Origin: a virus
Length of the DNA stretch: 64,000 bases
IMG/VR virus record: IMGVR_UViG_3300027302_000005
Location: 18,458 to 82,457 of that record
Direction: 5' to 3' (one strand)
The notes under the pieces were generated by a model. The model was not told the origin of the DNA, searched no databases, and was given only the letters and a program-made list of their open reading frames with translations. Every line of letters begins with the position of its first letter. Position 1 is the first letter of the stretch. This document shows, piece after piece, positions 1 to 64,000 of this stretch. The position numbers and the translations under genes are program-made.

Positions 1-189
1 TGGGTTGTTGATTATAAGTATGAAGTATGTACCAACATTTTTCAGCGTAAGTCTGACGGGAAGTATTTTGCTCAAGACCGTACTCGCTCTGGAAGCCACT
101 ATTCTGACTACTATTATGAAGACCCCGAAGACTTGTACGAAGTGGTGAAGCAAGAAGTTGTCAAGCATGAATGGAAAATGGTGAAATAA
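1..189 (+). CDS. 3' end of hypothetical protein (runs off window start)
   Basis: Open frame 1 WVVDYKYEVC...HEWKMVK ending TAA at 187-189, abutting next ATG. Confidence 0.7.
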   Translation, partial: WVVDYKYEVCTNIFQRKSDGKYFAQDRTRSGSHYSDYYYEDPEDLYEVVKQEVVKHEWKMVK

Positions 190-1200
190 ATGTCTCGTGT
201 GCTGCTTGACGATGAGTTGTTCTCATCAATTGATTTGTCTAAACGTACAGTGGTGATTGATGCTGACACTTTGTTGTTTCAAGCAGCCGTTTGTCAGCAA
301 AAGACAACCTACCTTGTAACACACAATCAGTCTGGCAACGGTGGGTGGTTTGTAGAGAACAAGAGGCAATTCAAGGAATGGCTACTAACTGAAGAAGCTG
401 AAGGGTTTACTGAAGAGGATTACACACTCTCACCTGTCACGACATTGCATGGCGAGATTAGCTACGCTTGCCACACGTTCAAACAACGTATTGAAGAGGT
501 TGTCCGTAACACTGGTGCAGACGATTTCCGTATCTGTATTCAAGGAAGTGATAATTTTCGAAAACACAAGGAATCTAAGTACGTTCGCTACAAGGCAAAC
601 AGGTCAGGTGATAAGCCAATTTTGCTAAAAGAGCTTGCTGAATGGGTGAAGGTGAAGTACAAAGATAAGTGTCTTGTATCTAAGGGGGAGGAAAGTGACG
701 ATGTTGTGACACGATTCTCTTACTGGTTCCTGAAGCAAGCAAAATCTCGTGACCAATACAAAGCTGTTATTGCTTTTGTTGATAAAGATATTGCAGCCAA
801 TCATGTCGGGTGGAGCTACAACTACAACAAACCTGAAGACGGGGTGTGGTGGAATAGCAAGAAAGATATGCAATTCAATCACTGTATGATGGTGCTAACA
901 GGAGATGCAGCAGATAACGTTACAGGACTTGGTAAGCTATCACCTCAGATTATTGAGAAATACAGCCTGCGCTCTACCAAAGGGGTTGGTAAGGTTAGTG
1001 CTGAAGCTATTCTTTCTGGCGCTGAAACTGAAAAAGAAAGGTGGGAAAGGATTATTGAAGCTTACAGAGCTTCGTGGCCTGAAGACGGAATGAAACGTCT
1101 TGAAGAAATGAACTGGTTTATGTGGCTTCGTCGTACAGAAGAAGAAGATTTCTGTTTAGATAAGTATCTTACTAAAATTGGAGTAGAGATGAATGTTTGA
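190..1200 (+). CDS. 5'-3' exonuclease (T7 gp6/FEN-like)
   Basis: VIDADTL, YKANR, ESDD, DKD and GDAADNV-G-GK acidic motifs of the FEN family. Confidence 0.9.
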   Translation: MSRVLLDDELFSSIDLSKRTVVIDADTLLFQAAVCQQKTTYLVTHNQSGNGGWFVENKRQFKEWLLTEEAEGFTEEDYTLSPVTTLHGEISYACHTFKQRIEEVVRNTGADDFRICIQGSDNFRKHKESKYVRYKANRSGDKPILLKELAEWVKVKYKDKCLVSKGEESDDVVTRFSYWFLKQAKSRDQYKAVIAFVDKDIAANHVGWSYNYNKPEDGVWWNSKKDMQFNHCMMVLTGDAADNVTGLGKLSPQIIEKYSLRSTKGVGKVSAEAILSGAETEKERWERIIEAYRASWPEDGMKRLEEMNWFMWLRRTEEEDFCLDKYLTKIGVEMNV

Positions 1201-1531
1201 AACAATCGAAGAAACGCTACACACGTTTGAAGATGGCCTAGACTTAGCAGATGTCCTTGCTGTCCTACAACAAATCCAAGCTGAAACCCAAGGGAAATAT
1301 ATCAGTATTGATATACGGACTAATGAATACACAGACTATGATTACGTTGTACACCAGATTCAAGTGATCGGTACTCGTCTTTCTACAAAAGAGGAAGAAG
1401 AACGAAACCGAAAGCGTTATGCTGAATACCTGACTGGCACTCTTGAGTCAACGGTTAGGAACCTAATCGACACAGATGCAGAGATTGCTAAAACTGTATT
1501 GGAGAAGCTACAGAGTGATTATTTCAAGTAA
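1193..1531 (+). CDS. hypothetical protein
   Basis: 112 aa ORF overlapping upstream stop, purine-rich RBS. Confidence 0.7.
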   Translation: MFETIEETLHTFEDGLDLADVLAVLQQIQAETQGKYISIDIRTNEYTDYDYVVHQIQVIGTRLSTKEEEERNRKRYAEYLTGTLESTVRNLIDTDAEIAKTVLEKLQSDYFK

Positions 1532-1769
1532 TAAAGTGTATGTAGCACGTACACTTGACGGGAAAGATATTGTTGCTCGGAAGGTGAATGTTTCTGGTGA
1601 TGCAACGTTGTGGGCTTGGTTCCACAAGCAATCTCCCGTCTCACCAGCATTGCCAGAGAATGTTCTGAAGCTGCAAAGTGAGATTGTTCAAGGGACATTC
1701 CGAGAAGGTTGGTGTACTGAGACGGTTTATGATATTGTGGATGAAAATAAAGGAGAGGAAATTGACTAA
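1515..1769 (+). CDS. hypothetical protein
   Basis: Fills operon gap; GTG start chosen after GGAG, start uncertain. Confidence 0.55.
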   Translation: MIISSNKVYVARTLDGKDIVARKVNVSGDATLWAWFHKQSPVSPALPENVLKLQSEIVQGTFREGWCTETVYDIVDENKGEEID

Positions 1770-2358
1770 AAAGAAAGAACAAGAAGATAAGTTTTATTAC
1801 GAACCTTGGAATGATACTGCTATCTGGAAAACCAAAGCAGAGTTTTTCAAGTATATTCGTGGTACTTTGCGTATGGGGTGGAAAAGGTATCCTTTAAAAA
1901 TTGAATACCGTAATTCCATGACCATCCCCAACTTTGAAGGAAGTGGTGTGACGAATCCTAAAGTAAAGAAAGTTGGGCAATGTGACATCTGCAAGAACTG
2001 GTTTGCTCAGTCGGCTCTGGAATCAGACCATATCAAACCTTGCGGTACAATTCGAGATTGGGAGACAGCGGGGCAGTTCCTCCATAACATGTTTTGCGAT
2101 AAATCCAATATCCGTCTTTTGTGTCAGGTTTGCCATGGCCATGTCACTTACGCAGAACGAATGAAAATGTCAATGGAAGATGCCATTATCGAGAAACAAT
2201 GTGTAGCCTTTGGTAAGCTCTCAGCTTCAGACCAAGCTGCCAAGTTTCGTGAAGTTGGGATAGACCCAACCGAATACAGCACCAAGGAAAAGCGTAGGGA
2301 TAGGTGGCGTGAACATCTTAAATCTTTAGACAAAGAGAAGAGTTATGAAAATCATTGA
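1762..2358 (+). CDS. HNH-family endonuclease
   Basis: CDIC...ESDHIKP...NIRLLCQVCH; TTG start after AGGAGAGG. Confidence 0.8.
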   Translation: MTKKKEQEDKFYYEPWNDTAIWKTKAEFFKYIRGTLRMGWKRYPLKIEYRNSMTIPNFEGSGVTNPKVKKVGQCDICKNWFAQSALESDHIKPCGTIRDWETAGQFLHNMFCDKSNIRLLCQVCHGHVTYAERMKMSMEDAIIEKQCVAFGKLSASDQAAKFREVGIDPTEYSTKEKRRDRWREHLKSLDKEKSYENH

Positions 2359-2551
2359 CCGACAGATATTCCCGTTATCTGTGTTAAAAGATTGTTACAC
2401 TGTTGCTAGAACTGACAAGAAGATAATGGAATTGCTTGGGCTTTCTACAGACATTCCATTACCAAGTAATCAGCGCATCTATCATTTCTGTTTATATGAG
2501 CAAGGGATTGTTGTTGCAGAGCTATATCAATTTGATGACAAAGAGGACTGA
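2345..2551 (+). CDS. hypothetical protein
   Basis: Overlapping ORF in operon. Confidence 0.6.
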   Translation: MKIIDRQIFPLSVLKDCYTVARTDKKIMELLGLSTDIPLPSNQRIYHFCLYEQGIVVAELYQFDDKED

Positions 2552-2559
2552 GACACAAT

Positions 2560-3504
2560 ATGAAAATTGAACAACCTGAATGGGTGCAAGAATACTTCCA
2601 TCTTATTGACAACGGCTTCAGTCAACGGGGGGCTGCTGCTGTACTAGGTATTCCACGAACTACAATCCAAGACTACTTGAAACGTGTTGAACGTAACAAA
2701 GAGATGGCAAGCAATACCAAACCTAAAGGAATGCGCGTGCTTCTCGTGGATTTGGAGAGCGCACCAACTTTAGCTTACGTGTGGCGACGTTGGAAGCAGA
2801 ACATCGGTAGTAACCAAGTTGAGAAAGAAGGGAGCTACATGCTCACAGCAGCTTGGAAATGGCTTGGTGAAGATGAGATGCACTGTGCTTTCGCCAAAGA
2901 CCCGGTTGAGGGGGATGATAGCAATATCTGTGCATTGTTATATGAAGCTATTGAAAACTCAGACGTGATTGTGGCTCACAATCTCAATGGGTTCGATTAT
3001 CCAATCCTGAATGCTCGGATGATTCAGAACGGCTTCCCGCCAATGAAAACCGTCAAGAAGGTTGATACGCTTGCAATTGCAAAGAAGAACTTTCGATTTA
3101 ACACGAACAAGTTGGATGACTTGGGTAAGTATCTGGGTGTTGGACGTAAGATTGAGACTGGTGGGTTTGAGCTTTGGCACAAGACAATCAAAGGAGACAA
3201 TGAGGCATTCTGTCAGATGATGGACTATAACAAGCAAGATGTTCTGTTGCTTGAGCAAGTTTATCTAAAGCTTCGTGCCTTTGACACCAATCCAGCAGCT
3301 AATGCTGGCCACTACTACGAAGATAACCTTAGTCGCTGTCCTGTGTGCGGAAGCAGTGAAGTTGTGGAAACAGGAAACAATGTCTACACACCCGTAAGCC
3401 GCTTTGCTGAGATGATTTGTAACGATTGTGGGCATCGTAGCCGTCAACGACACAATATCAGTGACATCGAGAAGCGCAGAGGAATGCTCATCACACCTAA
3501 ATAA
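2560..3504 (+). CDS. DnaQ/DEDD-like 3'-5' exonuclease with N-terminal HTH and C-terminal Zn ribbon
   Basis: HTH SQRGAAAVLGIPRTTI; ExoI DLES, ExoII HNLNGFD, ExoIII YNKQD; CPVC...CNDC. Confidence 0.85.
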   Translation: MKIEQPEWVQEYFHLIDNGFSQRGAAAVLGIPRTTIQDYLKRVERNKEMASNTKPKGMRVLLVDLESAPTLAYVWRRWKQNIGSNQVEKEGSYMLTAAWKWLGEDEMHCAFAKDPVEGDDSNICALLYEAIENSDVIVAHNLNGFDYPILNARMIQNGFPPMKTVKKVDTLAIAKKNFRFNTNKLDDLGKYLGVGRKIETGGFELWHKTIKGDNEAFCQMMDYNKQDVLLLEQVYLKLRAFDTNPAANAGHYYEDNLSRCPVCGSSEVVETGNNVYTPVSRFAEMICNDCGHRSRQRHNISDIEKRRGMLITPK

Positions 3505-3631
3505 AGTCCAATTTTCTGTACACTACCCCCTAAAACAGCACATAATGGTCAATAAAGAGGCCATTATGCTGCTTCATCTATCGAACATATCCCTTCGATA
3601 TGCCCCATCTGTAAATCTTTTCTCAAAGCTG

Positions 3632-3660
3632 TTGACACATATCTTCCTTTTCAGTAAACT
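3632..3660 (+). promoter_or_regulatory. sigma70-type promoter
   Basis: TTGACA-N17-TAAACT in intergenic gap. Confidence 0.75.
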
Positions 3661-3693
3661 CCCCTTATCGAAACAAACAACGCGAGAAGAACA

Positions 3694-4050
3694 ATGTACA
3701 CAATCTCATTCTCAGCAACATTCCCTGAAGATTTCTATCAAGAAATCAAGACAACATTTCTTGAGAAGAAGCTATCTTGGCGAAGCATTGATTCTGTTGG
3801 GTTGACAATGTGGCAATCAATGGCATTTCGTCGATTTGCAAATCACCGAGACAGCTATTACATTGGTGGAAACTACGGAGAGAAGGACACAACACTATTT
3901 CAAGATGCTAATTGTTGTGTTACAATGACCTGTACAATTCCGGCAGAATACAATGAGGAATTTAAGATGCTGTTACAACAGTTCCTTATTAGTTGTGCTG
4001 ATGATTTTGATCTCTATGTGAACAAAGGGGAAGAATATGAACAAGTTTAA
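3694..4050 (+). CDS. hypothetical protein
   Basis: First ORF after promoter. Confidence 0.7.
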   Translation: MYTISFSATFPEDFYQEIKTTFLEKKLSWRSIDSVGLTMWQSMAFRRFANHRDSYYIGGNYGEKDTTLFQDANCCVTMTCTIPAEYNEEFKMLLQQFLISCADDFDLYVNKGEEYEQV

Positions 4051-4672
4051 AGTCGGGGATAAGGTGGAACTGAAGCACGACACTTACGGCTTTCTAGCAA
4101 AGGCTGGATTTCGTATGGGCAAGGTGTATACAGTTAAAGAGGTGGACACTGAAACTGATCGGGTATATGTCAAAGAAACTCTTGGTTGTATACATTACAC
4201 TCATTTTGAACTTTACAAAGAACCAACTCAGGAGAAACAACCAATGAAAACCAAACACATCCCTTTCAGTGAAGATTCATGGACAAAGAACAGAACGTGT
4301 AGCGTATTCTGGAAGCCTACGAATACAGTGATTCTCTATTTTAACCGTTGGTTAGATGGGCATGATAGCCGATTCATTGGTGTGTGTAAAGCAACTGAAT
4401 CAGAATACTGTGCAACAACTTTTAGCCAGTACGACTTTTCCAACATGGAACTGGAAATCCCCGTAACAACCAAGCGTATTCCGTTTGATGCTAGTCGGAA
4501 AGATGCGAAGGTGCTGCTTGCTCATGCAAACAGTCGGGTTGAATTGATTGAATGGGTACAGATGGAAAAGAGTAGCGTTGTAGTCGGGGTTACTGAAGAT
4601 AAGCTAGATTGCGGTGGGTTTTTCACCGCAATATATCACCCTAATGATCTTGAAATGGAAATTGAAGAATAA
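4037..4672 (+). CDS. hypothetical protein, KOW/SH3-like N-terminus and internal repeat
   Basis: KFKVGDKV start; repeated KHIPF...MELEI / KRIPF...LEMEI. Confidence 0.7.
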   Translation: MNKFKVGDKVELKHDTYGFLAKAGFRMGKVYTVKEVDTETDRVYVKETLGCIHYTHFELYKEPTQEKQPMKTKHIPFSEDSWTKNRTCSVFWKPTNTVILYFNRWLDGHDSRFIGVCKATESEYCATTFSQYDFSNMELEIPVTTKRIPFDASRKDAKVLLAHANSRVELIEWVQMEKSSVVVGVTEDKLDCGGFFTAIYHPNDLEMEIEE

Positions 4673-4908
4673 TGTCTGACACAATTTCCTTTACATTGCG
4701 ACATCACATACAGTATGATGTTGTCAATGCAACAGCGTATGAACGTGATATTATTCTAGCTGAATTGAATGGAAAGAAAGTTGAACAACAATTCAATTCA
4801 ACAGTGGAAGCTCTTATTTGGTTGGTAGAACAAACCACTGGAAAAAATGTTAAAATCAAACATTATTTCAGTGGCCCTTTTAAGCAGGAGAAGAAAGAAG
4901 ATGAATGA
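4672..4908 (+). CDS. hypothetical protein
   Basis: TAATG-coupled ORF. Confidence 0.65.
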   Translation: MSDTISFTLRHHIQYDVVNATAYERDIILAELNGKKVEQQFNSTVEALIWLVEQTTGKNVKIKHYFSGPFKQEKKEDE

Positions 4909-5458
4909 CTTCAAGGTTGGGGATATTGTAGTTTGGAATGGAATGTGTGGTGACAAAACATTTGAAATTGGTAAAAAGGGAAAGGTTATGGAGTATTACA
5001 CTACACATGACGTAGATTTTTTAAGGGTTGATGTTGCTGGATACCAAGACTCTTACTTTGCTTGGCGTTGGGATTTGGTTTCACCAGAAACTACGATTTC
5101 AACCACTGTTGAAACAGAGCAACCCACTGAAACCAAAGCTACACAAACAGGTGGAAGCACACCAAACCAATATCGTCTTTCTATCAACCTCCCTTTGACA
5201 GAAGATCGTACACAATACGTTGATGTTGATCTTGAAGCAATGGATGTTATTGATGCTTTGGATTTGTCTGGTAATCTGAAAGATGTTCAGAAAGCCTTGT
5301 TCCGTATGGGGAAGAAAGATGGAACGCCAGAAACATATGATTTCAACAAGTGCATCTTCTTCTTGTTGCGGGAGATGAAGAAACGTGGCATTATTAGTCA
5401 TGGGAAGTTTTGGGAAGCTACTAAAGCTATTGATGAAGTGCTGAGTAAATGTGAATGA
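4901..5458 (+). CDS. hypothetical protein, DUF3310-like C-terminus
   Basis: EAMDVIDAL...KALFRMGKKDG...DFNKC resembles the DUF3310 pattern. Confidence 0.6.
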   Translation: MNDFKVGDIVVWNGMCGDKTFEIGKKGKVMEYYTTHDVDFLRVDVAGYQDSYFAWRWDLVSPETTISTTVETEQPTETKATQTGGSTPNQYRLSINLPLTEDRTQYVDVDLEAMDVIDALDLSGNLKDVQKALFRMGKKDGTPETYDFNKCIFFLLREMKKRGIISHGKFWEATKAIDEVLSKCE

Positions 5459-5724
5459 AAACCTATAATTACATCCCCTACCAAGAGTATTGTCCGATTG
5501 ATTGCACTGTAGAATATCGTCGGAAATACAATGTTGGGGATGTGTTCGAGAATAAAGCTAAGTGCTTGTCATGCGGGGATGTGATTACATCAAAGCATGT
5601 ACATGATTTTGTCTGGTGTAGTTGTGGGAAGTTGGGTGTTGATGGGGGTAGCCACTATGCTAAGCGTAATTTCCAGAATGTTGATGGGTGGGAAGAGATG
5701 TCTGTTGCATATGAAAATGTGTAA
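5455..5724 (+). CDS. Cys-rich hypothetical protein
   Basis: CLSCGDVITSKHVHDFVWCSCG..VDGG. Confidence 0.7.
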   Translation: MKTYNYIPYQEYCPIDCTVEYRRKYNVGDVFENKAKCLSCGDVITSKHVHDFVWCSCGKLGVDGGSHYAKRNFQNVDGWEEMSVAYENV

Positions 5725-5733
5725 TGGTATAAT
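5705..5733 (+). promoter_or_regulatory. sigma70-type promoter
   Basis: TTGCAT-N17-TATAAT with extended TG. Confidence 0.6.
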
Positions 5734-5766
5734 TATTTTCCGGTACGGTGAAATAGGAGAAAGTTA

Positions 5767-6279
5767 ATGCGGAAGTATGGGCTAAAAGAATTTGAAGAGG
5801 ATATTGCTTTCTTCAACGAAGCATGTGGTGTGGCGTCTTACGATGAAGACAGTAAGCCAGAAGATGTGTATCAAGGTGTTCTAAGGCAATACAACATCAT
5901 TCAAGAAGAACTGAATGAACTCAAACATGCTGCTGAAACACAAGACGAAACAGAAATGTTGGATGCTGTTGTCGATGTCCTATTCACATCCTTACGGTTG
6001 GTTAGTCTACTTGATAAGCGTTACAATATAATGGCTGGATGTAAAGCTGTTGCAGAGAACAACGCTTTAAAATATACAAGCAGTAAAGATAGAGCGAGAC
6101 AGTGGCAGATGACTAAGAAAGAGAAAACGATTGACTGTGAATTAGTTGAAACTAACGTATTTACAGGCTATGATTGTGGAACGGACTATGACACCTACTA
6201 TTGCATCAAGAACGCAAAAGGTAAGGTGCTGAAGTATGAAGGATTCCCTCAGGTTGATTTAAGCGTTATGAGGAACTGA
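5767..6279 (+). CDS. MazG/all-alpha NTP pyrophosphohydrolase
   Basis: IQEELNEL...EMLDAVVDVL...NNALK...GKVLK. Confidence 0.75.
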   Translation: MRKYGLKEFEEDIAFFNEACGVASYDEDSKPEDVYQGVLRQYNIIQEELNELKHAAETQDETEMLDAVVDVLFTSLRLVSLLDKRYNIMAGCKAVAENNALKYTSSKDRARQWQMTKKEKTIDCELVETNVFTGYDCGTDYDTYYCIKNAKGKVLKYEGFPQVDLSVMRN

Positions 6280-6282
6280 AAA

Positions 6283-6471
6283 ATGTCATTTGATGGGTTT
6301 ACCGGAGCAATGCTTGTGCTGCTTGCGATGTTTTTCCTGATGTTGGGGTTTGCTTTTAGTGAAACTGCAACCCTAGATGACTGTGTTTCTATGGGTAAAA
6401 CACGCATTCAAGGAAAGGTTTACATCTGTTATCCAGAACAACGGAAAGAGAATAATGCAACAGAAAACTGA
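6283..6471 (+). CDS. small membrane protein
   Basis: N-terminal hydrophobic helix. Confidence 0.6.
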   Translation: MSFDGFTGAMLVLLAMFFLMLGFAFSETATLDDCVSMGKTRIQGKVYICYPEQRKENNATEN

Positions 6472-6652
6472 AATTGACAACGAATTGGTTGGTTGGCTAT
6501 ATGCTGAAGCTATGAATCTTTGTGCTGTAGCCAATCGTGTTGAAAATACATGGTTCAGAGAATCTCCGCAGATGAAAGATGACGTGGCTTCGCTACGGAA
6601 CATTCTGAACCAGTTTAATATGATTCTTTACGGGAAGAAATATGATGCGTGA
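6455..6652 (+). CDS. hypothetical protein
   Basis: ORF starting MQQKTE. Confidence 0.6.
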   Translation: MQQKTEIDNELVGWLYAEAMNLCAVANRVENTWFRESPQMKDDVASLRNILNQFNMILYGKKYDA

Positions 6653-6813
6653 TTTCATTGACGTATATGTTGGAAAAGATGTAATGTGGTTTGGTTGTCG
6701 CTGTGTTGTTACAGAGATTATTGAACATATTGGGGGCAACCATGAAGTATCGCTATCGCTCAATGGGCGAGTGTATTGGGATTATCTTAGTGAGCTTGAA
6801 GAGGTGGAATAAA

Positions 6814-6954
6814 ATGGCTGAGACAAAACGCATCATTGTGAGAATTACCCTACCAGATGAAAGCGGCTGGACGTTGGAAGATGTCTGCGACGAATTAGAA
6901 TCAGCCCTTTCTGATGTTGCTGACTATACAGGTGCTGTGGTGGAGTTTAATTAA
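6814..6954 (+). CDS. hypothetical protein
   Basis: MAETKRII after GAGGTGG RBS. Confidence 0.55.
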   Translation: MAETKRIIVRITLPDESGWTLEDVCDELESALSDVADYTGAVVEFN

Positions 6955-7104
6955 TTGGGAAGAACAATCCGTAAATCTGAGATTGATGAATACATTTCAG
7001 AAGCAGAGGCACGAAAACAAGTCAAGCTGAAGAAGCAGGCTACCAAGGAAACACGCAACAAGCGTAAAGAGAAGAAACAATATGACACAGACATTGAACA
7101 ATAA
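6955..7104 (+). CDS. small basic protein (not in ORF track)
   Basis: TTG start after GGAG; GRTIRKSEIDEY...KETRNKRKEKKQYDTDIEQ. Confidence 0.55.
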   Translation: MGRTIRKSEIDEYISEAEARKQVKLKKQATKETRNKRKEKKQYDTDIEQ

Positions 7105-7471
7105 CGATATTGTTGTAGAACAATGTTGGTATGACAAGGCTAGTGCCTATCGGGAATGTCCTACTGGTTGGCAACACATTGCAAAGCAAGTGGAAGCCGT
7201 GTTGCTTGCTGAAGGGTGTGATGTTGAACAGATGAAAGAGAAGTTTGGTGAGTTGCGTGTCTACTACATTGAACCGCCAGAATGGGATGATTTGACACAG
7301 GATGGATACGAAGATAAGCTTGTTCAGATTGACACATTGATTGAGATAGCCGATCATGTGTGCCAGCGAACGTGTATGGTTTGTGGAGAAACTGGCGAAG
7401 AGCGGGTACACTTTGGTTGGATTGAAGTGTTGTGTGATGAACATTGGAATGAATTGAATAAGGGGAATTAA
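7082..7471 (+). CDS. hypothetical protein
   Basis: EQMKEKFGELRVY...CMVCG...LCDEH, a common phage protein pattern. Confidence 0.75.
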   Translation: MTQTLNNNDIVVEQCWYDKASAYRECPTGWQHIAKQVEAVLLAEGCDVEQMKEKFGELRVYYIEPPEWDDLTQDGYEDKLVQIDTLIEIADHVCQRTCMVCGETGEERVHFGWIEVLCDEHWNELNKGN

Positions 7472-7473
7472 GA

Positions 7474-8127
7474 TTGTACAATTTCATTAAAGTAAGGGCT
7501 ATTGGTGTTACACAACCACTGGTAGATTTCATTCCCAACAGTGAAGGGATTATTAGCTACGCAGCGCGTGTAAGCGCCCCTAACAACCAGACAAACTTTG
7601 AGACAGCAGATAAGCTACTTGGTTATTGTGCTAAAAATGCACATTGGAGTGTTTTTGAAACGTGTAGCATCACAATGGAAATTGAAGCTCCTCGTGACAT
7701 TTGCCGCCAGATTCTTCGACATCGAAGCTTTAGTTTTCAGGAATTTAGCCAACGTTATGCAGAAGCTGCTAAGTTTTGTTATCGGGATGTTCGCCTGCAA
7801 GACCACAAGAACCGACAGAATAGTATTGCAACTGACGATGAAGAACTGAAGGCTTGGTGGAATGAGGAACAGGAATGGTTGATTGGTCACATCTCTCGCC
7901 TGTATGAAGATGCTATTGCTAAGGGTATTGCAAAGGAAGTGGCTCGTGTTCTCTTGCCAGAGGGGTTGACAATGAGCAAGATGTACATGCAAGGAAGTGT
8001 ACGTAGTTGGATGCACTACATCAACCTACGTTCAGATAACGGAACACAACTGGAACATTGCGATGTGGCACTGAAAGCAAAAGAAGAATTTATCAAATTG
8101 TTCCCATCTTTGGAGAAGTTTGTATGA
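7474..8127 (+). CDS. thyX: flavin-dependent thymidylate synthase
   Basis: RHRSFSFQEFSQRY signature, HWSVFE, EVARVLLP; TTG start. Confidence 0.97.
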   Translation: MYNFIKVRAIGVTQPLVDFIPNSEGIISYAARVSAPNNQTNFETADKLLGYCAKNAHWSVFETCSITMEIEAPRDICRQILRHRSFSFQEFSQRYAEAAKFCYRDVRLQDHKNRQNSIATDDEELKAWWNEEQEWLIGHISRLYEDAIAKGIAKEVARVLLPEGLTMSKMYMQGSVRSWMHYINLRSDNGTQLEHCDVALKAKEEFIKLFPSLEKFV

Positions 8128-8495
8128 CACGGTTAGTTAGTTTTAAGAACATCAGCCTGAGTGACCTCATAAGGTGTCCCGGTTATGACGGAACTGAAGC
8201 AAAGACAAAAGAACTGTTGTGGCAGCTTGGTGTAGATACGAAGCATGAAATAGAAATTTTAGTGGTTCAACACAGAAATATGCAGAATCAAGTAGTCACT
8301 TGTGAATACTACATGGGACGGGAACGTACCGACCGTGAGTACATTCAATCAGGACATGCCAGTATTGAAGCATTGTATGCCAGTAAACCTGATGCAGAAT
8401 TGCAGAAGGACATGATTAAGATGAGTCGGCAAGGGCAAGGAAGTAGGGAGTTTAAGATTAACAAGAGCGATAAGAACAAGGGGATGGATGAATGA
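8124..8495 (+). CDS. hypothetical protein
   Basis: ATGA-coupled between thyX and nrdA. Confidence 0.7.
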   Translation: MTRLVSFKNISLSDLIRCPGYDGTEAKTKELLWQLGVDTKHEIEILVVQHRNMQNQVVTCEYYMGRERTDREYIQSGHASIEALYASKPDAELQKDMIKMSRQGQGSREFKINKSDKNKGMDE

Positions 8496-10357
8496 CAATG
8501 AAAGGGAATAATTCGGTTGTAGAATATAACGGCATCATCATTGACAACTCACGAAACAACATCATCCCTGAAAAGGGATTGGCAATGCTGACAGCTAAAG
8601 GGTTTTACAAGAAAGACCATGAGGATAGCCCGCAACAGTCATTTGCCCGCGCAGCAGCGTGTTATTGCTTCGGGGATTATGAGTTCGCACAACGCATCTA
8701 TGATTATGCAAGTAAGCAGTGGTTTACAAATGCAAGTCCTGTTCTGAGTAATGCTGTAGATGTTGATTGGCCTACATTCACTAAGGAACAGTTTGAAGAA
8801 GCAGGTGACTGGTTGGAACGGAATGTTGAACCAGACGGGATGCCAATTTCTTGCTTCCTTGTCGAAATTCCTGATAACAAACGCGGGATTGTAAACAGCC
8901 GTACTGAAACAGCTTGGTTGTCTATGATGGGTGGGGGAGTTGGGGTGTATGCAGCCAACCGCTCTCCAGATGAGAAGAGTACAGGAGCAATGTCTCATCT
9001 TCGTGGATATGATGCTGATACGCTCTCATACAAGCAGACAGCAAGCCGACGAGGGAGCATTGCAGCGTATCTTGATGTAACACATCCTGAGATTATGCAA
9101 TTCATTGAGATGCGTAATCCTGTAGGTGGAGATGCAAACAAGAAATGCTTCAATCTTAATAACGCTGTAAATATTCCAGATTCGTTTATGGAAGCTGTTA
9201 TCAATGAACAAGAATATGAGCTAGTTGACCCCAAGCATGGCCCTACAGGGCGTAAGCTGAAAGCAACTGAAGTGTTCGAGAAGATTCTTGAAATGCGTTT
9301 TGAAACGGGTGAGCCGTATATTCATTTTATTGATACGACTAATCGTTCATTGCCGAATCAGATTAAGAATCCGCTATACAAGGTGAAACAGTCCAATTTA
9401 TGCAGTGAAGTGACGCTAATGACTTCAGAGAAGCGTACAGCAGTTTGTTGTCTGTCTTCTCTGAATCTTGAGAAATATGACGAATGGAAAGACACTAATA
9501 TTGTAGCTGACCTTGTTCGCTACCTTGACAATGTACTGGAATACTTCATTCGTCTTGCACCTCCTGAATTGCAGAAGGCTGTCTATTCTGCATCAAAGGA
9601 GAGGGCTATTGGTTTGGGAACTCTCGGTTTCCATTCCTACTTGCAAAGTAAGCTGATTCCGTTTGATAGCGGTGGATACAACAGTGCTGCACAACAGACA
9701 AGCATCATCTACGGACGAATCAAGCGCGAAGCTGAAGCTGCTTCTATGCAATTGGCTCTTGAACGTGGTGAGGCTCCAGATTGTGTTGGTAGTGGGTTCA
9801 GGAACAGTCATTTGTTAGCGATTGCTCCTAACGCTTCATCTGCCGATATTGTTGGTGCAAGCCCAAGCGTTGAGCCTTGGAGTAGTAATGCTTTCAATAG
9901 TCAAGGACGTGCTGGCTCATTCCTTATCAAGAACAGGTATCTTGAACGGGAGCTTGAGAAAGAAGGAATGAACACCAAGGAAATCTGGGATAGCATTATT
10001 GCTAATGAAGGTAGTTGTCAGCATCTAAAAGGGTTGTCTGAAGAAGTGAAGGCTGTATTCAAAACCTTTGAAGAGATTAACCCAATGTGGGTGGTGGAGT
10101 TGGCAGCTATTCGACAGCAGTTTATCTGCCAGAGCCAGAGTATTAACATCAAGGTTCCTAGCGATATTACACTGGAAGAGATGGCCGATATTCACATTGC
10201 TGCATGGAAGAAAGGGTTGAAAACGTTGTACTATTGCCGATCTAAAGCTGCTAATAAGGCTAGTGTCGGGACAGGGCAAGAAACCCCACTGAATGCTGTT
10301 CCAGTACGACAGAAGATTGAGTATGATGAGACAACCTGCCTTTCGTGTCAGGGCTAA
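8492..10357 (+). CDS. nrdA: class I ribonucleotide reductase alpha subunit
   Basis: PISCF, SNLCSE, AIAPNASS, KTLYY, C-terminal CLSC; no ATP cone apparent. Confidence 0.97.
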   Translation: MTMKGNNSVVEYNGIIIDNSRNNIIPEKGLAMLTAKGFYKKDHEDSPQQSFARAAACYCFGDYEFAQRIYDYASKQWFTNASPVLSNAVDVDWPTFTKEQFEEAGDWLERNVEPDGMPISCFLVEIPDNKRGIVNSRTETAWLSMMGGGVGVYAANRSPDEKSTGAMSHLRGYDADTLSYKQTASRRGSIAAYLDVTHPEIMQFIEMRNPVGGDANKKCFNLNNAVNIPDSFMEAVINEQEYELVDPKHGPTGRKLKATEVFEKILEMRFETGEPYIHFIDTTNRSLPNQIKNPLYKVKQSNLCSEVTLMTSEKRTAVCCLSSLNLEKYDEWKDTNIVADLVRYLDNVLEYFIRLAPPELQKAVYSASKERAIGLGTLGFHSYLQSKLIPFDSGGYNSAAQQTSIIYGRIKREAEAASMQLALERGEAPDCVGSGFRNSHLLAIAPNASSADIVGASPSVEPWSSNAFNSQGRAGSFLIKNRYLERELEKEGMNTKEIWDSIIANEGSCQHLKGLSEEVKAVFKTFEEINPMWVVELAAIRQQFICQSQSINIKVPSDITLEEMADIHIAAWKKGLKTLYYCRSKAANKASVGTGQETPLNAVPVRQKIEYDETTCLSCQG

Positions 10358-10368
10358 GGAGAATAAGA

Positions 10369-11361
10369 TTGTCAGTGTTTAAAGAAAGTGCTTCATACCG
10401 CCCATTCACATATCCTTGGGCAATGGAAGCAAGTAAGAAACATGCAGTAGAGATGTTCTGGGATGTGCATCAATTAGATTTACAAGATGACTTGCGTCAG
10501 TACAATACAGTTGGTGGACTCGCTACAAAGAATGTAAGTCACGAAACAAACAAGTATATCATTGACCAGTTGCTTTGTGTATTTACTGAAATGGACAAAA
10601 CCGTTGCAAGCGGATATATTCAGTTGTTGCCATACATTAAGAACAATGAAGCTCGTACTTGGTTCTTGACAGCAGCGCAGCGAGAGACGGTTCATCAGCG
10701 TGGATATGCCTTGGCTGCTGAGACGTTTGGATTCTCTGATAAGGATTGGAGTAAGTTTGCTGAATACGCTGAAATGCGTGAGAAGCTAGATGCAATGACT
10801 GCTGAAAACCTGAATGGACGAGACGAATATAAGGCTGCTGTCATCTTGGCTACAATTCTGCTAGGGGAGGGCATTGGCTTGTTTGGTGCGTTTGCTTGTT
10901 TGTTGAATTACAAGCGCCAAGGTTTGATCATGGGCTTTAATGATGTCAACCAATGGTCGTTAAGCGACGAACAAGACCATGTGACGCAAAACATTCGCTG
11001 GCTGGAAGAGATGCGTAAGGACTTGACTGAAGCTGAGAATTGGCAACTTAACAAGGTTATTCGTCAAGTTGTACATCGCTTTGTTGAAGCTGAACATCGT
11101 TTTATTGAACTTGTCTACTCTCTTGGTCAACAAGAAGACATGACAGAAGAACAGTTGAAACAATACATCACATTCTTAGGTCAATTGCGGTTGTTCCAGT
11201 TGGATTTGCTGAGCCTTGAGGAAGTTCCTACGAATCCGCTTGATTGGATGGAGTGGATGTTGTCTGCCGGTAAACATGATGCTTTCTTTGAGAAGCGCGT
11301 TACGGACTACTCTCATCGTAAACTAGATGGGAAAGTGGATTACAGTAAATACCGTAAATAA
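10369..11361 (+). CDS. nrdB: class I ribonucleotide reductase beta subunit
   Basis: ETVHQRGY, EG, DEQDH diiron/radical motifs, FFEKRVTDY; TTG start after AAGGAG. Confidence 0.96.
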   Translation: MSVFKESASYRPFTYPWAMEASKKHAVEMFWDVHQLDLQDDLRQYNTVGGLATKNVSHETNKYIIDQLLCVFTEMDKTVASGYIQLLPYIKNNEARTWFLTAAQRETVHQRGYALAAETFGFSDKDWSKFAEYAEMREKLDAMTAENLNGRDEYKAAVILATILLGEGIGLFGAFACLLNYKRQGLIMGFNDVNQWSLSDEQDHVTQNIRWLEEMRKDLTEAENWQLNKVIRQVVHRFVEAEHRFIELVYSLGQQEDMTEEQLKQYITFLGQLRLFQLDLLSLEEVPTNPLDWMEWMLSAGKHDAFFEKRVTDYSHRKLDGKVDYSKYRK

Positions 11362-11365
11362 CTTG

Positions 11366-11395
11366 TTGACAAGCACAAGGATGTGCTGTTATGCT
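11366..11395 (+). promoter_or_regulatory. sigma70-type promoter
   Basis: TTGACA-N18-TATGCT with extended TG. Confidence 0.65.
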
Positions 11396-11437
11396 TCACT
11401 TACTTTAACAGACAAGCCGAATGGTTGGAGAATTGAC

Positions 11438-12001
11438 ATGAACAAACCTAAACTGAAAGACATCGGTATTACCACAGAAAACTACCGGGAACATCTGAAA
11501 ATTGGTGATAAGGTATGGGTGGATGAGGGTGGAGAGAGTGTTGCTACTGTTGTGGAGTTCGATGATAGGGTTAAAACTGACCTCAAAGTTAAGGTGGATG
11601 GGGATTGCGATTCGTGGCCTTGGTTGTATAACATCCACCTCATTGACAACGAAGCACCTGAAAGCCATGATACCACTCAATTCAAAGCAATGAAGATTCG
11701 TATCAAAGATGAAGAACATTCTCGTCTTGTGCAGGAGACACTGTTTGGGATGGGGTGTGGGTGGGATTATGACAGTAAAACGGTGAAACACACAGGCGAA
11801 GAGGTTCTCTGGGTAGATGATGGAACTATCTCTTACTCTGATATGAGTAGTTTCAATGAGTTTCCAAATAAGGAGATGGAACTTGTCACTTCCTACTCTC
11901 TTCGGCCTATACCGAAGTCAGAAAAAGACTTGCAAATTGAAGCCCTGCAAAAGCAGATTGAAGCTTTGCAAGAACAACTGAACGAACTGAAAAATGACTA
12001 G
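11438..12001 (+). CDS. hypothetical protein with C-terminal coiled coil
   Basis: GGAG RBS; QIEALQKQIEALQEQL. Confidence 0.7.
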   Translation: MNKPKLKDIGITTENYREHLKIGDKVWVDEGGESVATVVEFDDRVKTDLKVKVDGDCDSWPWLYNIHLIDNEAPESHDTTQFKAMKIRIKDEEHSRLVQETLFGMGCGWDYDSKTVKHTGEEVLWVDDGTISYSDMSSFNEFPNKEMELVTSYSLRPIPKSEKDLQIEALQKQIEALQEQLNELKND

Positions 12002-12284
12002 AGAAGAACTTTCTTCACATCTTCTGTCCCTTGGGTGGGAGATGTCACATTTCGGTAATCTATCCACTCTTGTAACACAAGTGGGGAGACATGGATTGCC
12101 AGTTGTTGTAAAATACACTATCCGCTTCACCAAGGTTAGTGCTATAATTTACAAGGAAGACGTAGAAGCTCCGTTGACACTTGGTTGGTTTCAACGTAAC
12201 ATCCGGCTAGGAAGCAGTAAGCTGATTGGCATAACGCCTAGAGAGGATGGGAGTGTTTGTATTGGTGGCGTTGTTATTAAATGA
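11994..12284 (+). CDS. hypothetical protein
   Basis: Overlapping ORF. Confidence 0.6.
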   Translation: MTREELSSHLLSLGWEMSHFGNLSTLVTQVGRHGLPVVVKYTIRFTKVSAIIYKEDVEAPLTLGWFQRNIRLGSSKLIGITPREDGSVCIGGVVIK

Positions 12285-12299
12285 CTAGAGAGAAGAATC

Positions 12300-12563
12300 A
12301 TGCTTGAAGCAGTGTATTTGGTAGGGTGTGTTGTATTTGTTGGTATCTATGGATACTGGTGTCAGACACACATTGAGAACAAAGCCTTGATGTTCTTTGC
12401 TTCTCTGGTTGGTGGGATGATTATTGGGACAGCTATTCATGTTGTTCTGGTTGATTCAGTCAACAACACAAACACAGATGTAGGTTTTTGGATGGAAGCT
12501 GCAAAGATGCAGATTATTGACATTGAACAGGAAGATCGTTCAGTTTTTGAAGCAGGAAATTAA
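12300..12563 (+). CDS. membrane protein
   Basis: Two hydrophobic segments. Confidence 0.6.
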   Translation: MLEAVYLVGCVVFVGIYGYWCQTHIENKALMFFASLVGGMIIGTAIHVVLVDSVNNTNTDVGFWMEAAKMQIIDIEQEDRSVFEAGN

Positions 12564-12581
12564 AAGAGAGTGGTGAAGGAA

Positions 12582-12701
12582 ATGTTTGAAATGATGCGGG
12601 TGGAGACGCTACAATCCTTTGTAGCGTTTTCTATTACAGTTGTTGTCGCTATGGCGATGCTTTGGTTGTTCTACAATAATGACAACGACAGGTGGCCGTA
12701 A
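12582..12701 (+). CDS. small membrane peptide (not in ORF track)
   Basis: AAGGA RBS, 39 aa with one hydrophobic helix, ends 1 nt from the convergent gene. Confidence 0.5.
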   Translation: MFEMMRVETLQSFVAFSITVVVAMAMLWLFYNNDNDRWP

Positions 12702-12702
12702 A

Positions 12703-13116
12703 TCATGGCAACTTAGGATTACTCACGTTCATTCTAGTCTCTAGCACTTGAATGCGTTGACTCACTTCGCTTATCTTCCCTTCATGCTCTTTGATGTTGG
12801 TTAGTCCATCTTTAGCTATGAACAGACCGAGAGCGGCAACAATACTCACTGTCACCCCACCTACAGCGAAAGCTCCCTTCAACCATCCCATCCCTTGATC
12901 TATCTGTTGTTTCTTCTTGTCGTAATCTTCCCTGAGCTTATCCACTTCCTTGGACAAGTTGTCGTGCTTTTCATTGTAGACAATAGCCTTGTCAATCTTG
13001 GTTTGAATATCCATCAGCACTTTCTGGATACCATTCAACACCACATCGTTTGTCCCTTTCTCAGCTTCCAGCCTTGTAACACGATTAAGAATATCTTGTT
13101 GTTGCTCAGGTGTCAT
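12703..13116 (-). CDS. coiled-coil membrane protein of lysis cassette (holin-associated)
   Basis: Coiled coil plus one TM segment, downstream of endolysin/holin. Confidence 0.55.
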   Translation of the reverse strand: MTPEQQQDILNRVTRLEAEKGTNDVVLNGIQKVLMDIQTKIDKAIVYNEKHDNLSKEVDKLREDYDKKKQQIDQGMGWLKGAFAVGGVTVSIVAALGLFIAKDGLTNIKEHEGKISEVSQRIQVLETRMNVSNPKLP

Positions 13117-13408
13117 TTGATTCCATCCCTCTTGTCTTGGTTTCCGTATTCTTAGTCATTACGTAAGAGACGCTGCTTCCAGTAATCAACAAACCAATAA
13201 TCCACAACAACGTTTCATTCAGTGTAGAATATACAAACTGAAACTGAATAGCAGGAACACCAATACTAAGGCCAACGATAACACCTAACATTGTGAAAGA
13301 GACAATAGCGGCAACCAACACACCTATTACATATCCAAGACGTTTTGTACTAGGGAAAGATGTCTTTGCATCTGACATTGCTTTCTGAATAAACTCAATC
13401 CATTTCAT
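13106..13408 (-). CDS. putative holin
   Basis: Two TM segments, PSTKR motif, coupled to endolysin. Confidence 0.6.
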   Translation of the reverse strand: MKWIEFIQKAMSDAKTSFPSTKRLGYVIGVLVAAIVSFTMLGVIVGLSIGVPAIQFQFVYSTLNETLLWIIGLLITGSSVSYVMTKNTETKTRGMESNDT

Positions 13409-14052
13409 TTCTTTTTATTCTCCGATAGCAAATCAGCCAATATCTTCTTTCTCAATGTTTCACGTTCTGGGTGACCAAGAGCAGCACTTCCGTTAATCCC
13501 TTTTGTAACAGATAACCAATTGCCAGCATCTACACTGGCATTCAACAACCTGCTTTGCCACCACCAAGCCCCACATAGAACGGCATACCAAGGCTCTTCC
13601 AGAAACTCAGGATGTTGAACTACATCGACACCAGAAGCTTTGAAGAAAGCTTTATAGTTGTCCTTGAACGTCAGATGGCAAGCCCCTCTTCCCCTGTATC
13701 TATACCCATCACCAGACTGTTCATCTCCGTTGCCATATTTATTGGCATATACACGGTTGGCAATGTTAGCCGGTTTCCCGGCATACAGCTTGGCTAGATA
13801 AAGAGAGGGAAACTTACTTGGGAATACAGCCATAAGTCGCTCAGGGGACGTGTAATTGGTGTTCTCTACCAACCTAGTCCACCCCATTGTCTCATGTCCA
13901 AACTGCCCTAAAAAGGCAGATAGACGCTCTGGCGTGGCATTGATTCCATCCTTAGTTAGAAGCTGATTGAAGGCTGCTACATAGTCTCTGGTTTCCTTAC
14001 ATTTAGGGAACCAACGTTTCAGTTGTTCTTCGGTTAGTTGAATTGCTGTCAT
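13405..14052 (-). CDS. GH19 endolysin
   Basis: FLGQFGHET, ENTNY, GDGYRYRGRG, TKGING. Confidence 0.92.
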   Translation of the reverse strand: MTAIQLTEEQLKRWFPKCKETRDYVAAFNQLLTKDGINATPERLSAFLGQFGHETMGWTRLVENTNYTSPERLMAVFPSKFPSLYLAKLYAGKPANIANRVYANKYGNGDEQSGDGYRYRGRGACHLTFKDNYKAFFKASGVDVVQHPEFLEEPWYAVLCGAWWWQSRLLNASVDAGNWLSVTKGINGSAALGHPERETLRKKILADLLSENKKK

Positions 14053-14073
14053 GTTGTATGTTCCCTATTTATT

Positions 14074-15153
14074 TTAATAACCGATTGCAAACCAAGTGAT
14101 AGCTCTACCGTTGCTTCCAGCAACAACCTTATCTGCATGAAATACAAAAGAGGATGCACTCATTGTACGCAACGATATAATCATTTCGCAATCAGATTGA
14201 TTAGCCACGTTGTACAGGGTTGGTGTTACAACAAGGCAAGCTGTCGGGAAAGAAACAGGAAGGTTGATAGTGGTTTGCTCACCATCTGTAAAGTTACTTC
14301 CCTTGTCATACACTCCCCATTGCAGAATCAATCCACCGGGGAGCTTCTGATACCCGTTAGTTGTCAATCCTTGCTGACCAGAGTCATTGAAGAAGCCAGT
14401 GAAGGAGCCGGGAGTCATAAACTTGGTTGTGCTTGTCCCTGTCTTGGCATCAGCAATAGAAGCAGTCTTTGCAACAAGGTTGGTGGCCAGCTTCAAGGAC
14501 GTAACGTATGCCAAGTCGTCAGCACCAGCATTCACTTCAGCCTGTGTAGCAATCTCACTAATACCAGCAGTAGTCTCAGTGGCTTGTCCTGTCTTAGCAT
14601 CAAACTGACTCTTACGGACGGCATGATTACCACTTGTTGCAGTACCAACCAAGAATGTCTGACTGCTATTCCCTGCCTTTGGGGCAAATGTAGCATCACA
14701 TTCAGCAATCGAATATACAGAGAGATTAGAACGTGCTGCTGTTACATTAGACAATCCAGCCAAAGTTCCATAATTGGTAATATGACTTGTAAGGGCTGAA
14801 TTAACAGTGGAAGCAGCACCATAATCATCAAAAGCACGAGTCCAATATCCTGTTTCAACGTCAGGGGTTTTGTTAGTGCCTGTCTGAATCGCTTTATAGA
14901 CGATTCCGTTATATTGAACATAGCTTGCATACCCGGAAGCATATTGGTATTCAGTAGTGCTGTCCCACTCACTAACCCCCATCTGGTAGGAATAAGCAAT
15001 CCCTTTATCTTGACGATTCTGAATCCAGTTCATGTATTCGTTAGCTGGTTTCTCAACAACCCAACCAGTTTGTTTCTTTACATCACTAGGAACAGAAATA
15101 CTTCCAGCTTGCGCCCACTGAATGCTAATATCGGGCTTACTAATTTTAGCCAT
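14074..15153 (-). CDS. tail fibre protein
   Basis: Anchor domain EKPANEYMNWIQNRQD; C-terminal NGYQKLPGGLILQWG...WFAIGY. Confidence 0.9.
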   Translation of the reverse strand: MAKISKPDISIQWAQAGSISVPSDVKKQTGWVVEKPANEYMNWIQNRQDKGIAYSYQMGVSEWDSTTEYQYASGYASYVQYNGIVYKAIQTGTNKTPDVETGYWTRAFDDYGAASTVNSALTSHITNYGTLAGLSNVTAARSNLSVYSIAECDATFAPKAGNSSQTFLVGTATSGNHAVRKSQFDAKTGQATETTAGISEIATQAEVNAGADDLAYVTSLKLATNLVAKTASIADAKTGTSTTKFMTPGSFTGFFNDSGQQGLTTNGYQKLPGGLILQWGVYDKGSNFTDGEQTTINLPVSFPTACLVVTPTLYNVANQSDCEMIISLRTMSASSFVFHADKVVAGSNGRAITWFAIGY

Positions 15154-15170
15154 TATTTAGTTCTCCCATA

Positions 15171-15617
15171 TTACCAAGTAGCCAACGCAGCGCGTTTCCA
15201 TGTGTTAGTGGCTGTACAGACATAAATATAATCTGAATCGACAGCCCAATCACCAGATGTTCCTGTAGCAGAAGCAGAAGCTGGAGCAGCGACCCATTTC
15301 TTCCCATACAATTTCCAATAAGCTGTTTCAGACGCTGGATTCTTGTTGGTTCCGGTTTGAATAGAAACGTATATATTTCCACTGTACGTTACAAAGCTGC
15401 TTCCATTCTGATATTCAATACTACTATCCCATTCAGGAATCCCTTGCTGATACAGATAAGCAATAGACTGGTCTTGACGATTCTCTACGTAGTTCCACCA
15501 CTGGACAGGAGGTTTTTCAACAATCCAACCAAGCTCGATTTTTGCGTTTGTAGGGGAGGCCACATCCCCTCCCGATGCCCATTTATACGTCAATGACGGA
15601 CGAGTTTCTTTTGCCAC
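15171..15617 (-). CDS. short tail fibre paralog/adaptor
   Basis: N-terminal about 100 aa paralogous to the downstream fibre. Confidence 0.75.
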   Translation of the reverse strand: MAKETRPSLTYKWASGGDVASPTNAKIELGWIVEKPPVQWWNYVENRQDQSIAYLYQQGIPEWDSSIEYQNGSSFVTYSGNIYVSIQTGTNKNPASETAYWKLYGKKWVAAPASASATGTSGDWAVDSDYIYVCTATNTWKRAALATW

Positions 15618-15640
15618 TTTATTATTCTCCTAATCCGTTA

Positions 15641-17164
15641 TTAAACGAAAGCAAATCCAGTACGAGTAGACGGGGTTGTAAACTTCTTTCCGATACTGCT
15701 AATCACCCATCCACGCTTCACACCACCTGCTGCCAAAGCTCCTGTGTGTACAACAGTTACAGCTTCGGACAGGCATTTACCAGAGGTAATAACACCTGTG
15801 TTATGTGTAGCAACTAGCGTTCCGTCAATCCAGAACTGAACACTCCCATCTGTATTAATCTTAATTCGCAACGCTCTGAAAATATCAACAGCAGCGGTAA
15901 CAGCCGTGACAGTTGTTTCAGTTGTAGCATCAGAACCAGATTTACATTGCCAGTATGTAGATGTGTTGTCAGTGAAGAAATAGGCGGCTGATCGGTCATT
16001 GCTAGATGTGGAATCAATACTTGCAAACGGGTCAGCAGCATAGGAAGCATGTCCACCTGTTGTAGCAGCACTGTAATACCCATTATAGAAGAAACCGAAT
16101 CGCTGTTCAAAATTGTTTCCAGCAGTCGGTACGTTTCCATACAGTGAGGCAAACATAATGGTCTGGAAGGTTGCCCCTGTTGTCCACACGGTATCGCTCA
16201 GATTCAGATTTAATAAATCTGGCCTGCGAATCAAGGATGCGGAATATGTAGTGGATGACGTATTGGAATACAGAGCTACTGCCCCAATTGCCTTTTCATA
16301 TCCGCTAATAGCTGCGAAATCTGTTTGATAGAAGTTTGTTGAATTGGAAGCAGGAGTGATATAAGGCCCATCACCAAACGGGGTTGTTCTGTTTACAAAG
16401 TGGTAGATACCTTCTATTGTGGTAGAAATATTAGTTGTATTGCTACTTACAAGAGAATCTACATAGCTCTTAACTGCCCCTTGAGTTGGATACAATGTAT
16501 TGCTTGTACCGAGAGACGTAGAAGAATCTTTGTTAGCAGCATTCTCAGCTACATACCCGATGTTGTTCTGACCAATAGCCCAATTAGCTTGAGTGTTGCC
16601 GGGAGTGTCAATCAGTGCTCGTACTGTATCGCCCACTTCAACAGTTTGTGCAGTGGGGAGAGTGCCAGCTACGCTGATAGTCCAAATATCCCCTTTCTTG
16701 ATAGCGCCAGCGGTTCCAGAGCCACCAGACGAAGGATAGGAGCCACCAGAAGCATTGAAGTTTCCACGGTCATTCCACAGGCCAGTGATAACGCTATCAG
16801 CGTAGGCTCTGTCACCAAGGGGGTCTAGCACCCAAGCAGAGCCGTTATAGCCAATCAACCGTCCACTATTAACATCCTTAACAAGCCAGCCATTCTGAGG
16901 GGTGTAGAACGTCCATCCAGCGTCAAGATACACAGCCAGCTTTGTAGATTGTCCACTCCATGCGCCGGAAGCACCAGCAGCAACGATGTATCTATCGCCG
17001 GATGTAGGGGAAACGGGTGGAGAGGAAAGCGTATAATCCTTGACAGAACATTGCATCAGTGTGTCAATGCGTTTAAGGTTGGCATCCATGCCAGTGTTCC
17101 AGCCATCTTCCCCGGCTGTCCAAGCGTATTGAATCCCGTTATTGGGAAGAGTTGTAGCTGCCAT
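15641..17164 (-). CDS. tail fibre/receptor-binding protein with DUF2793-like N-terminus
   Basis: SPP.SPTSGDRYIVAAGASGAWSGQ...WTFYTPQNGW; beta-rich lectin-like C-terminus. Confidence 0.75.
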   Translation of the reverse strand: MAATTLPNNGIQYAWTAGEDGWNTGMDANLKRIDTLMQCSVKDYTLSSPPVSPTSGDRYIVAAGASGAWSGQSTKLAVYLDAGWTFYTPQNGWLVKDVNSGRLIGYNGSAWVLDPLGDRAYADSVITGLWNDRGNFNASGGSYPSSGGSGTAGAIKKGDIWTISVAGTLPTAQTVEVGDTVRALIDTPGNTQANWAIGQNNIGYVAENAANKDSSTSLGTSNTLYPTQGAVKSYVDSLVSSNTTNISTTIEGIYHFVNRTTPFGDGPYITPASNSTNFYQTDFAAISGYEKAIGAVALYSNTSSTTYSASLIRRPDLLNLNLSDTVWTTGATFQTIMFASLYGNVPTAGNNFEQRFGFFYNGYYSAATTGGHASYAADPFASIDSTSSNDRSAAYFFTDNTSTYWQCKSGSDATTETTVTAVTAAVDIFRALRIKINTDGSVQFWIDGTLVATHNTGVITSGKCLSEAVTVVHTGALAAGGVKRGWVISSIGKKFTTPSTRTGFAFV

Positions 17165-17179
17165 TATTATTTTCCATCC

Positions 17180-17953
17180 TTATTGTAAATCTGCAATATA
17201 CCCACCAACATCGGGGTCGGCTGCTGGCGTTCCATAAGAGCCTCCATAACCATATCCATACCCGCCATCTAGCGTACTTAATGTAGAAGCATTAGGGTCT
17301 TCATAGAAACCAAAGTAATCTTCTTCAAAGAATACATAATCAACCGCTACACCGATAGGAATAGGGATGATACTTCCTTGCTCACTAAGCCCTTTAAGGA
17401 AATAGGCTTGGAAGTCAGTAAGGTTGTTCTGTACCTCAAGCGTTATATGAGCAAAAGGTTGTTCAACCAGCGTCGTATTGGCATTACCTGTAACAAAGTT
17501 AATCCCGCTGATAATAGCTTCAGGTGTTGCTCTGGTTGTATTGGCAATAATACGAGCCTTAATCAAAAACCTATACGTTTCATCATCAACTTCAGCACTA
17601 GCCCCTTCTGACTGATTAACGCTACGAAACAAACCACCAATCGTGCTATCAGATATTGTTCCGAAAGTTTCAGCAGCCGTTGCCCCATCAAATCCAAAAT
17701 AAGGGAAAGCATCGTAATTCACCAATGTTCTGGGTTGACCAACAATATCACCGATCAAATCGAGTTGTGCGCCTGTGGCAGTTTCAATACTACGCAACTG
17801 CATTAGGTCTTTATAAACCCCTTGAAGCTCATTCAAGGAATCCATAATCAGTTTAAGATAGGCATCAAAGACAGGCTTGTTCTTAAACTGTTCCGTCACT
17901 CTCCCTCTGCCTTGAGACAAATAATCAACTTCGGTAAAAGCATTAGTAGCCAT
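17180..17953 (-). CDS. baseplate wedge protein (DUF2612-like)
   Basis: TATGAQLDLIGDIVGQPR, DDETYRFLIKARI. Confidence 0.85.
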   Translation of the reverse strand: MATNAFTEVDYLSQGRGRVTEQFKNKPVFDAYLKLIMDSLNELQGVYKDLMQLRSIETATGAQLDLIGDIVGQPRTLVNYDAFPYFGFDGATAAETFGTISDSTIGGLFRSVNQSEGASAEVDDETYRFLIKARIIANTTRATPEAIISGINFVTGNANTTLVEQPFAHITLEVQNNLTDFQAYFLKGLSEQGSIIPIPIGVAVDYVFFEEDYFGFYEDPNASTLSTLDGGYGYGYGGSYGTPAADPDVGGYIADLQ

Positions 17954-17970
17954 GTTGCTTTTCTCCGTTA

Positions 17971-19422
17971 TTAACTATTGACAACAATATCAGCAAGAGT
18001 GATAGTGGCTCGTTTATAATAATCTACAGTGACATTGGTAGTTGCAACAGGTGGGTTGACATCGTCCACCTTCAAAGATGTTACATAGTGACCAGCAACA
18101 GTGTTGATTGGTGTGTAGAGACGGCTGTATATAACATCATCACCAATTCTCAATCCATCAATATAGTCTTTGATAGCTTGCTTAATCTGGTCATCGCCAT
18201 TAACAGGATAATCAGCATCTGTGGTTACATCTACTTCAATATAGATGGGCAGATCGGTAGGGCGATCAAACGAAACATCATGGCTCACACCTTGACTGTC
18301 AACAACACTTTCTGTCACTGTACCATAGCTCAAGATACCGGCAGGTTTGTTGTCCCAAATGGCTTGAGCAATATCAATAGTGCTACCACCTAGAACAATA
18401 GGGTAGAATGAGTGAGCAGGAACACCAATCCCATTGGTTGTATCTGTTTCATTTTCATAAATGATGACTTGTTCAACACCATCAATTTTAAGAATGGCAG
18501 CGTAGATAGCTTCGTATGTATTCACACTGTCTTGGAACTTAGCCAAAGCATATCGTGTACGCAGTTCACTATCTGTCTCAATGTTTGTCCCTTCCACAGC
18601 AGCCGAAGGGTTGGTAACTGTATCCCAACCAATAACAGGAGACTGAATGCTCTGGATTGTATTAGCAGCTTGGCTATTAGGGCCAGTTTCAGTGCAGGTA
18701 GCACTAACACTCTTCTTAACTTTACTGATGTCCCAATCTGTACCAACATCGAATGTACAAGTGTATCCCTGATTAACTTCCTGAATCAGTGCTTCGCTAT
18801 CAACAAGCGTTGCAATCAAGTAAGTGTCATGGTTTGTATTAACTTCGGTGATTATAGCGTTGACAATCTCCGATTCAGTAGCAGAAGAATCAGAAGTAAT
18901 AGAAACAGTAACAGGAGAAGCATTGATACCAGAAATCTGATAGGTAAAACTATAAACCGTAGAGTTGGCAACAGTTGCCGGAGAAATCTGTACAGCAACA
19001 CACAACCCTTCATCCAGAGTGATTTCACTGTCAGTGCTAAATACTTTCCCCGTAGAAGAAGAACGAACATTACTATCAACAGGGATGATCGTGCCGTAGT
19101 CACCATAACATACAAGCTCCGCTGTAGATGCTGTAGCACTCTTACGAGCCACACCACCAGTTAATGTGATATTCTCTAAGGCATTCCCTGTGGCTTCATT
19201 AATGTCATAAGCCGCATATACATCTTGGGCTGCTTCCCACAAATCAGCAATAGGGGCGGCAAACAAATTAATGTATCGACCAAGAACAGATGTATCGCTT
19301 GTATTAACAATATCCCCCGGCTCGACAAGAGAAGCAAACTCGCTTTCCGCTTTAGCCTTCAGTTCCGCAATAATATCATTCAGGCGTTTTACTGAAAAGC
19401 CTGTGCTAGAAAGTCCAGCCAT
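17971..19422 (-). CDS. baseplate J-like protein
   Basis: ATGNALE, GTNIETDSELRTR, KPAGI. Confidence 0.9.
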   Translation of the reverse strand: MAGLSSTGFSVKRLNDIIAELKAKAESEFASLVEPGDIVNTSDTSVLGRYINLFAAPIADLWEAAQDVYAAYDINEATGNALENITLTGGVARKSATASTAELVCYGDYGTIIPVDSNVRSSSTGKVFSTDSEITLDEGLCVAVQISPATVANSTVYSFTYQISGINASPVTVSITSDSSATESEIVNAIITEVNTNHDTYLIATLVDSEALIQEVNQGYTCTFDVGTDWDISKVKKSVSATCTETGPNSQAANTIQSIQSPVIGWDTVTNPSAAVEGTNIETDSELRTRYALAKFQDSVNTYEAIYAAILKIDGVEQVIIYENETDTTNGIGVPAHSFYPIVLGGSTIDIAQAIWDNKPAGILSYGTVTESVVDSQGVSHDVSFDRPTDLPIYIEVDVTTDADYPVNGDDQIKQAIKDYIDGLRIGDDVIYSRLYTPINTVAGHYVTSLKVDDVNPPVATTNVTVDYYKRATITLADIVVNS

Positions 19423-19449
19423 TGTGTTTCTCCTTTCTTGTTATCTTTT

Positions 19450-19818
19450 CTATGCCGTAGGGACGATATTGAATGTTTGTGTTGCTGTAATAGCTCCGTT
19501 CTCTGTCCTCACTTTAAAAGAACAAGAGAACTTCCTATCTGTAGAAATGGACGAGGAATATGACAAGATTTGCAAAGCATCTGGTTCTTTCAATATCTGT
19601 TCTTGCAGCAAAGCATCTACAGCAGCTTTGGAACGATTCTTACCAAACACTCTATTCCACCAATCCACACCTAACGTATTGTCCATAAACCACTCCCCTT
19701 GGAATGTATTTAAGCGGATACGAATACGTTGTGCCAAATCTTCAGCACCAATACTGGTTACAGAGCTTTCACCACCAGTGAAGCTAATATCGCCACTGTC
19801 ATCTAATTTAATATCCAT
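19450..19818 (-). CDS. baseplate wedge/gp25-like protein
   Basis: AQRIRIRLNTFQGEWFMDNTLGVDW. Confidence 0.8.
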   Translation of the reverse strand: MDIKLDDSGDISFTGGESSVTSIGAEDLAQRIRIRLNTFQGEWFMDNTLGVDWWNRVFGKNRSKAAVDALLQEQILKEPDALQILSYSSSISTDRKFSCSFKVRTENGAITATQTFNIVPTA

Positions 19819-19828
19819 GTGTTTCTCC

Positions 19829-20596
19829 TTAGACAACAGCAACCGTATTGCCATTCCACGTAAATACAGGGCTTGTCACAACACAGCTTGTTGATGCACT
19901 GATTGCCACTAACGGCGAAGTGATAGTTGCGGATGTTACAGCGTTAATCGCCGCAATTGGTGCGGTAATTGTTGCCAGTGTCGTGGCTGTAGCATATATT
20001 GCCGGTGCAGAAACAGTGGCAGATGTTGAAGCCGTGACATTCACAGTGGGGGCGATAGCTTCAATCTTCACAGGAGATGTTATTTTTATTTCCCCTGTAG
20101 GCTTCATCCGTATTTCACATTCATTGTCTGCCCCAATGTTATGGACAATAACAGCATCTTGTGTTGAATGTGGGAGAGTACGATTGGTTTGCTTATTGAT
20201 TGACAATCCAAACGGGTGAATACCGGGGATAGCTACAGCATCTCTCTTGTCAAAACGTCTGTAATCATTAGGCGGTTGAACTGTTCCATCACCAGATTTG
20301 AATACATCCATACTGACTTGGCTGAACATCAACCACACCGTATCACCCGCTTTAACAGGGAATGTAAAAGCACTTGTGCTGCTGGATTGGAATATCAACG
20401 GGACAGAGAGGATAGTGGGATGTTCTTCATCCTCAGTCCAGTCAGGGAAAACCATATTCACCATTGGCTTGACATCAACACGACATTCTTCTTCGTTTCT
20501 AACACCCATCACAATACCGGGCATAGCTGTATATACGCCACGCATTTGGTATTCAAAGAAGGCTTTCATTGCGCTTTCAAAAGTCATGTCTGTCAT
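19829..20596 (-). CDS. baseplate central spike (gp138-like)
   Basis: FPVKAGDTVWLMFS, RRFDKRDAVAIPG, C-terminal beta-helix repeats. Confidence 0.85.
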   Translation of the reverse strand: MTDMTFESAMKAFFEYQMRGVYTAMPGIVMGVRNEEECRVDVKPMVNMVFPDWTEDEEHPTILSVPLIFQSSSTSAFTFPVKAGDTVWLMFSQVSMDVFKSGDGTVQPPNDYRRFDKRDAVAIPGIHPFGLSINKQTNRTLPHSTQDAVIVHNIGADNECEIRMKPTGEIKITSPVKIEAIAPTVNVTASTSATVSAPAIYATATTLATITAPIAAINAVTSATITSPLVAISASTSCVVTSPVFTWNGNTVAVV

Positions 20597-21582
20597 TGCT
20601 TTTCTTCTGCCTCTACGCTATCACCCCAAAGTTCCATATACCATTCTTGCCCGCGAGTATCACCTTTGAAATTGACAGAGCGGACACGATAGAAGTTGTC
20701 GAATTGCTTATCGTCCGTAACAACCTTGAATAAGCTATTTGGCCTCACTTCAGGATTTAACAAAGCTTTAGCTCTTAGGCCATATCGGACAACGCGCAGC
20801 TTGCTAATCTTTCTAGGTGTTCCATCTTTCTTTAAGGAAGGTTTCTTGGATGGAAGGAACAACTCATCCTCTTTATCCAAGGCTTGCCCAACACTCTTAC
20901 TCACTTCTTCGCTGTCAATGAATGGGATGTCGAGAAGCCCACTGTCCTTACTAAGAACAATAGCTCTTTCATATTCCCCACCATTCAATCCGTAGCGGTC
21001 AGTGACAAGCAGGTTTCCATCTACAATCTTCCATTCAATTGCATATGTCTTTGCAATCTCGTCCAATACTTGCTTACCAGTGCCGTAAGCGGGGTAGCCG
21101 TACATACACTTGAGAGAGAGCCAATCCCCTTTAGCTGGCTTGTTGTAAGACAACGACAAGTCGGAAGCAATCTTGGCAATCACATTCTCAAGATAAATAT
21201 CTTCAGGGAAGGAATAGTTGATTTTCTTGATAGCCAGCTTTGTATAGTCAAGAGCCAATTCAAACGTAGTGATTCTGTCGCTTCCTTGGCGAGTGGTGCG
21301 GATATTGAGAACATCACCATTGACAATGGTTTTAATGTTCCCTTTATATCCAGCATCTAATGTAATACTTCCCCACCTTGTACCAATGCTTTCAATTGTA
21401 CTATCTTGCAGGTTGTAGATGGAGATGGTTCCACGATTGGTTTTCTCTTTATTGTCTACATACAACTCAATATCAAACTGAATACGTAAGTCTTTAAGCT
21501 GGACAATATCCCCATTGACAGGGTTTTTGAATGTAAGGAGATAGTCTCTATCCCACTGAATGTTTTCATAAGTGGTAGCCAT
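20593..21582 (-). CDS. baseplate hub protein
   Basis: ISIYNL, LDAGY, ALLNP, FKGDTRGQEWY. Confidence 0.8.
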   Translation of the reverse strand: MATTYENIQWDRDYLLTFKNPVNGDIVQLKDLRIQFDIELYVDNKEKTNRGTISIYNLQDSTIESIGTRWGSITLDAGYKGNIKTIVNGDVLNIRTTRQGSDRITTFELALDYTKLAIKKINYSFPEDIYLENVIAKIASDLSLSYNKPAKGDWLSLKCMYGYPAYGTGKQVLDEIAKTYAIEWKIVDGNLLVTDRYGLNGGEYERAIVLSKDSGLLDIPFIDSEEVSKSVGQALDKEDELFLPSKKPSLKKDGTPRKISKLRVVRYGLRAKALLNPEVRPNSLFKVVTDDKQFDNFYRVRSVNFKGDTRGQEWYMELWGDSVEAEEKQ

Positions 21583-21600
21583 ATTCTCCCCTTTATACAA

Positions 21601-21918
21601 TTAACCAAAAAACCCAAGAAGGAAGTTATCAGCCCAAGATTTTATTGTTGTTTCATTTTCTTCAACATTGTCATTCAGCTTTGCAAGATAAAGACAACCG
21701 TTTATTCCCACTTCATACATCTCAGGTGAGAAGATGTTATAATCACTAACAACTTTCTTACTGTCAAGGACAACAGTCCCGTCTTGTAAAGTGATTGTGA
21801 CGTAGTAATACTTGCTTCTGAAGTTGTAGTTGAAAGTTAATGTACAGGCTACATTGTTGAGGCTAGTAGAATATGTAAATGATGGAAGGTTGTACAGTGG
21901 AAGCAATGTGATGTTCAT
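21601..21918 (-). CDS. baseplate-associated virion protein
   Basis: Position in baseplate module. Confidence 0.65.
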   Translation of the reverse strand: MNITLLPLYNLPSFTYSTSLNNVACTLTFNYNFRSKYYYVTITLQDGTVVLDSKKVVSDYNIFSPEMYEVGINGCLYLAKLNDNVEENETTIKSWADNFLLGFFG

Positions 21919-21919
21919 A

Positions 21920-22735
21920 TTAATCCCTTATCATTCCCGGTGCTGACCTACTGCCTGTATATTTAAACTTCTTCTCTTGCTGCCTACGCAACTCTTCTTC
22001 AGCAGCAGCGTTTCTATCTATCTGTGGTTGGTGAGCTTCTTGGTTTGTTTCAGGAGCAGCATCCGTTGTCTTTCCCTTATCTCCAACCTTATTACCCTTG
22101 CCGTCAGTAGCAGACCCCTGACCAGCAACAGTAGAAGGGATAATCTTTTCAGCATTAGCCTGAACAACTTTAACTTTGACAGTTTTAACTTGTTCAATGC
22201 TGATGTTAGGATAGATTGCATACCCGCTGTCAGGAGAGGTATCAAAAGACAAATCAGTAATGACACAATTCTCATAGCGTGTAATTTCGCTATCATTCCC
22301 AGTAAGAGTGTAGGCAAGAACAGTGACAAGCTCTTTATCTCGTTGAATACGAATCAACCTGTCCCTGACAACAAACATTGCAGCCTTGACAGAACTATTG
22401 TCTTTCGTAGCTGCATAATCTTGTGGAGCTTGAGCATCAGAGAATGATGGATTAAGATTACTGTCAATCACCCCCATTGAATCAAAACGAGGGGTTCCTT
22501 GATTGTAATACGGAACAGCAGCATTAGCTGCATCTTTCAAAGGATTCCAGAAGTTGTAATCACTCACCACTCCTTGAATCTTCAGCTTGATATTTTCAGT
22601 AACAATGTTGTCACTGATTTTAGTTCCATCTTCAACGGGATGAGACGTTACACTTCCTTGATAAGATTCAGAGAAAGAGAGAATGCTATCAAACAAGATA
22701 ACATCATTGTTTTGTGTTTTTATGACGTAAATCAT
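21920..22735 (-). CDS. baseplate/tube initiator (Dit-like) protein
   Basis: VTSHPVEDGTKISDN motif, follows tape measure. Confidence 0.75.
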   Translation of the reverse strand: MIYVIKTQNNDVILFDSILSFSESYQGSVTSHPVEDGTKISDNIVTENIKLKIQGVVSDYNFWNPLKDAANAAVPYYNQGTPRFDSMGVIDSNLNPSFSDAQAPQDYAATKDNSSVKAAMFVVRDRLIRIQRDKELVTVLAYTLTGNDSEITRYENCVITDLSFDTSPDSGYAIYPNISIEQVKTVKVKVVQANAEKIIPSTVAGQGSATDGKGNKVGDKGKTTDAAPETNQEAHQPQIDRNAAAEEELRRQQEKKFKYTGSRSAPGMIRD

Positions 22736-22753
22736 GCTGTAGCATTCTCCTTA

Positions 22754-24787
22754 TTAACTGTAAATCCCTAACCCGCCGACACGAAGGACACTTCCCACAC
22801 CAACACCAAACTCACGCATGTCTCCATTCTTCAATGCGTCAGCAGCTTGTGCAGGGAGGTCATTGAAGTTGATATTGAAGTTCATTATTGAGCTTTGCGG
22901 GTTTGTCAGTCTTTCAGAAATCTTTGGCTTATTTTGCTCATTGAACTTCTGAAACATTTCTTTAACTTGCTCAGGTGTCTTTCCGCTTGGCGTATTACCA
23001 TTCATTTCCATTGACTGATAAATCTTCTTCTGAACTTCACCAGAATTATAGTTGAAAGAGTTTTTATCGAAGAAAGGATTAATCCCTCTTTTCATTTCTT
23101 CCCACCCATTCAACACTTTCAGAATAAACGTATCCCAAAGAATCATGGCATATTCAATATCAAGCTGCCACCCATGAACCCAATTATCTTCGCCATTCAT
23201 GTAGTCAGCTACGGATTGGGCTACATATATCAACCCGCCCATTAAGCCAACCAGCCTAGCCATTGGCGGAATAGCACCCCACAGCAGTTTGGTAAACTGA
23301 TTCATGGAACTAATAGCACCGCCAATCCCTTGTGTCTTGAGAAGTACAAATGCTGCGAGTAGGCCGCCTGTTCCGAAGAACCCTGCCAAGAACCCTTTTA
23401 TATCTTCCTTATTGTTTGATATAACAGTTCCAAGCTCTTTAAGTCCTTTTATAACAAGCAGCAACCCTTTGAACAACGGGGTAAGAACTGAAACAAGTTT
23501 AGTAAGGGCTCCGAACATCTCTGTCAACAACTCATCCAAGCCGCTTTCCATCATTACTTTGGAAAACTCTCGCATTTTGTTGTTGAAACGTTCTTGTGCA
23601 GCAGCAGACATTTTAAGCTGTTTCTGGAACTCAGGAGATGCTAGGGCAAAATCCCCCATAGCTTGCATTGCCTTAACAACAACGTCAGTGCCAACCTTCC
23701 CGTTTTCCATCATCTTGAACAGACCTTGTACATCTGTTCCAGCAGCCTGAGCGAAGTATTGCATCACACCAGCAGCATGTTCACCCAACTGCCCCTTCAG
23801 TTCTTCACTACTTACTTTCTGCTTGTTGAACATCTGTTCAATAGCTTTGTTAGCAAGATTGATCTTTTCAGCACTCATCCCCAACAAACGGAAATAACTT
23901 TGAGCGCCCTTAAAGCTCTTTTGAAGAACTTCAGTACTAAACTGTTCCTTGCCAGACATGAACATCTTGGCATAGCTCTGACCCATATCAAGGATAGAGA
24001 TACCGAGTTCATCTGCTGTCTGTTTTACGAACTTTAGATTCTGATTGAATGTTGCAGTATCACCGGAGATTGCCTTGAGCATATTCTCCATCTGCATCAT
24101 TTCACGACCAGTTGCAATCAGTTCTTTGATTGCATACCCGCCAGCAACAGCATTAAACAATCCCATACCCGTTGGAAGCATAGGGCGAAGGAAGGCAGCA
24201 GGGCCAGACTTAGCAATGCCAGATGCTCTCCCCCAATACCCTACATACTGATTAGATTCATATCCGTTTCCACGAGGGCGGCCAGCATTCTCTCTAGCCC
24301 CACCATATCCAGCACCTGTCTGACTAATAGCACTTGATGGAACTTGTCTAAATCTACTAATTCCTGCTGTAGCAGCTTTCAACCTTTCAAAGTTAGCAGC
24401 AAGCAACATGATTGCTTGTGCATATTCAGCTACTTCATTCTTTCTACCAGTGATAGCTTGATGAAGTTTGAAGATGGAAGAAGCAAACCTATCAGCCCAC
24501 ATCTCAGATTTCTGAGCTTGTCCACTAACAGCAACTTGCATGTTGTTCAGGTGAGTGACGCTTTTCTCAATACCATCCATCCACTTCGTAACACCCTTGG
24601 TGTCAGTCATCTTCTGGAATGATTTGAATTGTGCTGTCAGCCCTGTAAGCTGATTCTTGAGCTTTCCTGTTTGTATTGCTGCTTCTTTCAGTTGTACTTT
24701 TAAATCAGCAATCTCAGCACGGAACGCTGTCAACCCTTCCTTGTCTACTTTAAAACCTACAGTAGCAAATAGCTTTGCCAGTTCCAT
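22754..24787 (-). CDS. tape measure protein
   Basis: LFATVGFKVD start, QMFNKQKVSSEELKGQLGE motif, helical. Confidence 0.9.
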   Translation of the reverse strand: MELAKLFATVGFKVDKEGLTAFRAEIADLKVQLKEAAIQTGKLKNQLTGLTAQFKSFQKMTDTKGVTKWMDGIEKSVTHLNNMQVAVSGQAQKSEMWADRFASSIFKLHQAITGRKNEVAEYAQAIMLLAANFERLKAATAGISRFRQVPSSAISQTGAGYGGARENAGRPRGNGYESNQYVGYWGRASGIAKSGPAAFLRPMLPTGMGLFNAVAGGYAIKELIATGREMMQMENMLKAISGDTATFNQNLKFVKQTADELGISILDMGQSYAKMFMSGKEQFSTEVLQKSFKGAQSYFRLLGMSAEKINLANKAIEQMFNKQKVSSEELKGQLGEHAAGVMQYFAQAAGTDVQGLFKMMENGKVGTDVVVKAMQAMGDFALASPEFQKQLKMSAAAQERFNNKMREFSKVMMESGLDELLTEMFGALTKLVSVLTPLFKGLLLVIKGLKELGTVISNNKEDIKGFLAGFFGTGGLLAAFVLLKTQGIGGAISSMNQFTKLLWGAIPPMARLVGLMGGLIYVAQSVADYMNGEDNWVHGWQLDIEYAMILWDTFILKVLNGWEEMKRGINPFFDKNSFNYNSGEVQKKIYQSMEMNGNTPSGKTPEQVKEMFQKFNEQNKPKISERLTNPQSSIMNFNINFNDLPAQAADALKNGDMREFGVGVGSVLRVGGLGIYS

Positions 24788-24799
24788 GCCCTTCTCCTA

Positions 24800-25068
24800 T
24801 TATTCTTTTTGGCTACGTCGCCTGCTGTCATCTCTCAATGCAGCATTAACATCCATCATTTCCAGCATGTCATAAAAGTCGGGAACGCTATACACTGTCT
24901 GTAATTCGTGATACGTACAGTATCTTTCTTCAGCAGACAAGAGATTGAGAATACGAACATCTACTGTGAACTTTTCTTCAATCTCTTTGTATAAGCGTTT
25001 TGTACCTGAATCAATTTCAGATTCGCTAGTGTTTAAGCCCCGATGCCTAAACCTAGCTTTGAAAAAAC
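24800..25068 (-). CDS. tail assembly chaperone, -1 frame extension (gpT-like)
   Basis: Frame (...CTYHELQTVYSVPDFYDMLEMMD...) with no upstream start opens at GTTTTTTC inside the chaperone 3' end. Confidence 0.75.
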
Positions 25069-25422
25069 ATCAGAGAAGTTAACTTTCAACACTTCCTTAA
25101 TCAAGTCAAACAGCACACCATACCGTTGTGCAAACTCCTGATCAAAGTTGATGGCCATTGTTCCCTTACTGACATTGCTCACCAATTCTTTAATCAGTGC
25201 CACGACGTCCACTTTATCCATTTGTCCAATCAAGACATTAATCGCTTCACCAAGGACAGCATCTTCGCTACCATCGCCTTGTGCGGCCTTCTGCAATTCC
25301 ATGAATGCAGGGCCAAGTAGCTTAACCAGCTTCACTTCAATAGCCAGTCCCTTGGTTGCCACAAAAGGTGTAATCTTATAGTCAACGCCACCCAGATGAA
25401 CATCTACTTGTTCAAGAGCCAT
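25033..25422 (-). CDS. tail assembly chaperone (gpG-like)
   Basis: Between tube genes and tape measure; ends LKVNFSDVFSKLG. Confidence 0.85.
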   Translation of the reverse strand: MALEQVDVHLGGVDYKITPFVATKGLAIEVKLVKLLGPAFMELQKAAQGDGSEDAVLGEAINVLIGQMDKVDVVALIKELVSNVSKGTMAINFDQEFAQRYGVLFDLIKEVLKVNFSDVFSKLGLGIGA

Positions 25423-25445
25423 TCTTATTTACCTCAGTTAAATTG

Positions 25446-25880
25446 TTAGTATAGCAAATCAGTAAGAGCAGTGAATTGTAGTGCATTAACTACAAAACTC
25501 CATTCTGTTTCTGTTGCATCATTATCTCTGACCAAATCAGGTGCAGACATAATATATCCAGTCGATGATATATTTGGTTTTTGCATGTCAGTGGCATTTG
25601 CACCACTAACTTCAACTCGGAAGAATGAGTTGGCGTTTACTTCGGACGAAGCATATAGGTCTTGCAAGATAGCATTTGAAATGCTTGTTTGCAGAAGTTT
25701 GACAGTTAGGCGAAAGGGTCGAGTGAATTGTCTCACTCTTGCAGAATACACGGGGTCTATTCCATCAATATTCTTGAAAGAGTCTGTCCCGCGATTCACT
25801 CTAATGGATGTAACGCCTGTTAAGACGTAGCCAGCAATTCTCACTTCATTCTGTGACGGGTCATAAACTACTGAAGTCAT
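25446..25880 (-). CDS. tail tube-like paralog
   Basis: YDPSQ start, KLLQTSISN. Confidence 0.7.
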   Translation of the reverse strand: MTSVVYDPSQNEVRIAGYVLTGVTSIRVNRGTDSFKNIDGIDPVYSARVRQFTRPFRLTVKLLQTSISNAILQDLYASSEVNANSFFRVEVSGANATDMQKPNISSTGYIMSAPDLVRDNDATETEWSFVVNALQFTALTDLLY

Positions 25881-26440
25881 TTTATCACCCTGATTGCAGC
25901 ATCCACATAATTACGACTGATATTAAAAGTTGATTGCATTGCTGAAGCAATTGCAAGAGCCTCTGTAACACCAGATAAATCTTCGGCATTCCCGCCGATT
26001 AAACATTCAACATCGTTACACATGAATGTCCATTGTCTTGTAGCTAGCGATTGTCCAAACTCAAGTTCAGGCAGTGCTTCAATCCAAACATCCTTGGCAA
26101 AGAACATTGTTGTTCCGCTGTTGTCTTTAACAATCAATGGAAGATATTGCATTGCGCTAATGTTTGAACCATAAAGTAGTTTTTGAACACCAGAAAGGAA
26201 ATCATTGCTTTCACTGGATTGTTCAAGAAACACATCCACTTTCCATGTGCTGTATCGCTGTTGTGTAATGGATACAGTTCCATCCATTGCTCGTTTACTT
26301 GTATAAAGCGGGTCAACACGATTGATACGCACAACATTGTCAGCACTAAAGCCAGATATGTTGATTCCAGCAAATGTTATTCCAACATCACTTGGGGAAT
26401 ATGTGTACACTCTTGTTCTCCTATATAAAGAGTAGGGCAT
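25877..26440 (-). CDS. tail tube-like paralog
   Basis: YTYSPSDV, LEQSSESNDFL, VKDNSG. Confidence 0.75.
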   Translation of the reverse strand: MPYSLYRRTRVYTYSPSDVGITFAGINISGFSADNVVRINRVDPLYTSKRAMDGTVSITQQRYSTWKVDVFLEQSSESNDFLSGVQKLLYGSNISAMQYLPLIVKDNSGTTMFFAKDVWIEALPELEFGQSLATRQWTFMCNDVECLIGGNAEDLSGVTEALAIASAMQSTFNISRNYVDAAIRVIK

Positions 26441-26472
26441 CCTTGCCCTGTATTATTATTCCCTAGAAGCTA

Positions 26473-27000
26473 TCAAGCCTGCCATTCAGTAGGAACAGTT
26501 CCACCAAGCAGTTGGATAGCAGCAACATCTTCAGCAGAGATGAGCGAGTTACCAGCGATAATATCTTCCATCTGAGTGCAGTGGAAAACCCAATCACGGT
26601 TGTTCAAGCTGTTACCGTATTGGCTGTTAGGCACAACACCGATGTATGCTTCCTGAGCAAAGGCAACAGAACGACCAGAGCCATCCTTCACAGTGAGAGA
26701 GAACAAGCCATCGCTATTCTTGCTTGCACGGTCATTAGCGTACAGCAGGGTGAGGATGTCATTAGAAGCACTCCCTTGACCCAAGGAAACAGTAACCTTA
26801 CCGGAAGTGTTAGCCTTATAGACGCGAGTAGCAATGTTATCAACACCAGTAACGTGTTCGTAAGTTTCACTATCACGTTCAACATTAATGTGACTATCTT
26901 CAGCATAACCGGCAATGACATGAATCAGGCCAGTGGATTCTTGAGAGATAACAACATTAACATCAGACGGAGAATATGTAGAAGTACGAGTAGAAGCCAT
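26473..27000 (-). CDS. tail tube protein
   Basis: STYSPSDV, LGQGSASNDIL, VKDGSG; directly after sheath. Confidence 0.85.
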   Translation of the reverse strand: MASTRTSTYSPSDVNVVISQESTGLIHVIAGYAEDSHINVERDSETYEHVTGVDNIATRVYKANTSGKVTVSLGQGSASNDILTLLYANDRASKNSDGLFSLTVKDGSGRSVAFAQEAYIGVVPNSQYGNSLNNRDWVFHCTQMEDIIAGNSLISAEDVAAIQLLGGTVPTEWQA

Positions 27001-27016
27001 TTATTATATTCTCCTA

Positions 27017-28312
27017 TTAAGCCGTCACGGTGCCGGTGATACCATCCACATACAGGATAGCGCCAGCAAGACGAGCAGTGAACGTAACATCCGGCAATAC
27101 GCGAGTAGCCCGGACAGCAGACGAGATGTTGAGAACGTTCGGAACAGAAACAATCGGAGCAGGCGAATCAGCCAAGCCACCAACTTGTACACCTTCTGCC
27201 AGAGCGCGACGAATCTCAGCTTCAATAACAGCAGTACCTTTACTGGTGTAGCTAATCTTCTTGCTGTTAATCTGCTGGAACCAAATCCCTTCTTGGATAC
27301 GAGCCTTCAGCCAGAATACAAACACCATCACATCAATCCATTCGCTGCTACTGACTTTGCCACCAATCACGACATCACGGCCACCAATAGAGGCTTCGTA
27401 TGTAGAGCCATTCTTGTTCTTGATGTAATTGGCTTCGGACGAAGAGAGCGTATCCGCTGTAATACCGGAAAGCGTCTTATAGCACCAGTGGTTAGAGCCG
27501 GGTTGAGCAGGAGCGAAATAACCAACCCAAGCACATTCAATGAAATTGGTATCAGCAGAAGCATTCCAGATATAGAACGTGTTGTCGTAGTTCAGAGCCT
27601 TAATCTGGCTGAAAATATCAGACGTAGAAGAAGTTTTCACAGCACTAGCTTGGCTAGAGAAAACATACATCTTTTCCAGCACTTCAACAGCAGCAGCAAT
27701 ATCCAGCACATCAGCATCAACATGAGATTCAGTAGACAACATGAACCAAGTATCATTGACATTCTGAACAGCAGTGATTGTGTCAGCCCATTCTTCCGTA
27801 GCAGCGTCATTAGCAGCCGACAGATTGGCGCTAAGCCCCTTCAGTTCATAGCCAGTACCAGACACAGACGGAGCGATTGTCAGAGTGGTTGTACCACCAG
27901 TAGTGATACCAGTAACACCAGCAGAAACAATAGCAGCCTTCAGACCAGTAACAATCTCAGCAGCTGTGGCAGAAGAATCAGCCGTGAAGCTAATGCTTTC
28001 CCCTTCCAAAGTGAAAGAGTAGGTGGCGTCATTAACAACGGTCGGCGTAATCGTAACCAACGGAACTTGACGACGACCTACAACAATCTTGTCCAAGCCT
28101 TGATCTTGAGCAAAATACTTCTGAGCAGCCTTATACACATTGCTAGTAGAAGCAAAATCTGCACCAACTTCAGCAACACTGTTGTATTCTTTAGCACGTT
28201 CAGCAAAAGCTGTGTGGGCGGCAATAAAGCAAGGGACTGCAAACGAAGCCCGCTGCACTGTAGCAGTTTCACGACTAATCGTGACGCTAATCAAATCATT
28301 AAGAACAGTCAT
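27017..28312 (-). CDS. tail sheath protein (DUF3383-like)
   Basis: PGSNHWCYKTLSGI, EWIDVM..WLKARIQE, ARLAGAI. Confidence 0.9.
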   Translation of the reverse strand: MTVLNDLISVTISRETATVQRASFAVPCFIAAHTAFAERAKEYNSVAEVGADFASTSNVYKAAQKYFAQDQGLDKIVVGRRQVPLVTITPTVVNDATYSFTLEGESISFTADSSATAAEIVTGLKAAIVSAGVTGITTGGTTTLTIAPSVSGTGYELKGLSANLSAANDAATEEWADTITAVQNVNDTWFMLSTESHVDADVLDIAAAVEVLEKMYVFSSQASAVKTSSTSDIFSQIKALNYDNTFYIWNASADTNFIECAWVGYFAPAQPGSNHWCYKTLSGITADTLSSSEANYIKNKNGSTYEASIGGRDVVIGGKVSSSEWIDVMVFVFWLKARIQEGIWFQQINSKKISYTSKGTAVIEAEIRRALAEGVQVGGLADSPAPIVSVPNVLNISSAVRATRVLPDVTFTARLAGAILYVDGITGTVTA

Positions 28313-28326
28313 GTTCTATCTATCTC

Positions 28327-28899
28327 CTAATAGTTAAATGTTACAGGCAACGTACCGTCTACATTGTTGGCTTCAGTTAGTGTTCCCTTTACGGCTCCAT
28401 CGTCGATGGACTGGAACGTAATCGTGGAATGTTTATCGTAAGCCAGCGATACATCCACTGTGAAAACAGAATAGAAATCTGTTTCTCTTTTTTGTTGTGA
28501 ACGCTTGTTTCCACTCACACGTAGAACACTTAGGCCGTTATCAGCAAACAACTGCCGATAATAAACACTTCGCATTCTTTGACAGAAATCTTCTGCGTAA
28601 TTGGCTGCATTAGTATCACTGCCACCTGACTGTTTATCCTTTCCAACAAATACAAACCTTACCAATCCTTCATATGTTTGGCACATGGTTGTTGTTCTGT
28701 TTGAGTTGTGAATAATCACACTCTCATAGGACATACCAACTGGCGTTTCACTAACAACAAATATATGGCAATAGGGGGAGGCAGGCTCAACACCATTCTG
28801 CATATCAAGATAAGCTGTAATGCCGGACAGTGTAGAAGTGAATGCTGTATAGATACTATCTTCAATGGAAGTGAATGTACTGTTTGTCACTTTAGACAT
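28327..28899 (-). CDS. tail terminator/neck protein
   Basis: Position before sheath, P..PY motif. Confidence 0.65.
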   Translation of the reverse strand: MSKVTNSTFTSIEDSIYTAFTSTLSGITAYLDMQNGVEPASPYCHIFVVSETPVGMSYESVIIHNSNRTTTMCQTYEGLVRFVFVGKDKQSGGSDTNAANYAEDFCQRMRSVYYRQLFADNGLSVLRVSGNKRSQQKRETDFYSVFTVDVSLAYDKHSTITFQSIDDGAVKGTLTEANNVDGTLPVTFNY

Positions 28900-29270
28900 T
28901 ATGCTTTCTCCTTACGAACAGCTAATGCCATATAATGATCTAGCACATTAAGATTATAGAGATTCACTTCCCTAACTTCGTACACATCACCATTCCAAGT
29001 AACTTCATCCCCTTTCAGCAATCCACTGCCTTCTTGACTTGTACGTACAGATTGTGAGATTCCATTAGTCAGGATGATAATACTGTTCTTGCTTCTATCC
29101 CCTTCAGGAAGAAGTTTAGTCATCTTTCCTTGAATGTTATTCTGAATGTTACAAGAGATTGTGAACGTTGAAGCTGTTCCATCAAGCCATCTACCATTAA
29201 CGTAGCTTCCAGCCCGTCTGGTAAATGTGTAATTGCTCTTCCCTACGCATAAAAACAACGGAGTTGTCAT
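28899..29270 (-). CDS. head closure protein
   Basis: GSYVNGRW..G, LLPEGDR, D.V.WNG..YEV. Confidence 0.75.
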   Translation of the reverse strand: MTTPLFLCVGKSNYTFTRRAGSYVNGRWLDGTASTFTISCNIQNNIQGKMTKLLPEGDRSKNSIIILTNGISQSVRTSQEGSGLLKGDEVTWNGDVYEVREVNLYNLNVLDHYMALAVRKEKA

Positions 29271-29800
29271 TTAATATCCACCTCCTTCTTTCGTTTGCCG
29301 TAGGCATCTCGATTAACTATCCTTGCTGTAATGCTGTCGTACATTAAGCTTGTTTCACGTAATACACGAGTTTCAGGTGACTTCATGTCTAATGTCAATT
29401 CAGAGTTTAGCGGGAACTGAGCGTCGTCAATACTGGTCTTTACTGTTTGTACAAGGCCAGCGCCAACCCTGAGCATTTCCTTTTCTACTTTGCCCAGAAA
29501 CGATAGCTTGAATATGTGTGGTGCAACCCCTTTGATATAAGAAGCTGCATCTGGAATTGATTGGGTGAAGAATGGGCGAGGAGGGGAGAAGCCCCTTGGT
29601 GCAGCAAAACCAGTCTCTTGCATCCAAGCTACACTTGCTACATACATCCCTTGTCTGCTATCACCAGCAGGATATTTTTCTTCGTTAATAAATCCGTATT
29701 CAATTTCTTTCTGGTTAAGGTCTTGCAGACGTTTCCACAGAGCATCAAGCTCTTTGAAATCGGTTGTCACTTCATAACCAAGTTTTGTACTCTTAGCCAT
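29267..29800 (-). CDS. neck/tail completion protein
   Basis: VAWMQETG...PPRPF, LRETSLMYDSI. Confidence 0.75.
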   Translation of the reverse strand: MAKSTKLGYEVTTDFKELDALWKRLQDLNQKEIEYGFINEEKYPAGDSRQGMYVASVAWMQETGFAAPRGFSPPRPFFTQSIPDAASYIKGVAPHIFKLSFLGKVEKEMLRVGAGLVQTVKTSIDDAQFPLNSELTLDMKSPETRVLRETSLMYDSITARIVNRDAYGKRKKEVDIK

Positions 29801-29814
29801 TACATAGCTCCCAA

Positions 29815-30279
29815 TCAGAAGCCAGAATATGAACCAGTTTCAACCCAAGTTTCTTTCTCAAGGTAAGATGGAGCGCCATCATCGTTAGTAACACCACGAT
29901 AAACTTTAGGTGACAATGTATCCGTATCGTTCATATTATCTTGCATGTCACTACGACTAATACCACCGGCGTAAGGTGTGAACTCAACATCGTAAATAGC
30001 TGGATTACTAATTGCCAGCTTCAGGGCTTGCATGTAGTTGTTGAATGTATCAGCACCATAGACTTCACACTGATAAGCACGTTCACGGCGCATCTTGGCA
30101 AGAGAGAACAGGATGATGGGCATCAATTCTCGTGCTGTACGCTTCTCATTGTTGTTGTTCTTATCCAAGTAATATTGATATGTTGCGTCATCAAGAAATA
30201 CAAGAGATGTATCTGTATCACCTACAGCGATTCTGAGTCTATCCACTGCACTCGTAGCCGGAGAACCCGTGTACGCCAT
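29815..30279 (-). CDS. head-tail adaptor
   Basis: DRLRIAVGDTD, PYAGGIS. Confidence 0.75.
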   Translation of the reverse strand: MAYTGSPATSAVDRLRIAVGDTDTSLVFLDDATYQYYLDKNNNNEKRTARELMPIILFSLAKMRRERAYQCEVYGADTFNNYMQALKLAISNPAIYDVEFTPYAGGISRSDMQDNMNDTDTLSPKVYRGVTNDDGAPSYLEKETWVETGSYSGF

Positions 30280-30358
30280 TGTATTTCTCCTGTTATTATG
30301 TTTCTATTGTTCAAATACACTTCTTTCAAACATACTTGTTAAAATGTTCTTGAACAAT

Positions 30359-30377
30359 AGCCCCCGAAGGGGCTAAA
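30359..30377 (-). terminator. hairpin after capsid/HNH genes
   Basis: AGCCCC-TTCG-GGGGCT stem-loop; weak U tract. Confidence 0.65.
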
Positions 30378-30378
30378 G

Positions 30379-31098
30379 CTAAATTGTTTGTTTGAAGTCC
30401 TCCATGAACTTTTTACAAAGTTCCTCAGTAACTTCGTTATCTGGCAGTCTTCCGTGTTTTTCGATAAACGAATTGACAAGCTGTTCTCTAATAACTCTTG
30501 CCGATTCTATATCTTTGAAAAACCCTACCACATATTTTCTTTTTGATTTTAACGAAATTTTTAAAACATACCCATCTCGTTCTGTGTAGTCTAATCCGAT
30601 TACACCAAATTTGTTCCTACACCCTCGGTTTAGGCAGTTAGCAACCCTATTCACGAACCTACAATTCTCTGGTGTATAGTTACCGTCGTTGTCAATTCGG
30701 TCGATTTGCAACCCCTCTACATATCCAGCAGAAAAGGCCCAATCCCTAAATGTTTCAAACTTACTCCACTCGTCACATAGAGTGATTCCTTTTGCAGTAT
30801 ATGTCTTGTGTTGCGGGTGCACTTTAAAGCACCTGATACGGATATTTCTATACATATCATGCAGTTTAGTACCACAAAGTCCGTGTGAGGTATTATCTTT
30901 AAGTCCAATATACTTCCCACATCCACAAGTTTTTGTGTTACCACTTGTGAGATTGTTTGCTGGTACAATTGTTTTGTTCCCACAAGAACAGATACATTCC
31001 CAAGCAATCCGTTTACCAATGTTGAAATCTGCCCGCTTAATTACGAGCAGATTTCCATACTGCTTACCTGTCAAATCCACTACTTGCATTATGTCCAC
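30379..31098 (-). CDS. free-standing HNH homing endonuclease
   Basis: DLTGKQYG, CICSCG, ITLCDEW, IDRIDNDGNYTPENCRF. Confidence 0.9.
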   Translation of the reverse strand: MDIMQVVDLTGKQYGNLLVIKRADFNIGKRIAWECICSCGNKTIVPANNLTSGNTKTCGCGKYIGLKDNTSHGLCGTKLHDMYRNIRIRCFKVHPQHKTYTAKGITLCDEWSKFETFRDWAFSAGYVEGLQIDRIDNDGNYTPENCRFVNRVANCLNRGCRNKFGVIGLDYTERDGYVLKISLKSKRKYVVGFFKDIESARVIREQLVNSFIEKHGRLPDNEVTEELCKKFMEDFKQTI

Positions 31099-31115
31099 CT
31101 CTGATTAAAAAGATG

Positions 31116-31143
31116 AATATAACACAAGTAGATTCATTGTCAA
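31116..31143 (-). promoter_or_regulatory. sigma70-type promoter of the HNH gene
   Basis: TTGACA-N16-TATATT with extended TG. Confidence 0.6.
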
Positions 31144-31151
31144 CCTATAAA

Positions 31152-32186
31152 TCAGGTCGAGCTATAGAGACGGACAACAGCAGCCGGACGGCGAGCAACA
31201 GCCAGCAGGTTCATTTCCGAACGGATGATGACAGAGCCATCAATCGGGTCGCGGTGAGTAAACAGATAAGACTCTTGACCTTGGGTATTTATCGTGCTCA
31301 TCGTGTTAGCCGGAGCGGCATACACACCGAACACATCCATAGTACCAGCAGGAACAAGGCGTGCTTCGTTAGCGGTCATAAACGCAGTGCCACCGAAGTC
31401 AGAACCACGATATTCGATGAAGCGTACACCACCGTATTCAAACACGCGAGTACCCATCGGCAGATTGCTCTCCAGACGCTGACGCAGCGGCTCTTGAGTG
31501 GACGAGTAGTAGGTGTAGGCAGCTTGCACCTTGGCGTGCTTAATCAGGTTGCTGAAGAAGCCCGGAGAGCAGAAGGCGATAAAGCCAGTAGCCACTTCAC
31601 CACCTGCTTGCAGGTTGTCGATGATGTGGGCAATACCTTCTTCCACTTTACCCATGATGTCAGTGGTGGACGTACCAAACACGAAATCAATTTCCTTACG
31701 GGTGATACCAAACTCAGTATAGAAGTTGGTAGAAATCGTACCGTTCGGGGCGTAGATCGTGCCGTCAGCCAGCAGTTGAGCAAACGCCTTTTCCTTCAGT
31801 TGCATATGCGACATACGGATACGTTCGATCTTACGAGCCAGAGCCAACCCTTCTTGTTCAGCTTGATCGACAGTGCCGTAGGCAGAGCGAGAAGCAATAT
31901 CTTCCGGCTTCAGAACATCATCCAGCGGGAAGTGAGGAACGTTGAAGGAATACAGCTTACGCACATAATCCTTAGAAACGTTGTTACGTTCACCACGAAT
32001 CCGGTCAACCATAACAGCGCCAGACTTGGTGATTTGTTCCATGCTAACAGTGGAAGTGGTGACACCTTCAGTAGCGGGGAAAATACCAGATTGAGTGATA
32101 ATACCCCACTGGTTAGGAATCAGATTAATTTCCGGTGTGCGGTCGATGATCTGAAAAGCATCGGTGTAAGAGCGAACTACGGCCAT
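31152..32186 (-). CDS. major capsid protein (lambda E-like family)
   Basis: PHFPLDD, FEYGGVRFIEY, APANTM, EMNLL..RRPAAV; strong codon bias. Confidence 0.92.
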   Translation of the reverse strand: MAVVRSYTDAFQIIDRTPEINLIPNQWGIITQSGIFPATEGVTTSTVSMEQITKSGAVMVDRIRGERNNVSKDYVRKLYSFNVPHFPLDDVLKPEDIASRSAYGTVDQAEQEGLALARKIERIRMSHMQLKEKAFAQLLADGTIYAPNGTISTNFYTEFGITRKEIDFVFGTSTTDIMGKVEEGIAHIIDNLQAGGEVATGFIAFCSPGFFSNLIKHAKVQAAYTYYSSTQEPLRQRLESNLPMGTRVFEYGGVRFIEYRGSDFGGTAFMTANEARLVPAGTMDVFGVYAAPANTMSTINTQGQESYLFTHRDPIDGSVIIRSEMNLLAVARRPAAVVRLYSST

Positions 32187-32205
32187 TACCTATATCTCCT
32201 TATTA

Positions 32206-32907
32206 TTAGATTTGAGCTTCAGCGATAATGCCGACAGCAGCCATTTGAGCGTAGATAGCATCCTTCTCAGGAGTGGTATCAATCGAACTACCCAGAGTGA
32301 GGGCATTCTTGGCAACAATGGCAGGGCCACGCTCCAGAATCAGCACAGTGGTATCAGTGGTGGCAGCAACAGAAGTATCGCCATAAGCACCGACAGTTCC
32401 GCCAATGTAGATACCGGCAAACACGTTGCTTCCATCGGTTGCGTTGTTTTCCAGAATCTTGTACTTTTCAGTGCCGGACACAGTGATGGTGAAAGTGTCA
32501 CCAACGATGAAATCGGTAGAGCCGTCAGCCAGCGTGAAGGCCAGACCAGCGCCAACGAAAGCCGAAGCTACGTTACCAGTGCCAACCAGCGCACCATTTT
32601 GGTTGCGAATTTCAAAAGCACCAGCGTTGCTGGCAGCAGCGGTAATACGCAGGGTGTAGGTACCGATACGAGCATGAGAGGAAACAGTGATGCTTCCCAT
32701 CGCGCCGTTACCAGTGTTACCAGAGCCAGCTACGGCAGCAGCAGCGCCGCTAACCAGAGTTTTACCCAGAACAGTACCGGGGGTGTAAGTCTTCAGGGAC
32801 GCTTCATAAGCGGTTACAGCCTTGCGGCAGAAGCCAGCGTTAGGCTCAAACTCGTACTTGACGACATTGCCAATACGTGTACCTTCAGTGGCAATCAATG
32901 CAGCCAT
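32206..32907 (-). CDS. head decoration protein
   Basis: VKYE, GTVLGK, LERGPAIV; between scaffold and capsid. Confidence 0.85.
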   Translation of the reverse strand: MAALIATEGTRIGNVVKYEFEPNAGFCRKAVTAYEASLKTYTPGTVLGKTLVSGAAAAVAGSGNTGNGAMGSITVSSHARIGTYTLRITAAASNAGAFEIRNQNGALVGTGNVASAFVGAGLAFTLADGSTDFIVGDTFTITVSGTEKYKILENNATDGSNVFAGIYIGGTVGAYGDTSVAATTDTTVLILERGPAIVAKNALTLGSSIDTTPEKDAIYAQMAAVGIIAEAQI

Positions 32908-32928
32908 GTTTATTCTCCTTGTTTGTTA

Positions 32929-34257
32929 TTACTTAGGTGCGTACTTGGCTTTCAGGACAGCCGACGCTTTGTCTTCTTGCACCGGCTCAGCATCGCCACC
33001 AGTGATTCCTTTTTCGGCAAAAGCCTTTTCTTCCTCAACAGCCTTGGATTGCAGGGATGCAACAACTGTAGCGAAAGCAGCATCATCAAGACCGGACAGC
33101 GAGGCATGGAGAACCTTGGCTTGATCTTGGTCAACAACAGCTTCCAGAGCAGCAAGACGCTTGTTAGACGCTTCCTGAGCAGCGGCAGTTTGCATTTGAG
33201 CAATCTGAGCCTGAGCATCAGCAACAGCCTTTTGCAGTTCAGCAGCTTGAGCCTGAGCAGCTTCAAATGCTTCATTCTGAGCATTCAGAGCGGCAGCCAG
33301 TTCGCTATTCTTTGCTACAGCAGCTTCCAGATCAGCTTGCAGCGAAGCAACAGCTTCTTGTTCAATGACATCAGTAGTCATGTTTTTATTTTCCCCTTTA
33401 GATTTGAAAGAGAATCGCATAGGTTTCTCCACTAGGTCAGCTAGATAGTTACTAAAATCTTCTCGTGTCATCACCTTATCGGCAAATCCAATATCAACAG
33501 CGTCTTTAGCCATCAACACTTTTGCTTGAGTAGACTTAACAACACCTACGTCGATTCCCGTCATATCCGCAACATACTCAGTAAACTGTTGATATAGAGC
33601 ATCGACTTTATATTGGATGTCAGCCAAGAAATCTTCTCGGAAACTACCATCCTCTTTGAAAGGAATCTTACTATCACCTGCATAAATATAAGTGTCTTCA
33701 ACACCCATATTGTTCATGGCTTTATTCATATTCCTAAGTTTTACAACAACACCAACGCTTCCTAATTCAGCGTCAGGATTGGCAACAATTTCATGTGCAG
33801 CGACAGAAAGACCAAAGGCAGCAGAAGCACTTAATCCGTCAACATAGGCAACCAGATGAATACCTTTCTGGTCTGCTTGTTTGCGAAGATAACGACCAGT
33901 TTCCATCATCCCATAAGCTTCGCCACCCGGACTGTCAACATCCATTACAATTGTCTTGGCTCCCATACTAGCAAGTTTATCAAAGTCATCTACGACTTGC
34001 TGATAAGAGCTATTTTGTTCACCGCACATTGCTTCATATTCAATATAAGTGAGTGGGCCTTTTACAGACAGCACTCCCACTTGCGTTTCAGCAACATATT
34101 GAACACTTCGTTCTTTTGGTTTCTTTTCCAACTGTACAGCAAGCTCTGCATGATTATTTCGATCATCCAGATAAGTAAACACTCGCTCAAGAGATGCCGG
34201 AAGCATCAAATGAGGGGTGTTGTACAACTTGTTAGTCAAGCGTAACAACTTCCCCAT
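32929..34257 (-). CDS. S49 prohead protease fused to scaffold
   Basis: DVDSPGGE, SASAA, GSVGV; Ala/Gln coiled-coil C-terminus. Confidence 0.9.
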   Translation of the reverse strand: MGKLLRLTNKLYNTPHLMLPASLERVFTYLDDRNNHAELAVQLEKKPKERSVQYVAETQVGVLSVKGPLTYIEYEAMCGEQNSSYQQVVDDFDKLASMGAKTIVMDVDSPGGEAYGMMETGRYLRKQADQKGIHLVAYVDGLSASAAFGLSVAAHEIVANPDAELGSVGVVVKLRNMNKAMNNMGVEDTYIYAGDSKIPFKEDGSFREDFLADIQYKVDALYQQFTEYVADMTGIDVGVVKSTQAKVLMAKDAVDIGFADKVMTREDFSNYLADLVEKPMRFSFKSKGENKNMTTDVIEQEAVASLQADLEAAVAKNSELAAALNAQNEAFEAAQAQAAELQKAVADAQAQIAQMQTAAAQEASNKRLAALEAVVDQDQAKVLHASLSGLDDAAFATVVASLQSKAVEEEKAFAEKGITGGDAEPVQEDKASAVLKAKYAPK

Positions 34258-34276
34258 TATTGTATTTCTCCTTTAT

Positions 34277-35755
34277 TCATCCCTTGTTTTCAGCGTTAAG
34301 GCTACTATTATCGTCCTCTGCTACAGAATCAGAAGTTCCGTTACCGGCTCCCTTATCCATACCATCCCCGCTTCTTGATGTGGGCTTACCAAGCAAGACA
34401 TTCAATTCTTCTTGGTCAATATCATCTTCAACTTCATCAGGAAGTCCCAACACTTCAGCAATGTAATTAACATTCTTGGCAGTGGGTGTAATCAGCCCGA
34501 CAGCTTTGATTCGCTGGATAGCTTTACTGAATGCTTCAAGGTCAATCTCATCCAAATCCCCATAAACAAACTTAGGCATTTCTTCATCACGCCATCCGTT
34601 CATCTTGTACAACCAAGGAATCAGGTCATTATTGAGCGTGTCTTGAATCTCTTTCAGACGGGCTTCAATGCCCATAGCCAACAGGTTGGTTTTAGAATCA
34701 GCAAGGGAATAACTCCCAACACCATCCTGCCCAAGCCGCATAACGTCACTAAAGAGAGCAGTAAGAATCTTGTTGTCGTATCTGGTAATCGCTTGAGCAA
34801 TATATTGTGCTGTCGTATTATCTACGGAAAGAAGCTCAAAATCGAACATTTTGTTCTTCCCTTCATCATACATGAGCGGCATAACAATACCTGTTTGCTC
34901 ATTCATCTGAAGGTTGCGAACCATGTTCTTATAGTAGGTATAGACTGCTTGGTCGGCCTCACTAGCATCATCAGCCATAAACTTGGGATGCAGCCAGACA
35001 ATCGGAACACCGTTAATGTTCTTGCTATAACCAACAGCTTCAATCTCTTCCAATTCTTTACGGAAGCGATAAGCAATGTAGCAATTGGACAAAGGAGATG
35101 TCCCTTCTGGATTATCCTTCGTAGCATCTGTACGGAACAACATGAACCTGTCACGAGGGATGAAGATTGGTGTCCCTGTGGGTTGATAACGAATATAGTC
35201 ACCGTTGTTGACAATGGTCTGTTCAAGCCCAATCAGTTCTCGCCCATCCTCGCTGAACACCCACTTGGTAATACTATCTTGACTTCGTGGAGCAAGCTTA
35301 CGTAAGCCAACAAACCCGTCATTATATTTACTACCATTGGCGTAGCGCCTACGATAAGGAACCTTCTCGATTACGGCATGTCCATATGTAAATACTGTAG
35401 TAACTTCCTTGATAAACTCAAGCCAACTTCCTTGCATATCGTTCATACAGGATTCAATAAACTCTGCACGAAGTTTCTGTTGGTCTGTTGCATCTTCACA
35501 TGCTTCAACATCCCACTTGACACGACTAATCATTAGTTCGTATGCTTTAAGGGCGGCAGAGATTGTTGTATCTTTACGCATTTCCTTGTAGGTTTTAATG
35601 CTGGTAGGCCAGCGAAGTTCTCGTCTAGCCTCTTCAAAGATAATCCCGCTGCTGACATTCAAGCCGCTATAGCCGATTTCAGTCATCTTCATTCGGGGGA
35701 TTGGAGCGCCATCAGAACTAAGCTGAGTGAAATCTTCTAGCTCTTTTTCAGCCAT
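34277..35755 (-). CDS. portal protein
   Basis: Follows terL; NPEGTSPL, GSYSLADSK. Confidence 0.88.
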   Translation of the reverse strand: MAEKELEDFTQLSSDGAPIPRMKMTEIGYSGLNVSSGIIFEEARRELRWPTSIKTYKEMRKDTTISAALKAYELMISRVKWDVEACEDATDQQKLRAEFIESCMNDMQGSWLEFIKEVTTVFTYGHAVIEKVPYRRRYANGSKYNDGFVGLRKLAPRSQDSITKWVFSEDGRELIGLEQTIVNNGDYIRYQPTGTPIFIPRDRFMLFRTDATKDNPEGTSPLSNCYIAYRFRKELEEIEAVGYSKNINGVPIVWLHPKFMADDASEADQAVYTYYKNMVRNLQMNEQTGIVMPLMYDEGKNKMFDFELLSVDNTTAQYIAQAITRYDNKILTALFSDVMRLGQDGVGSYSLADSKTNLLAMGIEARLKEIQDTLNNDLIPWLYKMNGWRDEEMPKFVYGDLDEIDLEAFSKAIQRIKAVGLITPTAKNVNYIAEVLGLPDEVEDDIDQEELNVLLGKPTSRSGDGMDKGAGNGTSDSVAEDDNSSLNAENKG

Positions 35756-35782
35756 AAGGCTTCTCTCCTTTTTGTTAGTTGA

Positions 35783-37114
35783 TTATGCAAAACCAAACCT
35801 TGATGTTGATGTAGTTTCAGGAAGTGAGAATGTTGGAATTGATATTCCAGTTGCTAGCATGGAGAATCCATCTCCGCATGTGTCCACAATATCATCGTGG
35901 ACTCGCCTGCTACCATCAAAGCCTTCTAGTTCTTGGATAAAGGCATCATTCCATTCACCGGCTACAATCTTGACATTTCCAGATTCACATGCTGCACAGA
36001 ATGGGGCAAAACGTTGAACTTTAGACTTAGATGTATGTTTTGACTTAGCATAAAATCCATGTTCAGCAAGATCACGAACTAATGTGGAGGCATATTGCTT
36101 ACCCGCGCTGCCGGGGTCTTGAGGTACTACAATAAGTACGTCATCTCCGTCTTGTCTTGCGGTTTCAAGAATCCGTTGAAACACTTCACCATGCCTAGCT
36201 CTAAATCTTACAACATCCTCAACATAGTAATTTCCGTACTTGTCTTTCGATATTAAAGTTCCAACTGTCCAGTCAGGGTCAGGCATTAGTTCAGACGGAA
36301 CACTTCCGCTAATATCCCATGCTCTTACTTTCTTTGTGATATTTACAGGGGGGAGGGGTATAATTTCACACCACTCTTTCTTCCAATATCCCGTCCCTTC
36401 AGCCGACACATTCCAGTTGCCCCACAGAAGCCTAGCTTTTTCAACCCTACCAAGAGCTTCAAGCCATCCAACATATTCAGGCTGATTTTCCATAAGAACT
36501 GGATTATCGTAGCATGTGGCATTAATGAAAGTGAAGCTCATCACAAGCTCACGCTTCACTTTAAACTGTTCCATCAACTCTTCGGGTGTGTCGGCATAGT
36601 AGTTAGTATTGTCTCTACGGACAAAATACCTTATCTGGCCACACCTTTCTTCGATAGGATACCCTTCCTCATCAAGCCACCAACTAATCCACTTCTTCAC
36701 CCATGAGCTAGAATCTGGGTTCATTGTGCAACGGACTCTTGGCTTCACTTCTGGACAACTCGGATTACGGAGGCGGGAGAGAATGTACATGAACATTTCT
36801 TCTTCGTACTGAACGCACTCATCAATAAGTGCTTCAGATATTTCCATACCTTGCCAGTTGTCTTTATCTTTTAAATGTTCAAAGTGCCTAAGATATATCT
36901 CAGCACCAGACGAGAAAACAAACTTGTTTTCCATGCTTTTATAGCGAACCTTCGGGTCAACCCGCTTGAATAAGTCCATCGCCTTATCAAGCAATCCACC
37001 CGGCCCTTTTAACTGTGTAGTAGTTCTTCGGGTAAATACCCCACGGAAATTCCTATGATGAATGTGTTGCAGAAAGTCCATTACACCCAAGTATGACTTG
37101 CCGCTACCTGCTGC
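35783..37114 (-). CDS. terL: terminase large subunit, exon 2
   Basis: AAGSGKS, Walker B LIDE, TMNP, AWD, HDDIVD. Confidence 0.93.
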   Translation of the reverse strand, partial: AAGSGKSYLGVMDFLQHIHHRNFRGVFTRRTTTQLKGPGGLLDKAMDLFKRVDPKVRYKSMENKFVFSSGAEIYLRHFEHLKDKDNWQGMEISEALIDECVQYEEEMFMYILSRLRNPSCPEVKPRVRCTMNPDSSSWVKKWISWWLDEEGYPIEERCGQIRYFVRRDNTNYYADTPEELMEQFKVKRELVMSFTFINATCYDNPVLMENQPEYVGWLEALGRVEKARLLWGNWNVSAEGTGYWKKEWCEIIPLPPVNITKKVRAWDISGSVPSELMPDPDWTVGTLISKDKYGNYYVEDVVRFRARHGEVFQRILETARQDGDDVLIVVPQDPGSAGKQYASTLVRDLAEHGFYAKSKHTSKSKVQRFAPFCAACESGNVKIVAGEWNDAFIQELEGFDGSRRVHDDIVDTCGDGFSMLATGISIPTFSLPETTSTSRFGFA

Positions 37115-37389
37115 CTTTCAGTTTTAGAGACGCTACCCTCTTTCCACCATTTATGATGTTGTCGGACTATATCTTCATACCGTTAGGTATGCCCCCCGTT
37201 TCGATGTCGCTTGACACCTACTGGCTTACACTCATCGGCCATAGTCTCTGCACGTTCTTAGTAGTCACTTCGTAACTCTTACCTACGCTTGGGTAGACTA
37301 AGCTTCGCTCAGGATTGCCCTCGACTTTACGTTAGGGTTTCCCTGAATTAGAGGGGTTTTTGTTTTTACAAAACAGGAGGCGCTTATTC
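37115..37389 (-). ncRNA. group I self-splicing intron (275 nt, no ORF)
   Basis: P AATTCAGGGAAA, Q AATCCTGAGCGAAG, R GCAGAGACTA, S AAGATATAGTCC; exon ends in U, intron ends in G; removal restores GGAAGSGKS. Confidence 0.93.
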
Positions 37390-37482
37390 ACCACCAAAAA
37401 ATACAATGTCGGCTTTAGAAGTAATAAACATTTCCTGCTTACGACTTTTCGGGCCAATCACTTCTTTAGTTTGTTTAGTCAT
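37390..37482 (-). CDS. terL: terminase large subunit, exon 1 (31 codons)
   Basis: AGGTGG RBS; MTKQTKEVIGPKSRKQEMFITSKADIVFFGG. Confidence 0.9.
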
Positions 37483-37512
37483 ATCCACCTGCTGTTATTA
37501 TCCTATAAAAGC

Positions 37513-37540
37513 AGAATAACACCACTTTCCTACTTGTCAA
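37513..37540 (-). promoter_or_regulatory. sigma70-type promoter upstream of terL
   Basis: TTGACA-N16-TATTCT with extended TG. Confidence 0.6.
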
Positions 37541-37703
37541 TACCCTTTACGCAATCAATATCCGTATTATTTCTTTGGCAATAGTCTTCCCACTGTTTGT
37601 GGGCAGGGATTTGCTTCCCTAGGATTGGTTGTTCATTATTACTAACAACACAACCATTCATTATCATTGCCAACCAGACAACTGATACCATTTTCCATTG
37701 CAT
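37530..37703 (-). CDS. small putative lipoprotein
   Basis: MQWKMVSVVWLAMIMNG|C signal/lipobox-like, then PAHKQWEDYCQR..DC. Confidence 0.55.
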   Translation of the reverse strand: MQWKMVSVVWLAMIMNGCVVSNNEQPILGKQIPAHKQWEDYCQRNNTDIDCVKGIDK

Positions 37704-38035
37704 AACATACTGTCCCATTTATAAGGGAGAAGAGATGGTGTGGCTGGATTTGAATATCTGTTATCCAGAATGAAAGCACCTTTATCTGTGTTAACGTACA
37801 ATACACAATGCCCTTCATTTGTCTCAGTAAAACAAATACACAAACCAAGCTTATCGCTATCCCAACCAATCTCTAACAACCTTGCTCTCTTCAGCAAGGC
37901 ATAATCTTCACAATCACCATATTTTCCAGCAATTGTCCAATAATCTGGCAGCGAATACTGTTCTAAATCCTTTTTGTATTCTACTGACTTATTCACATCC
38001 CTGTGAATCTTTGCAGCAACATCGTACTTATTCAT
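37664..38035 (-). CDS. transglutaminase-like cysteine peptidase (BTLCP/C93, LapG-like)
   Basis: DYW...GDCEDYALLK...GHCVL...ILDNR Cys-His-Asp triad. Confidence 0.88.
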   Translation of the reverse strand: MNKYDVAAKIHRDVNKSVEYKKDLEQYSLPDYWTIAGKYGDCEDYALLKRARLLEIGWDSDKLGLCICFTETNEGHCVLYVNTDKGAFILDNRYSNPATPSLLPYKWDSMLCNGKWYQLSGWQ

Positions 38036-38052
38036 AGATGTTGCTCCTTACG

Positions 38053-38427
38053 TCAGGCTTGCTTTACGAGATACGGAGTGAATTCAAATCCTACTTCCGT
38101 ATTATCTTCGTTCTCAAGCTCTTTACCACCATTCTCTTTCTTGAGCTTTTCAATGGTGTAGCGTTGCAGCTCTTGACGATCAACTTCTTTCAAGCTATTC
38201 ATCATTGTGCTGACAATCCATTGAGCATTCTTGGTACGTTCTTTCATAGGTTCATTGGTATCTCGCATAGCCGCGATAATCAAGTCCATTGCTTCAGGGG
38301 CTACGTTACCAAGCTTACGCGCTACCATCGTATTAGAAGCCCTACCAAGGGGCTTCTCTTTCAATGTCGGGCGTCCGCCTTTATTGGATGAGACAATAAC
38401 TTCGTTATTCTCTTCCATACTGTCCAC
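38053..38427 (-). CDS. possible terminase small subunit
   Basis: NKGGRP basic N-terminus, helical, near terL; position-based. Confidence 0.4.
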   Translation of the reverse strand: MDSMEENNEVIVSSNKGGRPTLKEKPLGRASNTMVARKLGNVAPEAMDLIIAAMRDTNEPMKERTKNAQWIVSTMMNSLKEVDRQELQRYTIEKLKKENGGKELENEDNTEVGFEFTPYLVKQA

Positions 38428-38434
38428 CTCTTAT

Positions 38435-38776
38435 TTACATTGTTTCTTCTGTCTGAAGATATTCACCGTAAGTCTCAAGCCACTGAGACGTATCTGAGAT
38501 ATAATACGATGACAGATTAGACGGAAGCGTTGTCCCATACATGCGACACAGAAAATGCACACCGTCCAGATAAATCCAATCTGCATTGGGGTCGGGGTTG
38601 TTGGGGTCTGGAACTAATGGAACACCAATAGGGTCAAACCCTTCTCCCCAAAACTTCCCATATCCATTAGAATGGATAAAGCTGTAGTTGCTACCTTCTT
38701 GCAACTCAAATCCAGCGGCAACAATAGCAGCATCCGCTGTAGCTTTATTTGGAAAAATATAATAGCCATCAATCAT
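38435..38776 (-). CDS. hypothetical protein (possible fibre accessory)
   Basis: ATGA-coupled to fibre-like gene. Confidence 0.6.
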   Translation of the reverse strand: MIDGYYIFPNKATADAAIVAAGFELQEGSNYSFIHSNGYGKFWGEGFDPIGVPLVPDPNNPDPNADWIYLDGVHFLCRMYGTTLPSNLSSYYISDTSQWLETYGEYLQTEETM

Positions 38777-40029
38777 GGTATGTATCGTCCTAGTTGTGCC
38801 AAACGTTGAGGGGATAGCGAGTTTTTATAAATCTCAAGTTTCAATATAGGGTTGGAGAACTGATTACCAAATGTTCTTGTACTCCCTATGTATAACGTAA
38901 CTGCTTGTGTTGGCCTTGTAGCGGAACTACTGTTAATGTACTTACCATCTACAGATAATCTGGAAAGACCACGAGAAAATCCAGCAGCAAGAGTGTCAAG
39001 TCCTTTACGAGCAGGAAGGGTTGCTAGAACTGTTATACCACTAGCAGAATTTTGCGTATTCATTTCACCAGAAGCAAAGTTAAAATAAACTTGACCAAGA
39101 TTTCCAGCATTGAATGCCATAGCAAATAATGAACCAGTGCTATTGGCTGGATACGGAAGAATCGCGTAGTCGGCTACAATGGATGTATTATTGGAATCGA
39201 ACCGCGAAATGTTTGCTGCCGGAATAGACAACGAATCGGCGGTGAGGGTTACTGTTCCAGAAGTTGTAACAATTACAGGAGGTAGCGATCTAGCAGATGT
39301 TTGCTGAATGTTAAACCACCAAAACCCCTTGGCTGTATCTCCTGCATATGTTGTCGTAGTCGAAGGAACACCAGTATCACTACACCCCACAATTGACATC
39401 GTACCTGTGGCGGTAGCAGCAGCAATTGCTGTAGCATAAATCTCAACAAACCCATTCCTATCATAAATCCCACAGGGAATGTTTGACGGATTAGAAAAGA
39501 TTGTTTTGTTTGTCAAATCAAAGACAACAGTTTCTCCAGCAAATACACTGTTTGTAGTCTTGAACAGGATAGCAACATATCGCCTTCCTTCTGCTTTCAC
39601 AACTCCGTGAATGCAATACACAGCACCACTAGATGCAGATTGCGTTCTACTTACTTCATGCACTGCTGTTGTAGCAGTCTCACTAATGAAATAGGCACTC
39701 AGTCCAGACATAGGGGAAGCTATTGTAGTTCCCGGTACAGTATATCCTGTTTTAGTCCAAGAAGAATTAGAGGGAGTGTTACTTTGAGTCCACCTAGAAA
39801 TAACTGCAAACTCTGGTTTATAGGCCCATCCGATACCGGGTGTCCAAGTAATCGGCATTGTATCCGATGCCAGATTAGTCAAACTGCCGTCTGCATTCCA
39901 GCGGTAGCGTGTTTGTGAACGAGAGAATGTTGCACCTAAAGCAGTAAGAATTGCAGGTGCATCACCTGACTTGGTAAAATCAATAACAATTTCTTGAGGA
40001 TTTTCAGCAGTCAGGTATTTTACATCCAT
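38773..40029 (-). CDS. putative head/tail fibre with carbohydrate-binding/LamG-like folds
   Basis: ATFSRS..RYRWNADG motif, Ser/Thr-rich beta protein, LYIGS...LEIY..SLS end. Confidence 0.6.
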   Translation of the reverse strand: MDVKYLTAENPQEIVIDFTKSGDAPAILTALGATFSRSQTRYRWNADGSLTNLASDTMPITWTPGIGWAYKPEFAVISRWTQSNTPSNSSWTKTGYTVPGTTIASPMSGLSAYFISETATTAVHEVSRTQSASSGAVYCIHGVVKAEGRRYVAILFKTTNSVFAGETVVFDLTNKTIFSNPSNIPCGIYDRNGFVEIYATAIAAATATGTMSIVGCSDTGVPSTTTTYAGDTAKGFWWFNIQQTSARSLPPVIVTTSGTVTLTADSLSIPAANISRFDSNNTSIVADYAILPYPANSTGSLFAMAFNAGNLGQVYFNFASGEMNTQNSASGITVLATLPARKGLDTLAAGFSRGLSRLSVDGKYINSSSATRPTQAVTLYIGSTRTFGNQFSNPILKLEIYKNSLSPQRLAQLGRYIP

Positions 40030-40623
40030 TTAGTCCACCACTACAGAAAGGGTTAGTTTTTGAATATCGCTGGTAGTAGAAGGGGTGATTGCTGCTTCAG
40101 TAACAAGAGCTGCATATACAACGCCGTTTGTAGTACCACTGATAGGCATAGCCGCAGGGCCACTGTTATATACAGACTGGATACCACTTCCACCACCAGC
40201 ATTACCAGTAGCGGCATTGACTAGGCTAACAACCCCAATACGTTTTGCCACATCATTCTTGTGAAGCACGAAACCTGTCTTATCAGAAATCGTAGATGCT
40301 GTCGGGTTAGCATTAAACAACCAGAGAGTGAGGTTTGTAGAGCGATTATCAATCAAATCACAAGAAGCATATTGCAGAAGCCCAGATTCAATACCTGCAC
40401 GCAATACACCATTGAGTGTAAGCAACCCACCAATACAATCATATGCGCTGTATGCGGCAGCAGTGTTGGTAATGGATGTTACAGAAACACGATTAATCTT
40501 TCCGCTATTATACGACTCAACATAAACCTGACCATTTGCTCCAACTTTAAGCTGTCGGGTTTGATCGTCCGGGTCACGGATTATGCTCATTTCATTTTCT
40601 AGTTTAGAAGCGTCAACGCTCAT
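40030..40623 (-). CDS. putative virion protein
   Basis: Beta-rich, AGGAGA RBS, late-gene strand. Confidence 0.55.
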   Translation of the reverse strand: MSVDASKLENEMSIIRDPDDQTRQLKVGANGQVYVESYNSGKINRVSVTSITNTAAAYSAYDCIGGLLTLNGVLRAGIESGLLQYASCDLIDNRSTNLTLWLFNANPTASTISDKTGFVLHKNDVAKRIGVVSLVNAATGNAGGGSGIQSVYNSGPAAMPISGTTNGVVYAALVTEAAITPSTTSDIQKLTLSVVVD

Positions 40624-40643
40624 AATCCCTATTCTCCTAATAA

Positions 40644-41312
40644 CTATGTGGCAGCACGAGGCTGCAATGTATATTTGATAAAGAATCCGCCAACTTTCAC
40701 TGTGGCGTTATCGTCTGACAAGATGTATATCTCACCCGGATTATTCAACGTCAATTCATTACCAATATAAAAGCTGGTGATTGCGTGAACCTTATATGTT
40801 CCAGAGGCTTTGTAGATAAGGGGAGAGGATGCTACAATTGTGTATGCGTTCGGGTCGCTAACACCTAAATGAAACTCTACACGAGCCTCCTGATTGTTAG
40901 CATTGGTTGTGATGTCAAACTCGATACGGAAATCAACCGTATCTCCGATTTGAAACTCACTGAAACTAAGCTGATTGGTAGATGTGTTCCAAATGTCTGT
41001 AATGTATTTTGACTGATAGACGCGATTTGTGTACTGTCCCAATCCATCATTAGTGAGCTTCTTGGCCACGTTAGGAACAACTACCAAAGGGGTAGATTGT
41101 GTTGCTGTATCGTTGTAATCAACCCACCCGTGCCATTGCCTTGAGATGTTATCAGGTAACACCATCTTTACACGTTTGTTTGTAGGGGAAACTGGAACAA
41201 ATTCATTTGGTAAATGAGCAACAACTGTGTTGCTACCATCCCCATCTACAATAACAATTTCATCATTTGAATTGACAGGCCAGCATGTCGATTCCTTAGT
41301 TGTATCAACCAT
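40644..41312 (-). CDS. putative virion protein
   Basis: Beta-rich (GDTVDFRIEFDIT), late-gene strand. Confidence 0.55.
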   Translation of the reverse strand: MVDTTKESTCWPVNSNDEIVIVDGDGSNTVVAHLPNEFVPVSPTNKRVKMVLPDNISRQWHGWVDYNDTATQSTPLVVVPNVAKKLTNDGLGQYTNRVYQSKYITDIWNTSTNQLSFSEFQIGDTVDFRIEFDITTNANNQEARVEFHLGVSDPNAYTIVASSPLIYKASGTYKVHAITSFYIGNELTLNNPGEIYILSDDNATVKVGGFFIKYTLQPRAAT

Positions 41313-41334
41313 GCTAAAATTCCTGTATTTTGAT

Positions 41335-41835
41335 TGGTGCTGTCTATCCGATTCGAACGGATGTGGGATTTCTCCGCTGGATTACCTACCTTTCCCTTTT
41401 AGAATTAGTATTCCTGTTCTTGAATGTAGGGGTGAGTGAGTGGCAATTAGGGCAGAGTATTCTTAGATTCTCTAATGTGCAATTTTCAGCATCGCCATCT
41501 ATGTGATCTATTTCTGTTAAAATAGAACCATCGGAGTGGCGCTTATCCCACCCACAGACCTCACATTGTGTCCCCCTAGTGGAATGCAGATATTTTCTTA
41601 CAAAGCTTTTTAATTGCTTGGTTTTACCTTTCCAGCCAACTAAGTTCCCAGACAACCACTCCTTAATGTTACTTTCGTATCTGTGATCCGCTTGGCAAGC
41701 ATTACTACAGTAGATGTTCTTATTCCCATAAGATTTAGGTACAAAAACATTTCCACAGCTTAGGCACGTGAAGTGGTTCATATTTTTTTTTTTCTCTATT
41801 AAAACCAGTGCAATCGGCCACTATGCGAAGACAGC
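41335..41835 (-). tRNA. interrupted tRNA (5' half 41801-41835, 3' half 41335-41385); rejoined anticodon UGU (Thr)
   Basis: Acceptor GCTGTCT/AGACAGC+ACCA, D loop AGTGGCCGA, anticodon stem CTGG/CCAG, T arm ATCCG-TTCGAAT-CGGAT. Confidence 0.85.
41386..41781 (-). CDS. HNH endonuclease inserted in the tRNA anticodon loop
   Basis: CLSC...YCSNAC Zn finger; CEVC...IDHIDGD..N...NLRILCPNCH. Confidence 0.92.
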   Translation of the reverse strand: MNHFTCLSCGNVFVPKSYGNKNIYCSNACQADHRYESNIKEWLSGNLVGWKGKTKQLKSFVRKYLHSTRGTQCEVCGWDKRHSDGSILTEIDHIDGDAENCTLENLRILCPNCHSLTPTFKNRNTNSKRER

Positions 41836-42340
41836 GAAATACCCCAGTCTTATCGGCGACGAGGTGGTGCCACGATTCAAGACCGTAGGTAATGAATCAA
41901 CAAATAAAAAACCCCAACGTAAGCCTACGCCAAGAGGGAGGGGCCATCTATCTTAAAATAAAGTGTGCTGCGCTCAACCGTTGCTTCCAGCGGTTCCATG
42001 TCAATTGCTACAATCGGTGTAGCCCACGCAGCAAAGAGAGAATGAGAGCTGCGACCGGGAAACACCCAATCCATATACACCTCTCATTATATACAAGCCA
42101 TTTAATTATTTAATTAAAATAATTGTATTCGTATGGCTTGGCCTGAATACTCGGAGTTTAGACAGGTCTTGCTAGGCTTCCCACTTCCCGTTACCTTTGA
42201 TTAAAGTGAGTTCGGCTTCTCACTAGGAATTTGTTGCACGGCGGTAGTCAGCATCCTCGCGCTGATACACTACAAGAGTGTTCTGGCGACTTTCCCAACT
42301 ACAGTCCGGCAACAAGCAGCACCACAACCTTCCGTGAATG
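41836..42340 (-). ncRNA. candidate structured ncRNA cluster upstream of the tRNA
   Basis: No credible ORF; nested stems (TTGTTGC/GCAACAA, TGCTGCG/CGCAGCA, CGGTCTT/AAGACTG). Confidence 0.55.
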
Positions 42341-42376
42341 TTATATTGTAACACAAAAGATGCTGCCTACAAGACA

Positions 42377-42404
42377 GTTATAACATACTGTTCCAGTTTG
42401 TCAA
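42377..42404 (-). promoter_or_regulatory. sigma70-type promoter for the ncRNA/tRNA locus
   Basis: TTGACA-N16-TATAAC with extended TG. Confidence 0.6.
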
Positions 42405-42408
42405 CCCC

Positions 42409-42612
42409 TTATTCACTATACTTTGTAAATTTATTTCCAAAGCAAGCCAAAGGTTCTGTTAGATGTTCCAATTGGTACTCATGCCAATCCTTCGGATGGA
42501 AAGAAGCTGTACGACAAGTAGAACACATATCTTCAGGTGTTCCATCAGGCAGCTTTCTGGCCAATTCAGCCGGGAATAGTTTGTTATCACAACAGACACA
42601 TCGTCCTGACAT
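42409..42612 (-). CDS. small Zn-finger protein
   Basis: RCVCCD...MCSTC; GGAG RBS. Confidence 0.7.
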   Translation of the reverse strand: MSGRCVCCDNKLFPAELARKLPDGTPEDMCSTCRTASFHPKDWHEYQLEHLTEPLACFGNKFTKYSE

Positions 42613-42615
42613 AAT

Positions 42616-42921
42616 TTATTTCTCCAATTTATTATTGTTGTTTTTAGACATATCGCTGTATGTCTTAACGATTTGTTCCAAGCTTCCGCTGTATTGCAAT
42701 AGCTGTTCTATCGTAACACGATAGGCTACAACAACATCTCCATCACTGCTATCTTTCCCAATCTTGCTTATTTCCAGAACTGGTCTAGAAACCAATGGTG
42801 GAGAAGGGATAGCTGTAGCAACATATACTGGCTTGCATGTAGAGCAAGCTGAAACAGTTCCGGCAAAGAACACAACACCGAGAAGAGGTTTGAAACTCCG
42901 TTTAAAACAATTTCCATTCAT
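42616..42921 (-). CDS. o-spanin (Rz1-like lipoprotein)
   Basis: Lipobox VSA|C, Pro-rich segment, adjacent to i-spanin. Confidence 0.75.
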   Translation of the reverse strand: MNGNCFKRSFKPLLGVVFFAGTVSACSTCKPVYVATAIPSPPLVSRPVLEISKIGKDSSDGDVVVAYRVTIEQLLQYSGSLEQIVKTYSDMSKNNNNKLEK

Positions 42922-42928
42922 ATCTTCC

Positions 42929-43282
42929 TCATTTCCAATCTGCTGTAGCAGCATTGTCTTTCAAATACGTCATAGCTTCAACACAAGAAGAAGGTTTCTT
43001 TACAGACAACATCTTCTTCACAACAACAGAATTATTCTTTTGTTGCTGTTCCAGTTGTGTGTTTAATGCTTCCATTTGCTTTTCATTCTGTTCTGTCCTA
43101 GAAGCTATGCTTTGAAGCACGATTCTTTGCTGTTCAGCATTAGCTCTTGATATAACAAGCTCACCTTCCAGCTTCAGGCTATGCCTATGTACTACCCAAC
43201 CATAAGCTAGTGACGAACACAATAGGGCTATGTAACAAATACGAATCCAACCAATCTTCTTAATCAGTTCTAGCCACAACAT
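42929..43282 (-). CDS. i-spanin (Rz-like)
   Basis: N-terminal TM, coiled coil, C-terminal Cys. Confidence 0.75.
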   Translation of the reverse strand: MLWLELIKKIGWIRICYIALLCSSLAYGWVVHRHSLKLEGELVISRANAEQQRIVLQSIASRTEQNEKQMEALNTQLEQQQKNNSVVVKKMLSVKKPSSCVEAMTYLKDNAATADWK

Positions 43283-43643
43283 ACCCCACCTCACTGAACA
43301 CCTTCTCAAACACATCCCATCTGTTGTACATTTCGTCCTGTGTTTTCAACACAAACATACAAACATACTTATCATCAATGTACAACAAGATTTTCTCTAC
43401 GAAGTCCCATAGACAGTCGCTGCTGCCACGAATGATTTCAATTCGTGCTTTGTTGTGTTTGATACGAAGTTTAAACAACACAGACTGTATGGCATCGGAG
43501 AGTATTCCGTTCCATTCAGTGTAGCATTCTGGAAACAACAAGTTCTTCCCTTCTTTCCAGACAATGTGTTCCTTTGTCTTGTTGTTTGTTTTTACACACA
43601 ACACAATCTTATCTTCTTGTACACTGTAAGAAAGAGTTTTCAT
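43260..43643 (-). CDS. hypothetical protein
   Basis: AGGTGA RBS, first gene after leftward promoter. Confidence 0.65.
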   Translation of the reverse strand: MKTLSYSVQEDKIVLCVKTNNKTKEHIVWKEGKNLLFPECYTEWNGILSDAIQSVLFKLRIKHNKARIEIIRGSSDCLWDFVEKILLYIDDKYVCMFVLKTQDEMYNRWDVFEKVFSEVGYVVARTD

Positions 43644-43673
43644 TTACTTCACCTATAAGTAGTATCTAAACGG

Positions 43674-43702
43674 AATGTAACATCCCTTTTGCTATCTGTC
43701 AA
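43674..43702 (-). promoter_or_regulatory. leftward sigma70-type promoter
   Basis: TTGACA-N17-TACATT with extended TG. Confidence 0.7.
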
Positions 43703-43877
43703 TAGCTTATTTTTATACAAACACAAATTTCTATAACTTTAATTTCTTTATTAAAATAATTATACTAAACAACTAAAAGCAAAGGCGGGCTTGGTTGGCT
43801 GAAAAGCCAAACAAAACGCCCTACTCTAGTCATACCTTTAGTAGCATCTCTAATTCTACACTTATAGCAACATTGTG

Positions 43878-43905
43878 TTGACTTTGGTGCGGTGTGGTGT
43901 ACAAT
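43878..43905 (+). promoter_or_regulatory. rightward sigma70-type promoter
   Basis: TTGACT-N16-TACAAT. Confidence 0.6.
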
Positions 43906-44059
43906 TTGAGCATGAAGGGTAGATTGTTGCTACCTGTTGTGGATTGTCATGCGACATATGCTATCTCAAGAATATGAAAAAGTTCAACAAATTCAGCGTG
44001 TTAAAAACGGTTTGTTAGATAACATATCCTTCCAACACGCTATTAACTAGAGGTAAAAA

Positions 44060-45361
44060 ATGACTAACAAAGTAGAGATTTTAGATGCAATCATGTCTTC
44101 TGGTAAGACTACTGCTATCTTGAACTGGTTTGATAACAACCTAAACCAAAGGTACATCTACGTAACACCACTGCTGTCGGAAGCTGAAGGAAGAATTGCT
44201 GATACAGAGTATGGTTGTAAGTATGCTAAGTTCTACAGTCCTGAACATGCTACAACAACCTATTTCGATGAAGATGGTGTTGAACGTATAATCAGTGGGA
44301 AAGGTGTAGACTTCCTGAGACTGCTAAAGGAAGGAAAGAATGTAAGCTGTACACATGCTTTGTTCTCAGAGATGACAAAGCACCATCTTGACTGGATTAA
44401 GTCACAGAAGTACATTGTTGTACTGGACGAAGAGCTAGATGTAATCTCTGGTCTTGATGGATTCACTAAGACAGACAAAGAGTTCCTGCTTGACAACAAC
44501 ACAATCTCTATTGATGAAGAGAATGGTAAGGTTAGTTGGATAAAGCAAGTACCTAACAATGGATTCAAGTATGGGAAGTTCAAATGGTTGTGTGATGAGG
44601 GGATGTTGTATGCAGCCAAACGTTCACAACACATGATGGTGGTGCAGCTTCCGATTGAACTGATTGCTGCCGCTGAACGGTTCATTGTCCTAAGTTATTT
44701 GTTCAAGGGGAGTGTATTTGATAAGTTCCTACAACTTCACAAGATTGATACAGCAGATTTCACTGATGTTGTTGTGGATAGTAGGGGCGTGAAGGAACGG
44801 ATTGCTTCACTGATTGAAATTGTTGGGTTTGAACACACAAGTAAGTTCCGAACTGGCTCTTTGTCATACAATTGGTATGATGAGTCTAATAATAAGTTGA
44901 AACCGATTGAGAATGCTATTACTGGCCTTGGTAGAAGTTTAGGAATGAAAGCAGAAGATGTGATGTACACATTCCCTAAGACTTATGCCTATCCTTCAAG
45001 AAGCAATAGTAGAAAGATTTCAGCTAAAGGCTACAAGCCAGAGAGCATTATCAAAGGAGTGAGAGATGAATACGGTAACACTGTAATCAATAAGTGTTGG
45101 GTGGATTGCTCTTGTCGTGCAACCAATGAGCTTGCCAACAAGAAGTTGCTTGTACACTGCCTGAACCGCTATCCTAATGCTGTTGTGCAGGCTTTCTTGC
45201 AAGACTATGGATATGGTATTGACGAAGACAACTTTGCTTTGTCAGAGATGTTGCAGTGGATGTTCCGTGGATGCGTACGCAAAGGTGAGAAAATGTATGT
45301 TTGCATTCTCAGTAAACGTATGCTAGGATTGTACAATAAATGGCTGGAGAGTATTAAATGA
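44060..45361 (+). CDS. SF2 helicase-like P-loop ATPase
   Basis: DAIMSSGKTT, YVTPLLSE, VVLDEE, RATN, QWMFRGCVR. Confidence 0.75.
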   Translation: MTNKVEILDAIMSSGKTTAILNWFDNNLNQRYIYVTPLLSEAEGRIADTEYGCKYAKFYSPEHATTTYFDEDGVERIISGKGVDFLRLLKEGKNVSCTHALFSEMTKHHLDWIKSQKYIVVLDEELDVISGLDGFTKTDKEFLLDNNTISIDEENGKVSWIKQVPNNGFKYGKFKWLCDEGMLYAAKRSQHMMVVQLPIELIAAAERFIVLSYLFKGSVFDKFLQLHKIDTADFTDVVVDSRGVKERIASLIEIVGFEHTSKFRTGSLSYNWYDESNNKLKPIENAITGLGRSLGMKAEDVMYTFPKTYAYPSRSNSRKISAKGYKPESIIKGVRDEYGNTVINKCWVDCSCRATNELANKKLLVHCLNRYPNAVVQAFLQDYGYGIDEDNFALSEMLQWMFRGCVRKGEKMYVCILSKRMLGLYNKWLESIK

Positions 45362-47059
45362 GTAGCATCAAACAACGCACCAAAGCAAAACGTATGCGAA
45401 TGTGGGGATGGCGTCAGTTGTACACGATCAACCCATATGACATGGGTAGAGATTTTCGTACATTTGTTGGGTATACAAATGGTTGGCATGACACAGAAGG
45501 GTGGGGGTATTAAATGAATACTTGTAAAAACTGTAAGTTCTTTGGAGAAGAAATTGTTACATATGATGGAGAAGATTGGGAAGAAGTGAAATCAGAGTTC
45601 CATGAGTGTGAACGAATCTACCATTGCAAAGATATGCGCTCTGTTTTGCAATATCAATCTAAAGCTGTTGTGGTTGATGGAGGCGGTTATTTCGCTGCTT
45701 TGCGTGTTGCTGAAGATTTTGGATGTATTCATTTCGAGGAAACAACATGAATGATCTTACTGACCTGAACGATATTGAGTTTGCTATCTTTGCTGCTGAC
45801 GAGGAACATGATAAATACATGCGGAAGATGCAAGAAGAACGTACTGCTATTGAGATGATGATTGAAACTGCAACTAAATGTGGGATGTTGCATGAAGTTG
45901 TTACAACATTTGCATATGATTTTGCATCTAACGGTAAGAATGTATGTGAGGCTGTCAATACAGCACTTTATGAATGGGATTGTTGAAATGAACCTAAACA
46001 AACTAAACATGATGGAAGAAGGGTTGGAGAAGATCGCACAAGTGCTATCTGAGCAATACCATGAAAGTGTTACACCGATTGACATCCTTTATGCTATCAG
46101 TCATCTTATTGAAGCAGAGGATTTTGATAGGATTGCTAGGTATATAGCGGAGGATTAAAATGAACCTTAACCAGAAGATTAAGCTGTATCAAGCACTAAG
46201 GGATGCTACCGAGGTACTGGATGAGATTTGCGATAAGTCCGTTTCCATTTATCTGGTACTTTCGGTGCTGTCTGATATGGGCTGTGGAATGGACAACGAC
46301 AACTATGTTCAGATGATTGATTTTATAGAAGGGCAGGAAAATTAAATGAGCGCACTATTCTTGTACAACACACCTCTAGGTTATGGCTACCGATACAAGC
46401 ACATAACAGATACGCCTTCCGATAAGGATGAATACCGCCCTATGTACACTGAAGATGAACTTGAGCAAATGCGTGAGAATAAAATTAAGAAGAAGATTAA
46501 GAAACTTCTGAAACGTCTTGAAGAGCTTGAATTGGAGTTGCAACAATATGACTAACTTACTGTTGAAGTTTCATGCAAGTAAGGAAAACCTTCCAGATAA
46601 CGGGCAAGCGGTAGTATACCTCTGTCAAGGTCGTTCGTTCGGCATCTCAGATGTTTCACTAGCGTCTTGCACAGTGTATTATCTAGCTACAGACGGAGAA
46701 TCATCTTGGTGCATTAATGATGGCGATACGTTTGGTGATAATGACGTTGTTGGTGTCTACATAGGTCATAAAGATGCTACACAGCAAAACATTTGGTGGA
46801 TTGACGAGGAAGAATACTGGCAGCAATTTGATGTAGCTGATGCAGAATTGGAGCAGGTGAAATGAAAGACAATGGTGTTAAGCGTCATTCAAAAACAAGA
46901 TGTTCATATCAGTGCCGGTATTACCAAGATGGTCCTGTTATGTCAATCTGTAACAAGTATCACAAGCATCTGCAATACGGCGGATCAATTCCGCCACTTA
47001 TGACACAAGAATGCCTTGATTCGCTGAAGTCGGAAAATGAAGATGACAGACCAACATAA
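45358..47059 (+). other. run of small hypothetical CDS (45358-45513, 45514-45750, 45747-45986, 45988-46158, 46160-46345, 46346-46555, 46548-46865, 46862-47059)
   Basis: Tightly tiled ORFs with RBSs and stop/start overlaps. Confidence 0.65.
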
Positions 47060-47180
47060 CTACGGAAAATGGTTATTTATGATGGAATATTGCAAGACAA
47101 ACGGATGGTCTCCATCTGATAGTTATTATTGGAGTAGGGCTGAAGAGGCTTACTACATCTCCGTAGGATTGCTGAAATGA
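47043..47180 (+). CDS. 45 aa Trp/Tyr-rich peptide, copy 1
   Basis: KWLFMMEYCKTNGWSPSDSYYWSRAEEAYYISVG; paralog at 50849. Confidence 0.75.
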   Translation: MTDQHNYGKWLFMMEYCKTNGWSPSDSYYWSRAEEAYYISVGLLK

Positions 47181-47416
47181 CCATCACAAACACTCTATAC
47201 CAATGTGCCAAGCAACAATCATTCCAGCCCCTGCTAAAGCATCGACAAGAGCTTGAAATTGCTTTACAACTTCTTCTTGCTGTTGGTGACAAAGCGAAAG
47301 AATATAACGAACCAGTTGACATCTGGCTCCATGTAGAATACATTGCAGATCGTTGGATGTGTTCTTCCAGAATTGCTTGGTTGTTGAAACAATTGGATGA
47401 GAATGAAAATGTCTAA
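47177..47416 (+). CDS. hypothetical protein
   Basis: ATGA-coupled ORF. Confidence 0.6.
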   Translation: MTITNTLYQCAKQQSFQPLLKHRQELEIALQLLLAVGDKAKEYNEPVDIWLHVEYIADRWMCSSRIAWLLKQLDENENV

Positions 47417-47624
47417 AAAGTTCTATGCTGTACATCGTGAAACAGGTGAGAGGTGGAAACCTTGTAAGGATAGTAGTACCGAGCATGAATACATTGTAAT
47501 GTACGACACTGGTTATTTTGCTGTTGTGAAGGATTACGGGTGGGATGGACTCACCATTCAAGCATTGGATACAAAGGTTTGGAAGGTTATTTGGAAAGAT
47601 AAAGATGAATGGCTTAGAGGATAA
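47409..47624 (+). CDS. hypothetical protein
   Basis: Tiled ORF. Confidence 0.6.
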   Translation: MSKKFYAVHRETGERWKPCKDSSTEHEYIVMYDTGYFAVVKDYGWDGLTIQALDTKVWKVIWKDKDEWLRG

Positions 47625-47625
47625 A

Positions 47626-48219
47626 ATGAAGAAACCGAGAGAGCTTCCTTCACAGCAAGATTTATTAAAACTGTTTTATTACGATAACGGTTTAAAGTGG
47701 AAAGAAGGTAGAAAAGGCAGCAAGCTGTGCAATAAAGATGGAGATGTTGTTGGTTGTGTTGGTAACGAAGGTTATGCCATGATAAACGTGTTTGGTGTTA
47801 CTTATATGTTAAGTAGGATTGTATACCAGACAGTTAACGGTAATCTGACCACTGATCTTGTTATAGATCACCTTAACAGAGATCGTAAAGATAATAGGAT
47901 TGAGAACTTGAGGGCTATTACCGAGAAGAATAATCTCAGAAGTAAAACTATGTACTCTAATAACTCAACAGGAGTTACAGGAGTAAGTTCACAAGCCTAT
48001 AAATACATGAAAAAAGATGGAACAGAGGTTGAACATCAATATTACACCGCCCATTGGCAAGACCCTTCAGGTAAGACGAGATTAAAGTGCTTCAGTATAT
48101 CTAAATACGGGAAAGAAGAGGCGTTTCATCTAGCTTGTGAATACCGACAAGCAATGATAGAGTCTCTTAAAAATTCTGGAGAGTGGTATGATGAAACACA
48201 CGGGAGTATGAAATGTTAG
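47626..48219 (+). CDS. HNH endonuclease with AP2 domain
   Basis: IDHLNRDRKDNRIENLR; NNSTGVTGV...FSISKYGKEEAF. Confidence 0.9.
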   Translation: MKKPRELPSQQDLLKLFYYDNGLKWKEGRKGSKLCNKDGDVVGCVGNEGYAMINVFGVTYMLSRIVYQTVNGNLTTDLVIDHLNRDRKDNRIENLRAITEKNNLRSKTMYSNNSTGVTGVSSQAYKYMKKDGTEVEHQYYTAHWQDPSGKTRLKCFSISKYGKEEAFHLACEYRQAMIESLKNSGEWYDETHGSMKC

Positions 48220-48255
48220 TATTGAAGTACTGTGACGAATGTGGAAAACCGACAA

Positions 48256-48684
48256 ATGAAGCCTAAATACCTCCAAGCCTTCATGGACATGACCGAACGC
48301 TTTGCTCAAACATCTGAAGCCACAAGGCTTAAAGTAGGGGCTTGTATCATCAAGAATGGCAACCCCATTGCTTTTGGTGTTAATGGGACATTGCCGGGGT
48401 GGGAAAGTAATACGTGTGAAAGCCAATCTGGTGAAACATTGCCAGACATTGTGCTACATGCTGAAATAAATGCCTTGAACAAGCTGCGGAAGATCAGTGA
48501 AAGCAGCAAGGATGCTACGTTGCTTGTAACACACTCCCCTTGTCTACGCTGTGCTCACGAAATTGTTGACAGTGGAATCAAGCATGTGTACTATAAGCAT
48601 CAGTACAGAAGCTCTGACGGAATAGAGCATCTTTTGAAGCACGGGATTGATGTGATACAACTTGCTACACATCTAGAGAATTGA
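48256..48684 (+). CDS. dCMP deaminase
   Basis: KVGACI, HAEINA, THSPCLRCA. Confidence 0.92.
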   Translation: MKPKYLQAFMDMTERFAQTSEATRLKVGACIIKNGNPIAFGVNGTLPGWESNTCESQSGETLPDIVLHAEINALNKLRKISESSKDATLLVTHSPCLRCAHEIVDSGIKHVYYKHQYRSSDGIEHLLKHGIDVIQLATHLEN

Positions 48685-48685
48685 C

Positions 48686-49195
48686 ATGAACATCTTCATC
48701 ACCAACGAATGCCCTATGCAATCAGCCACAGATCACTGTGACATTCACTTACGAAAGCAGTTAATCGAAAGTTGCCAATTGCTATCAACAGCACATCATT
48801 TCCTTGATGGCGAGACAATAGCGATGAAGCCCACACACTACAATCATCCCTGTGCTGTATGGGCGCGTAAGACCTCTGGTAATTACAAGTGGCTCTATCA
48901 ACATTATGTTGCTTTGTGTACGGAATACACGTATCGTACTGGCAAGGAACATGCTTCCAGTAGGTTTATCGGTGTTTTGAGTAAAGTTCCTGAAAACATC
49001 TTGCAAGAACGTCAGACATTCTTTGCAAAGGCGATGCCTGACGAACACAAAGCTATCCCGAATGTTCCATTGGCGTATCAGAGTTATCTGAATGTGAAGT
49101 TTAAAGATTGGCAGACACGTACAGACAAGAAGCAGATGCCTGTGCAGTGGACTAAGCGTAATATTCCTAGTTGGTATGTTGGAGAGAATAAATGA
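48686..49195 (+). CDS. pyrimidine-dimer glycosylase/DenV-like family protein
   Basis: MNIF, DIHLRKQLIESCQLLST, THYNHPCAVW, EYTYRTGKEH. Confidence 0.75.
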   Translation: MNIFITNECPMQSATDHCDIHLRKQLIESCQLLSTAHHFLDGETIAMKPTHYNHPCAVWARKTSGNYKWLYQHYVALCTEYTYRTGKEHASSRFIGVLSKVPENILQERQTFFAKAMPDEHKAIPNVPLAYQSYLNVKFKDWQTRTDKKQMPVQWTKRNIPSWYVGENK

Positions 49196-49845
49196 CATTT
49201 GCATTTTGTAACATTGCAAACTCTTTTGATGACCATATCTCGAAGTCAATTGAAAGTTACAATATATTGTTTAGTAATGTTACTTCTTTGGCTGATTTTT
49301 TTGTATTAAAAAACACCGTTATTGTAGATGTGGGCTCATCAACAGGTAAGTTGCTTCATTCACTGAAGCATAAGTATACAGAATATAAAATTAAATTCGT
49401 TGGTTACGAATGCGAGGAGGTTTTCTATGAGTATTACGATGACGATATAATAAAAAAACAAAATGCTCTGCTATACAACGAGAGTAATGTTTGTTTTTGC
49501 ACATGCATATTTACATTGCAATTCTTACCTATCGGTGAGAGAATGAACATATTGAATAACATATACAAGTCTCTTCTGCCGGGAGGGGGTTTTATAATTG
49601 CGGAGAAGACGAACAGTGGAAGTTATTTTGATAAGATTTTCCAAGAAATTTTAATTGAGGACAAAAGAAAGCACTTCACTGATGCTGAGTTATTAGATAA
49701 AAATCTCTCATTACGAACTATGATGAGAACTGTTAGCAACAGTGATATGGTCACTATGCTTAATCTTGCCGGTTTTATAGACGTAGATATATTCTATAAA
49801 GACAAGGCATTTACCGGATATGTTTGTCGGAAGGGTATATTATGA
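49192..49845 (+). CDS. cmoA: CmoA-like carboxy-S-adenosylmethionine synthase
   Basis: FDDHISKSIESY, DVGSSTG, FTLQFL...ER..ILNNIY..L.PGG.FIIAEK follow the CmoA pattern (FTLQFL...R..LL..IY..L.PGG.LVLSEK). Confidence 0.75.
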   Translation: MTFAFCNIANSFDDHISKSIESYNILFSNVTSLADFFVLKNTVIVDVGSSTGKLLHSLKHKYTEYKIKFVGYECEEVFYEYYDDDIIKKQNALLYNESNVCFCTCIFTLQFLPIGERMNILNNIYKSLLPGGGFIIAEKTNSGSYFDKIFQEILIEDKRKHFTDAELLDKNLSLRTMMRTVSNSDMVTMLNLAGFIDVDIFYKDKAFTGYVCRKGIL

Positions 49846-50849
49846 AAGTTGTGTCGCTGTTCTCTGGCTGTGGTGGGAGTAGTCTGGGATATAAGATGGC
49901 TGGTATGGAGGTTATGTGTGCTGTAGAGTTTATTAAAAGTGCTGCAGATTGTTATAAGGCTAATCACCCAACAACACCCATACTGGTAAAAGATATACGC
50001 CACATACGTGGTATAGACATTCTTGATGTTGCTGACTTGCAAGTAGGAGAACTTGATATTTTAGATGGAAGCCCTCCTTGTGCATCCTTTTCCGCCGTAG
50101 GCAAAAGAGAAAAACTCTGGGGCAAGGTGAAACAATACTCTAACACTAACCAACGAGTAGACGACTTGTTCTTTGAATATATCAGGATTGTAAATGAGTT
50201 AAAACCTAAAGTTGCGATTGCAGAAAATGTAAAGGGTTTAACTCAAGGCAAGTCAAAAGTAGTTTTGCAACAAATTCTTGACGAATTTTCAAATGTAGGG
50301 TATACACCTAACTTCAAAGTAATGAAAGCGTGCGATTTCGGAGCGCCGCAGGTAAGGGAGCGTGTAATTATTGTTGCAACAAGAAATGATATTCAATGCT
50401 CACCCTTTGTGTACCCAGAACCAACTCACAAAAAGGAACAATACGTGAGTGTTAAGGATGCAATATCTGATATTGTTAATAGTGTAGAGGAGGTAGAACT
50501 GCTGCTAGATGCTGGAAAGAAATACGCTAACATGCAGAAGTGGGACGAAATACCACGCCCCGGAATGTACCACCCTGTAAGATTTAATGTAGGTAAGAAT
50601 AGGTGGGACTACCCGAGTTACACAATAACGTACAACGACTCTAAACTAAACGCTGCCGGTCTTTGTCATCCATTTGAGAAGCGTAGGCACACCGTAGGAG
50701 AGATGAAAAGACTGATGGGATTCCCTGATTCATACGTGCTTCTAGGAACTTGGCAGGAACAAGTAGAGAGGCTTGGACGTAGTGTTTGTCCTCAAGTTAT
50801 TTGCGCTGTAGCCAAGCAAGTTGAGGACATCTTAAAGGAGAAAGTCTGA
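49842..50849 (+). CDS. DNA C5-cytosine transferase, predicted carboxymethyltransferase
   Basis: FSGCGG, GSPPC, ENV, QVRER; motif X is GRSV rather than GNSV. Confidence 0.85.
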   Translation: MKVVSLFSGCGGSSLGYKMAGMEVMCAVEFIKSAADCYKANHPTTPILVKDIRHIRGIDILDVADLQVGELDILDGSPPCASFSAVGKREKLWGKVKQYSNTNQRVDDLFFEYIRIVNELKPKVAIAENVKGLTQGKSKVVLQQILDEFSNVGYTPNFKVMKACDFGAPQVRERVIIVATRNDIQCSPFVYPEPTHKKEQYVSVKDAISDIVNSVEEVELLLDAGKKYANMQKWDEIPRPGMYHPVRFNVGKNRWDYPSYTITYNDSKLNAAGLCHPFEKRRHTVGEMKRLMGFPDSYVLLGTWQEQVERLGRSVCPQVICAVAKQVEDILKEKV

Positions 50850-50983
50850 TGATAGAACACAATTGCAGTAAATGGCTGTGGATGATGGAATACTGTAAGA
50901 CAAATGGTTGGCCACCAGCAGACAGTTATTATTGGAGTAGGGCCGAAGAAGCTTATTATATTTCTGTAGGGGCAATGAAATGA
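50849..50983 (+). CDS. 44 aa Trp/Tyr-rich peptide, copy 2
   Basis: KWLWMMEYCKTNGWPPADSYYWSRAEEAYYISVG. Confidence 0.75.
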   Translation: MIEHNCSKWLWMMEYCKTNGWPPADSYYWSRAEEAYYISVGAMK

Positions 50984-52287
50984 GAAGCACCAAGACTGTA
51001 ACAACACTAAAATGTGACATCTGCTGTCAGGAAATCACTGAAGAAGATAATTGTGATTCTCTTAGCGTGATGTTATCTGGTGGTGATCGGGATGTCTCCC
51101 CAGCCTATGTTTATTACAAATTGGACAGGATTGATATTCCTTACGGTAGAAGTGGAATGACGGACATTTGTAAGAAATGTCTAATTCCACGATTGAAGAA
51201 ATGGATTAATGAAAATGACAAATAACGATAAGATTGCCGACCTTGAAGCTCACATTGAACATCTGGAAGATGTACTGAAGCGAATCGCTGACATGGCACA
51301 TGATGCTTCTGGTACTTGTGGAGAAACGTTCAAAGATGTATATTGGGACATCCGTAACTTGGCTTATGAGGAATACTGATGAGTACACTTGAGTTTACAT
51401 ACGCTGAAGTTAGAAATCTAATCCAAGGTAAGTTTGATTTCCGTAAATGTCTTGAATGTGACGGTAGAGGTTGGGTTTGGGTTGATGGAGACATTGGTGA
51501 AACTGTTGCAGGGCCACAAGAAACAGAAGATAAGCAAAGGTATTACAGAGATTGTTGTGATTTCTGTGAAGGGCTTGGTGGATATTTAAAGGTGGATGAC
51601 AGATAATGCAACAATTCTCTTGTGGCCATTGGGCTACAGATATTGACGACAACGGCATTTTAGTAGCCCTGAAGGCACATGATGTAGATGAAGTGAATGG
51701 TGGGTATGTCAATGCTATCCACTACGCTACATATTGTACTGATTGTTATAATTATGCTGACAAGATGGGGCATGTGTTACATACAGATGAAGAAGAGATG
51801 GCTTGGATACGAGGAGAACATTGAAAATGAAACCAATAGTTGATGACGTAATCAAGCAATATAACATCCGCTTGTACAACGGAAGCTGGTATGTTACGGA
51901 AAAACAATTGCGGAAAGTGCTTGAAGAAATGATTGAAGATGTGTATATTGAAGGAAAGATTGATAGTGAAGAGGATGTGCAATGAGTAGCCATGAAATTG
52001 ATACAATTGTCCTTGGTGTTCCTTGTACAATTCAATATGATTATCAGCCGTATGAAGCCCCTGAACGTGGGCCTGAAGCACAATATCCCGGATGTCCAGA
52101 ATCTGTGTATATTGTAGATGTGCTTGTCGGTGACATCAGCGTTTGGGATTGGTTCGATGGCGATGATAATATGATGGAGTGTTTGGAAGATGTTGTGTAT
52201 GAATACAGGATAAATCAGTGCAAACAAGCATTGGAAGATAAGGCTGAATCACGGCAATCTGATTGGGAAGATGGGTGGATGGATTAG
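50980..52287 (+). other. run of small hypothetical CDS (50980-51225, 51379-51606, 51606-51824, ~51827-51985, 51982-52287), several with CxxC pairs
   Basis: Tiled ORFs; DnaJ-like CxxCxG pattern in 51379-51606. Confidence 0.65.
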
Positions 52288-52290
52288 TTG

Positions 52291-52318
52291 TTGACATGAG
52301 CAACAAACGTGGTACACT
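52291..52318 (+). promoter_or_regulatory. sigma70-type promoter
   Basis: TTGACA-N16-TACACT with extended TG. Confidence 0.7.
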
Positions 52319-52453
52319 TAGTCCATGAACAAAGGACAGAACCAAGGACAGCACTAGGAACCAAGGAATGAGGCGCTAGATCGGTACATTTTACAAATGT
52401 TCCCAGAGCCTGACTGGATAACAGGCAACTTTATCTCTTGAGAGAATGTACCA

Positions 52454-53612
52454 ATGACTGAATATGTTGACACACTTCTATATCAAAATCAGCAGCTTCT
52501 TGTAGCGGCTGCTGTAAGTCTTAAAAAGCATGAAGCTACGAACTTCCCTAAGCATGTTATCACTAAATGGGTGTGTCAGGATGTGGAATATGCTTCATTA
52601 TTGAATTGCATCTGTAACATTGGTATTTTCACATACTATCCAATTATTGATATTGTAAATCTCGATCTTTGGTTAGAAGAAATTACTACAAACGATGCAG
52701 CAGACATTCACGACTCTATCATTAGACAACTAAACAACAACCGGAGAAACAAATGAACACACTCACTATTGAACAACCTGACATTGTAGCTTTTACAATG
52801 GCAATCCAACAAGCTATTCTTGAGGGTTATCGCCTATCAGAAGTGTCTGACTACGCTCCACAGAACATTGGATTTGTTTATGTAACCACAATGTTTAAGG
52901 AAGAAACCCAAAACATGCCGATTGGTAATTTGACATTGGGTGTGTCTGTAAATGTTGAACAAGCAGTTGAACAACTCAAGGAGCTTGAAGAAAAAGTAGG
53001 TGACATGTTGGAGCGTGATGAAAAGTTCCAGATTGAAGCTGAAAAGATTGTTGCTCAGGCTATGACGGTTGAGCCAGCTATTGTAGCGCCAAAACAAACA
53101 CAACGTCGCAATACACGAGGAGGGAAGCAGTAATGGCTTACAAAAGTGTTAAGTTTTCTTTAGAGATTACAGTTGGTACACTCAACGAAGAGATTCAAAC
53201 AAAAGAAATGGTTGATGAGCTTAGTAAAGCACTGGCTGGAGGTATTGGACAGTTTGCAAAAGATATGGCGACTGGAACTGATGGTCAAGTTATTGGCTCA
53301 GTGAAGATTCTTGAACAATCTGAAGATTGGGAATAAATTATGCCACACATCCTTGATGACGAGATTACACAAGCTCTTGTATCCGTAGGAGAAATCCTTC
53401 GTTCTCAACACTCATGGAGCATTGAAGGGGATATGACAACACCCACCTCTCCTACTGGAACATTCGTATCCGTCCTCAAGGAACATTTAGCTTTCTTGCT
53501 GGATGAAAACATTATAAAGCTCTTGTTGAATGCAAAAGCTGATGCTATGATGGCTGAAGCAATAGCATTGAAGAAGATTGCTTGCCCTGAATGGTTGGAT
53601 GAAGCAGACTAG
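52454..53612 (+). other. run of hypothetical CDS (52454-52756, 52753-53133, 53133-53336, 53340-53612)
   Basis: Tiled, coupled ORFs. Confidence 0.65.
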
Positions 53613-53620
53613 GAGAAGAA

Positions 53621-53908
53621 ATGATTACATACACAACATACATCAACTGGCTTGTACAAGCTTACAAATACTATTTCCTAGATGATGCTGATTGGCCCGA
53701 TAGCGAGTGGGATTATTGGTCTAGGATGTTCAAGGCTAATTGTTTGGAACTAGATGAAAAGCAGTTTGCTGTTATTCACAGAGAAGAGTTTACTGGAGCA
53801 AGTTTGTTTTGGTTGAGGAAGGATGAATATCCCTCTGAAGTATTGGATATAATCTCAATCTCGAAAGTGATAAAAAACTATCAACAATCAGTGAAGGAAA
53901 CCCTATGA
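53621..53908 (+). CDS. protein resembling NAD-dependent DNA ligase domain Ia
   Basis: YKYYFLDDADWPDSEWD resembles LigA YY..D.P...D.EYD. Confidence 0.5.
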   Translation: MITYTTYINWLVQAYKYYFLDDADWPDSEWDYWSRMFKANCLELDEKQFAVIHREEFTGASLFWLRKDEYPSEVLDIISISKVIKNYQQSVKETL

Positions 53909-54669
53909 GCAACAACGCAAGACGTTACACACAGAAAGTGAAGCCCCAGAACGGTCAATCACGACAACAGAAGGGGGAACAGGGGATTGCTCAGGACAAT
54001 ATGAGCCAGTCTCAAGACTTCAACCTTAGCTGGTTCAAGCCTACACCAACACAACAACAGATTGTCCGTAGTATTCAGTACAACCTACTGACAGCCGTAC
54101 AAGCCTCAAGCGGATGTGGGAAGAGTACAACAGCTATCTGGACAGCTTTGAAACTATTGAAAGAAGGGCAATATAAGAACATCGTGTTTGTGAAGTCTGC
54201 TGCTGAATATGGTGACGATCAGATCGGTTTCTTAACTGGCGACCAGAATACGAAGCTTCAGGCACATTTTGAAGTGATGCGAAGTATCTTCCACGACTTC
54301 ATGTCTCCTACAAAGCTAGAATACGAAGAGAAGCGTAAGCGTATTACATTCACTGTGCCTAACTTCATTGCTGGTAAGACATTCTACGACAGTATTATCA
54401 TTATTGATGAAGCACAAACATTGTCTCCGATGACAATGAAGATGCTACTGGAACGTGCTTCTGACACCAGTAAGTTTGTTGTACTTGGGGACAAGAAACA
54501 GACCTACGCTCATCGTAAGCGTGTAGACGGCTTTACTGATTTTGTTTCCAAAATCGTAGATAAAAATGGGTGCTGCTTGGAAGAGGACATGAATGTTATT
54601 TATATGACTTCAGATGACAATATGCGTGGAAAGCTGAGCAAGCGCGTTCTTGAAATTTATGGGGGATGA
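53905..54669 (+). CDS. phoH: PhoH-like ATPase
   Basis: ASSGCGKS, IGFLTGD, GKTF, IIDEAQ, LGDKKQ. Confidence 0.9.
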   Translation: MSNNARRYTQKVKPQNGQSRQQKGEQGIAQDNMSQSQDFNLSWFKPTPTQQQIVRSIQYNLLTAVQASSGCGKSTTAIWTALKLLKEGQYKNIVFVKSAAEYGDDQIGFLTGDQNTKLQAHFEVMRSIFHDFMSPTKLEYEEKRKRITFTVPNFIAGKTFYDSIIIIDEAQTLSPMTMKMLLERASDTSKFVVLGDKKQTYAHRKRVDGFTDFVSKIVDKNGCCLEEDMNVIYMTSDDNMRGKLSKRVLEIYGG

Positions 54670-54670
54670 T

Positions 54671-55393
54671 ATGTACACAACTATTAAGACTACAAAGCAC
54701 TATTCCCCGTCTCGTAAAATGGGAAGTGAGATTGGTAATGGATACGTAAACCCGTTTGTTGTCTCTGCCGAACAACAAATCAGCATGAAGTTTAAGTGCC
54801 GACTGTACGGCGAGTACACAAGTAGTGAAGATTTCATTCATACACTTGAAGTGCTGGAACAGGCAGAAGAAAATGACCTCGTAGAGCTTCATATCTGTGG
54901 CCCCGGTGGAAGTTTGGATGCTGTTGTAACATTGCTACATGCTATGGATAAGTGTAAGTGTCCTGTTCATGTTTGTGCTACAGGAAATCTTAGCAGTGCT
55001 GCTACATTGCCAATCTTGTCAGCAAGCAGCTACGAGTTACACCAGTATACTGACTTCATGTTCCATTCTGCCAGTTTTGGTGTACCATATCAGAAGACAC
55101 ACGACGCATTTGACCAAGTTGTTCACAACAAAAAGCATTGCGAATATGTCTTGCGAGATGCCTATGAGTTTTTCTTTACGGAAGACGAGCTTGATGCTAT
55201 GATGAACGGGAAGACATTCTGGATGGATGCAGAAGAGTTTACCGAACGTTACGAAAAGAGAAATGAACTGATGGAAGCTGAAATGAACAAGATTCGAGAA
55301 TCTTTGAAAGAACAAGGTTCTGATGGAAAACATGACCAAATAAAACAACGCAACGTTGTAAAACTTGAAGATATTGTCTATCCTGAAGACTAG
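54671..55393 (+). CDS. ClpP-like protease
   Basis: ICGPGGS, SSAAT, FMFHS, FWMDAEE. Confidence 0.8.
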   Translation: MYTTIKTTKHYSPSRKMGSEIGNGYVNPFVVSAEQQISMKFKCRLYGEYTSSEDFIHTLEVLEQAEENDLVELHICGPGGSLDAVVTLLHAMDKCKCPVHVCATGNLSSAATLPILSASSYELHQYTDFMFHSASFGVPYQKTHDAFDQVVHNKKHCEYVLRDAYEFFFTEDELDAMMNGKTFWMDAEEFTERYEKRNELMEAEMNKIRESLKEQGSDGKHDQIKQRNVVKLEDIVYPED

Positions 55394-55430
55394 CACAGAC
55401 AAGCCAAGGACGGCTTCATTACTGGAGAAT

Positions 55431-57015
55431 GATATGGGTATGTATTACTGGGCTGAAATTGTTGTTGGACTTCCCTATGACGAAGTTGATGAGGAAGTTA
55501 AAGAAAAAGTGATGGATGAGCAATATCATCCTGTTCAAGACCTCTCCCCTTATTACGATGGCGGTGGAGAAGGGCTGTTCGGTATTTCAATTCGTTGTAG
55601 TGGGGATTATTCTTGGACAGAGATTGAAGATTTGGGTGATTTGGATTGTGATATTGAATCAGCTAAACGAGACTTCACTAACCTGACGGGGCTGAAGCCG
55701 CGAGTGTATCTAACAACACGAGGAGGCTAGTATGTTGCATACGTCTTTCACATCAATCAAAGGAATGCTTGAATATAATCAAGCTATCATGTGTGCTTTA
55801 GAAGCCTTATGGGAATATGAAGCTGACAAATGGAACAATTGTGAACAAACAAAGGACAAGCTCTGTGACCCGGCATTCTACAACACGCAATACGACGAAG
55901 AATTGCAGATGTTCATCATTCCTTGTTGGTTGTCTTGTGAAATCAATTATGGAGAGGATGGGTGGGCAGACAACGACCCCTACGTCCCATACACAATTGA
56001 AATCCCTGTGCAAGATGTTGAACAATACCTGAAAGAGAATTATGGATATGAGTGAGAAGTTGAGTTTCATCTACCACGACTATGCTGAAGACGATGTGTT
56101 TATTGAAGTGATTAGGAATAGCAACAAATACACAATCGGAAGCATCTCCCCTTCTGTGACAGGAGAACGCCTGTTGTTCACACCTGCTGATGGTGTTTGC
56201 TTCTCTTTAGAAGAGCTTTCAGAAATAGCGTGTAAGATGAGAGGGAAGGGATGTGAACATTCAGTTTGTTGAGCAAGACTTAGGTAGTAGATTCTGCTAT
56301 GGTGTATGGACTGGCCAACAGTACCGTATTGGTGAGATTGTCTTTGACGTTTCATGCGGATGGGTGTATGTTACAGAGGGGGAGAATAACGGATACTTCA
56401 CCTCGCCATTCATGCGGGCCATAGCTGATAAGCTGGATGAACTGAATGCTAAATTGTTTGAGGAAATGAAATGACCAAACCAATTGAAACAATCACCCTA
56501 TCTTTTGATGAATACCAGCAAGCAAAGGAAGAAAAGAAAATCCTTAGCAAGTATTTCTATGTGAATTGCTTGGGACAATATGTATTCATCAAGACACGTA
56601 GTAGGGCAGCAGCACAAGCGTACATTGACGAGGAGTGTGGCAAGGGGAAGTATACGGTGAGGACGTATAGTCAGGATGGCGCTGCTTCTGGTGATGCAAC
56701 GTGCCGTGCAAGTGCCACACGTAAGGGTCAACACGTAGCTAACACATCCTTTGGGATTCCACACACACTACGATAGAGGAAGAAAGTATGTCTAAATACA
56801 CGTATTACCGAAAACACAAGCTGAATGGCAAGAAGACAGATATTACAGACGAAATCAATGGGATGATGAACATCAATGAATATCTGTTGGCTATGACACC
56901 GAAGCTAACAAAGCTGATTGATGAATTACATGACACTGTTACAGATGGAAGTTTGACAGATCAGGATATTGTGTTCAAGATTAAACATCTGTTCAGGGAA
57001 TTTGAACAAGAATAA
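55431..57015 (+). other. run of hypothetical CDS (~55431-55730, 55732-56055, 56042-56272, 56253-56474, 56471-56776, 56788-57015)
   Basis: Tiled ORFs with RBSs. Confidence 0.65.
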
Positions 57016-57083
57016 TTTCTCACATCCGCTACATCCAGCGTATTTATACGCCCTCCTTCATAAAATAAAAGCACGCACTGTTG

Positions 57084-57113
57084 TTGACAACAATAAAACG
57101 TGTGTGCTACATT
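57084..57113 (+). promoter_or_regulatory. sigma70-type promoter
   Basis: TTGACA-N18-TACATT with extended TG. Confidence 0.65.
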
Positions 57114-57176
57114 CCCTTCTGTAAGTTCAACAAACGATTGCTATATAGCCGTCACACCTGCGTAGGAAAACACAAC

Positions 57177-58472
57177 ATGACTGAATCTGTAATACAATTG
57201 CAACGACAGCTTGCACGAGCGAATGAGAGGGGTGGGAGAGTGGAACGGCAGCGGGATGAACTGCTGGCAGCACTACGGGCAATGGCGCTAGCTGATAGCT
57301 GTGGTGAAATAACTCCTGAAATAATGATTCAGGCATCCGATGCCATCGCCAACGCGGAGAAAACTAAATGACAACATACGTTCTAGCATTGCTTCTATCC
57401 TCTCTGTACGTCTGGGGAATAGTAGCAAGTGATACATATCTTACAATGAATACGACGTTGGAACGAACTCCTATATTAATGGCTTCATTCCTGTGGCCTA
57501 TAGCTGTAGCAATAGCTATTGTACGAATTGTAATATATTTTGTGTTTAGGAAAGAGAAACAACATGACTAATCGAAACATCTCTGAAATTATCAAGAATG
57601 CTGAGTTGTTGTCAGAACAGATGGAAGCATTGGAACAACAGAACGATGACCTACAGGGTATGCTCAATATAGCTATTTGTATGTTGTGTTCTAACAAAGC
57701 TACACTGAAGAACAGGTTGAATGCTGACAATAAGTACGTATATTGGCTCGATGTGGAGTCTCTGGATCGAGAGATTGCTGGGAGCTTTGGTGAATACGAC
57801 AGTCCGTATCAAGCTGTGTATGGGGCTATTACGGAATATCTTGATATGGTTGAAAGGGGAGAAGTATGAGTAGCAAATTCCACTTCTTCCGTATGAATGG
57901 TAAATGGTGGTGTAGCAGCCCTTATAATTCGTCGACTCTTGAGTGTTCCGTCTTAGCTTTTGGCAATACTAGAGAGGAGGCATATTCAATGTTGATTGAA
58001 AAGATGGGATGTGTGTCATTTACACCGCCACCCTCATCTCCAAGAGCGAGACAACTGAATAAACAGTGGGAAGAGGCTGAACAGCGTCAGCGTTATGGTA
58101 CGCATCGTCCTTGGTCTTCTCTGGATTGTGCTGCACGTAATGGTGGATGTGGGGGGGTGTGAAATGTATAGATATACGACAGAGCAACAGCTTCGCAATG
58201 AAATATCAGTTGTGTGGAGTGGGTTGAAGGGTGCGGAAGCATATTCAGATATGCTACTAGGTATTATCAAGGACATCTACGACTTGTATGTTCACGTTGG
58301 TATTCCATCAGGTGTCTGTATGTGTGGCGACAGCATGAATGGTCATGCTTCTCCTCTCACATGCGGACACTCTCCTTGTGATTCTGGAGAGTATTATATG
58401 GAGAGCTTGATACGAGAAAAAGTGGAACCACTGTTGACTAAGCATGACTTGATGGAAGCAAATAAGCCGTAA
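57177..58472 (+). other. run of hypothetical CDS (57177-57371, 57368-57571 membrane, ~57564-57869, 57866-58162, ~58164-58472)
   Basis: Tiled, ATGA-coupled ORFs. Confidence 0.65.
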
Positions 58473-58497
58473 CATCTAAAACAATTGTTTAATTTAT

Positions 58498-58535
58498 AAA
58501 GCCAGCATGTAATGTGTTTGGCTTTTTTTTTTTTT
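58498..58535 (+). terminator. intrinsic terminator
   Basis: AAAGCCA...TGGCTTT hairpin plus long T tract. Confidence 0.7.
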
Positions 58536-58548
58536 ATTGGAAAAGTAA

Positions 58549-58777
58549 TATGACATACAATGTATTGGAAGAACGTAACAAATGGAAATATCAGCTTGAG
58601 GAAGGGACATTCGATCTAAGTCAATTGTATTGGTTGAATGAATATAAGGCCAATAGGGAGGAAGAAGCAGGACGGACAGATTTTAGGATGAACAGGCAAA
58701 TAGAGATGATGTGTGAGTATATTATGTGGTTGGAGAAGCGAATTGAAGACGTGAGATTTAATGGAGACGCTGTATGA
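58549..58777 (+). CDS. hypothetical protein
   Basis: MTYNVLEE, coupled to HNH gene. Confidence 0.6.
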
Positions 58778-60003
58778 CTTATTGTACATGGAGAGATATT
58801 GAAGGGTGGAACAATCGTTATATGGTGAGTGATAGCGGCAGGGTTTGGGATAAGAAGCACTGGAAGGATGTTAGTGTTTTAAAGTCAGGTCTCAAAGGAA
58901 ATGACTATTACTACGTAAATCTTAGCGATGATTCTACTGGAAAGAGGAAACTTGTCAGAGTGCATAGACTTATGGCTGAGGCGTTCCTTCCTAGAACCCC
59001 CGAAGAAAGAGAAACAAAGAATATTGTAGACCATATCGACCGAGATAGGTTCAATAATCACATCTCTAATCTAAGATGGGTGTGCCGTAAAGGGAATCAA
59101 CGTAACACTAAGCGAACCAGATATAACGAAGCTGGTGTACCTTTAGCGGAAGTGATTGAGAGGAAGTTTGGTTCTGTACAACCTCACCTTGGAAATATAT
59201 ACAGCAGAGTGAATAACGGTTTGTGTCTTGAAGATGCGTTATTTGAATATGAATACAAACTGGAAACAGGGGAGGATTATTCAAAATGGCTATCCTACAT
59301 CGAACAGAAATATGAGTGCTATGGAACCAAAATATCAATGCAAGAACTTGTTGAAGAGAAGGGTTTGGTAGAAGAGGATGTTGTTACCAAAACTAGAAGT
59401 GGGTGGACTGTTGAAGAAATAATGAGTGGTCATAAATGGTATGACGGAAAGTATAGCTTTGTCACAACCAACTCATCTTGTACTGGTACTTGGTGGCCAA
59501 CAAAGGCTAGGTGCATGTCTGCCATGAAGATTGGTGACGGGATATGGGACAGGGCAGCTACTGATGCTGACGGTAGATTAGACATCCTTGCAGCTAAGAA
59601 AGAGGTGGAGAATCTTTATAAAAAGGAATGGGTGATTAACGGAATTACTTATTTCGATAGTTTTGAAGGGTTGTGCAGAAAGTTTAATAAAGATTACAGT
59701 GCAGTCAATACTAGGAGGATGCGCCAAGGAATGACTTTGGAAGAGGCTCTTACGACAGAACCTAAACGTATTAATTACTACATACTGGATGGGGAGATAA
59801 GATTACCAAGTGGTGAAACACTGACTTTTGTTAATGAAAAAGTGAAACCAATTCACTTAATGCAGAAACTAAACCTATCTAGTAGGTATTTCAATGGTAA
59901 GAATAAACAAAATAGAGAGGAAATTGGCTGTGCAGTAAAAGCTCTAATTGAGACACTGAATTACTTTGATGCAGATACATCCAACCTTTCTGTAGCGTTG
60001 TAA
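58774..60003 (+). CDS. NUMOD4-HNH homing endonuclease with repeated C-terminal modules
   Basis: WRDIEGW..RYMVSDSGRV, VHRLMAEAF, VDHIDRDRFNNHISNLRW. Confidence 0.88.
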   Translation: MTYCTWRDIEGWNNRYMVSDSGRVWDKKHWKDVSVLKSGLKGNDYYYVNLSDDSTGKRKLVRVHRLMAEAFLPRTPEERETKNIVDHIDRDRFNNHISNLRWVCRKGNQRNTKRTRYNEAGVPLAEVIERKFGSVQPHLGNIYSRVNNGLCLEDALFEYEYKLETGEDYSKWLSYIEQKYECYGTKISMQELVEEKGLVEEDVVTKTRSGWTVEEIMSGHKWYDGKYSFVTTNSSCTGTWWPTKARCMSAMKIGDGIWDRAATDADGRLDILAAKKEVENLYKKEWVINGITYFDSFEGLCRKFNKDYSAVNTRRMRQGMTLEEALTTEPKRINYYILDGEIRLPSGETLTFVNEKVKPIHLMQKLNLSSRYFNGKNKQNREEIGCAVKALIETLNYFDADTSNLSVAL

Positions 60004-60032
60004 TTATTTAATAAATTAATATGCTCGCTTAT

Positions 60033-60070
60033 GAATCCTCTTACACTTTTTGTACGGGGATTTTTTTTTT
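60033..60070 (+). terminator. intrinsic terminator
   Basis: AATCCTC...GGGGATT hairpin plus T10. Confidence 0.7.
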
Positions 60071-60459
60071 GTAGAAAATAATGAAGATAATTTGTAATTC
60101 ACTAGGGATGTCTGGTGAAATATATCTTGATTGGTATTTCAAAATCTCAAAAAGTAGCTGTATGCGTTAAGTGAAGTCCAGCCCCACCCCTAGAAAAAGC
60201 CCTATCTTTGCCGTATATCTAACCCCGTTTTGAATGTCACATAACGGTTATTATGTTAAGTACCATTTCAAAGTGTTTCAATTGCAGGTTTTACCGCTTG
60301 GCGATGCCTTTGTTGGTCGATCTTACACCCTGATTGCAAGGATAACCCGTCTCGTGATTCTTGTGGGGAGGATGCCGATTGATGAACGGATGCCGACTAT
60401 GGACACATACACGATACGTGATTACTCCTATATAGGGTGCCAGTTTAACAAATAATTGG

Positions 60460-60650
60460 TTTTGATAGTCTTTGACAATAGCAAATAAGAATCTACTCAC
60501 ACTTTGACAATAATCGAACAATCGAATTGACATGCTCCTGACAATACCCAGCCAATGCAATTGACAATACTTTGACACTCTTAAAACTATTCGACAATCA
60601 TCAAACAATTCGATACTGATAACACTATTCGACACTTATCAAACAATAAA
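60460..60650. repeat. degenerate TT(C)GACA(A) repeat array
   Basis: Many TTGACA / TTCGACA / TCAAACAA units within about 190 bp. Confidence 0.6.
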
Positions 60651-60657
60651 ACCTTAT

Positions 60658-61135
60658 ACAAAATCTATGCCAATCATTGATTCATAACGAAAAAGAATTG
60701 TAATCCTTCCGTTGGTTATTTTATAACCTATATCTTAAACAATTGATTGACTTATATTCCCTGTCACCACAATAACAAAAATCTATTAATCGGTCGCATT
60801 CCATAGAATAATTTCATACCTTGATCGACAACAAACCAAACCCAATTGGCACGAAATTAGCGTATAAAAGCTTAGCCTTTTTGGCACGTTATTTGCAGGA
60901 TAAACTCGGTAATTGTAAACAATTGTTAAAATCAAAAAGCATACCAATACAAACGTATATTAATGTCCTATTTCCACATAAAACAAGAAAACCAAGGGAA
61001 AGGGAAAAACGAACAGGCTCAGGAATGGCCCTAGAAGGCGATTCTAGGCGGGGAGAGGGGGAGACGTATAAAGGTACTCCCCACTAGCCGATCGTCGATT
61101 TTATGCGATTTTGCCTAGTTGGCATGGTATTTGCT
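60658..61135. promoter_or_regulatory. sigma54-like motif cluster A
   Basis: TTGGCATAGATTTTGT (-, 60658), TTGGCACGAAATTAGC (60846), TTGGCACGTTATTTGCA (60881), TTGGCATGGTATTTGCT (61119). Confidence 0.6.
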
Positions 61136-61191
61136 AGGGGAGAGAACTACAGCGTGGAATGTGACAGTAGACAATGTAAAATCAGGATATG

Positions 61192-61213
61192 AAAAAGCCC
61201 CGTAAAGGGGCTT
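61192..61213 (-). terminator. intrinsic terminator of leftward gene block
   Basis: AGCCCC-TTTAC-GGGGCT followed by TTTT on minus strand. Confidence 0.75.
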
Positions 61214-61238
61214 GTTGGGGCTTTTAAGCGGTATTCTG

Positions 61239-61691
61239 CTATACGCTCTCCTCTCTCTTAAACATCAATCGTACTGCCTCAGTGTTAGCGCGCATTCCTG
61301 AAACATCACACAAGCCGAATTCATTCTCTCCCCCTTCGACAATCGCCCAATGCCCGCCAGTAAAGGGGAGTGATTCAAGGAAGTCATTCAATTCTCGTTC
61401 TTCCTGTTCTTCTAACCCGCTCCAATCGTCGTTAATCATAGCGGACAAGTAATGCTCTGATATTTCATATTCATACCAGTCCCAACCGGACAACAATAAA
61501 ACCTCCTCGTTATCGACACTTTCCAGCGTCTCTCCCGTATCGTCGTCGATTAATTCCAATGATTCAGCGCGATTGTTTTTCCCTTGCTTAATGACTGTAT
61601 ACCAGTCATTAAAGTCTTTTCGCGCCTCCTGTTCACATTCAAAAGTGAACGTCCCTACATTTCCCACAACAAGAATAAAGCCCATAATCAA
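61239..61691 (-). CDS. acidic hypothetical protein
   Basis: AMINDDWSGL...FGLCDVSG; AGGGG RBS. Confidence 0.7.
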   Translation of the reverse strand: MIMGFILVVGNVGTFTFECEQEARKDFNDWYTVIKQGKNNRAESLELIDDDTGETLESVDNEEVLLLSGWDWYEYEISEHYLSAMINDDWSGLEEQEERELNDFLESLPFTGGHWAIVEGGENEFGLCDVSGMRANTEAVRLMFKREESV

Positions 61692-61815
61692 TTCCCCTTT
61701 TTCAGTTTTAGATACCGTTTCCCATCCTTCGACGCAATAACCGGCTTTTGTTGCGTCTCTTGCAAAGCTTGCATTAAAAGCAGGGTTTGCGCCTTGTCGG
61801 CTTTAGATTGTGACA

Positions 61816-62166
61816 TTATACAATCCCCCTGCCGACAATAACTGTCTCATAATTATCATCCGCCCATTTAATAACAATACCTGAAAAGAATGTCTCTGTG
61901 AGAATACCATCCCATTTTATTAATGGGTCTAATTCATCAATCAAGCAATGACCAAAAGGGATATGCGGTTCGCTAGGCTTTTCAATCCTGACAAAATCGC
62001 CAAGATAATATACCTCCCCTTTATATCTCAGGAATTGCGCCATTTGCATATCATCGGAGCCATATTCTCCGAGATAATCAAAATCCTGATATTCCTGTTC
62101 TGTGAGGTTAAATCCGTAAATCAGTTCACGGGGTTTGTTGTTTGTTGTGATTTGCATGTTATTCAC
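61816..62166 (-). CDS. hypothetical protein
   Basis: FLRYKGEVYYLGDFVR...WDG...TFFSG. Confidence 0.75.
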   Translation of the reverse strand: MNNMQITTNNKPRELIYGFNLTEQEYQDFDYLGEYGSDDMQMAQFLRYKGEVYYLGDFVRIEKPSEPHIPFGHCLIDELDPLIKWDGILTETFFSGIVIKWADDNYETVIVGRGIV

Positions 62167-62169
62167 CCC

Positions 62170-62427
62170 TCAAAAATTAACAGGAACAAAGCGCGACAAT
62201 TCAGCATCACTCATATATTCCGTAGATTGAAAATCAAGCGCGCTTAATAGTGTTTCAGAATGCCAAACACCATCATACTGTTTGCGATAGCCTATCCCAG
62301 TATGACGCGCCATAACACAGGCCGCGCCACGTTCTGTTGTGGCCATTACAGCAAAGCGGGAAACATTGCCGTAATTCAATTCACCACAAAACATATCCGT
62401 CAGGATAATATAATAAACCTGTTTCAT
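62170..62427 (-). CDS. hypothetical protein
   Basis: MKQVYY after GGGAG; TDMFCGELNY. Confidence 0.65.
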   Translation of the reverse strand: MKQVYYIILTDMFCGELNYGNVSRFAVMATTERGAACVMARHTGIGYRKQYDGVWHSETLLSALDFQSTEYMSDAELSRFVPVNF

Positions 62428-62428
62428 G

Positions 62429-62677
62429 TTAATACACTCCCAAAAGCTTTGCTTTTGTTGTCGGGGAAAGGATAACGCCAAGCTTTACTAATTCATGCGC
62501 CACCACTTGTGCCACTTGCAGATAGTCGGCATTTGCAGTCTGTTTATAGGCTTGCAAAAGCCTGCCCATACGCAAGATTTTAGCCTGCTTTGTCTCTGAA
62601 ACATTTAAATCTATCCGCCCATTAAGGAAAGGCAGGATAACGCATGCCGAGGATACAACGAGAATATAAATCAGCAT
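62429..62677 (-). CDS. hypothetical membrane-anchored protein
   Basis: Hydrophobic N-terminus, AGGGGG RBS. Confidence 0.6.
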   Translation of the reverse strand: MLIYILVVSSACVILPFLNGRIDLNVSETKQAKILRMGRLLQAYKQTANADYLQVAQVVAHELVKLGVILSPTTKAKLLGVY

Positions 62678-63036
62678 TTTATAATGCCCCCTTGTCTGTT
62701 GTCTGAATACATTCTAAAACACTTGATTAAATGCCCTAGGATGTATGCCCTATAAACTAGGGCATAGACATTTTATAAAGGAATAATAATAAATCTTATC
62801 CCTTTGCCGTATTTCTTAGTTAATAGTCTTTTCCAACCATTAACACTTGAAGAATGGCAAGAGATAACTGCTACTTGCTCCACTCCCACCATTGCATAAA
62901 GCTTGGTGTCACTCATAATCAACACTCCCGAACACTGCAAAGTAAATCAGAATCAAAGCACAAGCACAGACAAACGGCTGACCAGTGAAAAAGCCAAACC
63001 AGAAACCAGCTAATGCAATCAACCCGCCAAACATGT

Positions 63037-63381
63037 TTATTTCTCCCCTACAATGTAAACAGGTTTCAAATCACACAGGGCGCACATATAGGCGTTGTCT
63101 GTGCAATCACATACTACCTCACCACCATCTGACGCATTACCGTAAAGAAAAGTAATGCCGCCAAGAAAGTTATTAGCCTTATCCCGCACCCAAAACATGT
63201 CGCTCCCTGTTGTGGCCATTGCACCAAGGATACACTCCATATCGCTAGACTTTTTAACCGTAAAGCATTCACCGTCGTAAACGCTTATAGTGTGGCCATT
63301 GGCTAAGATTGTTTCGACAATCTTAGAGATAATGGCGAATTCGCCATAAGTCATGTATTCAGGCTTTTTCATTTTGTCCAC
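63037..63381 (-). CDS. hypothetical protein
   Basis: GHTISVYDGE...LYGN....VVCD. Confidence 0.7.
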   Translation of the reverse strand: MDKMKKPEYMTYGEFAIISKIVETILANGHTISVYDGECFTVKKSSDMECILGAMATTGSDMFWVRDKANNFLGGITFLYGNASDGGEVVCDCTDNAYMCALCDLKPVYIVGEK

Positions 63382-63760
63382 TCCTAGCCTTGTCGGCTTG
63401 TTTGCTTGGTATGTGAATACTTTAGCATGTTTTTAGTCTTATGCTCACCAGTGCGTGACTGTTTTGTATCTGGATTGTAAACGTCTTTTCTGTCCCTCTC
63501 CTTATATAGCATTCACCATATTACACAATAGACACAAAGCAAGCCTATCAGTGTACAAGTGTTCACCCAGGCACTCTCTGTCTATATATGCCTGTTGTCT
63601 GTATCGTCTGACCATGCAAAGCAATTGACGGACAATGGCAAAAGCTAATTGCTGTACACTTGTCTGATAATTGATACTGGCAAGGGTATGCGGAAAATGT
63701 GGGGATACCCTCTAAGGTATAGGCATTTTCATACTGATACCCCTATGGGTATACCTCCCG

Positions 63761-63943
63761 ACAAAAATCATGCCAACTTTGGCGTGAAAAGTAAAAAGCC
63801 GTGATCTATATTTTTATGGGCCAAGGTACTACCAAAAGGCAAACGCGCCTTAAAACGGCTTGTAGAGCGTTTTGGATGGTTTTAACATCTTGCGCCATTT
63901 TACTTGTTGGCACAGGGCTTGCATTAGACAAGAATCATGCCAA
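63761..63943. promoter_or_regulatory. sigma54-like motif cluster B
   Basis: TTGGCATGATTTTTGT (-, 63761), TTGGCACAGGGCTTGCA (+, 63907), TTGGCATGATTCTTGT (-, 63928). Confidence 0.6.
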
Positions 63944-64000
63944 GTCTGACGCAGTTTTGTAACAAATGCAATTGAGAATGTTTCGCGCTAGCACATTAGG

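Follow-up and report, generated by a model that had tools for sequence, protein, structure and literature searches.

The window, that is, the whole 64,000-nt stretch of DNA analysed here, comprises positions 18458-82457 of an 82,457-nt virus contig from IMG/VR that is rated 89% complete. On its minus strand lies a tRNA-Thr(UGU) gene whose anticodon is interrupted by an insert that is almost entirely taken up by a gene for an HNH endonuclease. The parts of this locus, in the order in which they would be transcribed, are as follows.

41801-41835, minus strand: 5' exon of tRNA-Thr(UGU), 35 nt, with the 5' strand of the acceptor, the D arm, the 5' strand of the anticodon stem and loop bases 32-34 (ARAGORN with introns allowed; 28-nt identity to the intact alleles L091-L093)
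41386-41800, minus strand: insert, 415 nt (sequence, ORF list, ARAGORN)
41782-41800, minus strand: A-rich leader of the insert, 19 nt, with a run of 11 A (sequence)
41386-41781, minus strand: intact HNH gene, 131 aa, whose TAG stop codon forms the final 3 nt of the insert (ORF list, Pfam)
41335-41385, minus strand: 3' exon of tRNA-Thr(UGU), 51 nt (ARAGORN), with loop bases 35-38, the 3' strand of the anticodon stem and a 14-nt variable arm, followed by the T arm, the 3' strand of the acceptor, A73 and an encoded CCA

With introns allowed, ARAGORN calls exactly one tRNA in the contig, tRNA-Thr(tgt) at 41835..41335, which is 86 nt long after excision and has its insertion point between U34 and G35, in the anticodon. 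In default mode the same program reports zero tRNAs in the window and zero in the whole 82,457-nt contig, and intron mode made 0 calls on 20 dinucleotide shuffles of the contig; by ARAGORN, the split gene is the contig's sole tRNA-like gene. An earlier note, made from the letters and a list of open reading frames, had placed two tRNA halves at 41801-41835 and 41335-41385 around a 415-nt insert, and had described that insert as a 19-nt leader followed by a 131-aa HNH ORF whose TAG abuts the 3' half. The coordinates of the halves are confirmed by the intron-mode call and the make-up of the insert by the ORF list and Pfam; the test that the note suggested, ARAGORN on the rejoined tRNA, returns tRNA-Thr(tgt) of 86 nt.

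Properties of the rejoined tRNA

The rejoined cloverleaf is a tRNA-Thr(UGU) by its UGU anticodon and by its kinship to annotated genes, its T arm and acceptor being 93% identical over 29-30 nt to the annotated tRNA-Thr of Vibrio phage 424E50-1. G1-C72, C2-G71, G35, U36 and A73, which we take to be the identity set for ThrRS, are all present. In the ARAGORN cloverleaf the acceptor and T stems are entirely Watson-Crick; the T loop has its canonical form, as do U33 and A37. The earlier statement that all stems are intact holds for those two stems but has to be qualified elsewhere: the 31-39 pair is U.U, and the D stem consists of three Watson-Crick pairs and one non-standard pair. Several intact phage tRNA-Thr(tgt) genes, whose sequences we read by eye, also have a mismatch at 31-39, and for this reason we do not regard U31.U39 as a sign of decay.

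The earlier anatomy also overlooked the 14-nt variable arm inside the 3' half, which forms a small hairpin. A long variable arm gives a tRNA a class II-like shape and is unusual for tRNA-Thr. The hairpin is nevertheless common to the intact tRNA-Thr(tgt) genes of L091-L093, L024, L028, L034 and phage GAP32 (L009/L012), which are 83-85 nt long; with the window's exons included, the set spans 83-86 nt, with hairpin variable arms of 14-16 nt. The locus thus brings to light a set of long-variable-arm phage tRNA-Thr genes, with members at the following positions.

L091, 4757-4841: long-arm tRNA-Thr(UGU)
L024, 1034-1118: long-arm tRNA-Thr(UGU)
L034, 1865-1949: long-arm tRNA-Thr(UGU)
L028, 1148-1231: long-arm tRNA-Thr(UGU)
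L009, 709-791: long-arm tRNA-Thr(UGU)

Since the source is a metagenome contig, we considered whether an assembly chimera could have produced the split tRNA, and we hold this to be exceedingly improbable: a second assembler gives the identical sequence, and the two tRNA halves pair perfectly with one another. In the Logan assembly of the probable source run, a riverine metagenome, a single 75.8-kb contig of depth 20.8 reproduces 41000-42200 without any difference; this match is a test of the assembly rather than an independent observation, because the sample is probably the same. At the level of contigs, the RNA run X5 covers just 41969-42145, i.e. a segment outside the tRNA.

Uninterrupted alleles and the exactness of the junction

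A 25-nt core of the 5' half recurs in three other records (L091, L092 and L093), one of them a 341-kb phage in IMG/VR and the others metagenome contigs from JGI, and in each of the three the core belongs to an uninterrupted 85-nt tRNA-Thr(tgt). All three are identical to the window over 28 nt (41828-41801) that begin inside the D arm and end with loop base 34, at the junction; past the junction they continue with the same four bases that begin the window's 3' half. The acceptor, variable and T arms differ. Because these alleles run through the 28 nt and the following 4 nt without a break, exact excision of the 415 nt restores a normal loop, in agreement with the earlier proposal that the insertion lies between positions 34 and 35 and leaves an intact 7-nt loop on removal. 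The insert-less alleles that the note had suggested looking for in related phages are thus in hand, in loci from which the HNH gene is absent and in carriers that are distant phages, not sister genomes.

Junctions slid by 1-3 nt would turn the gene into a Tyr GUA or Leu UAA tRNA or a reader of stop codons; these candidates were dropped because the intact relatives carry the Thr loop across the junction. Exact-pattern scans of IMG/VR with the 5' and 3' halves (own record excluded) found no further copy of the split allele, and the scan with the 25-nt core likewise gave intact alleles only, with no second split copy. As a separate observation, run X3, from a freshwater-sediment metagenome, contains a 151-nt contig with two exact copies of the 5' part of the tRNA, 89 nt apart; the match of the first copy ends exactly at 41801, the insert junction, and the contig hints at tandem uninterrupted relatives of the tRNA.

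The HNH gene and its association with tRNA-Thr(UGU)

The 131-aa ORF scores 23 bits with the Pfam family HNH (PF01844; cut-off 21.4, E 9.2e-5). At E <= 0.001, 572 homologues were found for it, with identities of up to 93%. Every invariant Cys, His, Asp or Asn column is preserved in a 40-sequence alignment, and the start and length of the protein agree with those of its phage homologues; the leader shows no Shine-Dalgarno sequence at normal spacing.

An association with tRNA-Thr(UGU) is evident from the places in which the relatives of this gene are found. The homologues from cultured phages, at 53-63% identity, lie in tRNA clusters beside tRNA-Thr(UGU), with CB7 as the exception. The two genes are neighbours in phages that are unrelated to one another. 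In the T5-like HdH2 and MET_P1-88 the HNH stop codon abuts tRNA-Thr(tgt) or runs into its first base; in Klebsiella phage vB_Kpn_B01 the tRNA-Thr ends 15 nt upstream of the HNH start codon, and the HNH genes of the jumbo phages GAP32 and XbC2 have the tRNA-Thr just upstream. We also noticed by eye, in the Klebsiella phage vB_Kpn_B01 record (L004, ~1885-1965), an unannotated tRNA-Gly(UCC)-like gene that begins in the last HNH codons.

The same proximity is seen in metagenomic phages. Among the best 80 of 557 confirmed HNH relatives in IMG/VR, 74 loci have a tRNA and 61 have their nearest tRNA within 150 nt of the match (<=150 nt), on the same strand in 59 of these 61. Divided by similarity, the same best 80 of 557 include 16 loci with an identity of at least 46%: in nine of these an intact tRNA-Thr(tgt) lies no more than 500 nt away, and in one more, L022, the tRNA-Thr(tgt) is split. 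Of the 64 loci below 46% identity, 13 have an intact tRNA-Thr(tgt) at that distance. A maximum-likelihood tree built quickly from 86 rows and 135 columns, which has many open forks, puts the window's HNH in a 12-row group with an SH-aLRT of 88, and 10 of the 12 members adjoin tRNA-Thr(tgt).

The gene has an intact HNH (His-Me finger) domain, its homologues reside in or next to phage tRNA genes, and alleles without it exist. We assign it to a large family of putative free-standing homing endonucleases of phage tRNA clusters, in which its closest kin are those that flank tRNA-Thr(UGU) genes. That a large HNH family is tied to the genes of one tRNA points to a recognition site that can be tested.

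The insert has no ribozyme and no tRNA-like guide

A permissive Rfam search of 40500-42800 returned nothing at E <= 10 except chance snoRNA-like matches; as a positive control, the group I model RF00028 scored 90.6 bits at 37143-37399, ~4 kb away in the same window. Non-coding sequence in the insert amounts to the 19 nt ahead of the ORF, as 0 nt follow the stop codon. The empty Rfam result and these 19 nt bear out the earlier contention that there is no room for a group I or group II core. Inside the insert, neither ARAGORN nor the Rfam tRNA model at E <= 10 finds a tRNA-like part, and we saw no bulge-helix-bulge at the junctions by eye.

It had also been argued that the junctions follow group I rules. 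This is correct insofar as a U closes the 5' exon and a G closes the insert, which amounts to no more than one base in each case; the P1 put forward earlier consists of 4 weak pairs, and the fold of junction and leader is no better than that of shuffles (z 0.09). Nor did we find positive support for the earlier idea of a minimal intron removed in trans, there being no ribozyme, no guide for RNase P or RNase Z, and neither a ligase nor a splicing endonuclease in the contig. RtcB, the RNA_ligase family and tRNA splicing endonuclease (PF01974) are absent from the contig, with controls that rang for each (for PF01974, in 4 archaea); Rnl1 (PF09511) has no match in the contig, but its control also rang nowhere. 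The look-up of RtcB and Rnl enzymes recommended in the note therefore ended without a find in the contig, with the Rnl1 part of it lacking a working control. A ligase may sit elsewhere, be it in the part of the genome that is missing from this 89%-complete contig or in the host.

The positive control is a feature in its own right: an ORF-less, complete group I intron at 37143-37399 on the minus strand (RF00028, E 1.3e-21) that splits the gene for the large terminase. The terminase ORF at 35783-37090 matches positions 183-618 of PHROG 979 only, and exon 1 has its ATG near 37481 and ends in a Walker-A-like ...FFGG motif. We considered this intron as the source of a trans-acting ribozyme for the tRNA and dropped the idea because, by eye, its guide fits its own exon end and not the tRNA exon.

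Other phage tRNAs split in the anticodon loop

The note had proposed a survey for HNH homologues in other anticodon loops. We screened 83 loci (L011-L093, i.e. the 80 survey loci plus L091-L093) with ARAGORN in intron mode and kept the calls whose halves avoid ordinary tRNA calls, which left nine; further HNH-split phage tRNAs are among them.

L022, 1346-1998 (IMGVR_UViG_3300033463_000007, 232 kb): standard 75-nt tRNA-Thr(tgt) interrupted at 36|37 by 578 nt
L042, 1306-1891: tRNA-Thr(ggt) split by tRNA-Val and HNH
L061 and L063, 1400-2011: tRNA-Glu(ttc) split by HNH and tRNA-Ala; L048 and L052 are alike (by eye)
L036, 1173-2017, and L059, 1193-2016: tRNA split by HNH and tRNA-Arg(cct)
L073, 1092-1928: tRNA split by tRNA-Ala and HNH
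L069, 216-812: tRNA-Arg(tct) interrupted at 36|37 by 523 nt, of which G is the last; no HNH
L041: "intron" call of 1348 nt, doubtful

A tRNA-Thr(tgt) is also split in L022, where the insert carries an HNH ORF 50% identical to ours. Its Rfam group I score is just 14 bits (E 0.75); read by eye, the insert has a J3/4-P4-like segment, an AGACUA box and a final G. We regard it as group I-like; if real, it would be a group I intron that is mobile and lodged in a tRNA gene of a phage. The existence of such an insert in tRNA-Thr(tgt), together with the exon-final U and insert-final G of the window, raises the question of whether the window holds a degenerate form of an HNH-bearing group I intron like that of L022, from which the ribozyme has been lost. 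We consider this very unlikely: the sites differ (34|35 in the window, 36|37 in L022), the 19 remaining non-coding nt are unlike the ends of the L022 insert, and the tree places the window's HNH among free-standing genes, apart from L022. The HNH-less insert of L069 has a weak group I match of its own (17.7 bits, E 0.055).

The tRNAs of L042, L061/L063/L048/L052, L036/L059 and L073 are all split in the anticodon loop, and each has a complete, different tRNA 0-12 nt from a junction; no group I match at E <= 0.1 was found by Rfam in L061, L042, L036 or L073. The HNH proteins of the split tRNAs occupy at least six places on the tree, from which it follows that insertion into anticodon loops recurs. 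The window is the only case among these split tRNAs in which the HNH gene alone forms the insert. Between L061 and L048 the tRNA-Glu exons differ by five compensatory pairs in the acceptor and T stems, and the inserts are 93% identical. Such covariation could reflect selection on the split tRNAs; it is equally explained by one cassette homing into different pre-existing alleles, since the exons are identical next to the junction and differ at positions remote from it.

These cases bear on the possibility that the window's insert is a ribozyme-free intron, from which RNases of the host or the phage would excise the 415 nt and an RNA ligase, e.g. host RtcB, would seal the exons to give a working long-variable-arm tRNA-Thr(UGU). 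Such a route would suit the perfect exons and the encoded CCA, and it gains from the recurrence of HNH inserts at other phage tRNA anticodon loops with covarying exons, as well as from the "enigmatic" non-group-I introns, one of them in a tRNA-Thr(TGT), described for Lak phage tRNAs (PMC6784885). However, neither of the two cut sites is marked by a tRNA-like end or, by eye, a bulge-helix-bulge, the local structure is not significant, and the contig encodes no recognised ligase or splicing endonuclease; moreover, the other HNH-split tRNAs carry a whole tRNA next to the junction, whereas the window's insert has none. On this evidence we judge splicing of this kind to be decidedly unlikely.

Three further RNA matches by Rfam came to light at these loci: a c-di-GMP-I riboswitch aptamer in L022 (2728-2802, 49.5 bits), abiF RNA in L066 (751-787, 44.5 bits) and L074 (851-887, 40.3 bits), and a tmRNA-like match in L042 (1948-2036) just below the cut-off (46.4 against 47).

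Genomic context of the split tRNA

The split gene has a slot of its own, bounded upstream by a terminator-like structure.

41912-41935, minus strand: terminator-like hairpin with a T run, upstream of the split tRNA
41836-41911, minus strand: spacer, 76 nt, from the hairpin to the 5' end of the tRNA
41339-41956, minus strand: 618-nt block of terminator, spacer and split tRNA with HNH (comparison with L002)

No sigma-70-like promoter was found between the terminator and the tRNA. The two flanking proteins each retrieved one and the same relative, the 16.8-kb contig L002, which is the sole close relative found. Its flanks are ~83% identical in DNA, it carries 68 unrelated nt in place of the window's 618-nt block, and there is no HNH gene anywhere in the 16.8-kb record. 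With 41100-42100 as the query, megablast found nothing in 50,697 phage records, and a 20-kb query against the phage records gave merely short conserved pieces.

That the entire 618-nt block is missing from L002 invites a different view of the locus, in which the 5' half, the HNH gene and the 3' half with its CCA move and are expressed as one piece, the tRNA ends providing an RNase P 5' site and a protected 3' end that would stabilise or time the HNH mRNA. It would be consistent with this arrangement that the contig has no other tRNA-like gene, that CCA is encoded, and that the minimum-energy fold predicted for the 501-nt precursor contains both the acceptor stem and the T arm. Yet the shell is an ordinary tRNA-Thr down to its loop bases, like the intact, functional-looking alleles, and is therefore what plain insertion would be expected to leave. 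With a single relative, gain and loss of the block look the same; the block boundaries indicate a replacement and not a clean insertion; and the IMG/VR scans found no second composite copy. We think a tRNA-shelled mobile unit unlikely, if less so than splicing.

Discussion

Homing endonuclease genes, to our knowledge, normally persist within genes solely by way of a self-splicing intron or an intein. We think it rather probable that the gene in the window is instead a homing endonuclease gene linked to tRNA-Thr(UGU) that landed in its own target, and that the tRNA is not restored. Our findings agree with the second of the two earlier suggestions, in which a homing endonuclease is directed at tRNA DNA and puts the tRNA gene out of action, in that the HNH protein nests among enzymes adjacent to tRNA-Thr and an insert-less allele exists.

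In the sequence of events that we propose, a free-standing HNH gene that normally resides beside tRNA-Thr(UGU) would have been copied into its anticodon, between U34 and G35. The enzyme would cut the tRNA-Thr gene DNA of phages without the HNH gene, and repair off the carrier template would copy the HNH gene in; the carrier would be immune because the insert itself disrupts the target in the split allele. A precursor RNA would be made with the tRNA halves at its ends, and the HNH protein would be translated from the A-rich leader. As the insert comes without a ribozyme and without a tRNA-like guide, the tRNA would probably never be rejoined, so that the outcome would be a selfish knock-out of a dispensable phage tRNA.

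The state of the exons speaks against a knock-out: they are flawless in the acceptor and T stems, the T loop and U33/A37, and CCA is encoded. If the gene was knocked out, their health would be accounted for by a recent event. It is also odd for a dead tRNA to be kept when it is the only one of the phage and has its own terminator-bounded slot.

Whichever way the tRNA fares, the locus is of interest. Either endonuclease genes of this kind spread by breaking dispensable phage tRNAs, in the manner of a gene drive that occurs in nature and comes at a cost, or there is some way, which nobody has shown, for bacteria and phages to repair such tRNAs. Should ribozyme-free splicing turn out to be true, it would mean a protein-dependent route of tRNA splicing in bacteria, with a homing endonuclease gene as the intron. 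The locus offers a clean test case, with one tRNA, one insert and known intact alleles.

The arrangement recalls several known systems without matching any of them fully. In phage Aeh1, the HNH gene mobE reportedly interrupts nrdA, a case of "genes in pieces", and the two protein products are said to reassemble. The window resembles that case in having a free-standing endonuclease gene directly in a functional gene, with neither intron nor intein; it differs in that protein halves reassemble there, whereas the target here is a tRNA, and a tRNA nicked in its anticodon cannot decode. In the main texts of the literature searched we found no report of a ribozyme-less endonuclease gene inside the anticodon of a phage tRNA.

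Lak megaphages come near to it, with "enigmatic" introns in their tRNAs, including one in a putative tRNA-Thr(TGT) (Devoto 2019, PMC6784885). The likeness is that of phage tRNA genes bearing non-group-I inserts; unlike the Lak tRNA-Thr insert, which is short and maybe itself a tRNA (PMC6784885), the insert in the window is a protein gene with no tRNA-like part. According to a 2014 review, all phage introns known then were in protein genes. In bacteria, group I introns have been mapped in tRNAs (Williams 2020, 10.1101/2020.01.27.920355), and those of tRNA-Leu(UAA) are cut after loop base 3 (10.1101/2020.01.27.920355). The window shares with these introns the anticodon-loop site, the U before the insert and the G that ends it, and is unlike them in that, by Rfam, its insert has no catalytic core.

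The closest parallels in genomic setting are the endonuclease genes of T4 and T5. SegB of T4 is a GIY-YIG homing endonuclease in the tRNA cluster that recognises a 27-bp site around the tRNA T-loop motif and drives the inheritance of its own tRNA region (PMC2330249); the T5 HNH genes F-TflI/II/IV likewise sit in a tRNA cluster. As with T5 F-Tfl and T4 SegB, the family of the window's gene consists of apparently selfish endonuclease genes among phage tRNA genes, on the same strand and often touching a tRNA end; but the T5 and T4 genes lie between tRNAs, leaving them whole, whereas the HNH gene of the window lies inside the anticodon.

Follow-up and report, generated by a model that had tools for sequence, protein, structure and literature searches.

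A CmoA-CmoX gene pair in an 82-kb phage, predicted to write 5-carboxymethylcytosine on phage DNA

Results

Two overlapping genes

The window analysed here is a stretch of 64,000 nucleotides, positions 18,458 to 82,457 of the IMG/VR virus record IMGVR_UViG_3300027302_000005 (82,457 bp in all), and positions given below are those of the window. It holds two adjoining genes, designated cmoA and cmoX after their homologues (Table 1), whose frames were read directly from the sequence: the ATG of cmoX (49842-49844) and the TGA stop of cmoA (49843-49845) form the ATGA overlap that a sequence-only reading of this DNA had pointed out. The cmoX product is also 335 residues long in the public protein record, which implies the same start codon as the one read here. 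The gene lying upstream (48686..49195) overlaps the cmoA ATG at 49192 by an ATGA as well. Between 43000 and 54000, neither promoter-like sites (32 versus 30.6 in shuffled sequences) nor terminator-like sites (8 versus 6.6) were in excess; no operon boundaries are claimed.

Table 1. Features of the cmoA-cmoX locus, in window coordinates
Feature	Position	Strand	Basis
cmoA homologue, predicted carboxy-SAM synthase, 217 aa	49192..49845	+	TIGR00740 below cut-off, likeness to SpCmoA, solved CmoA structures
Shine-Dalgarno-like GAAGGG within the cmoA coding sequence, 6 nt 5' of the cmoX ATG	49830..49835	+	sequence read directly; role putative
ATGA stop/start overlap, putative cmoA to cmoX coupling	49842..49845	+	sequence read directly
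cmoX homologue, predicted DNA cytosine C5-carboxymethyltransferase, 335 aa	49842..50849	+	PF00145, 8YF3, structural model, residue mapping
SPPC motif codons S77-C80, predicted catalytic Cys80	50070..50081	+	translation; C80 aligned to SpCmoX Cys-98
CGT codon of Arg313 in motif X (ERLGRSV), equivalent of SpCmoX Arg-350	50778..50780	+	sequence, alignment

The cmoX product is an Arg-type relative of SpCmoX

The cmoX product matches PF00145 over residues 1-327 (E 1.8e-64), and its translation contains LFSGCGG (F7, G9, G11), GSPPC (C80), AENV (E128-V130), QVRER (Q170, R172, R174) and ERLGRSV, the last with Arg313. The FxGxG, PC, ENV and QxRxR motifs reported earlier as intact can thus all be read from the translation, as can the motif X LGRSV with a CGT codon in place of the usual Asn. 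By sequence, the closest solved structure is SpCmoX (8YF3, E 5.1e-61) and the next is HaeIII (4.9e-27). The AlphaFold model (pLDDT 92.8) likewise has its best fold match with 8YF3 (TM 0.84, rmsd 2.5, versus TM 0.73 and rmsd 6.8 with HaeIII).

SpCmoX belongs to the pair of Synechococcus phage S-B43, in which CmoA and an Arg-type CmoX write 5-carboxymethylcytosine (5cxmC; Yang et al., Nat Commun, Dec 2025, PMC12783734). According to that report, SpCmoA converts SAM and prephenate into carboxy-SAM (Cx-SAM), SpCmoX accepts Cx-SAM as sole cofactor and yields 5cxmC at the target motif GC, its Arg-350 touches the carboxymethyl group, and the R350N mutant accepts neither SAM nor Cx-SAM. In our alignment, all six named Cx-SAM or catalytic residues of SpCmoX (Phe-25, Glu-47, Phe-48, Asp-69, Cys-98 and Arg-350) are conserved in the cmoX product, as F7, E29, F30, D51, C80 and R313. 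Arg313 is invariant across the 36 aligned sequences, and among the best 120 homologues listed an Arg occupies this column in 119 (the remaining protein is truncated) while SPPC is found in all 120; five related loci read ERCGRMVPS in motif X and therefore have the Arg there as well. The whole-chain fold match is good, and in the target-recognition (variable) region only 30 of 95 aligned residues (32%) are identical to SpCmoX, so that GC specificity is not to be assumed; a short target motif such as the one of SpCmoX is conceivable. A megablast search of 48000-52000 against cultured phages gave no match.

The upstream gene encodes a divergent CmoA homologue

The CmoA-like identity that had been proposed for the upstream frame holds, although the match stays below the family thresholds: TIGR00740 (CmoA, NCBIfam) gives 75.9 bits (E 3.6e-21) for a curated cut-off of 193.3, and NF011995 52.6 bits for a cut-off of 285. 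The product matches PHROG 4752 (E 2.8e-40), the solved CmoA structures 1IM8, 4IWN and 4GEK (E 3.5e-14 to 6.6e-12) and the assayed SpCmoA (35% identity, E 3.6e-34). In a 69-sequence alignment, the five SAM/Cx-SAM contacts Tyr39, Asp62, Gly64, Ser66 and Phe137 of E. coli CmoA (EcCmoA), taken from PMC3663124, are all identical in our protein; Asp89 and Asn132 of EcCmoA are replaced by Glu and Ile, as in most phage homologues.

The sequence-only reading had also noticed that the Arg of the C-terminal KR motif seemed shifted (DKNLSLR). This is indeed the case: Asn171 stands in the column of Arg199, which forms the carboxylate salt bridge of EcCmoA (PMC3663124), and R175 follows four residues further. 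The active SpCmoA has Glu188 in that column, so that enzymes of the phage branch can do without Arg199, and its R192 shares a column with R175 in a common DK-x4-R pattern. An Arg occupies the R175/R192 column in 34 of the 69 aligned homologues; since 24 have an Arg at neither position, any role of R175 is a guess. Of note, most of the phage CmoAs encoded beside CmoX, the assayed one included, have another residue in place of Arg199, which has been regarded as a defining feature of CmoA; this is relevant to CmoA annotation rules.

cmoA and Arg-type cmoX occur together

Among 81 related viral loci of IMG/VR, which were gathered with an alignment query and picked by likeness to Arg-type proteins and thus are not an unbiased sample, 72 carry a cmoA homologue, and so do 22 of the 23 flanked by 5 kb or more on each side; of the nine loci lacking it, six are cut off less than 1.2 kb past cmoX. 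As a comparison we used the CmoA base rate in a phage collection, where any CmoA-like match is seen in only 70 of 50,697 records, together with the case of Melnitz-3, which has a Leu at the Arg position and no cmoA in its 13-kb locus. In all four Arg-type cultured phages examined (S-B43, Mcat8, TurkishDelight and PaBG), cmoA is no further than about 1.5 kb away. With respect to gene order, cmoX precedes cmoA in 65 of the 72 loci, whereas cmoA comes first here.

Genome context

The phage encodes T7-like PolA, DnaB and RNR; among isolates, Pseudomonas phage vB_PsaM_M1 has the closest PolA (43%). The block that contains the pair is flanked by a diverged 145-nt direct repeat and includes an HNH homing endonuclease. 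In a related phage the pair lies at a different position, which suggests that it moves as a cassette. Compared with one relative (L002), CmoA is 37% identical and CmoX 66%. Two neighbours considered as parts of the system were set aside, as the upstream DenV-like gene (PF03013) recurs in only one of the 81 related loci and the dCMP deaminase in only three. The whole stretch is present in one riverine metagenome run, which may be its source; no RNA run is among the sequencing runs containing the stretch.

Search for a ligase and other accessory enzymes

The earlier observation that no cmoB-like gene is present extends to the whole 82,457-bp record (best E 2.3 in tblastn with E. coli CmoB), and the corresponding statement on downstream hypermodifying enzymes holds over the same length for the families searched. 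None of PF00733, PF01507, PF13535, PF00501 and PF02195 has a match in the record, that is, no CmoY-type amide ligase, ParB, PAPS-reductase, ATP-grasp_4 or AMP-binding family member was found; tblastn with SpCmoY gave a best E of 3.7, and no ORF of at least 60 aa contains an SGGxDS motif. These negatives cover the families named and a ligase of another family could escape them; likewise the SpCmoY search undercounts ligases, having missed a 476-aa Asn-synthase-type gene in one related locus (L044) that the Pfam model found. The record is linear with a CheckV completeness estimate of 89%, and a ligase could sit in the missing part. A 433-aa ORF (44060-45361), considered as a hidden modifying enzyme or ligase, has no Pfam or PDB match and is grouped by a protein atlas with YonV/helicase-like proteins, for which reason it was discarded as a ligase candidate; for nine further ORFs lacking a Pfam match, the only PHROG hits were HNH or of unknown function.

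A CmoY-like gene occurs in at least 31 of the 81 related loci (a lower bound) and, where present, is only a few kb away from cmoX, in a neighbourhood that the present record covers in full. The L022 record, a complete related genome of 46.5 kb bounded by terminal repeats, encodes cmoA and cmoX and has no PF00733 match. In another relative (L004, 57% identical), a PAPS-reductase/DUF3440 protein is encoded 2.3 kb downstream of cmoX; this family is related to PP-loop ATP pyrophosphatases.

Discussion

Taken together, the homology to the S-B43 pair, the equivalence of Arg313 with Arg-350 and the match to 8YF3 support the earlier proposal that this phage makes its own Cx-SAM and writes 5-carboxymethylcytosine. 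We consider it likely that cmoA and cmoX together form a DNA modification module of the S-B43 kind, with free 5cxmC as the most probable end product. The sequence-only reading mentioned a report of a similar pair in a cyanophage; this is correct, the phage being Synechococcus phage S-B43 (PMC12783734), and hence the novelty first attributed to the locus was overestimated, the system having been published in 2025. The CmoA-CmoX chemistry is already described and our locus adds no new principle. In that paper, 5,615 CmoX candidates are listed by SPPC and an Arg at the R350 position, and the present IMG/VR record may already be among them.

By homology, CmoA would convert host SAM and host prephenate into carboxy-SAM. 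CmoX, presumably made by translational coupling, would flip out the target cytosine, whose C6 would be attacked by Cys80, and would transfer the carboxymethyl group to C5 while Arg313 holds the carboxylate, which in such a mechanism excludes plain SAM. The expected outcome is 5-carboxymethylcytosine on phage DNA, probably blocking restriction enzymes. As no CmoY-type amide ligase is found in the record, we predict that modification stops at free 5cxmC and does not proceed to the glycine amide. It is tempting to hypothesize that the phage, like its relative with the complete 46.5-kb genome, may package DNA with free, negatively charged 5cxmC as final modification, an idea that we hold tentatively and see as almost evenly balanced. 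GC-site cytosines number 7,696 in the sequenced record (22% of its cytosines), all of which could carry a carboxylate if the specificity were that of SpCmoX. The literature that we searched contains no native phage with terminal 5cxmC; observations of this base to date come from recombinant or in vitro DNA, and none concerns the end product in a native virion.

It is rather improbable, in our opinion, that 5cxmC is written only as an intermediate, to be turned into an amide or other derivative by a ligase or other enzyme from the missing genome part, from the host or of another family, as CmoY does in S-B43. Such a fate would agree with native S-B43 DNA, for which PMC12783734 gives the glycine amide only and no 5cxmC, with the CmoY-like genes of many related loci, with a record that is some 89% complete and with the PAPS-reductase/DUF3440 protein past cmoX in the 57%-identical relative. 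It fits poorly with five ligase or accessory families and SpCmoY all unmatched across 82 kb, including the few kb around cmoX where CmoY normally lies, with the complete genome devoid of PF00733, and with the published survey itself, in which ligases are given for only 2,251 of the 5,615 CmoX contigs (PMC12783734).

Free 5cxmC also has to be weighed against the absence of any carboxymethylation. An ordinary SAM-dependent 5mC enzyme next to a CmoA that boosts host tRNA cmo5U via host CmoB, or drains SAM against SAM-dependent defences, would be in line with a CmoA under its family cut-off, and SAM depletion is raised as an open question by the authors of PMC12783734; we regard this as very unlikely given the replacement of the motif X Asn by Arg313, the behaviour of SpCmoX in the same source (Cx-SAM only for the wild type, neither cofactor for R350N), the lack of CmoB in the phage, and an ATGA coupling and family-wide cmoA-cmoX linkage that would be hard to explain otherwise. 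We give hardly any credence to the idea that a mobile cassette carries either gene, or the pair, as a decayed or inactive passenger: the direct repeat, the homing endonuclease and the unequal divergence of CmoA and CmoX from the L002 pair would suit such passengers, but both frames are unbroken and retain every catalytic motif, the model is confident, and start signals and translational coupling have been kept.

Our preferred reading thus remains a CmoA-CmoX module with free 5cxmC as product, and what distinguishes it from the published system is that no CmoY-type ligase is found in an 82-kb record (about 89% complete). It is a minimal form, consisting of two overlapping genes with no ligase, ParB or CmoB found, in a phage of intermediate genome size that is no relative of the S-B43 cyanophage, and as such it offers a clean candidate for testing free 5cxmC as a terminal natural DNA base and a candidate for a compact carboxymethylation tool.

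Comparison with known systems

The uncharacterised clusters of PaBG, TurkishDelight and Mcat8 resemble our locus by an Arg-type CmoX adjoining a CmoA homologue; PaBG and TurkishDelight differ from it by ParB-like genes and Asn-synthase or amidotransferase-type ligases, while Mcat8, judged by annotation only, is similar in having no annotated ligase in its 17-kb stretch. With the CmoA/CmoB pathway of tRNA cmo5U in E. coli (4GEK, 1IM8; PMC3663124), the cmoA product shares the class I methyltransferase fold, the five SAM contacts and presumably the reaction itself, from SAM and prephenate to Cx-SAM. It differs by an identity of only 25%, by Asn171 in place of Arg199, and by an acceptor enzyme that is CmoB there and a DNA C5-methyltransferase homologue here. 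The engineered M.MpeI N374K, cited in PMC12783734 as a DNA carboxymethyltransferase using Cx-SAM, follows the same logic, since a positive residue in place of the motif X Asn lets a C5-methyltransferase use Cx-SAM; as described there, that residue is Lys and not Arg, the enzyme is engineered, its target is CG and it needs the CmoA of its host.

The nearest system is that of S-B43. S-B43 is a 214-kb cyanomyovirus with SpCmoY in the order cmoA-cmoY-cmoX, whereas the present phage has 82 kb, no CmoY ligase in its record and a cmoA-cmoX order with a 4-nt overlap, and identities reach only 38% for CmoX and 35% for CmoA. Both loci nevertheless have a CmoA homologue adjoining an Arg-type C5-methyltransferase homologue, the SPPC motif and the Arg at the R350 position, all the named Cx-SAM contacts, a common fold that extends to the variable region (TM 0.84), the DK-x4-R pattern of CmoA and the absence of CmoB.

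A phage gene pair probably of the CmoA-CmoX type

The last two genes of a tightly packed rightward run are a CmoA-like ORF and a C5-cytosine methyltransferase homologue (cmoA and cmoX hereafter), the ATG of the second overlapping the TGA stop of the first. GAAGGG was read directly in the sequence 6 nt upstream of the cmoX ATG, and the public protein record for this gene has the identical 335-aa start. The cmoX product matches PF00145 (C5-cytosine methyltransferase; E 1.8e-64), and its translation contains the motifs LFSGCGG, GSPPC, AENV and QVRER, with an arginine (Arg313) in a motif X that reads ERLGRSV. The CmoA-like ORF matches the CmoA models in NCBIfam well under the curated cut-offs (TIGR00740: E 3.6e-21, 75.9 bits for a cut-off of 193.3), and also matches solved CmoA structures. 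Every element observed in the sequence-only reading, i.e., the overlapping genes, the intact methyltransferase motifs and the arginine in motif X, is thus confirmed.

Features of the cmoA-cmoX region (window positions unless stated)
Feature	Position	Strand	Remarks
N6/N4 DNA methylase	G000:C1:5183-5935 (whole-record coordinates)		13 kb before window; PF01555, E 3e-33
HNH-AP2 homing endonuclease	47545-48219		rightward run
dCMP deaminase	48232-48684		rightward run
DenV-like protein	48686-49195		rightward run; 169 aa; PF03013 pyrimidine dimer glycosylase, E 3.8e-07; PHROG 624, E 5e-53
cmoA-like ORF	49192-49845	+	217 aa; TGA stop 49843-49845
cmoX ORF	ATG 49842-49844, end 50849	+	335 aa; start overlaps cmoA stop
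Arg313 codon, motif X of cmoX	50778-50780	+	CGT
Diverged direct repeat, 145 nt	47053-47197 / 50856-51000		76% identity; spacing 3,803 nt
Further repeat	47402-47419 / 51208-51225

That reading had also pointed to a similar pair reported in a cyanophage, which matches the system of Synechococcus phage S-B43 (Yang et al., Nat Commun 2025, PMC12783734). According to that paper, SpCmoA converts SAM and prephenate into carboxy-SAM (Cx-SAM), the sole cofactor accepted by the C5-methyltransferase homologue SpCmoX, which writes 5-carboxymethylcytosine (5cxmC) at GC sites; in the 1.9-Å structure 8YF3, the carboxymethyl group is contacted by SpCmoX Arg-350, and the R350N variant is dead with either cofactor. 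8YF3 is the closest solved relative of our cmoX product both by sequence (E 5.1e-61; next HaeIII, E 4.9e-27) and as best fold match of its predicted model (pLDDT 92.8; TM 0.84, rmsd 2.5, against TM 0.73, rmsd 6.8 for HaeIII). Pairwise alignment places F7, E29, F30, D51, C80 and R313 on SpCmoX Phe-25, Glu-47, Phe-48, Asp-69, Cys-98 and Arg-350. Among the best 120 of 6,976 homologues matched at E ≤ 1e-20, SPPC was found in all 120 and the arginine in 119, the exception being a truncated protein. Being so closely related to a system proven by experiment, the pair is likely to constitute a CmoA-CmoX system, which supports the earlier proposal that the phage makes Cx-SAM and writes 5cxmC on its DNA. 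Identity to SpCmoX reaches 48% in the catalytic N-terminal part and 32% (30/95 aligned residues) in the target-recognition region, so the GC specificity of SpCmoX is not confidently transferable.

The shifted arginine of CmoA

The cmoA product shares 35% identity with the assayed SpCmoA (E 3.6e-34, SpCmoA searched against the phage genome) and 25% with E. coli CmoA. In an alignment of 69 sequences (the window protein, SpCmoA, E. coli CmoA and 66 homologues from related loci), the E. coli SAM contacts Tyr39, Asp62, Gly64, Ser66 and Phe137 are conserved. Arg199, described by Byrne et al. (PMC3663124) as a conserved salt-bridge partner of the carboxylate, is replaced by Asn171 in the window protein and Glu188 in SpCmoA, and an arginine stands four residues further on (R175 and R192, respectively; Glu203 in E. 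coli), which bears out the displacement noticed from the sequence alone.

Residues at the Arg199 column and four positions later in 69 CmoA sequences
Pair	Sequences
E, R	26
R, E	11
E, S	10
E, A	5
E, G	5
R, R	3
Q, R	2
A, R	2
N, R (window protein)	1
Other pairs without Arg	4

The shifted arginine is thus a trait of the phage branch, and it is present in SpCmoA, an enzyme with measured activity; R175 might assume the role of Arg199. With the E. coli Arg/Glu pair swapped in 26/69 sequences and neither column Arg in 24/69, Arg199 is an unreliable marker of Cx-SAM synthases.

Linkage of cmoA and cmoX

Whether an Arg-type motif X goes with a cmoA neighbour was examined in 81 related loci (80 viral loci fetched via an alignment of 36 homologues, plus one close relative). 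In this sample, biased by its selection for likeness to Arg-type proteins, the arginine was present in 81/81 and a cmoA homologue in 72/81, including 22 of the 23 loci having at least 5 kb on either side; six of the nine without cmoA break off on the downstream side within 1.2 kb of cmoX, the usual place of cmoA. The base rate of CmoA-like matches is only 70 in 50,697 cultured-phage records. Of the cultured phages examined, S-B43, Mcat8, TurkishDelight and PaBG have the arginine and an adjoining cmoA. Methylophilales phage Melnitz-3 (L090 4010-5227) encodes a close CmoX relative (38% identity to SpCmoX) with leucine at the family Arg position, and no cmoA was found within its 13-kb locus; this form may have reverted to a different cofactor, or may be inactive.

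Five viral loci (L056, L057, L058, L074 and L081) each hold two separate full-length CmoX matches, both with the Arg motif, which suggests paired paralogues, perhaps differing in target motif. In the jumbo Erwinia phage vB_EamM_Y3 (L094/L095, KY984068.1, about 30466-32472), cmoA adjoins an asparagine synthase, and an Arg-type CmoX in a 742-aa frame lies about 17 kb from cmoA, with a long intein-like insert immediately after the SPPC cysteine. Hint-domain Pfam hits are also present in another CmoX homologue (P0014).

Probable end product of the predicted modification

For S-B43, Yang et al. (PMC12783734) report that SpCmoY, an Asn-synthetase-like ligase, adds glycine after 5cxmC is made, and that native virion DNA contains the glycine amide and no free 5cxmC. 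No CmoY counterpart was found in the 82-kb record of our phage, in contrast to S-B43: the Asn-synthase model gave 0 matches, tblastn with SpCmoY found nothing, the PP-loop motif SGGxDS is absent from all ORFs of at least 60 aa, and ParB_N, PAPS_reduct, ATP-grasp_4 and AMP-binding models were negative. E. coli CmoB had no match either. For the families tested, the initial impression that the window has neither a cmoB-like gene nor an obvious downstream hypermodifying enzyme therefore holds, and does so over the whole record. A CmoY-like gene occurs in at least 31/81 related loci, mostly within a few kb of cmoX. Ligase-less genomes do exist, since one related genome, complete at 46.5 kb and bearing terminal repeats, contains both genes of the pair and no Asn-synthase domain was found in it. 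As no ligase was found, free 5cxmC is the likely end product, with the caveat that some 11% of the genome is missing and that the search covers the tested families; that it is the terminal modification of the virion we hold at slightly under an even chance. In a 57%-identical relative (L004), a PAPS-reductase/DUF3440 protein (11290-12609) is encoded 2.3 kb downstream of cmoX, past the gene of a clamp loader; this protein could provide an alternative adenylating activity, or be unrelated.

Surroundings and possible mobility

The linear IMG/VR virus record (82,457 bp, G+C 42%, CheckV completeness estimate 89%), whose final 64 kb make up the window, encodes DnaB, a family A polymerase, ribonucleotide reductase, ThyX, PhoH and the N6/N4 DNA methylase. 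With this methylase, the phage DNA is likely to bear an ordinary methyl group as a second mark. Over the whole record CpG is depleted (observed/expected 0.675); GpC is not (1.06). By polymerase, the closest cultured relative is Pseudomonas phage vB_PsaM_M1 (43%). One riverine metagenome run, which may be the source, contains the whole stretch.

The end of the DenV-like gene overlaps the cmoA start by ATGA, indicating translational coupling. Near cmoX in the 81 related loci, the DenV-like gene recurs in only one, dCMP deaminase in three and the HNH-AP2 endonuclease in none. Copies of the 145-nt repeat, which codes for two paralogous small proteins of 47 and 44 aa, flank the block running from the endonuclease to cmoX and may be the trace of a cassette insertion or of local duplication. 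In L002, a 12.3-kb IMG/VR fragment with two N6/N4 methylase genes, PolA and CmoX are each 66% identical to those of our phage and CmoA only 37%, and the pair (2483-4185) is placed, unlike in our phage, between an N6/N4 methylase and a 5'-3' exonuclease. The bracketing repeat, this relocation and the divergent CmoA suggest that cmoA-cmoX travels in a mobile cassette.

Relation to the published system

Yang et al. (PMC12783734) count 5,615 candidate CmoX sequences, recognized by SPPC plus Arg, from IMG/VR, UniProt and MGnify, whose contigs hold 4,257 CmoA, 2,251 ligases and 1,660 ParB-domain proteins; the literature searched yielded no further paper on natural CmoX. Because the system has been in print since December 2025, together with these thousands of candidates, the pair described here is to be seen as a further member of an already known system.
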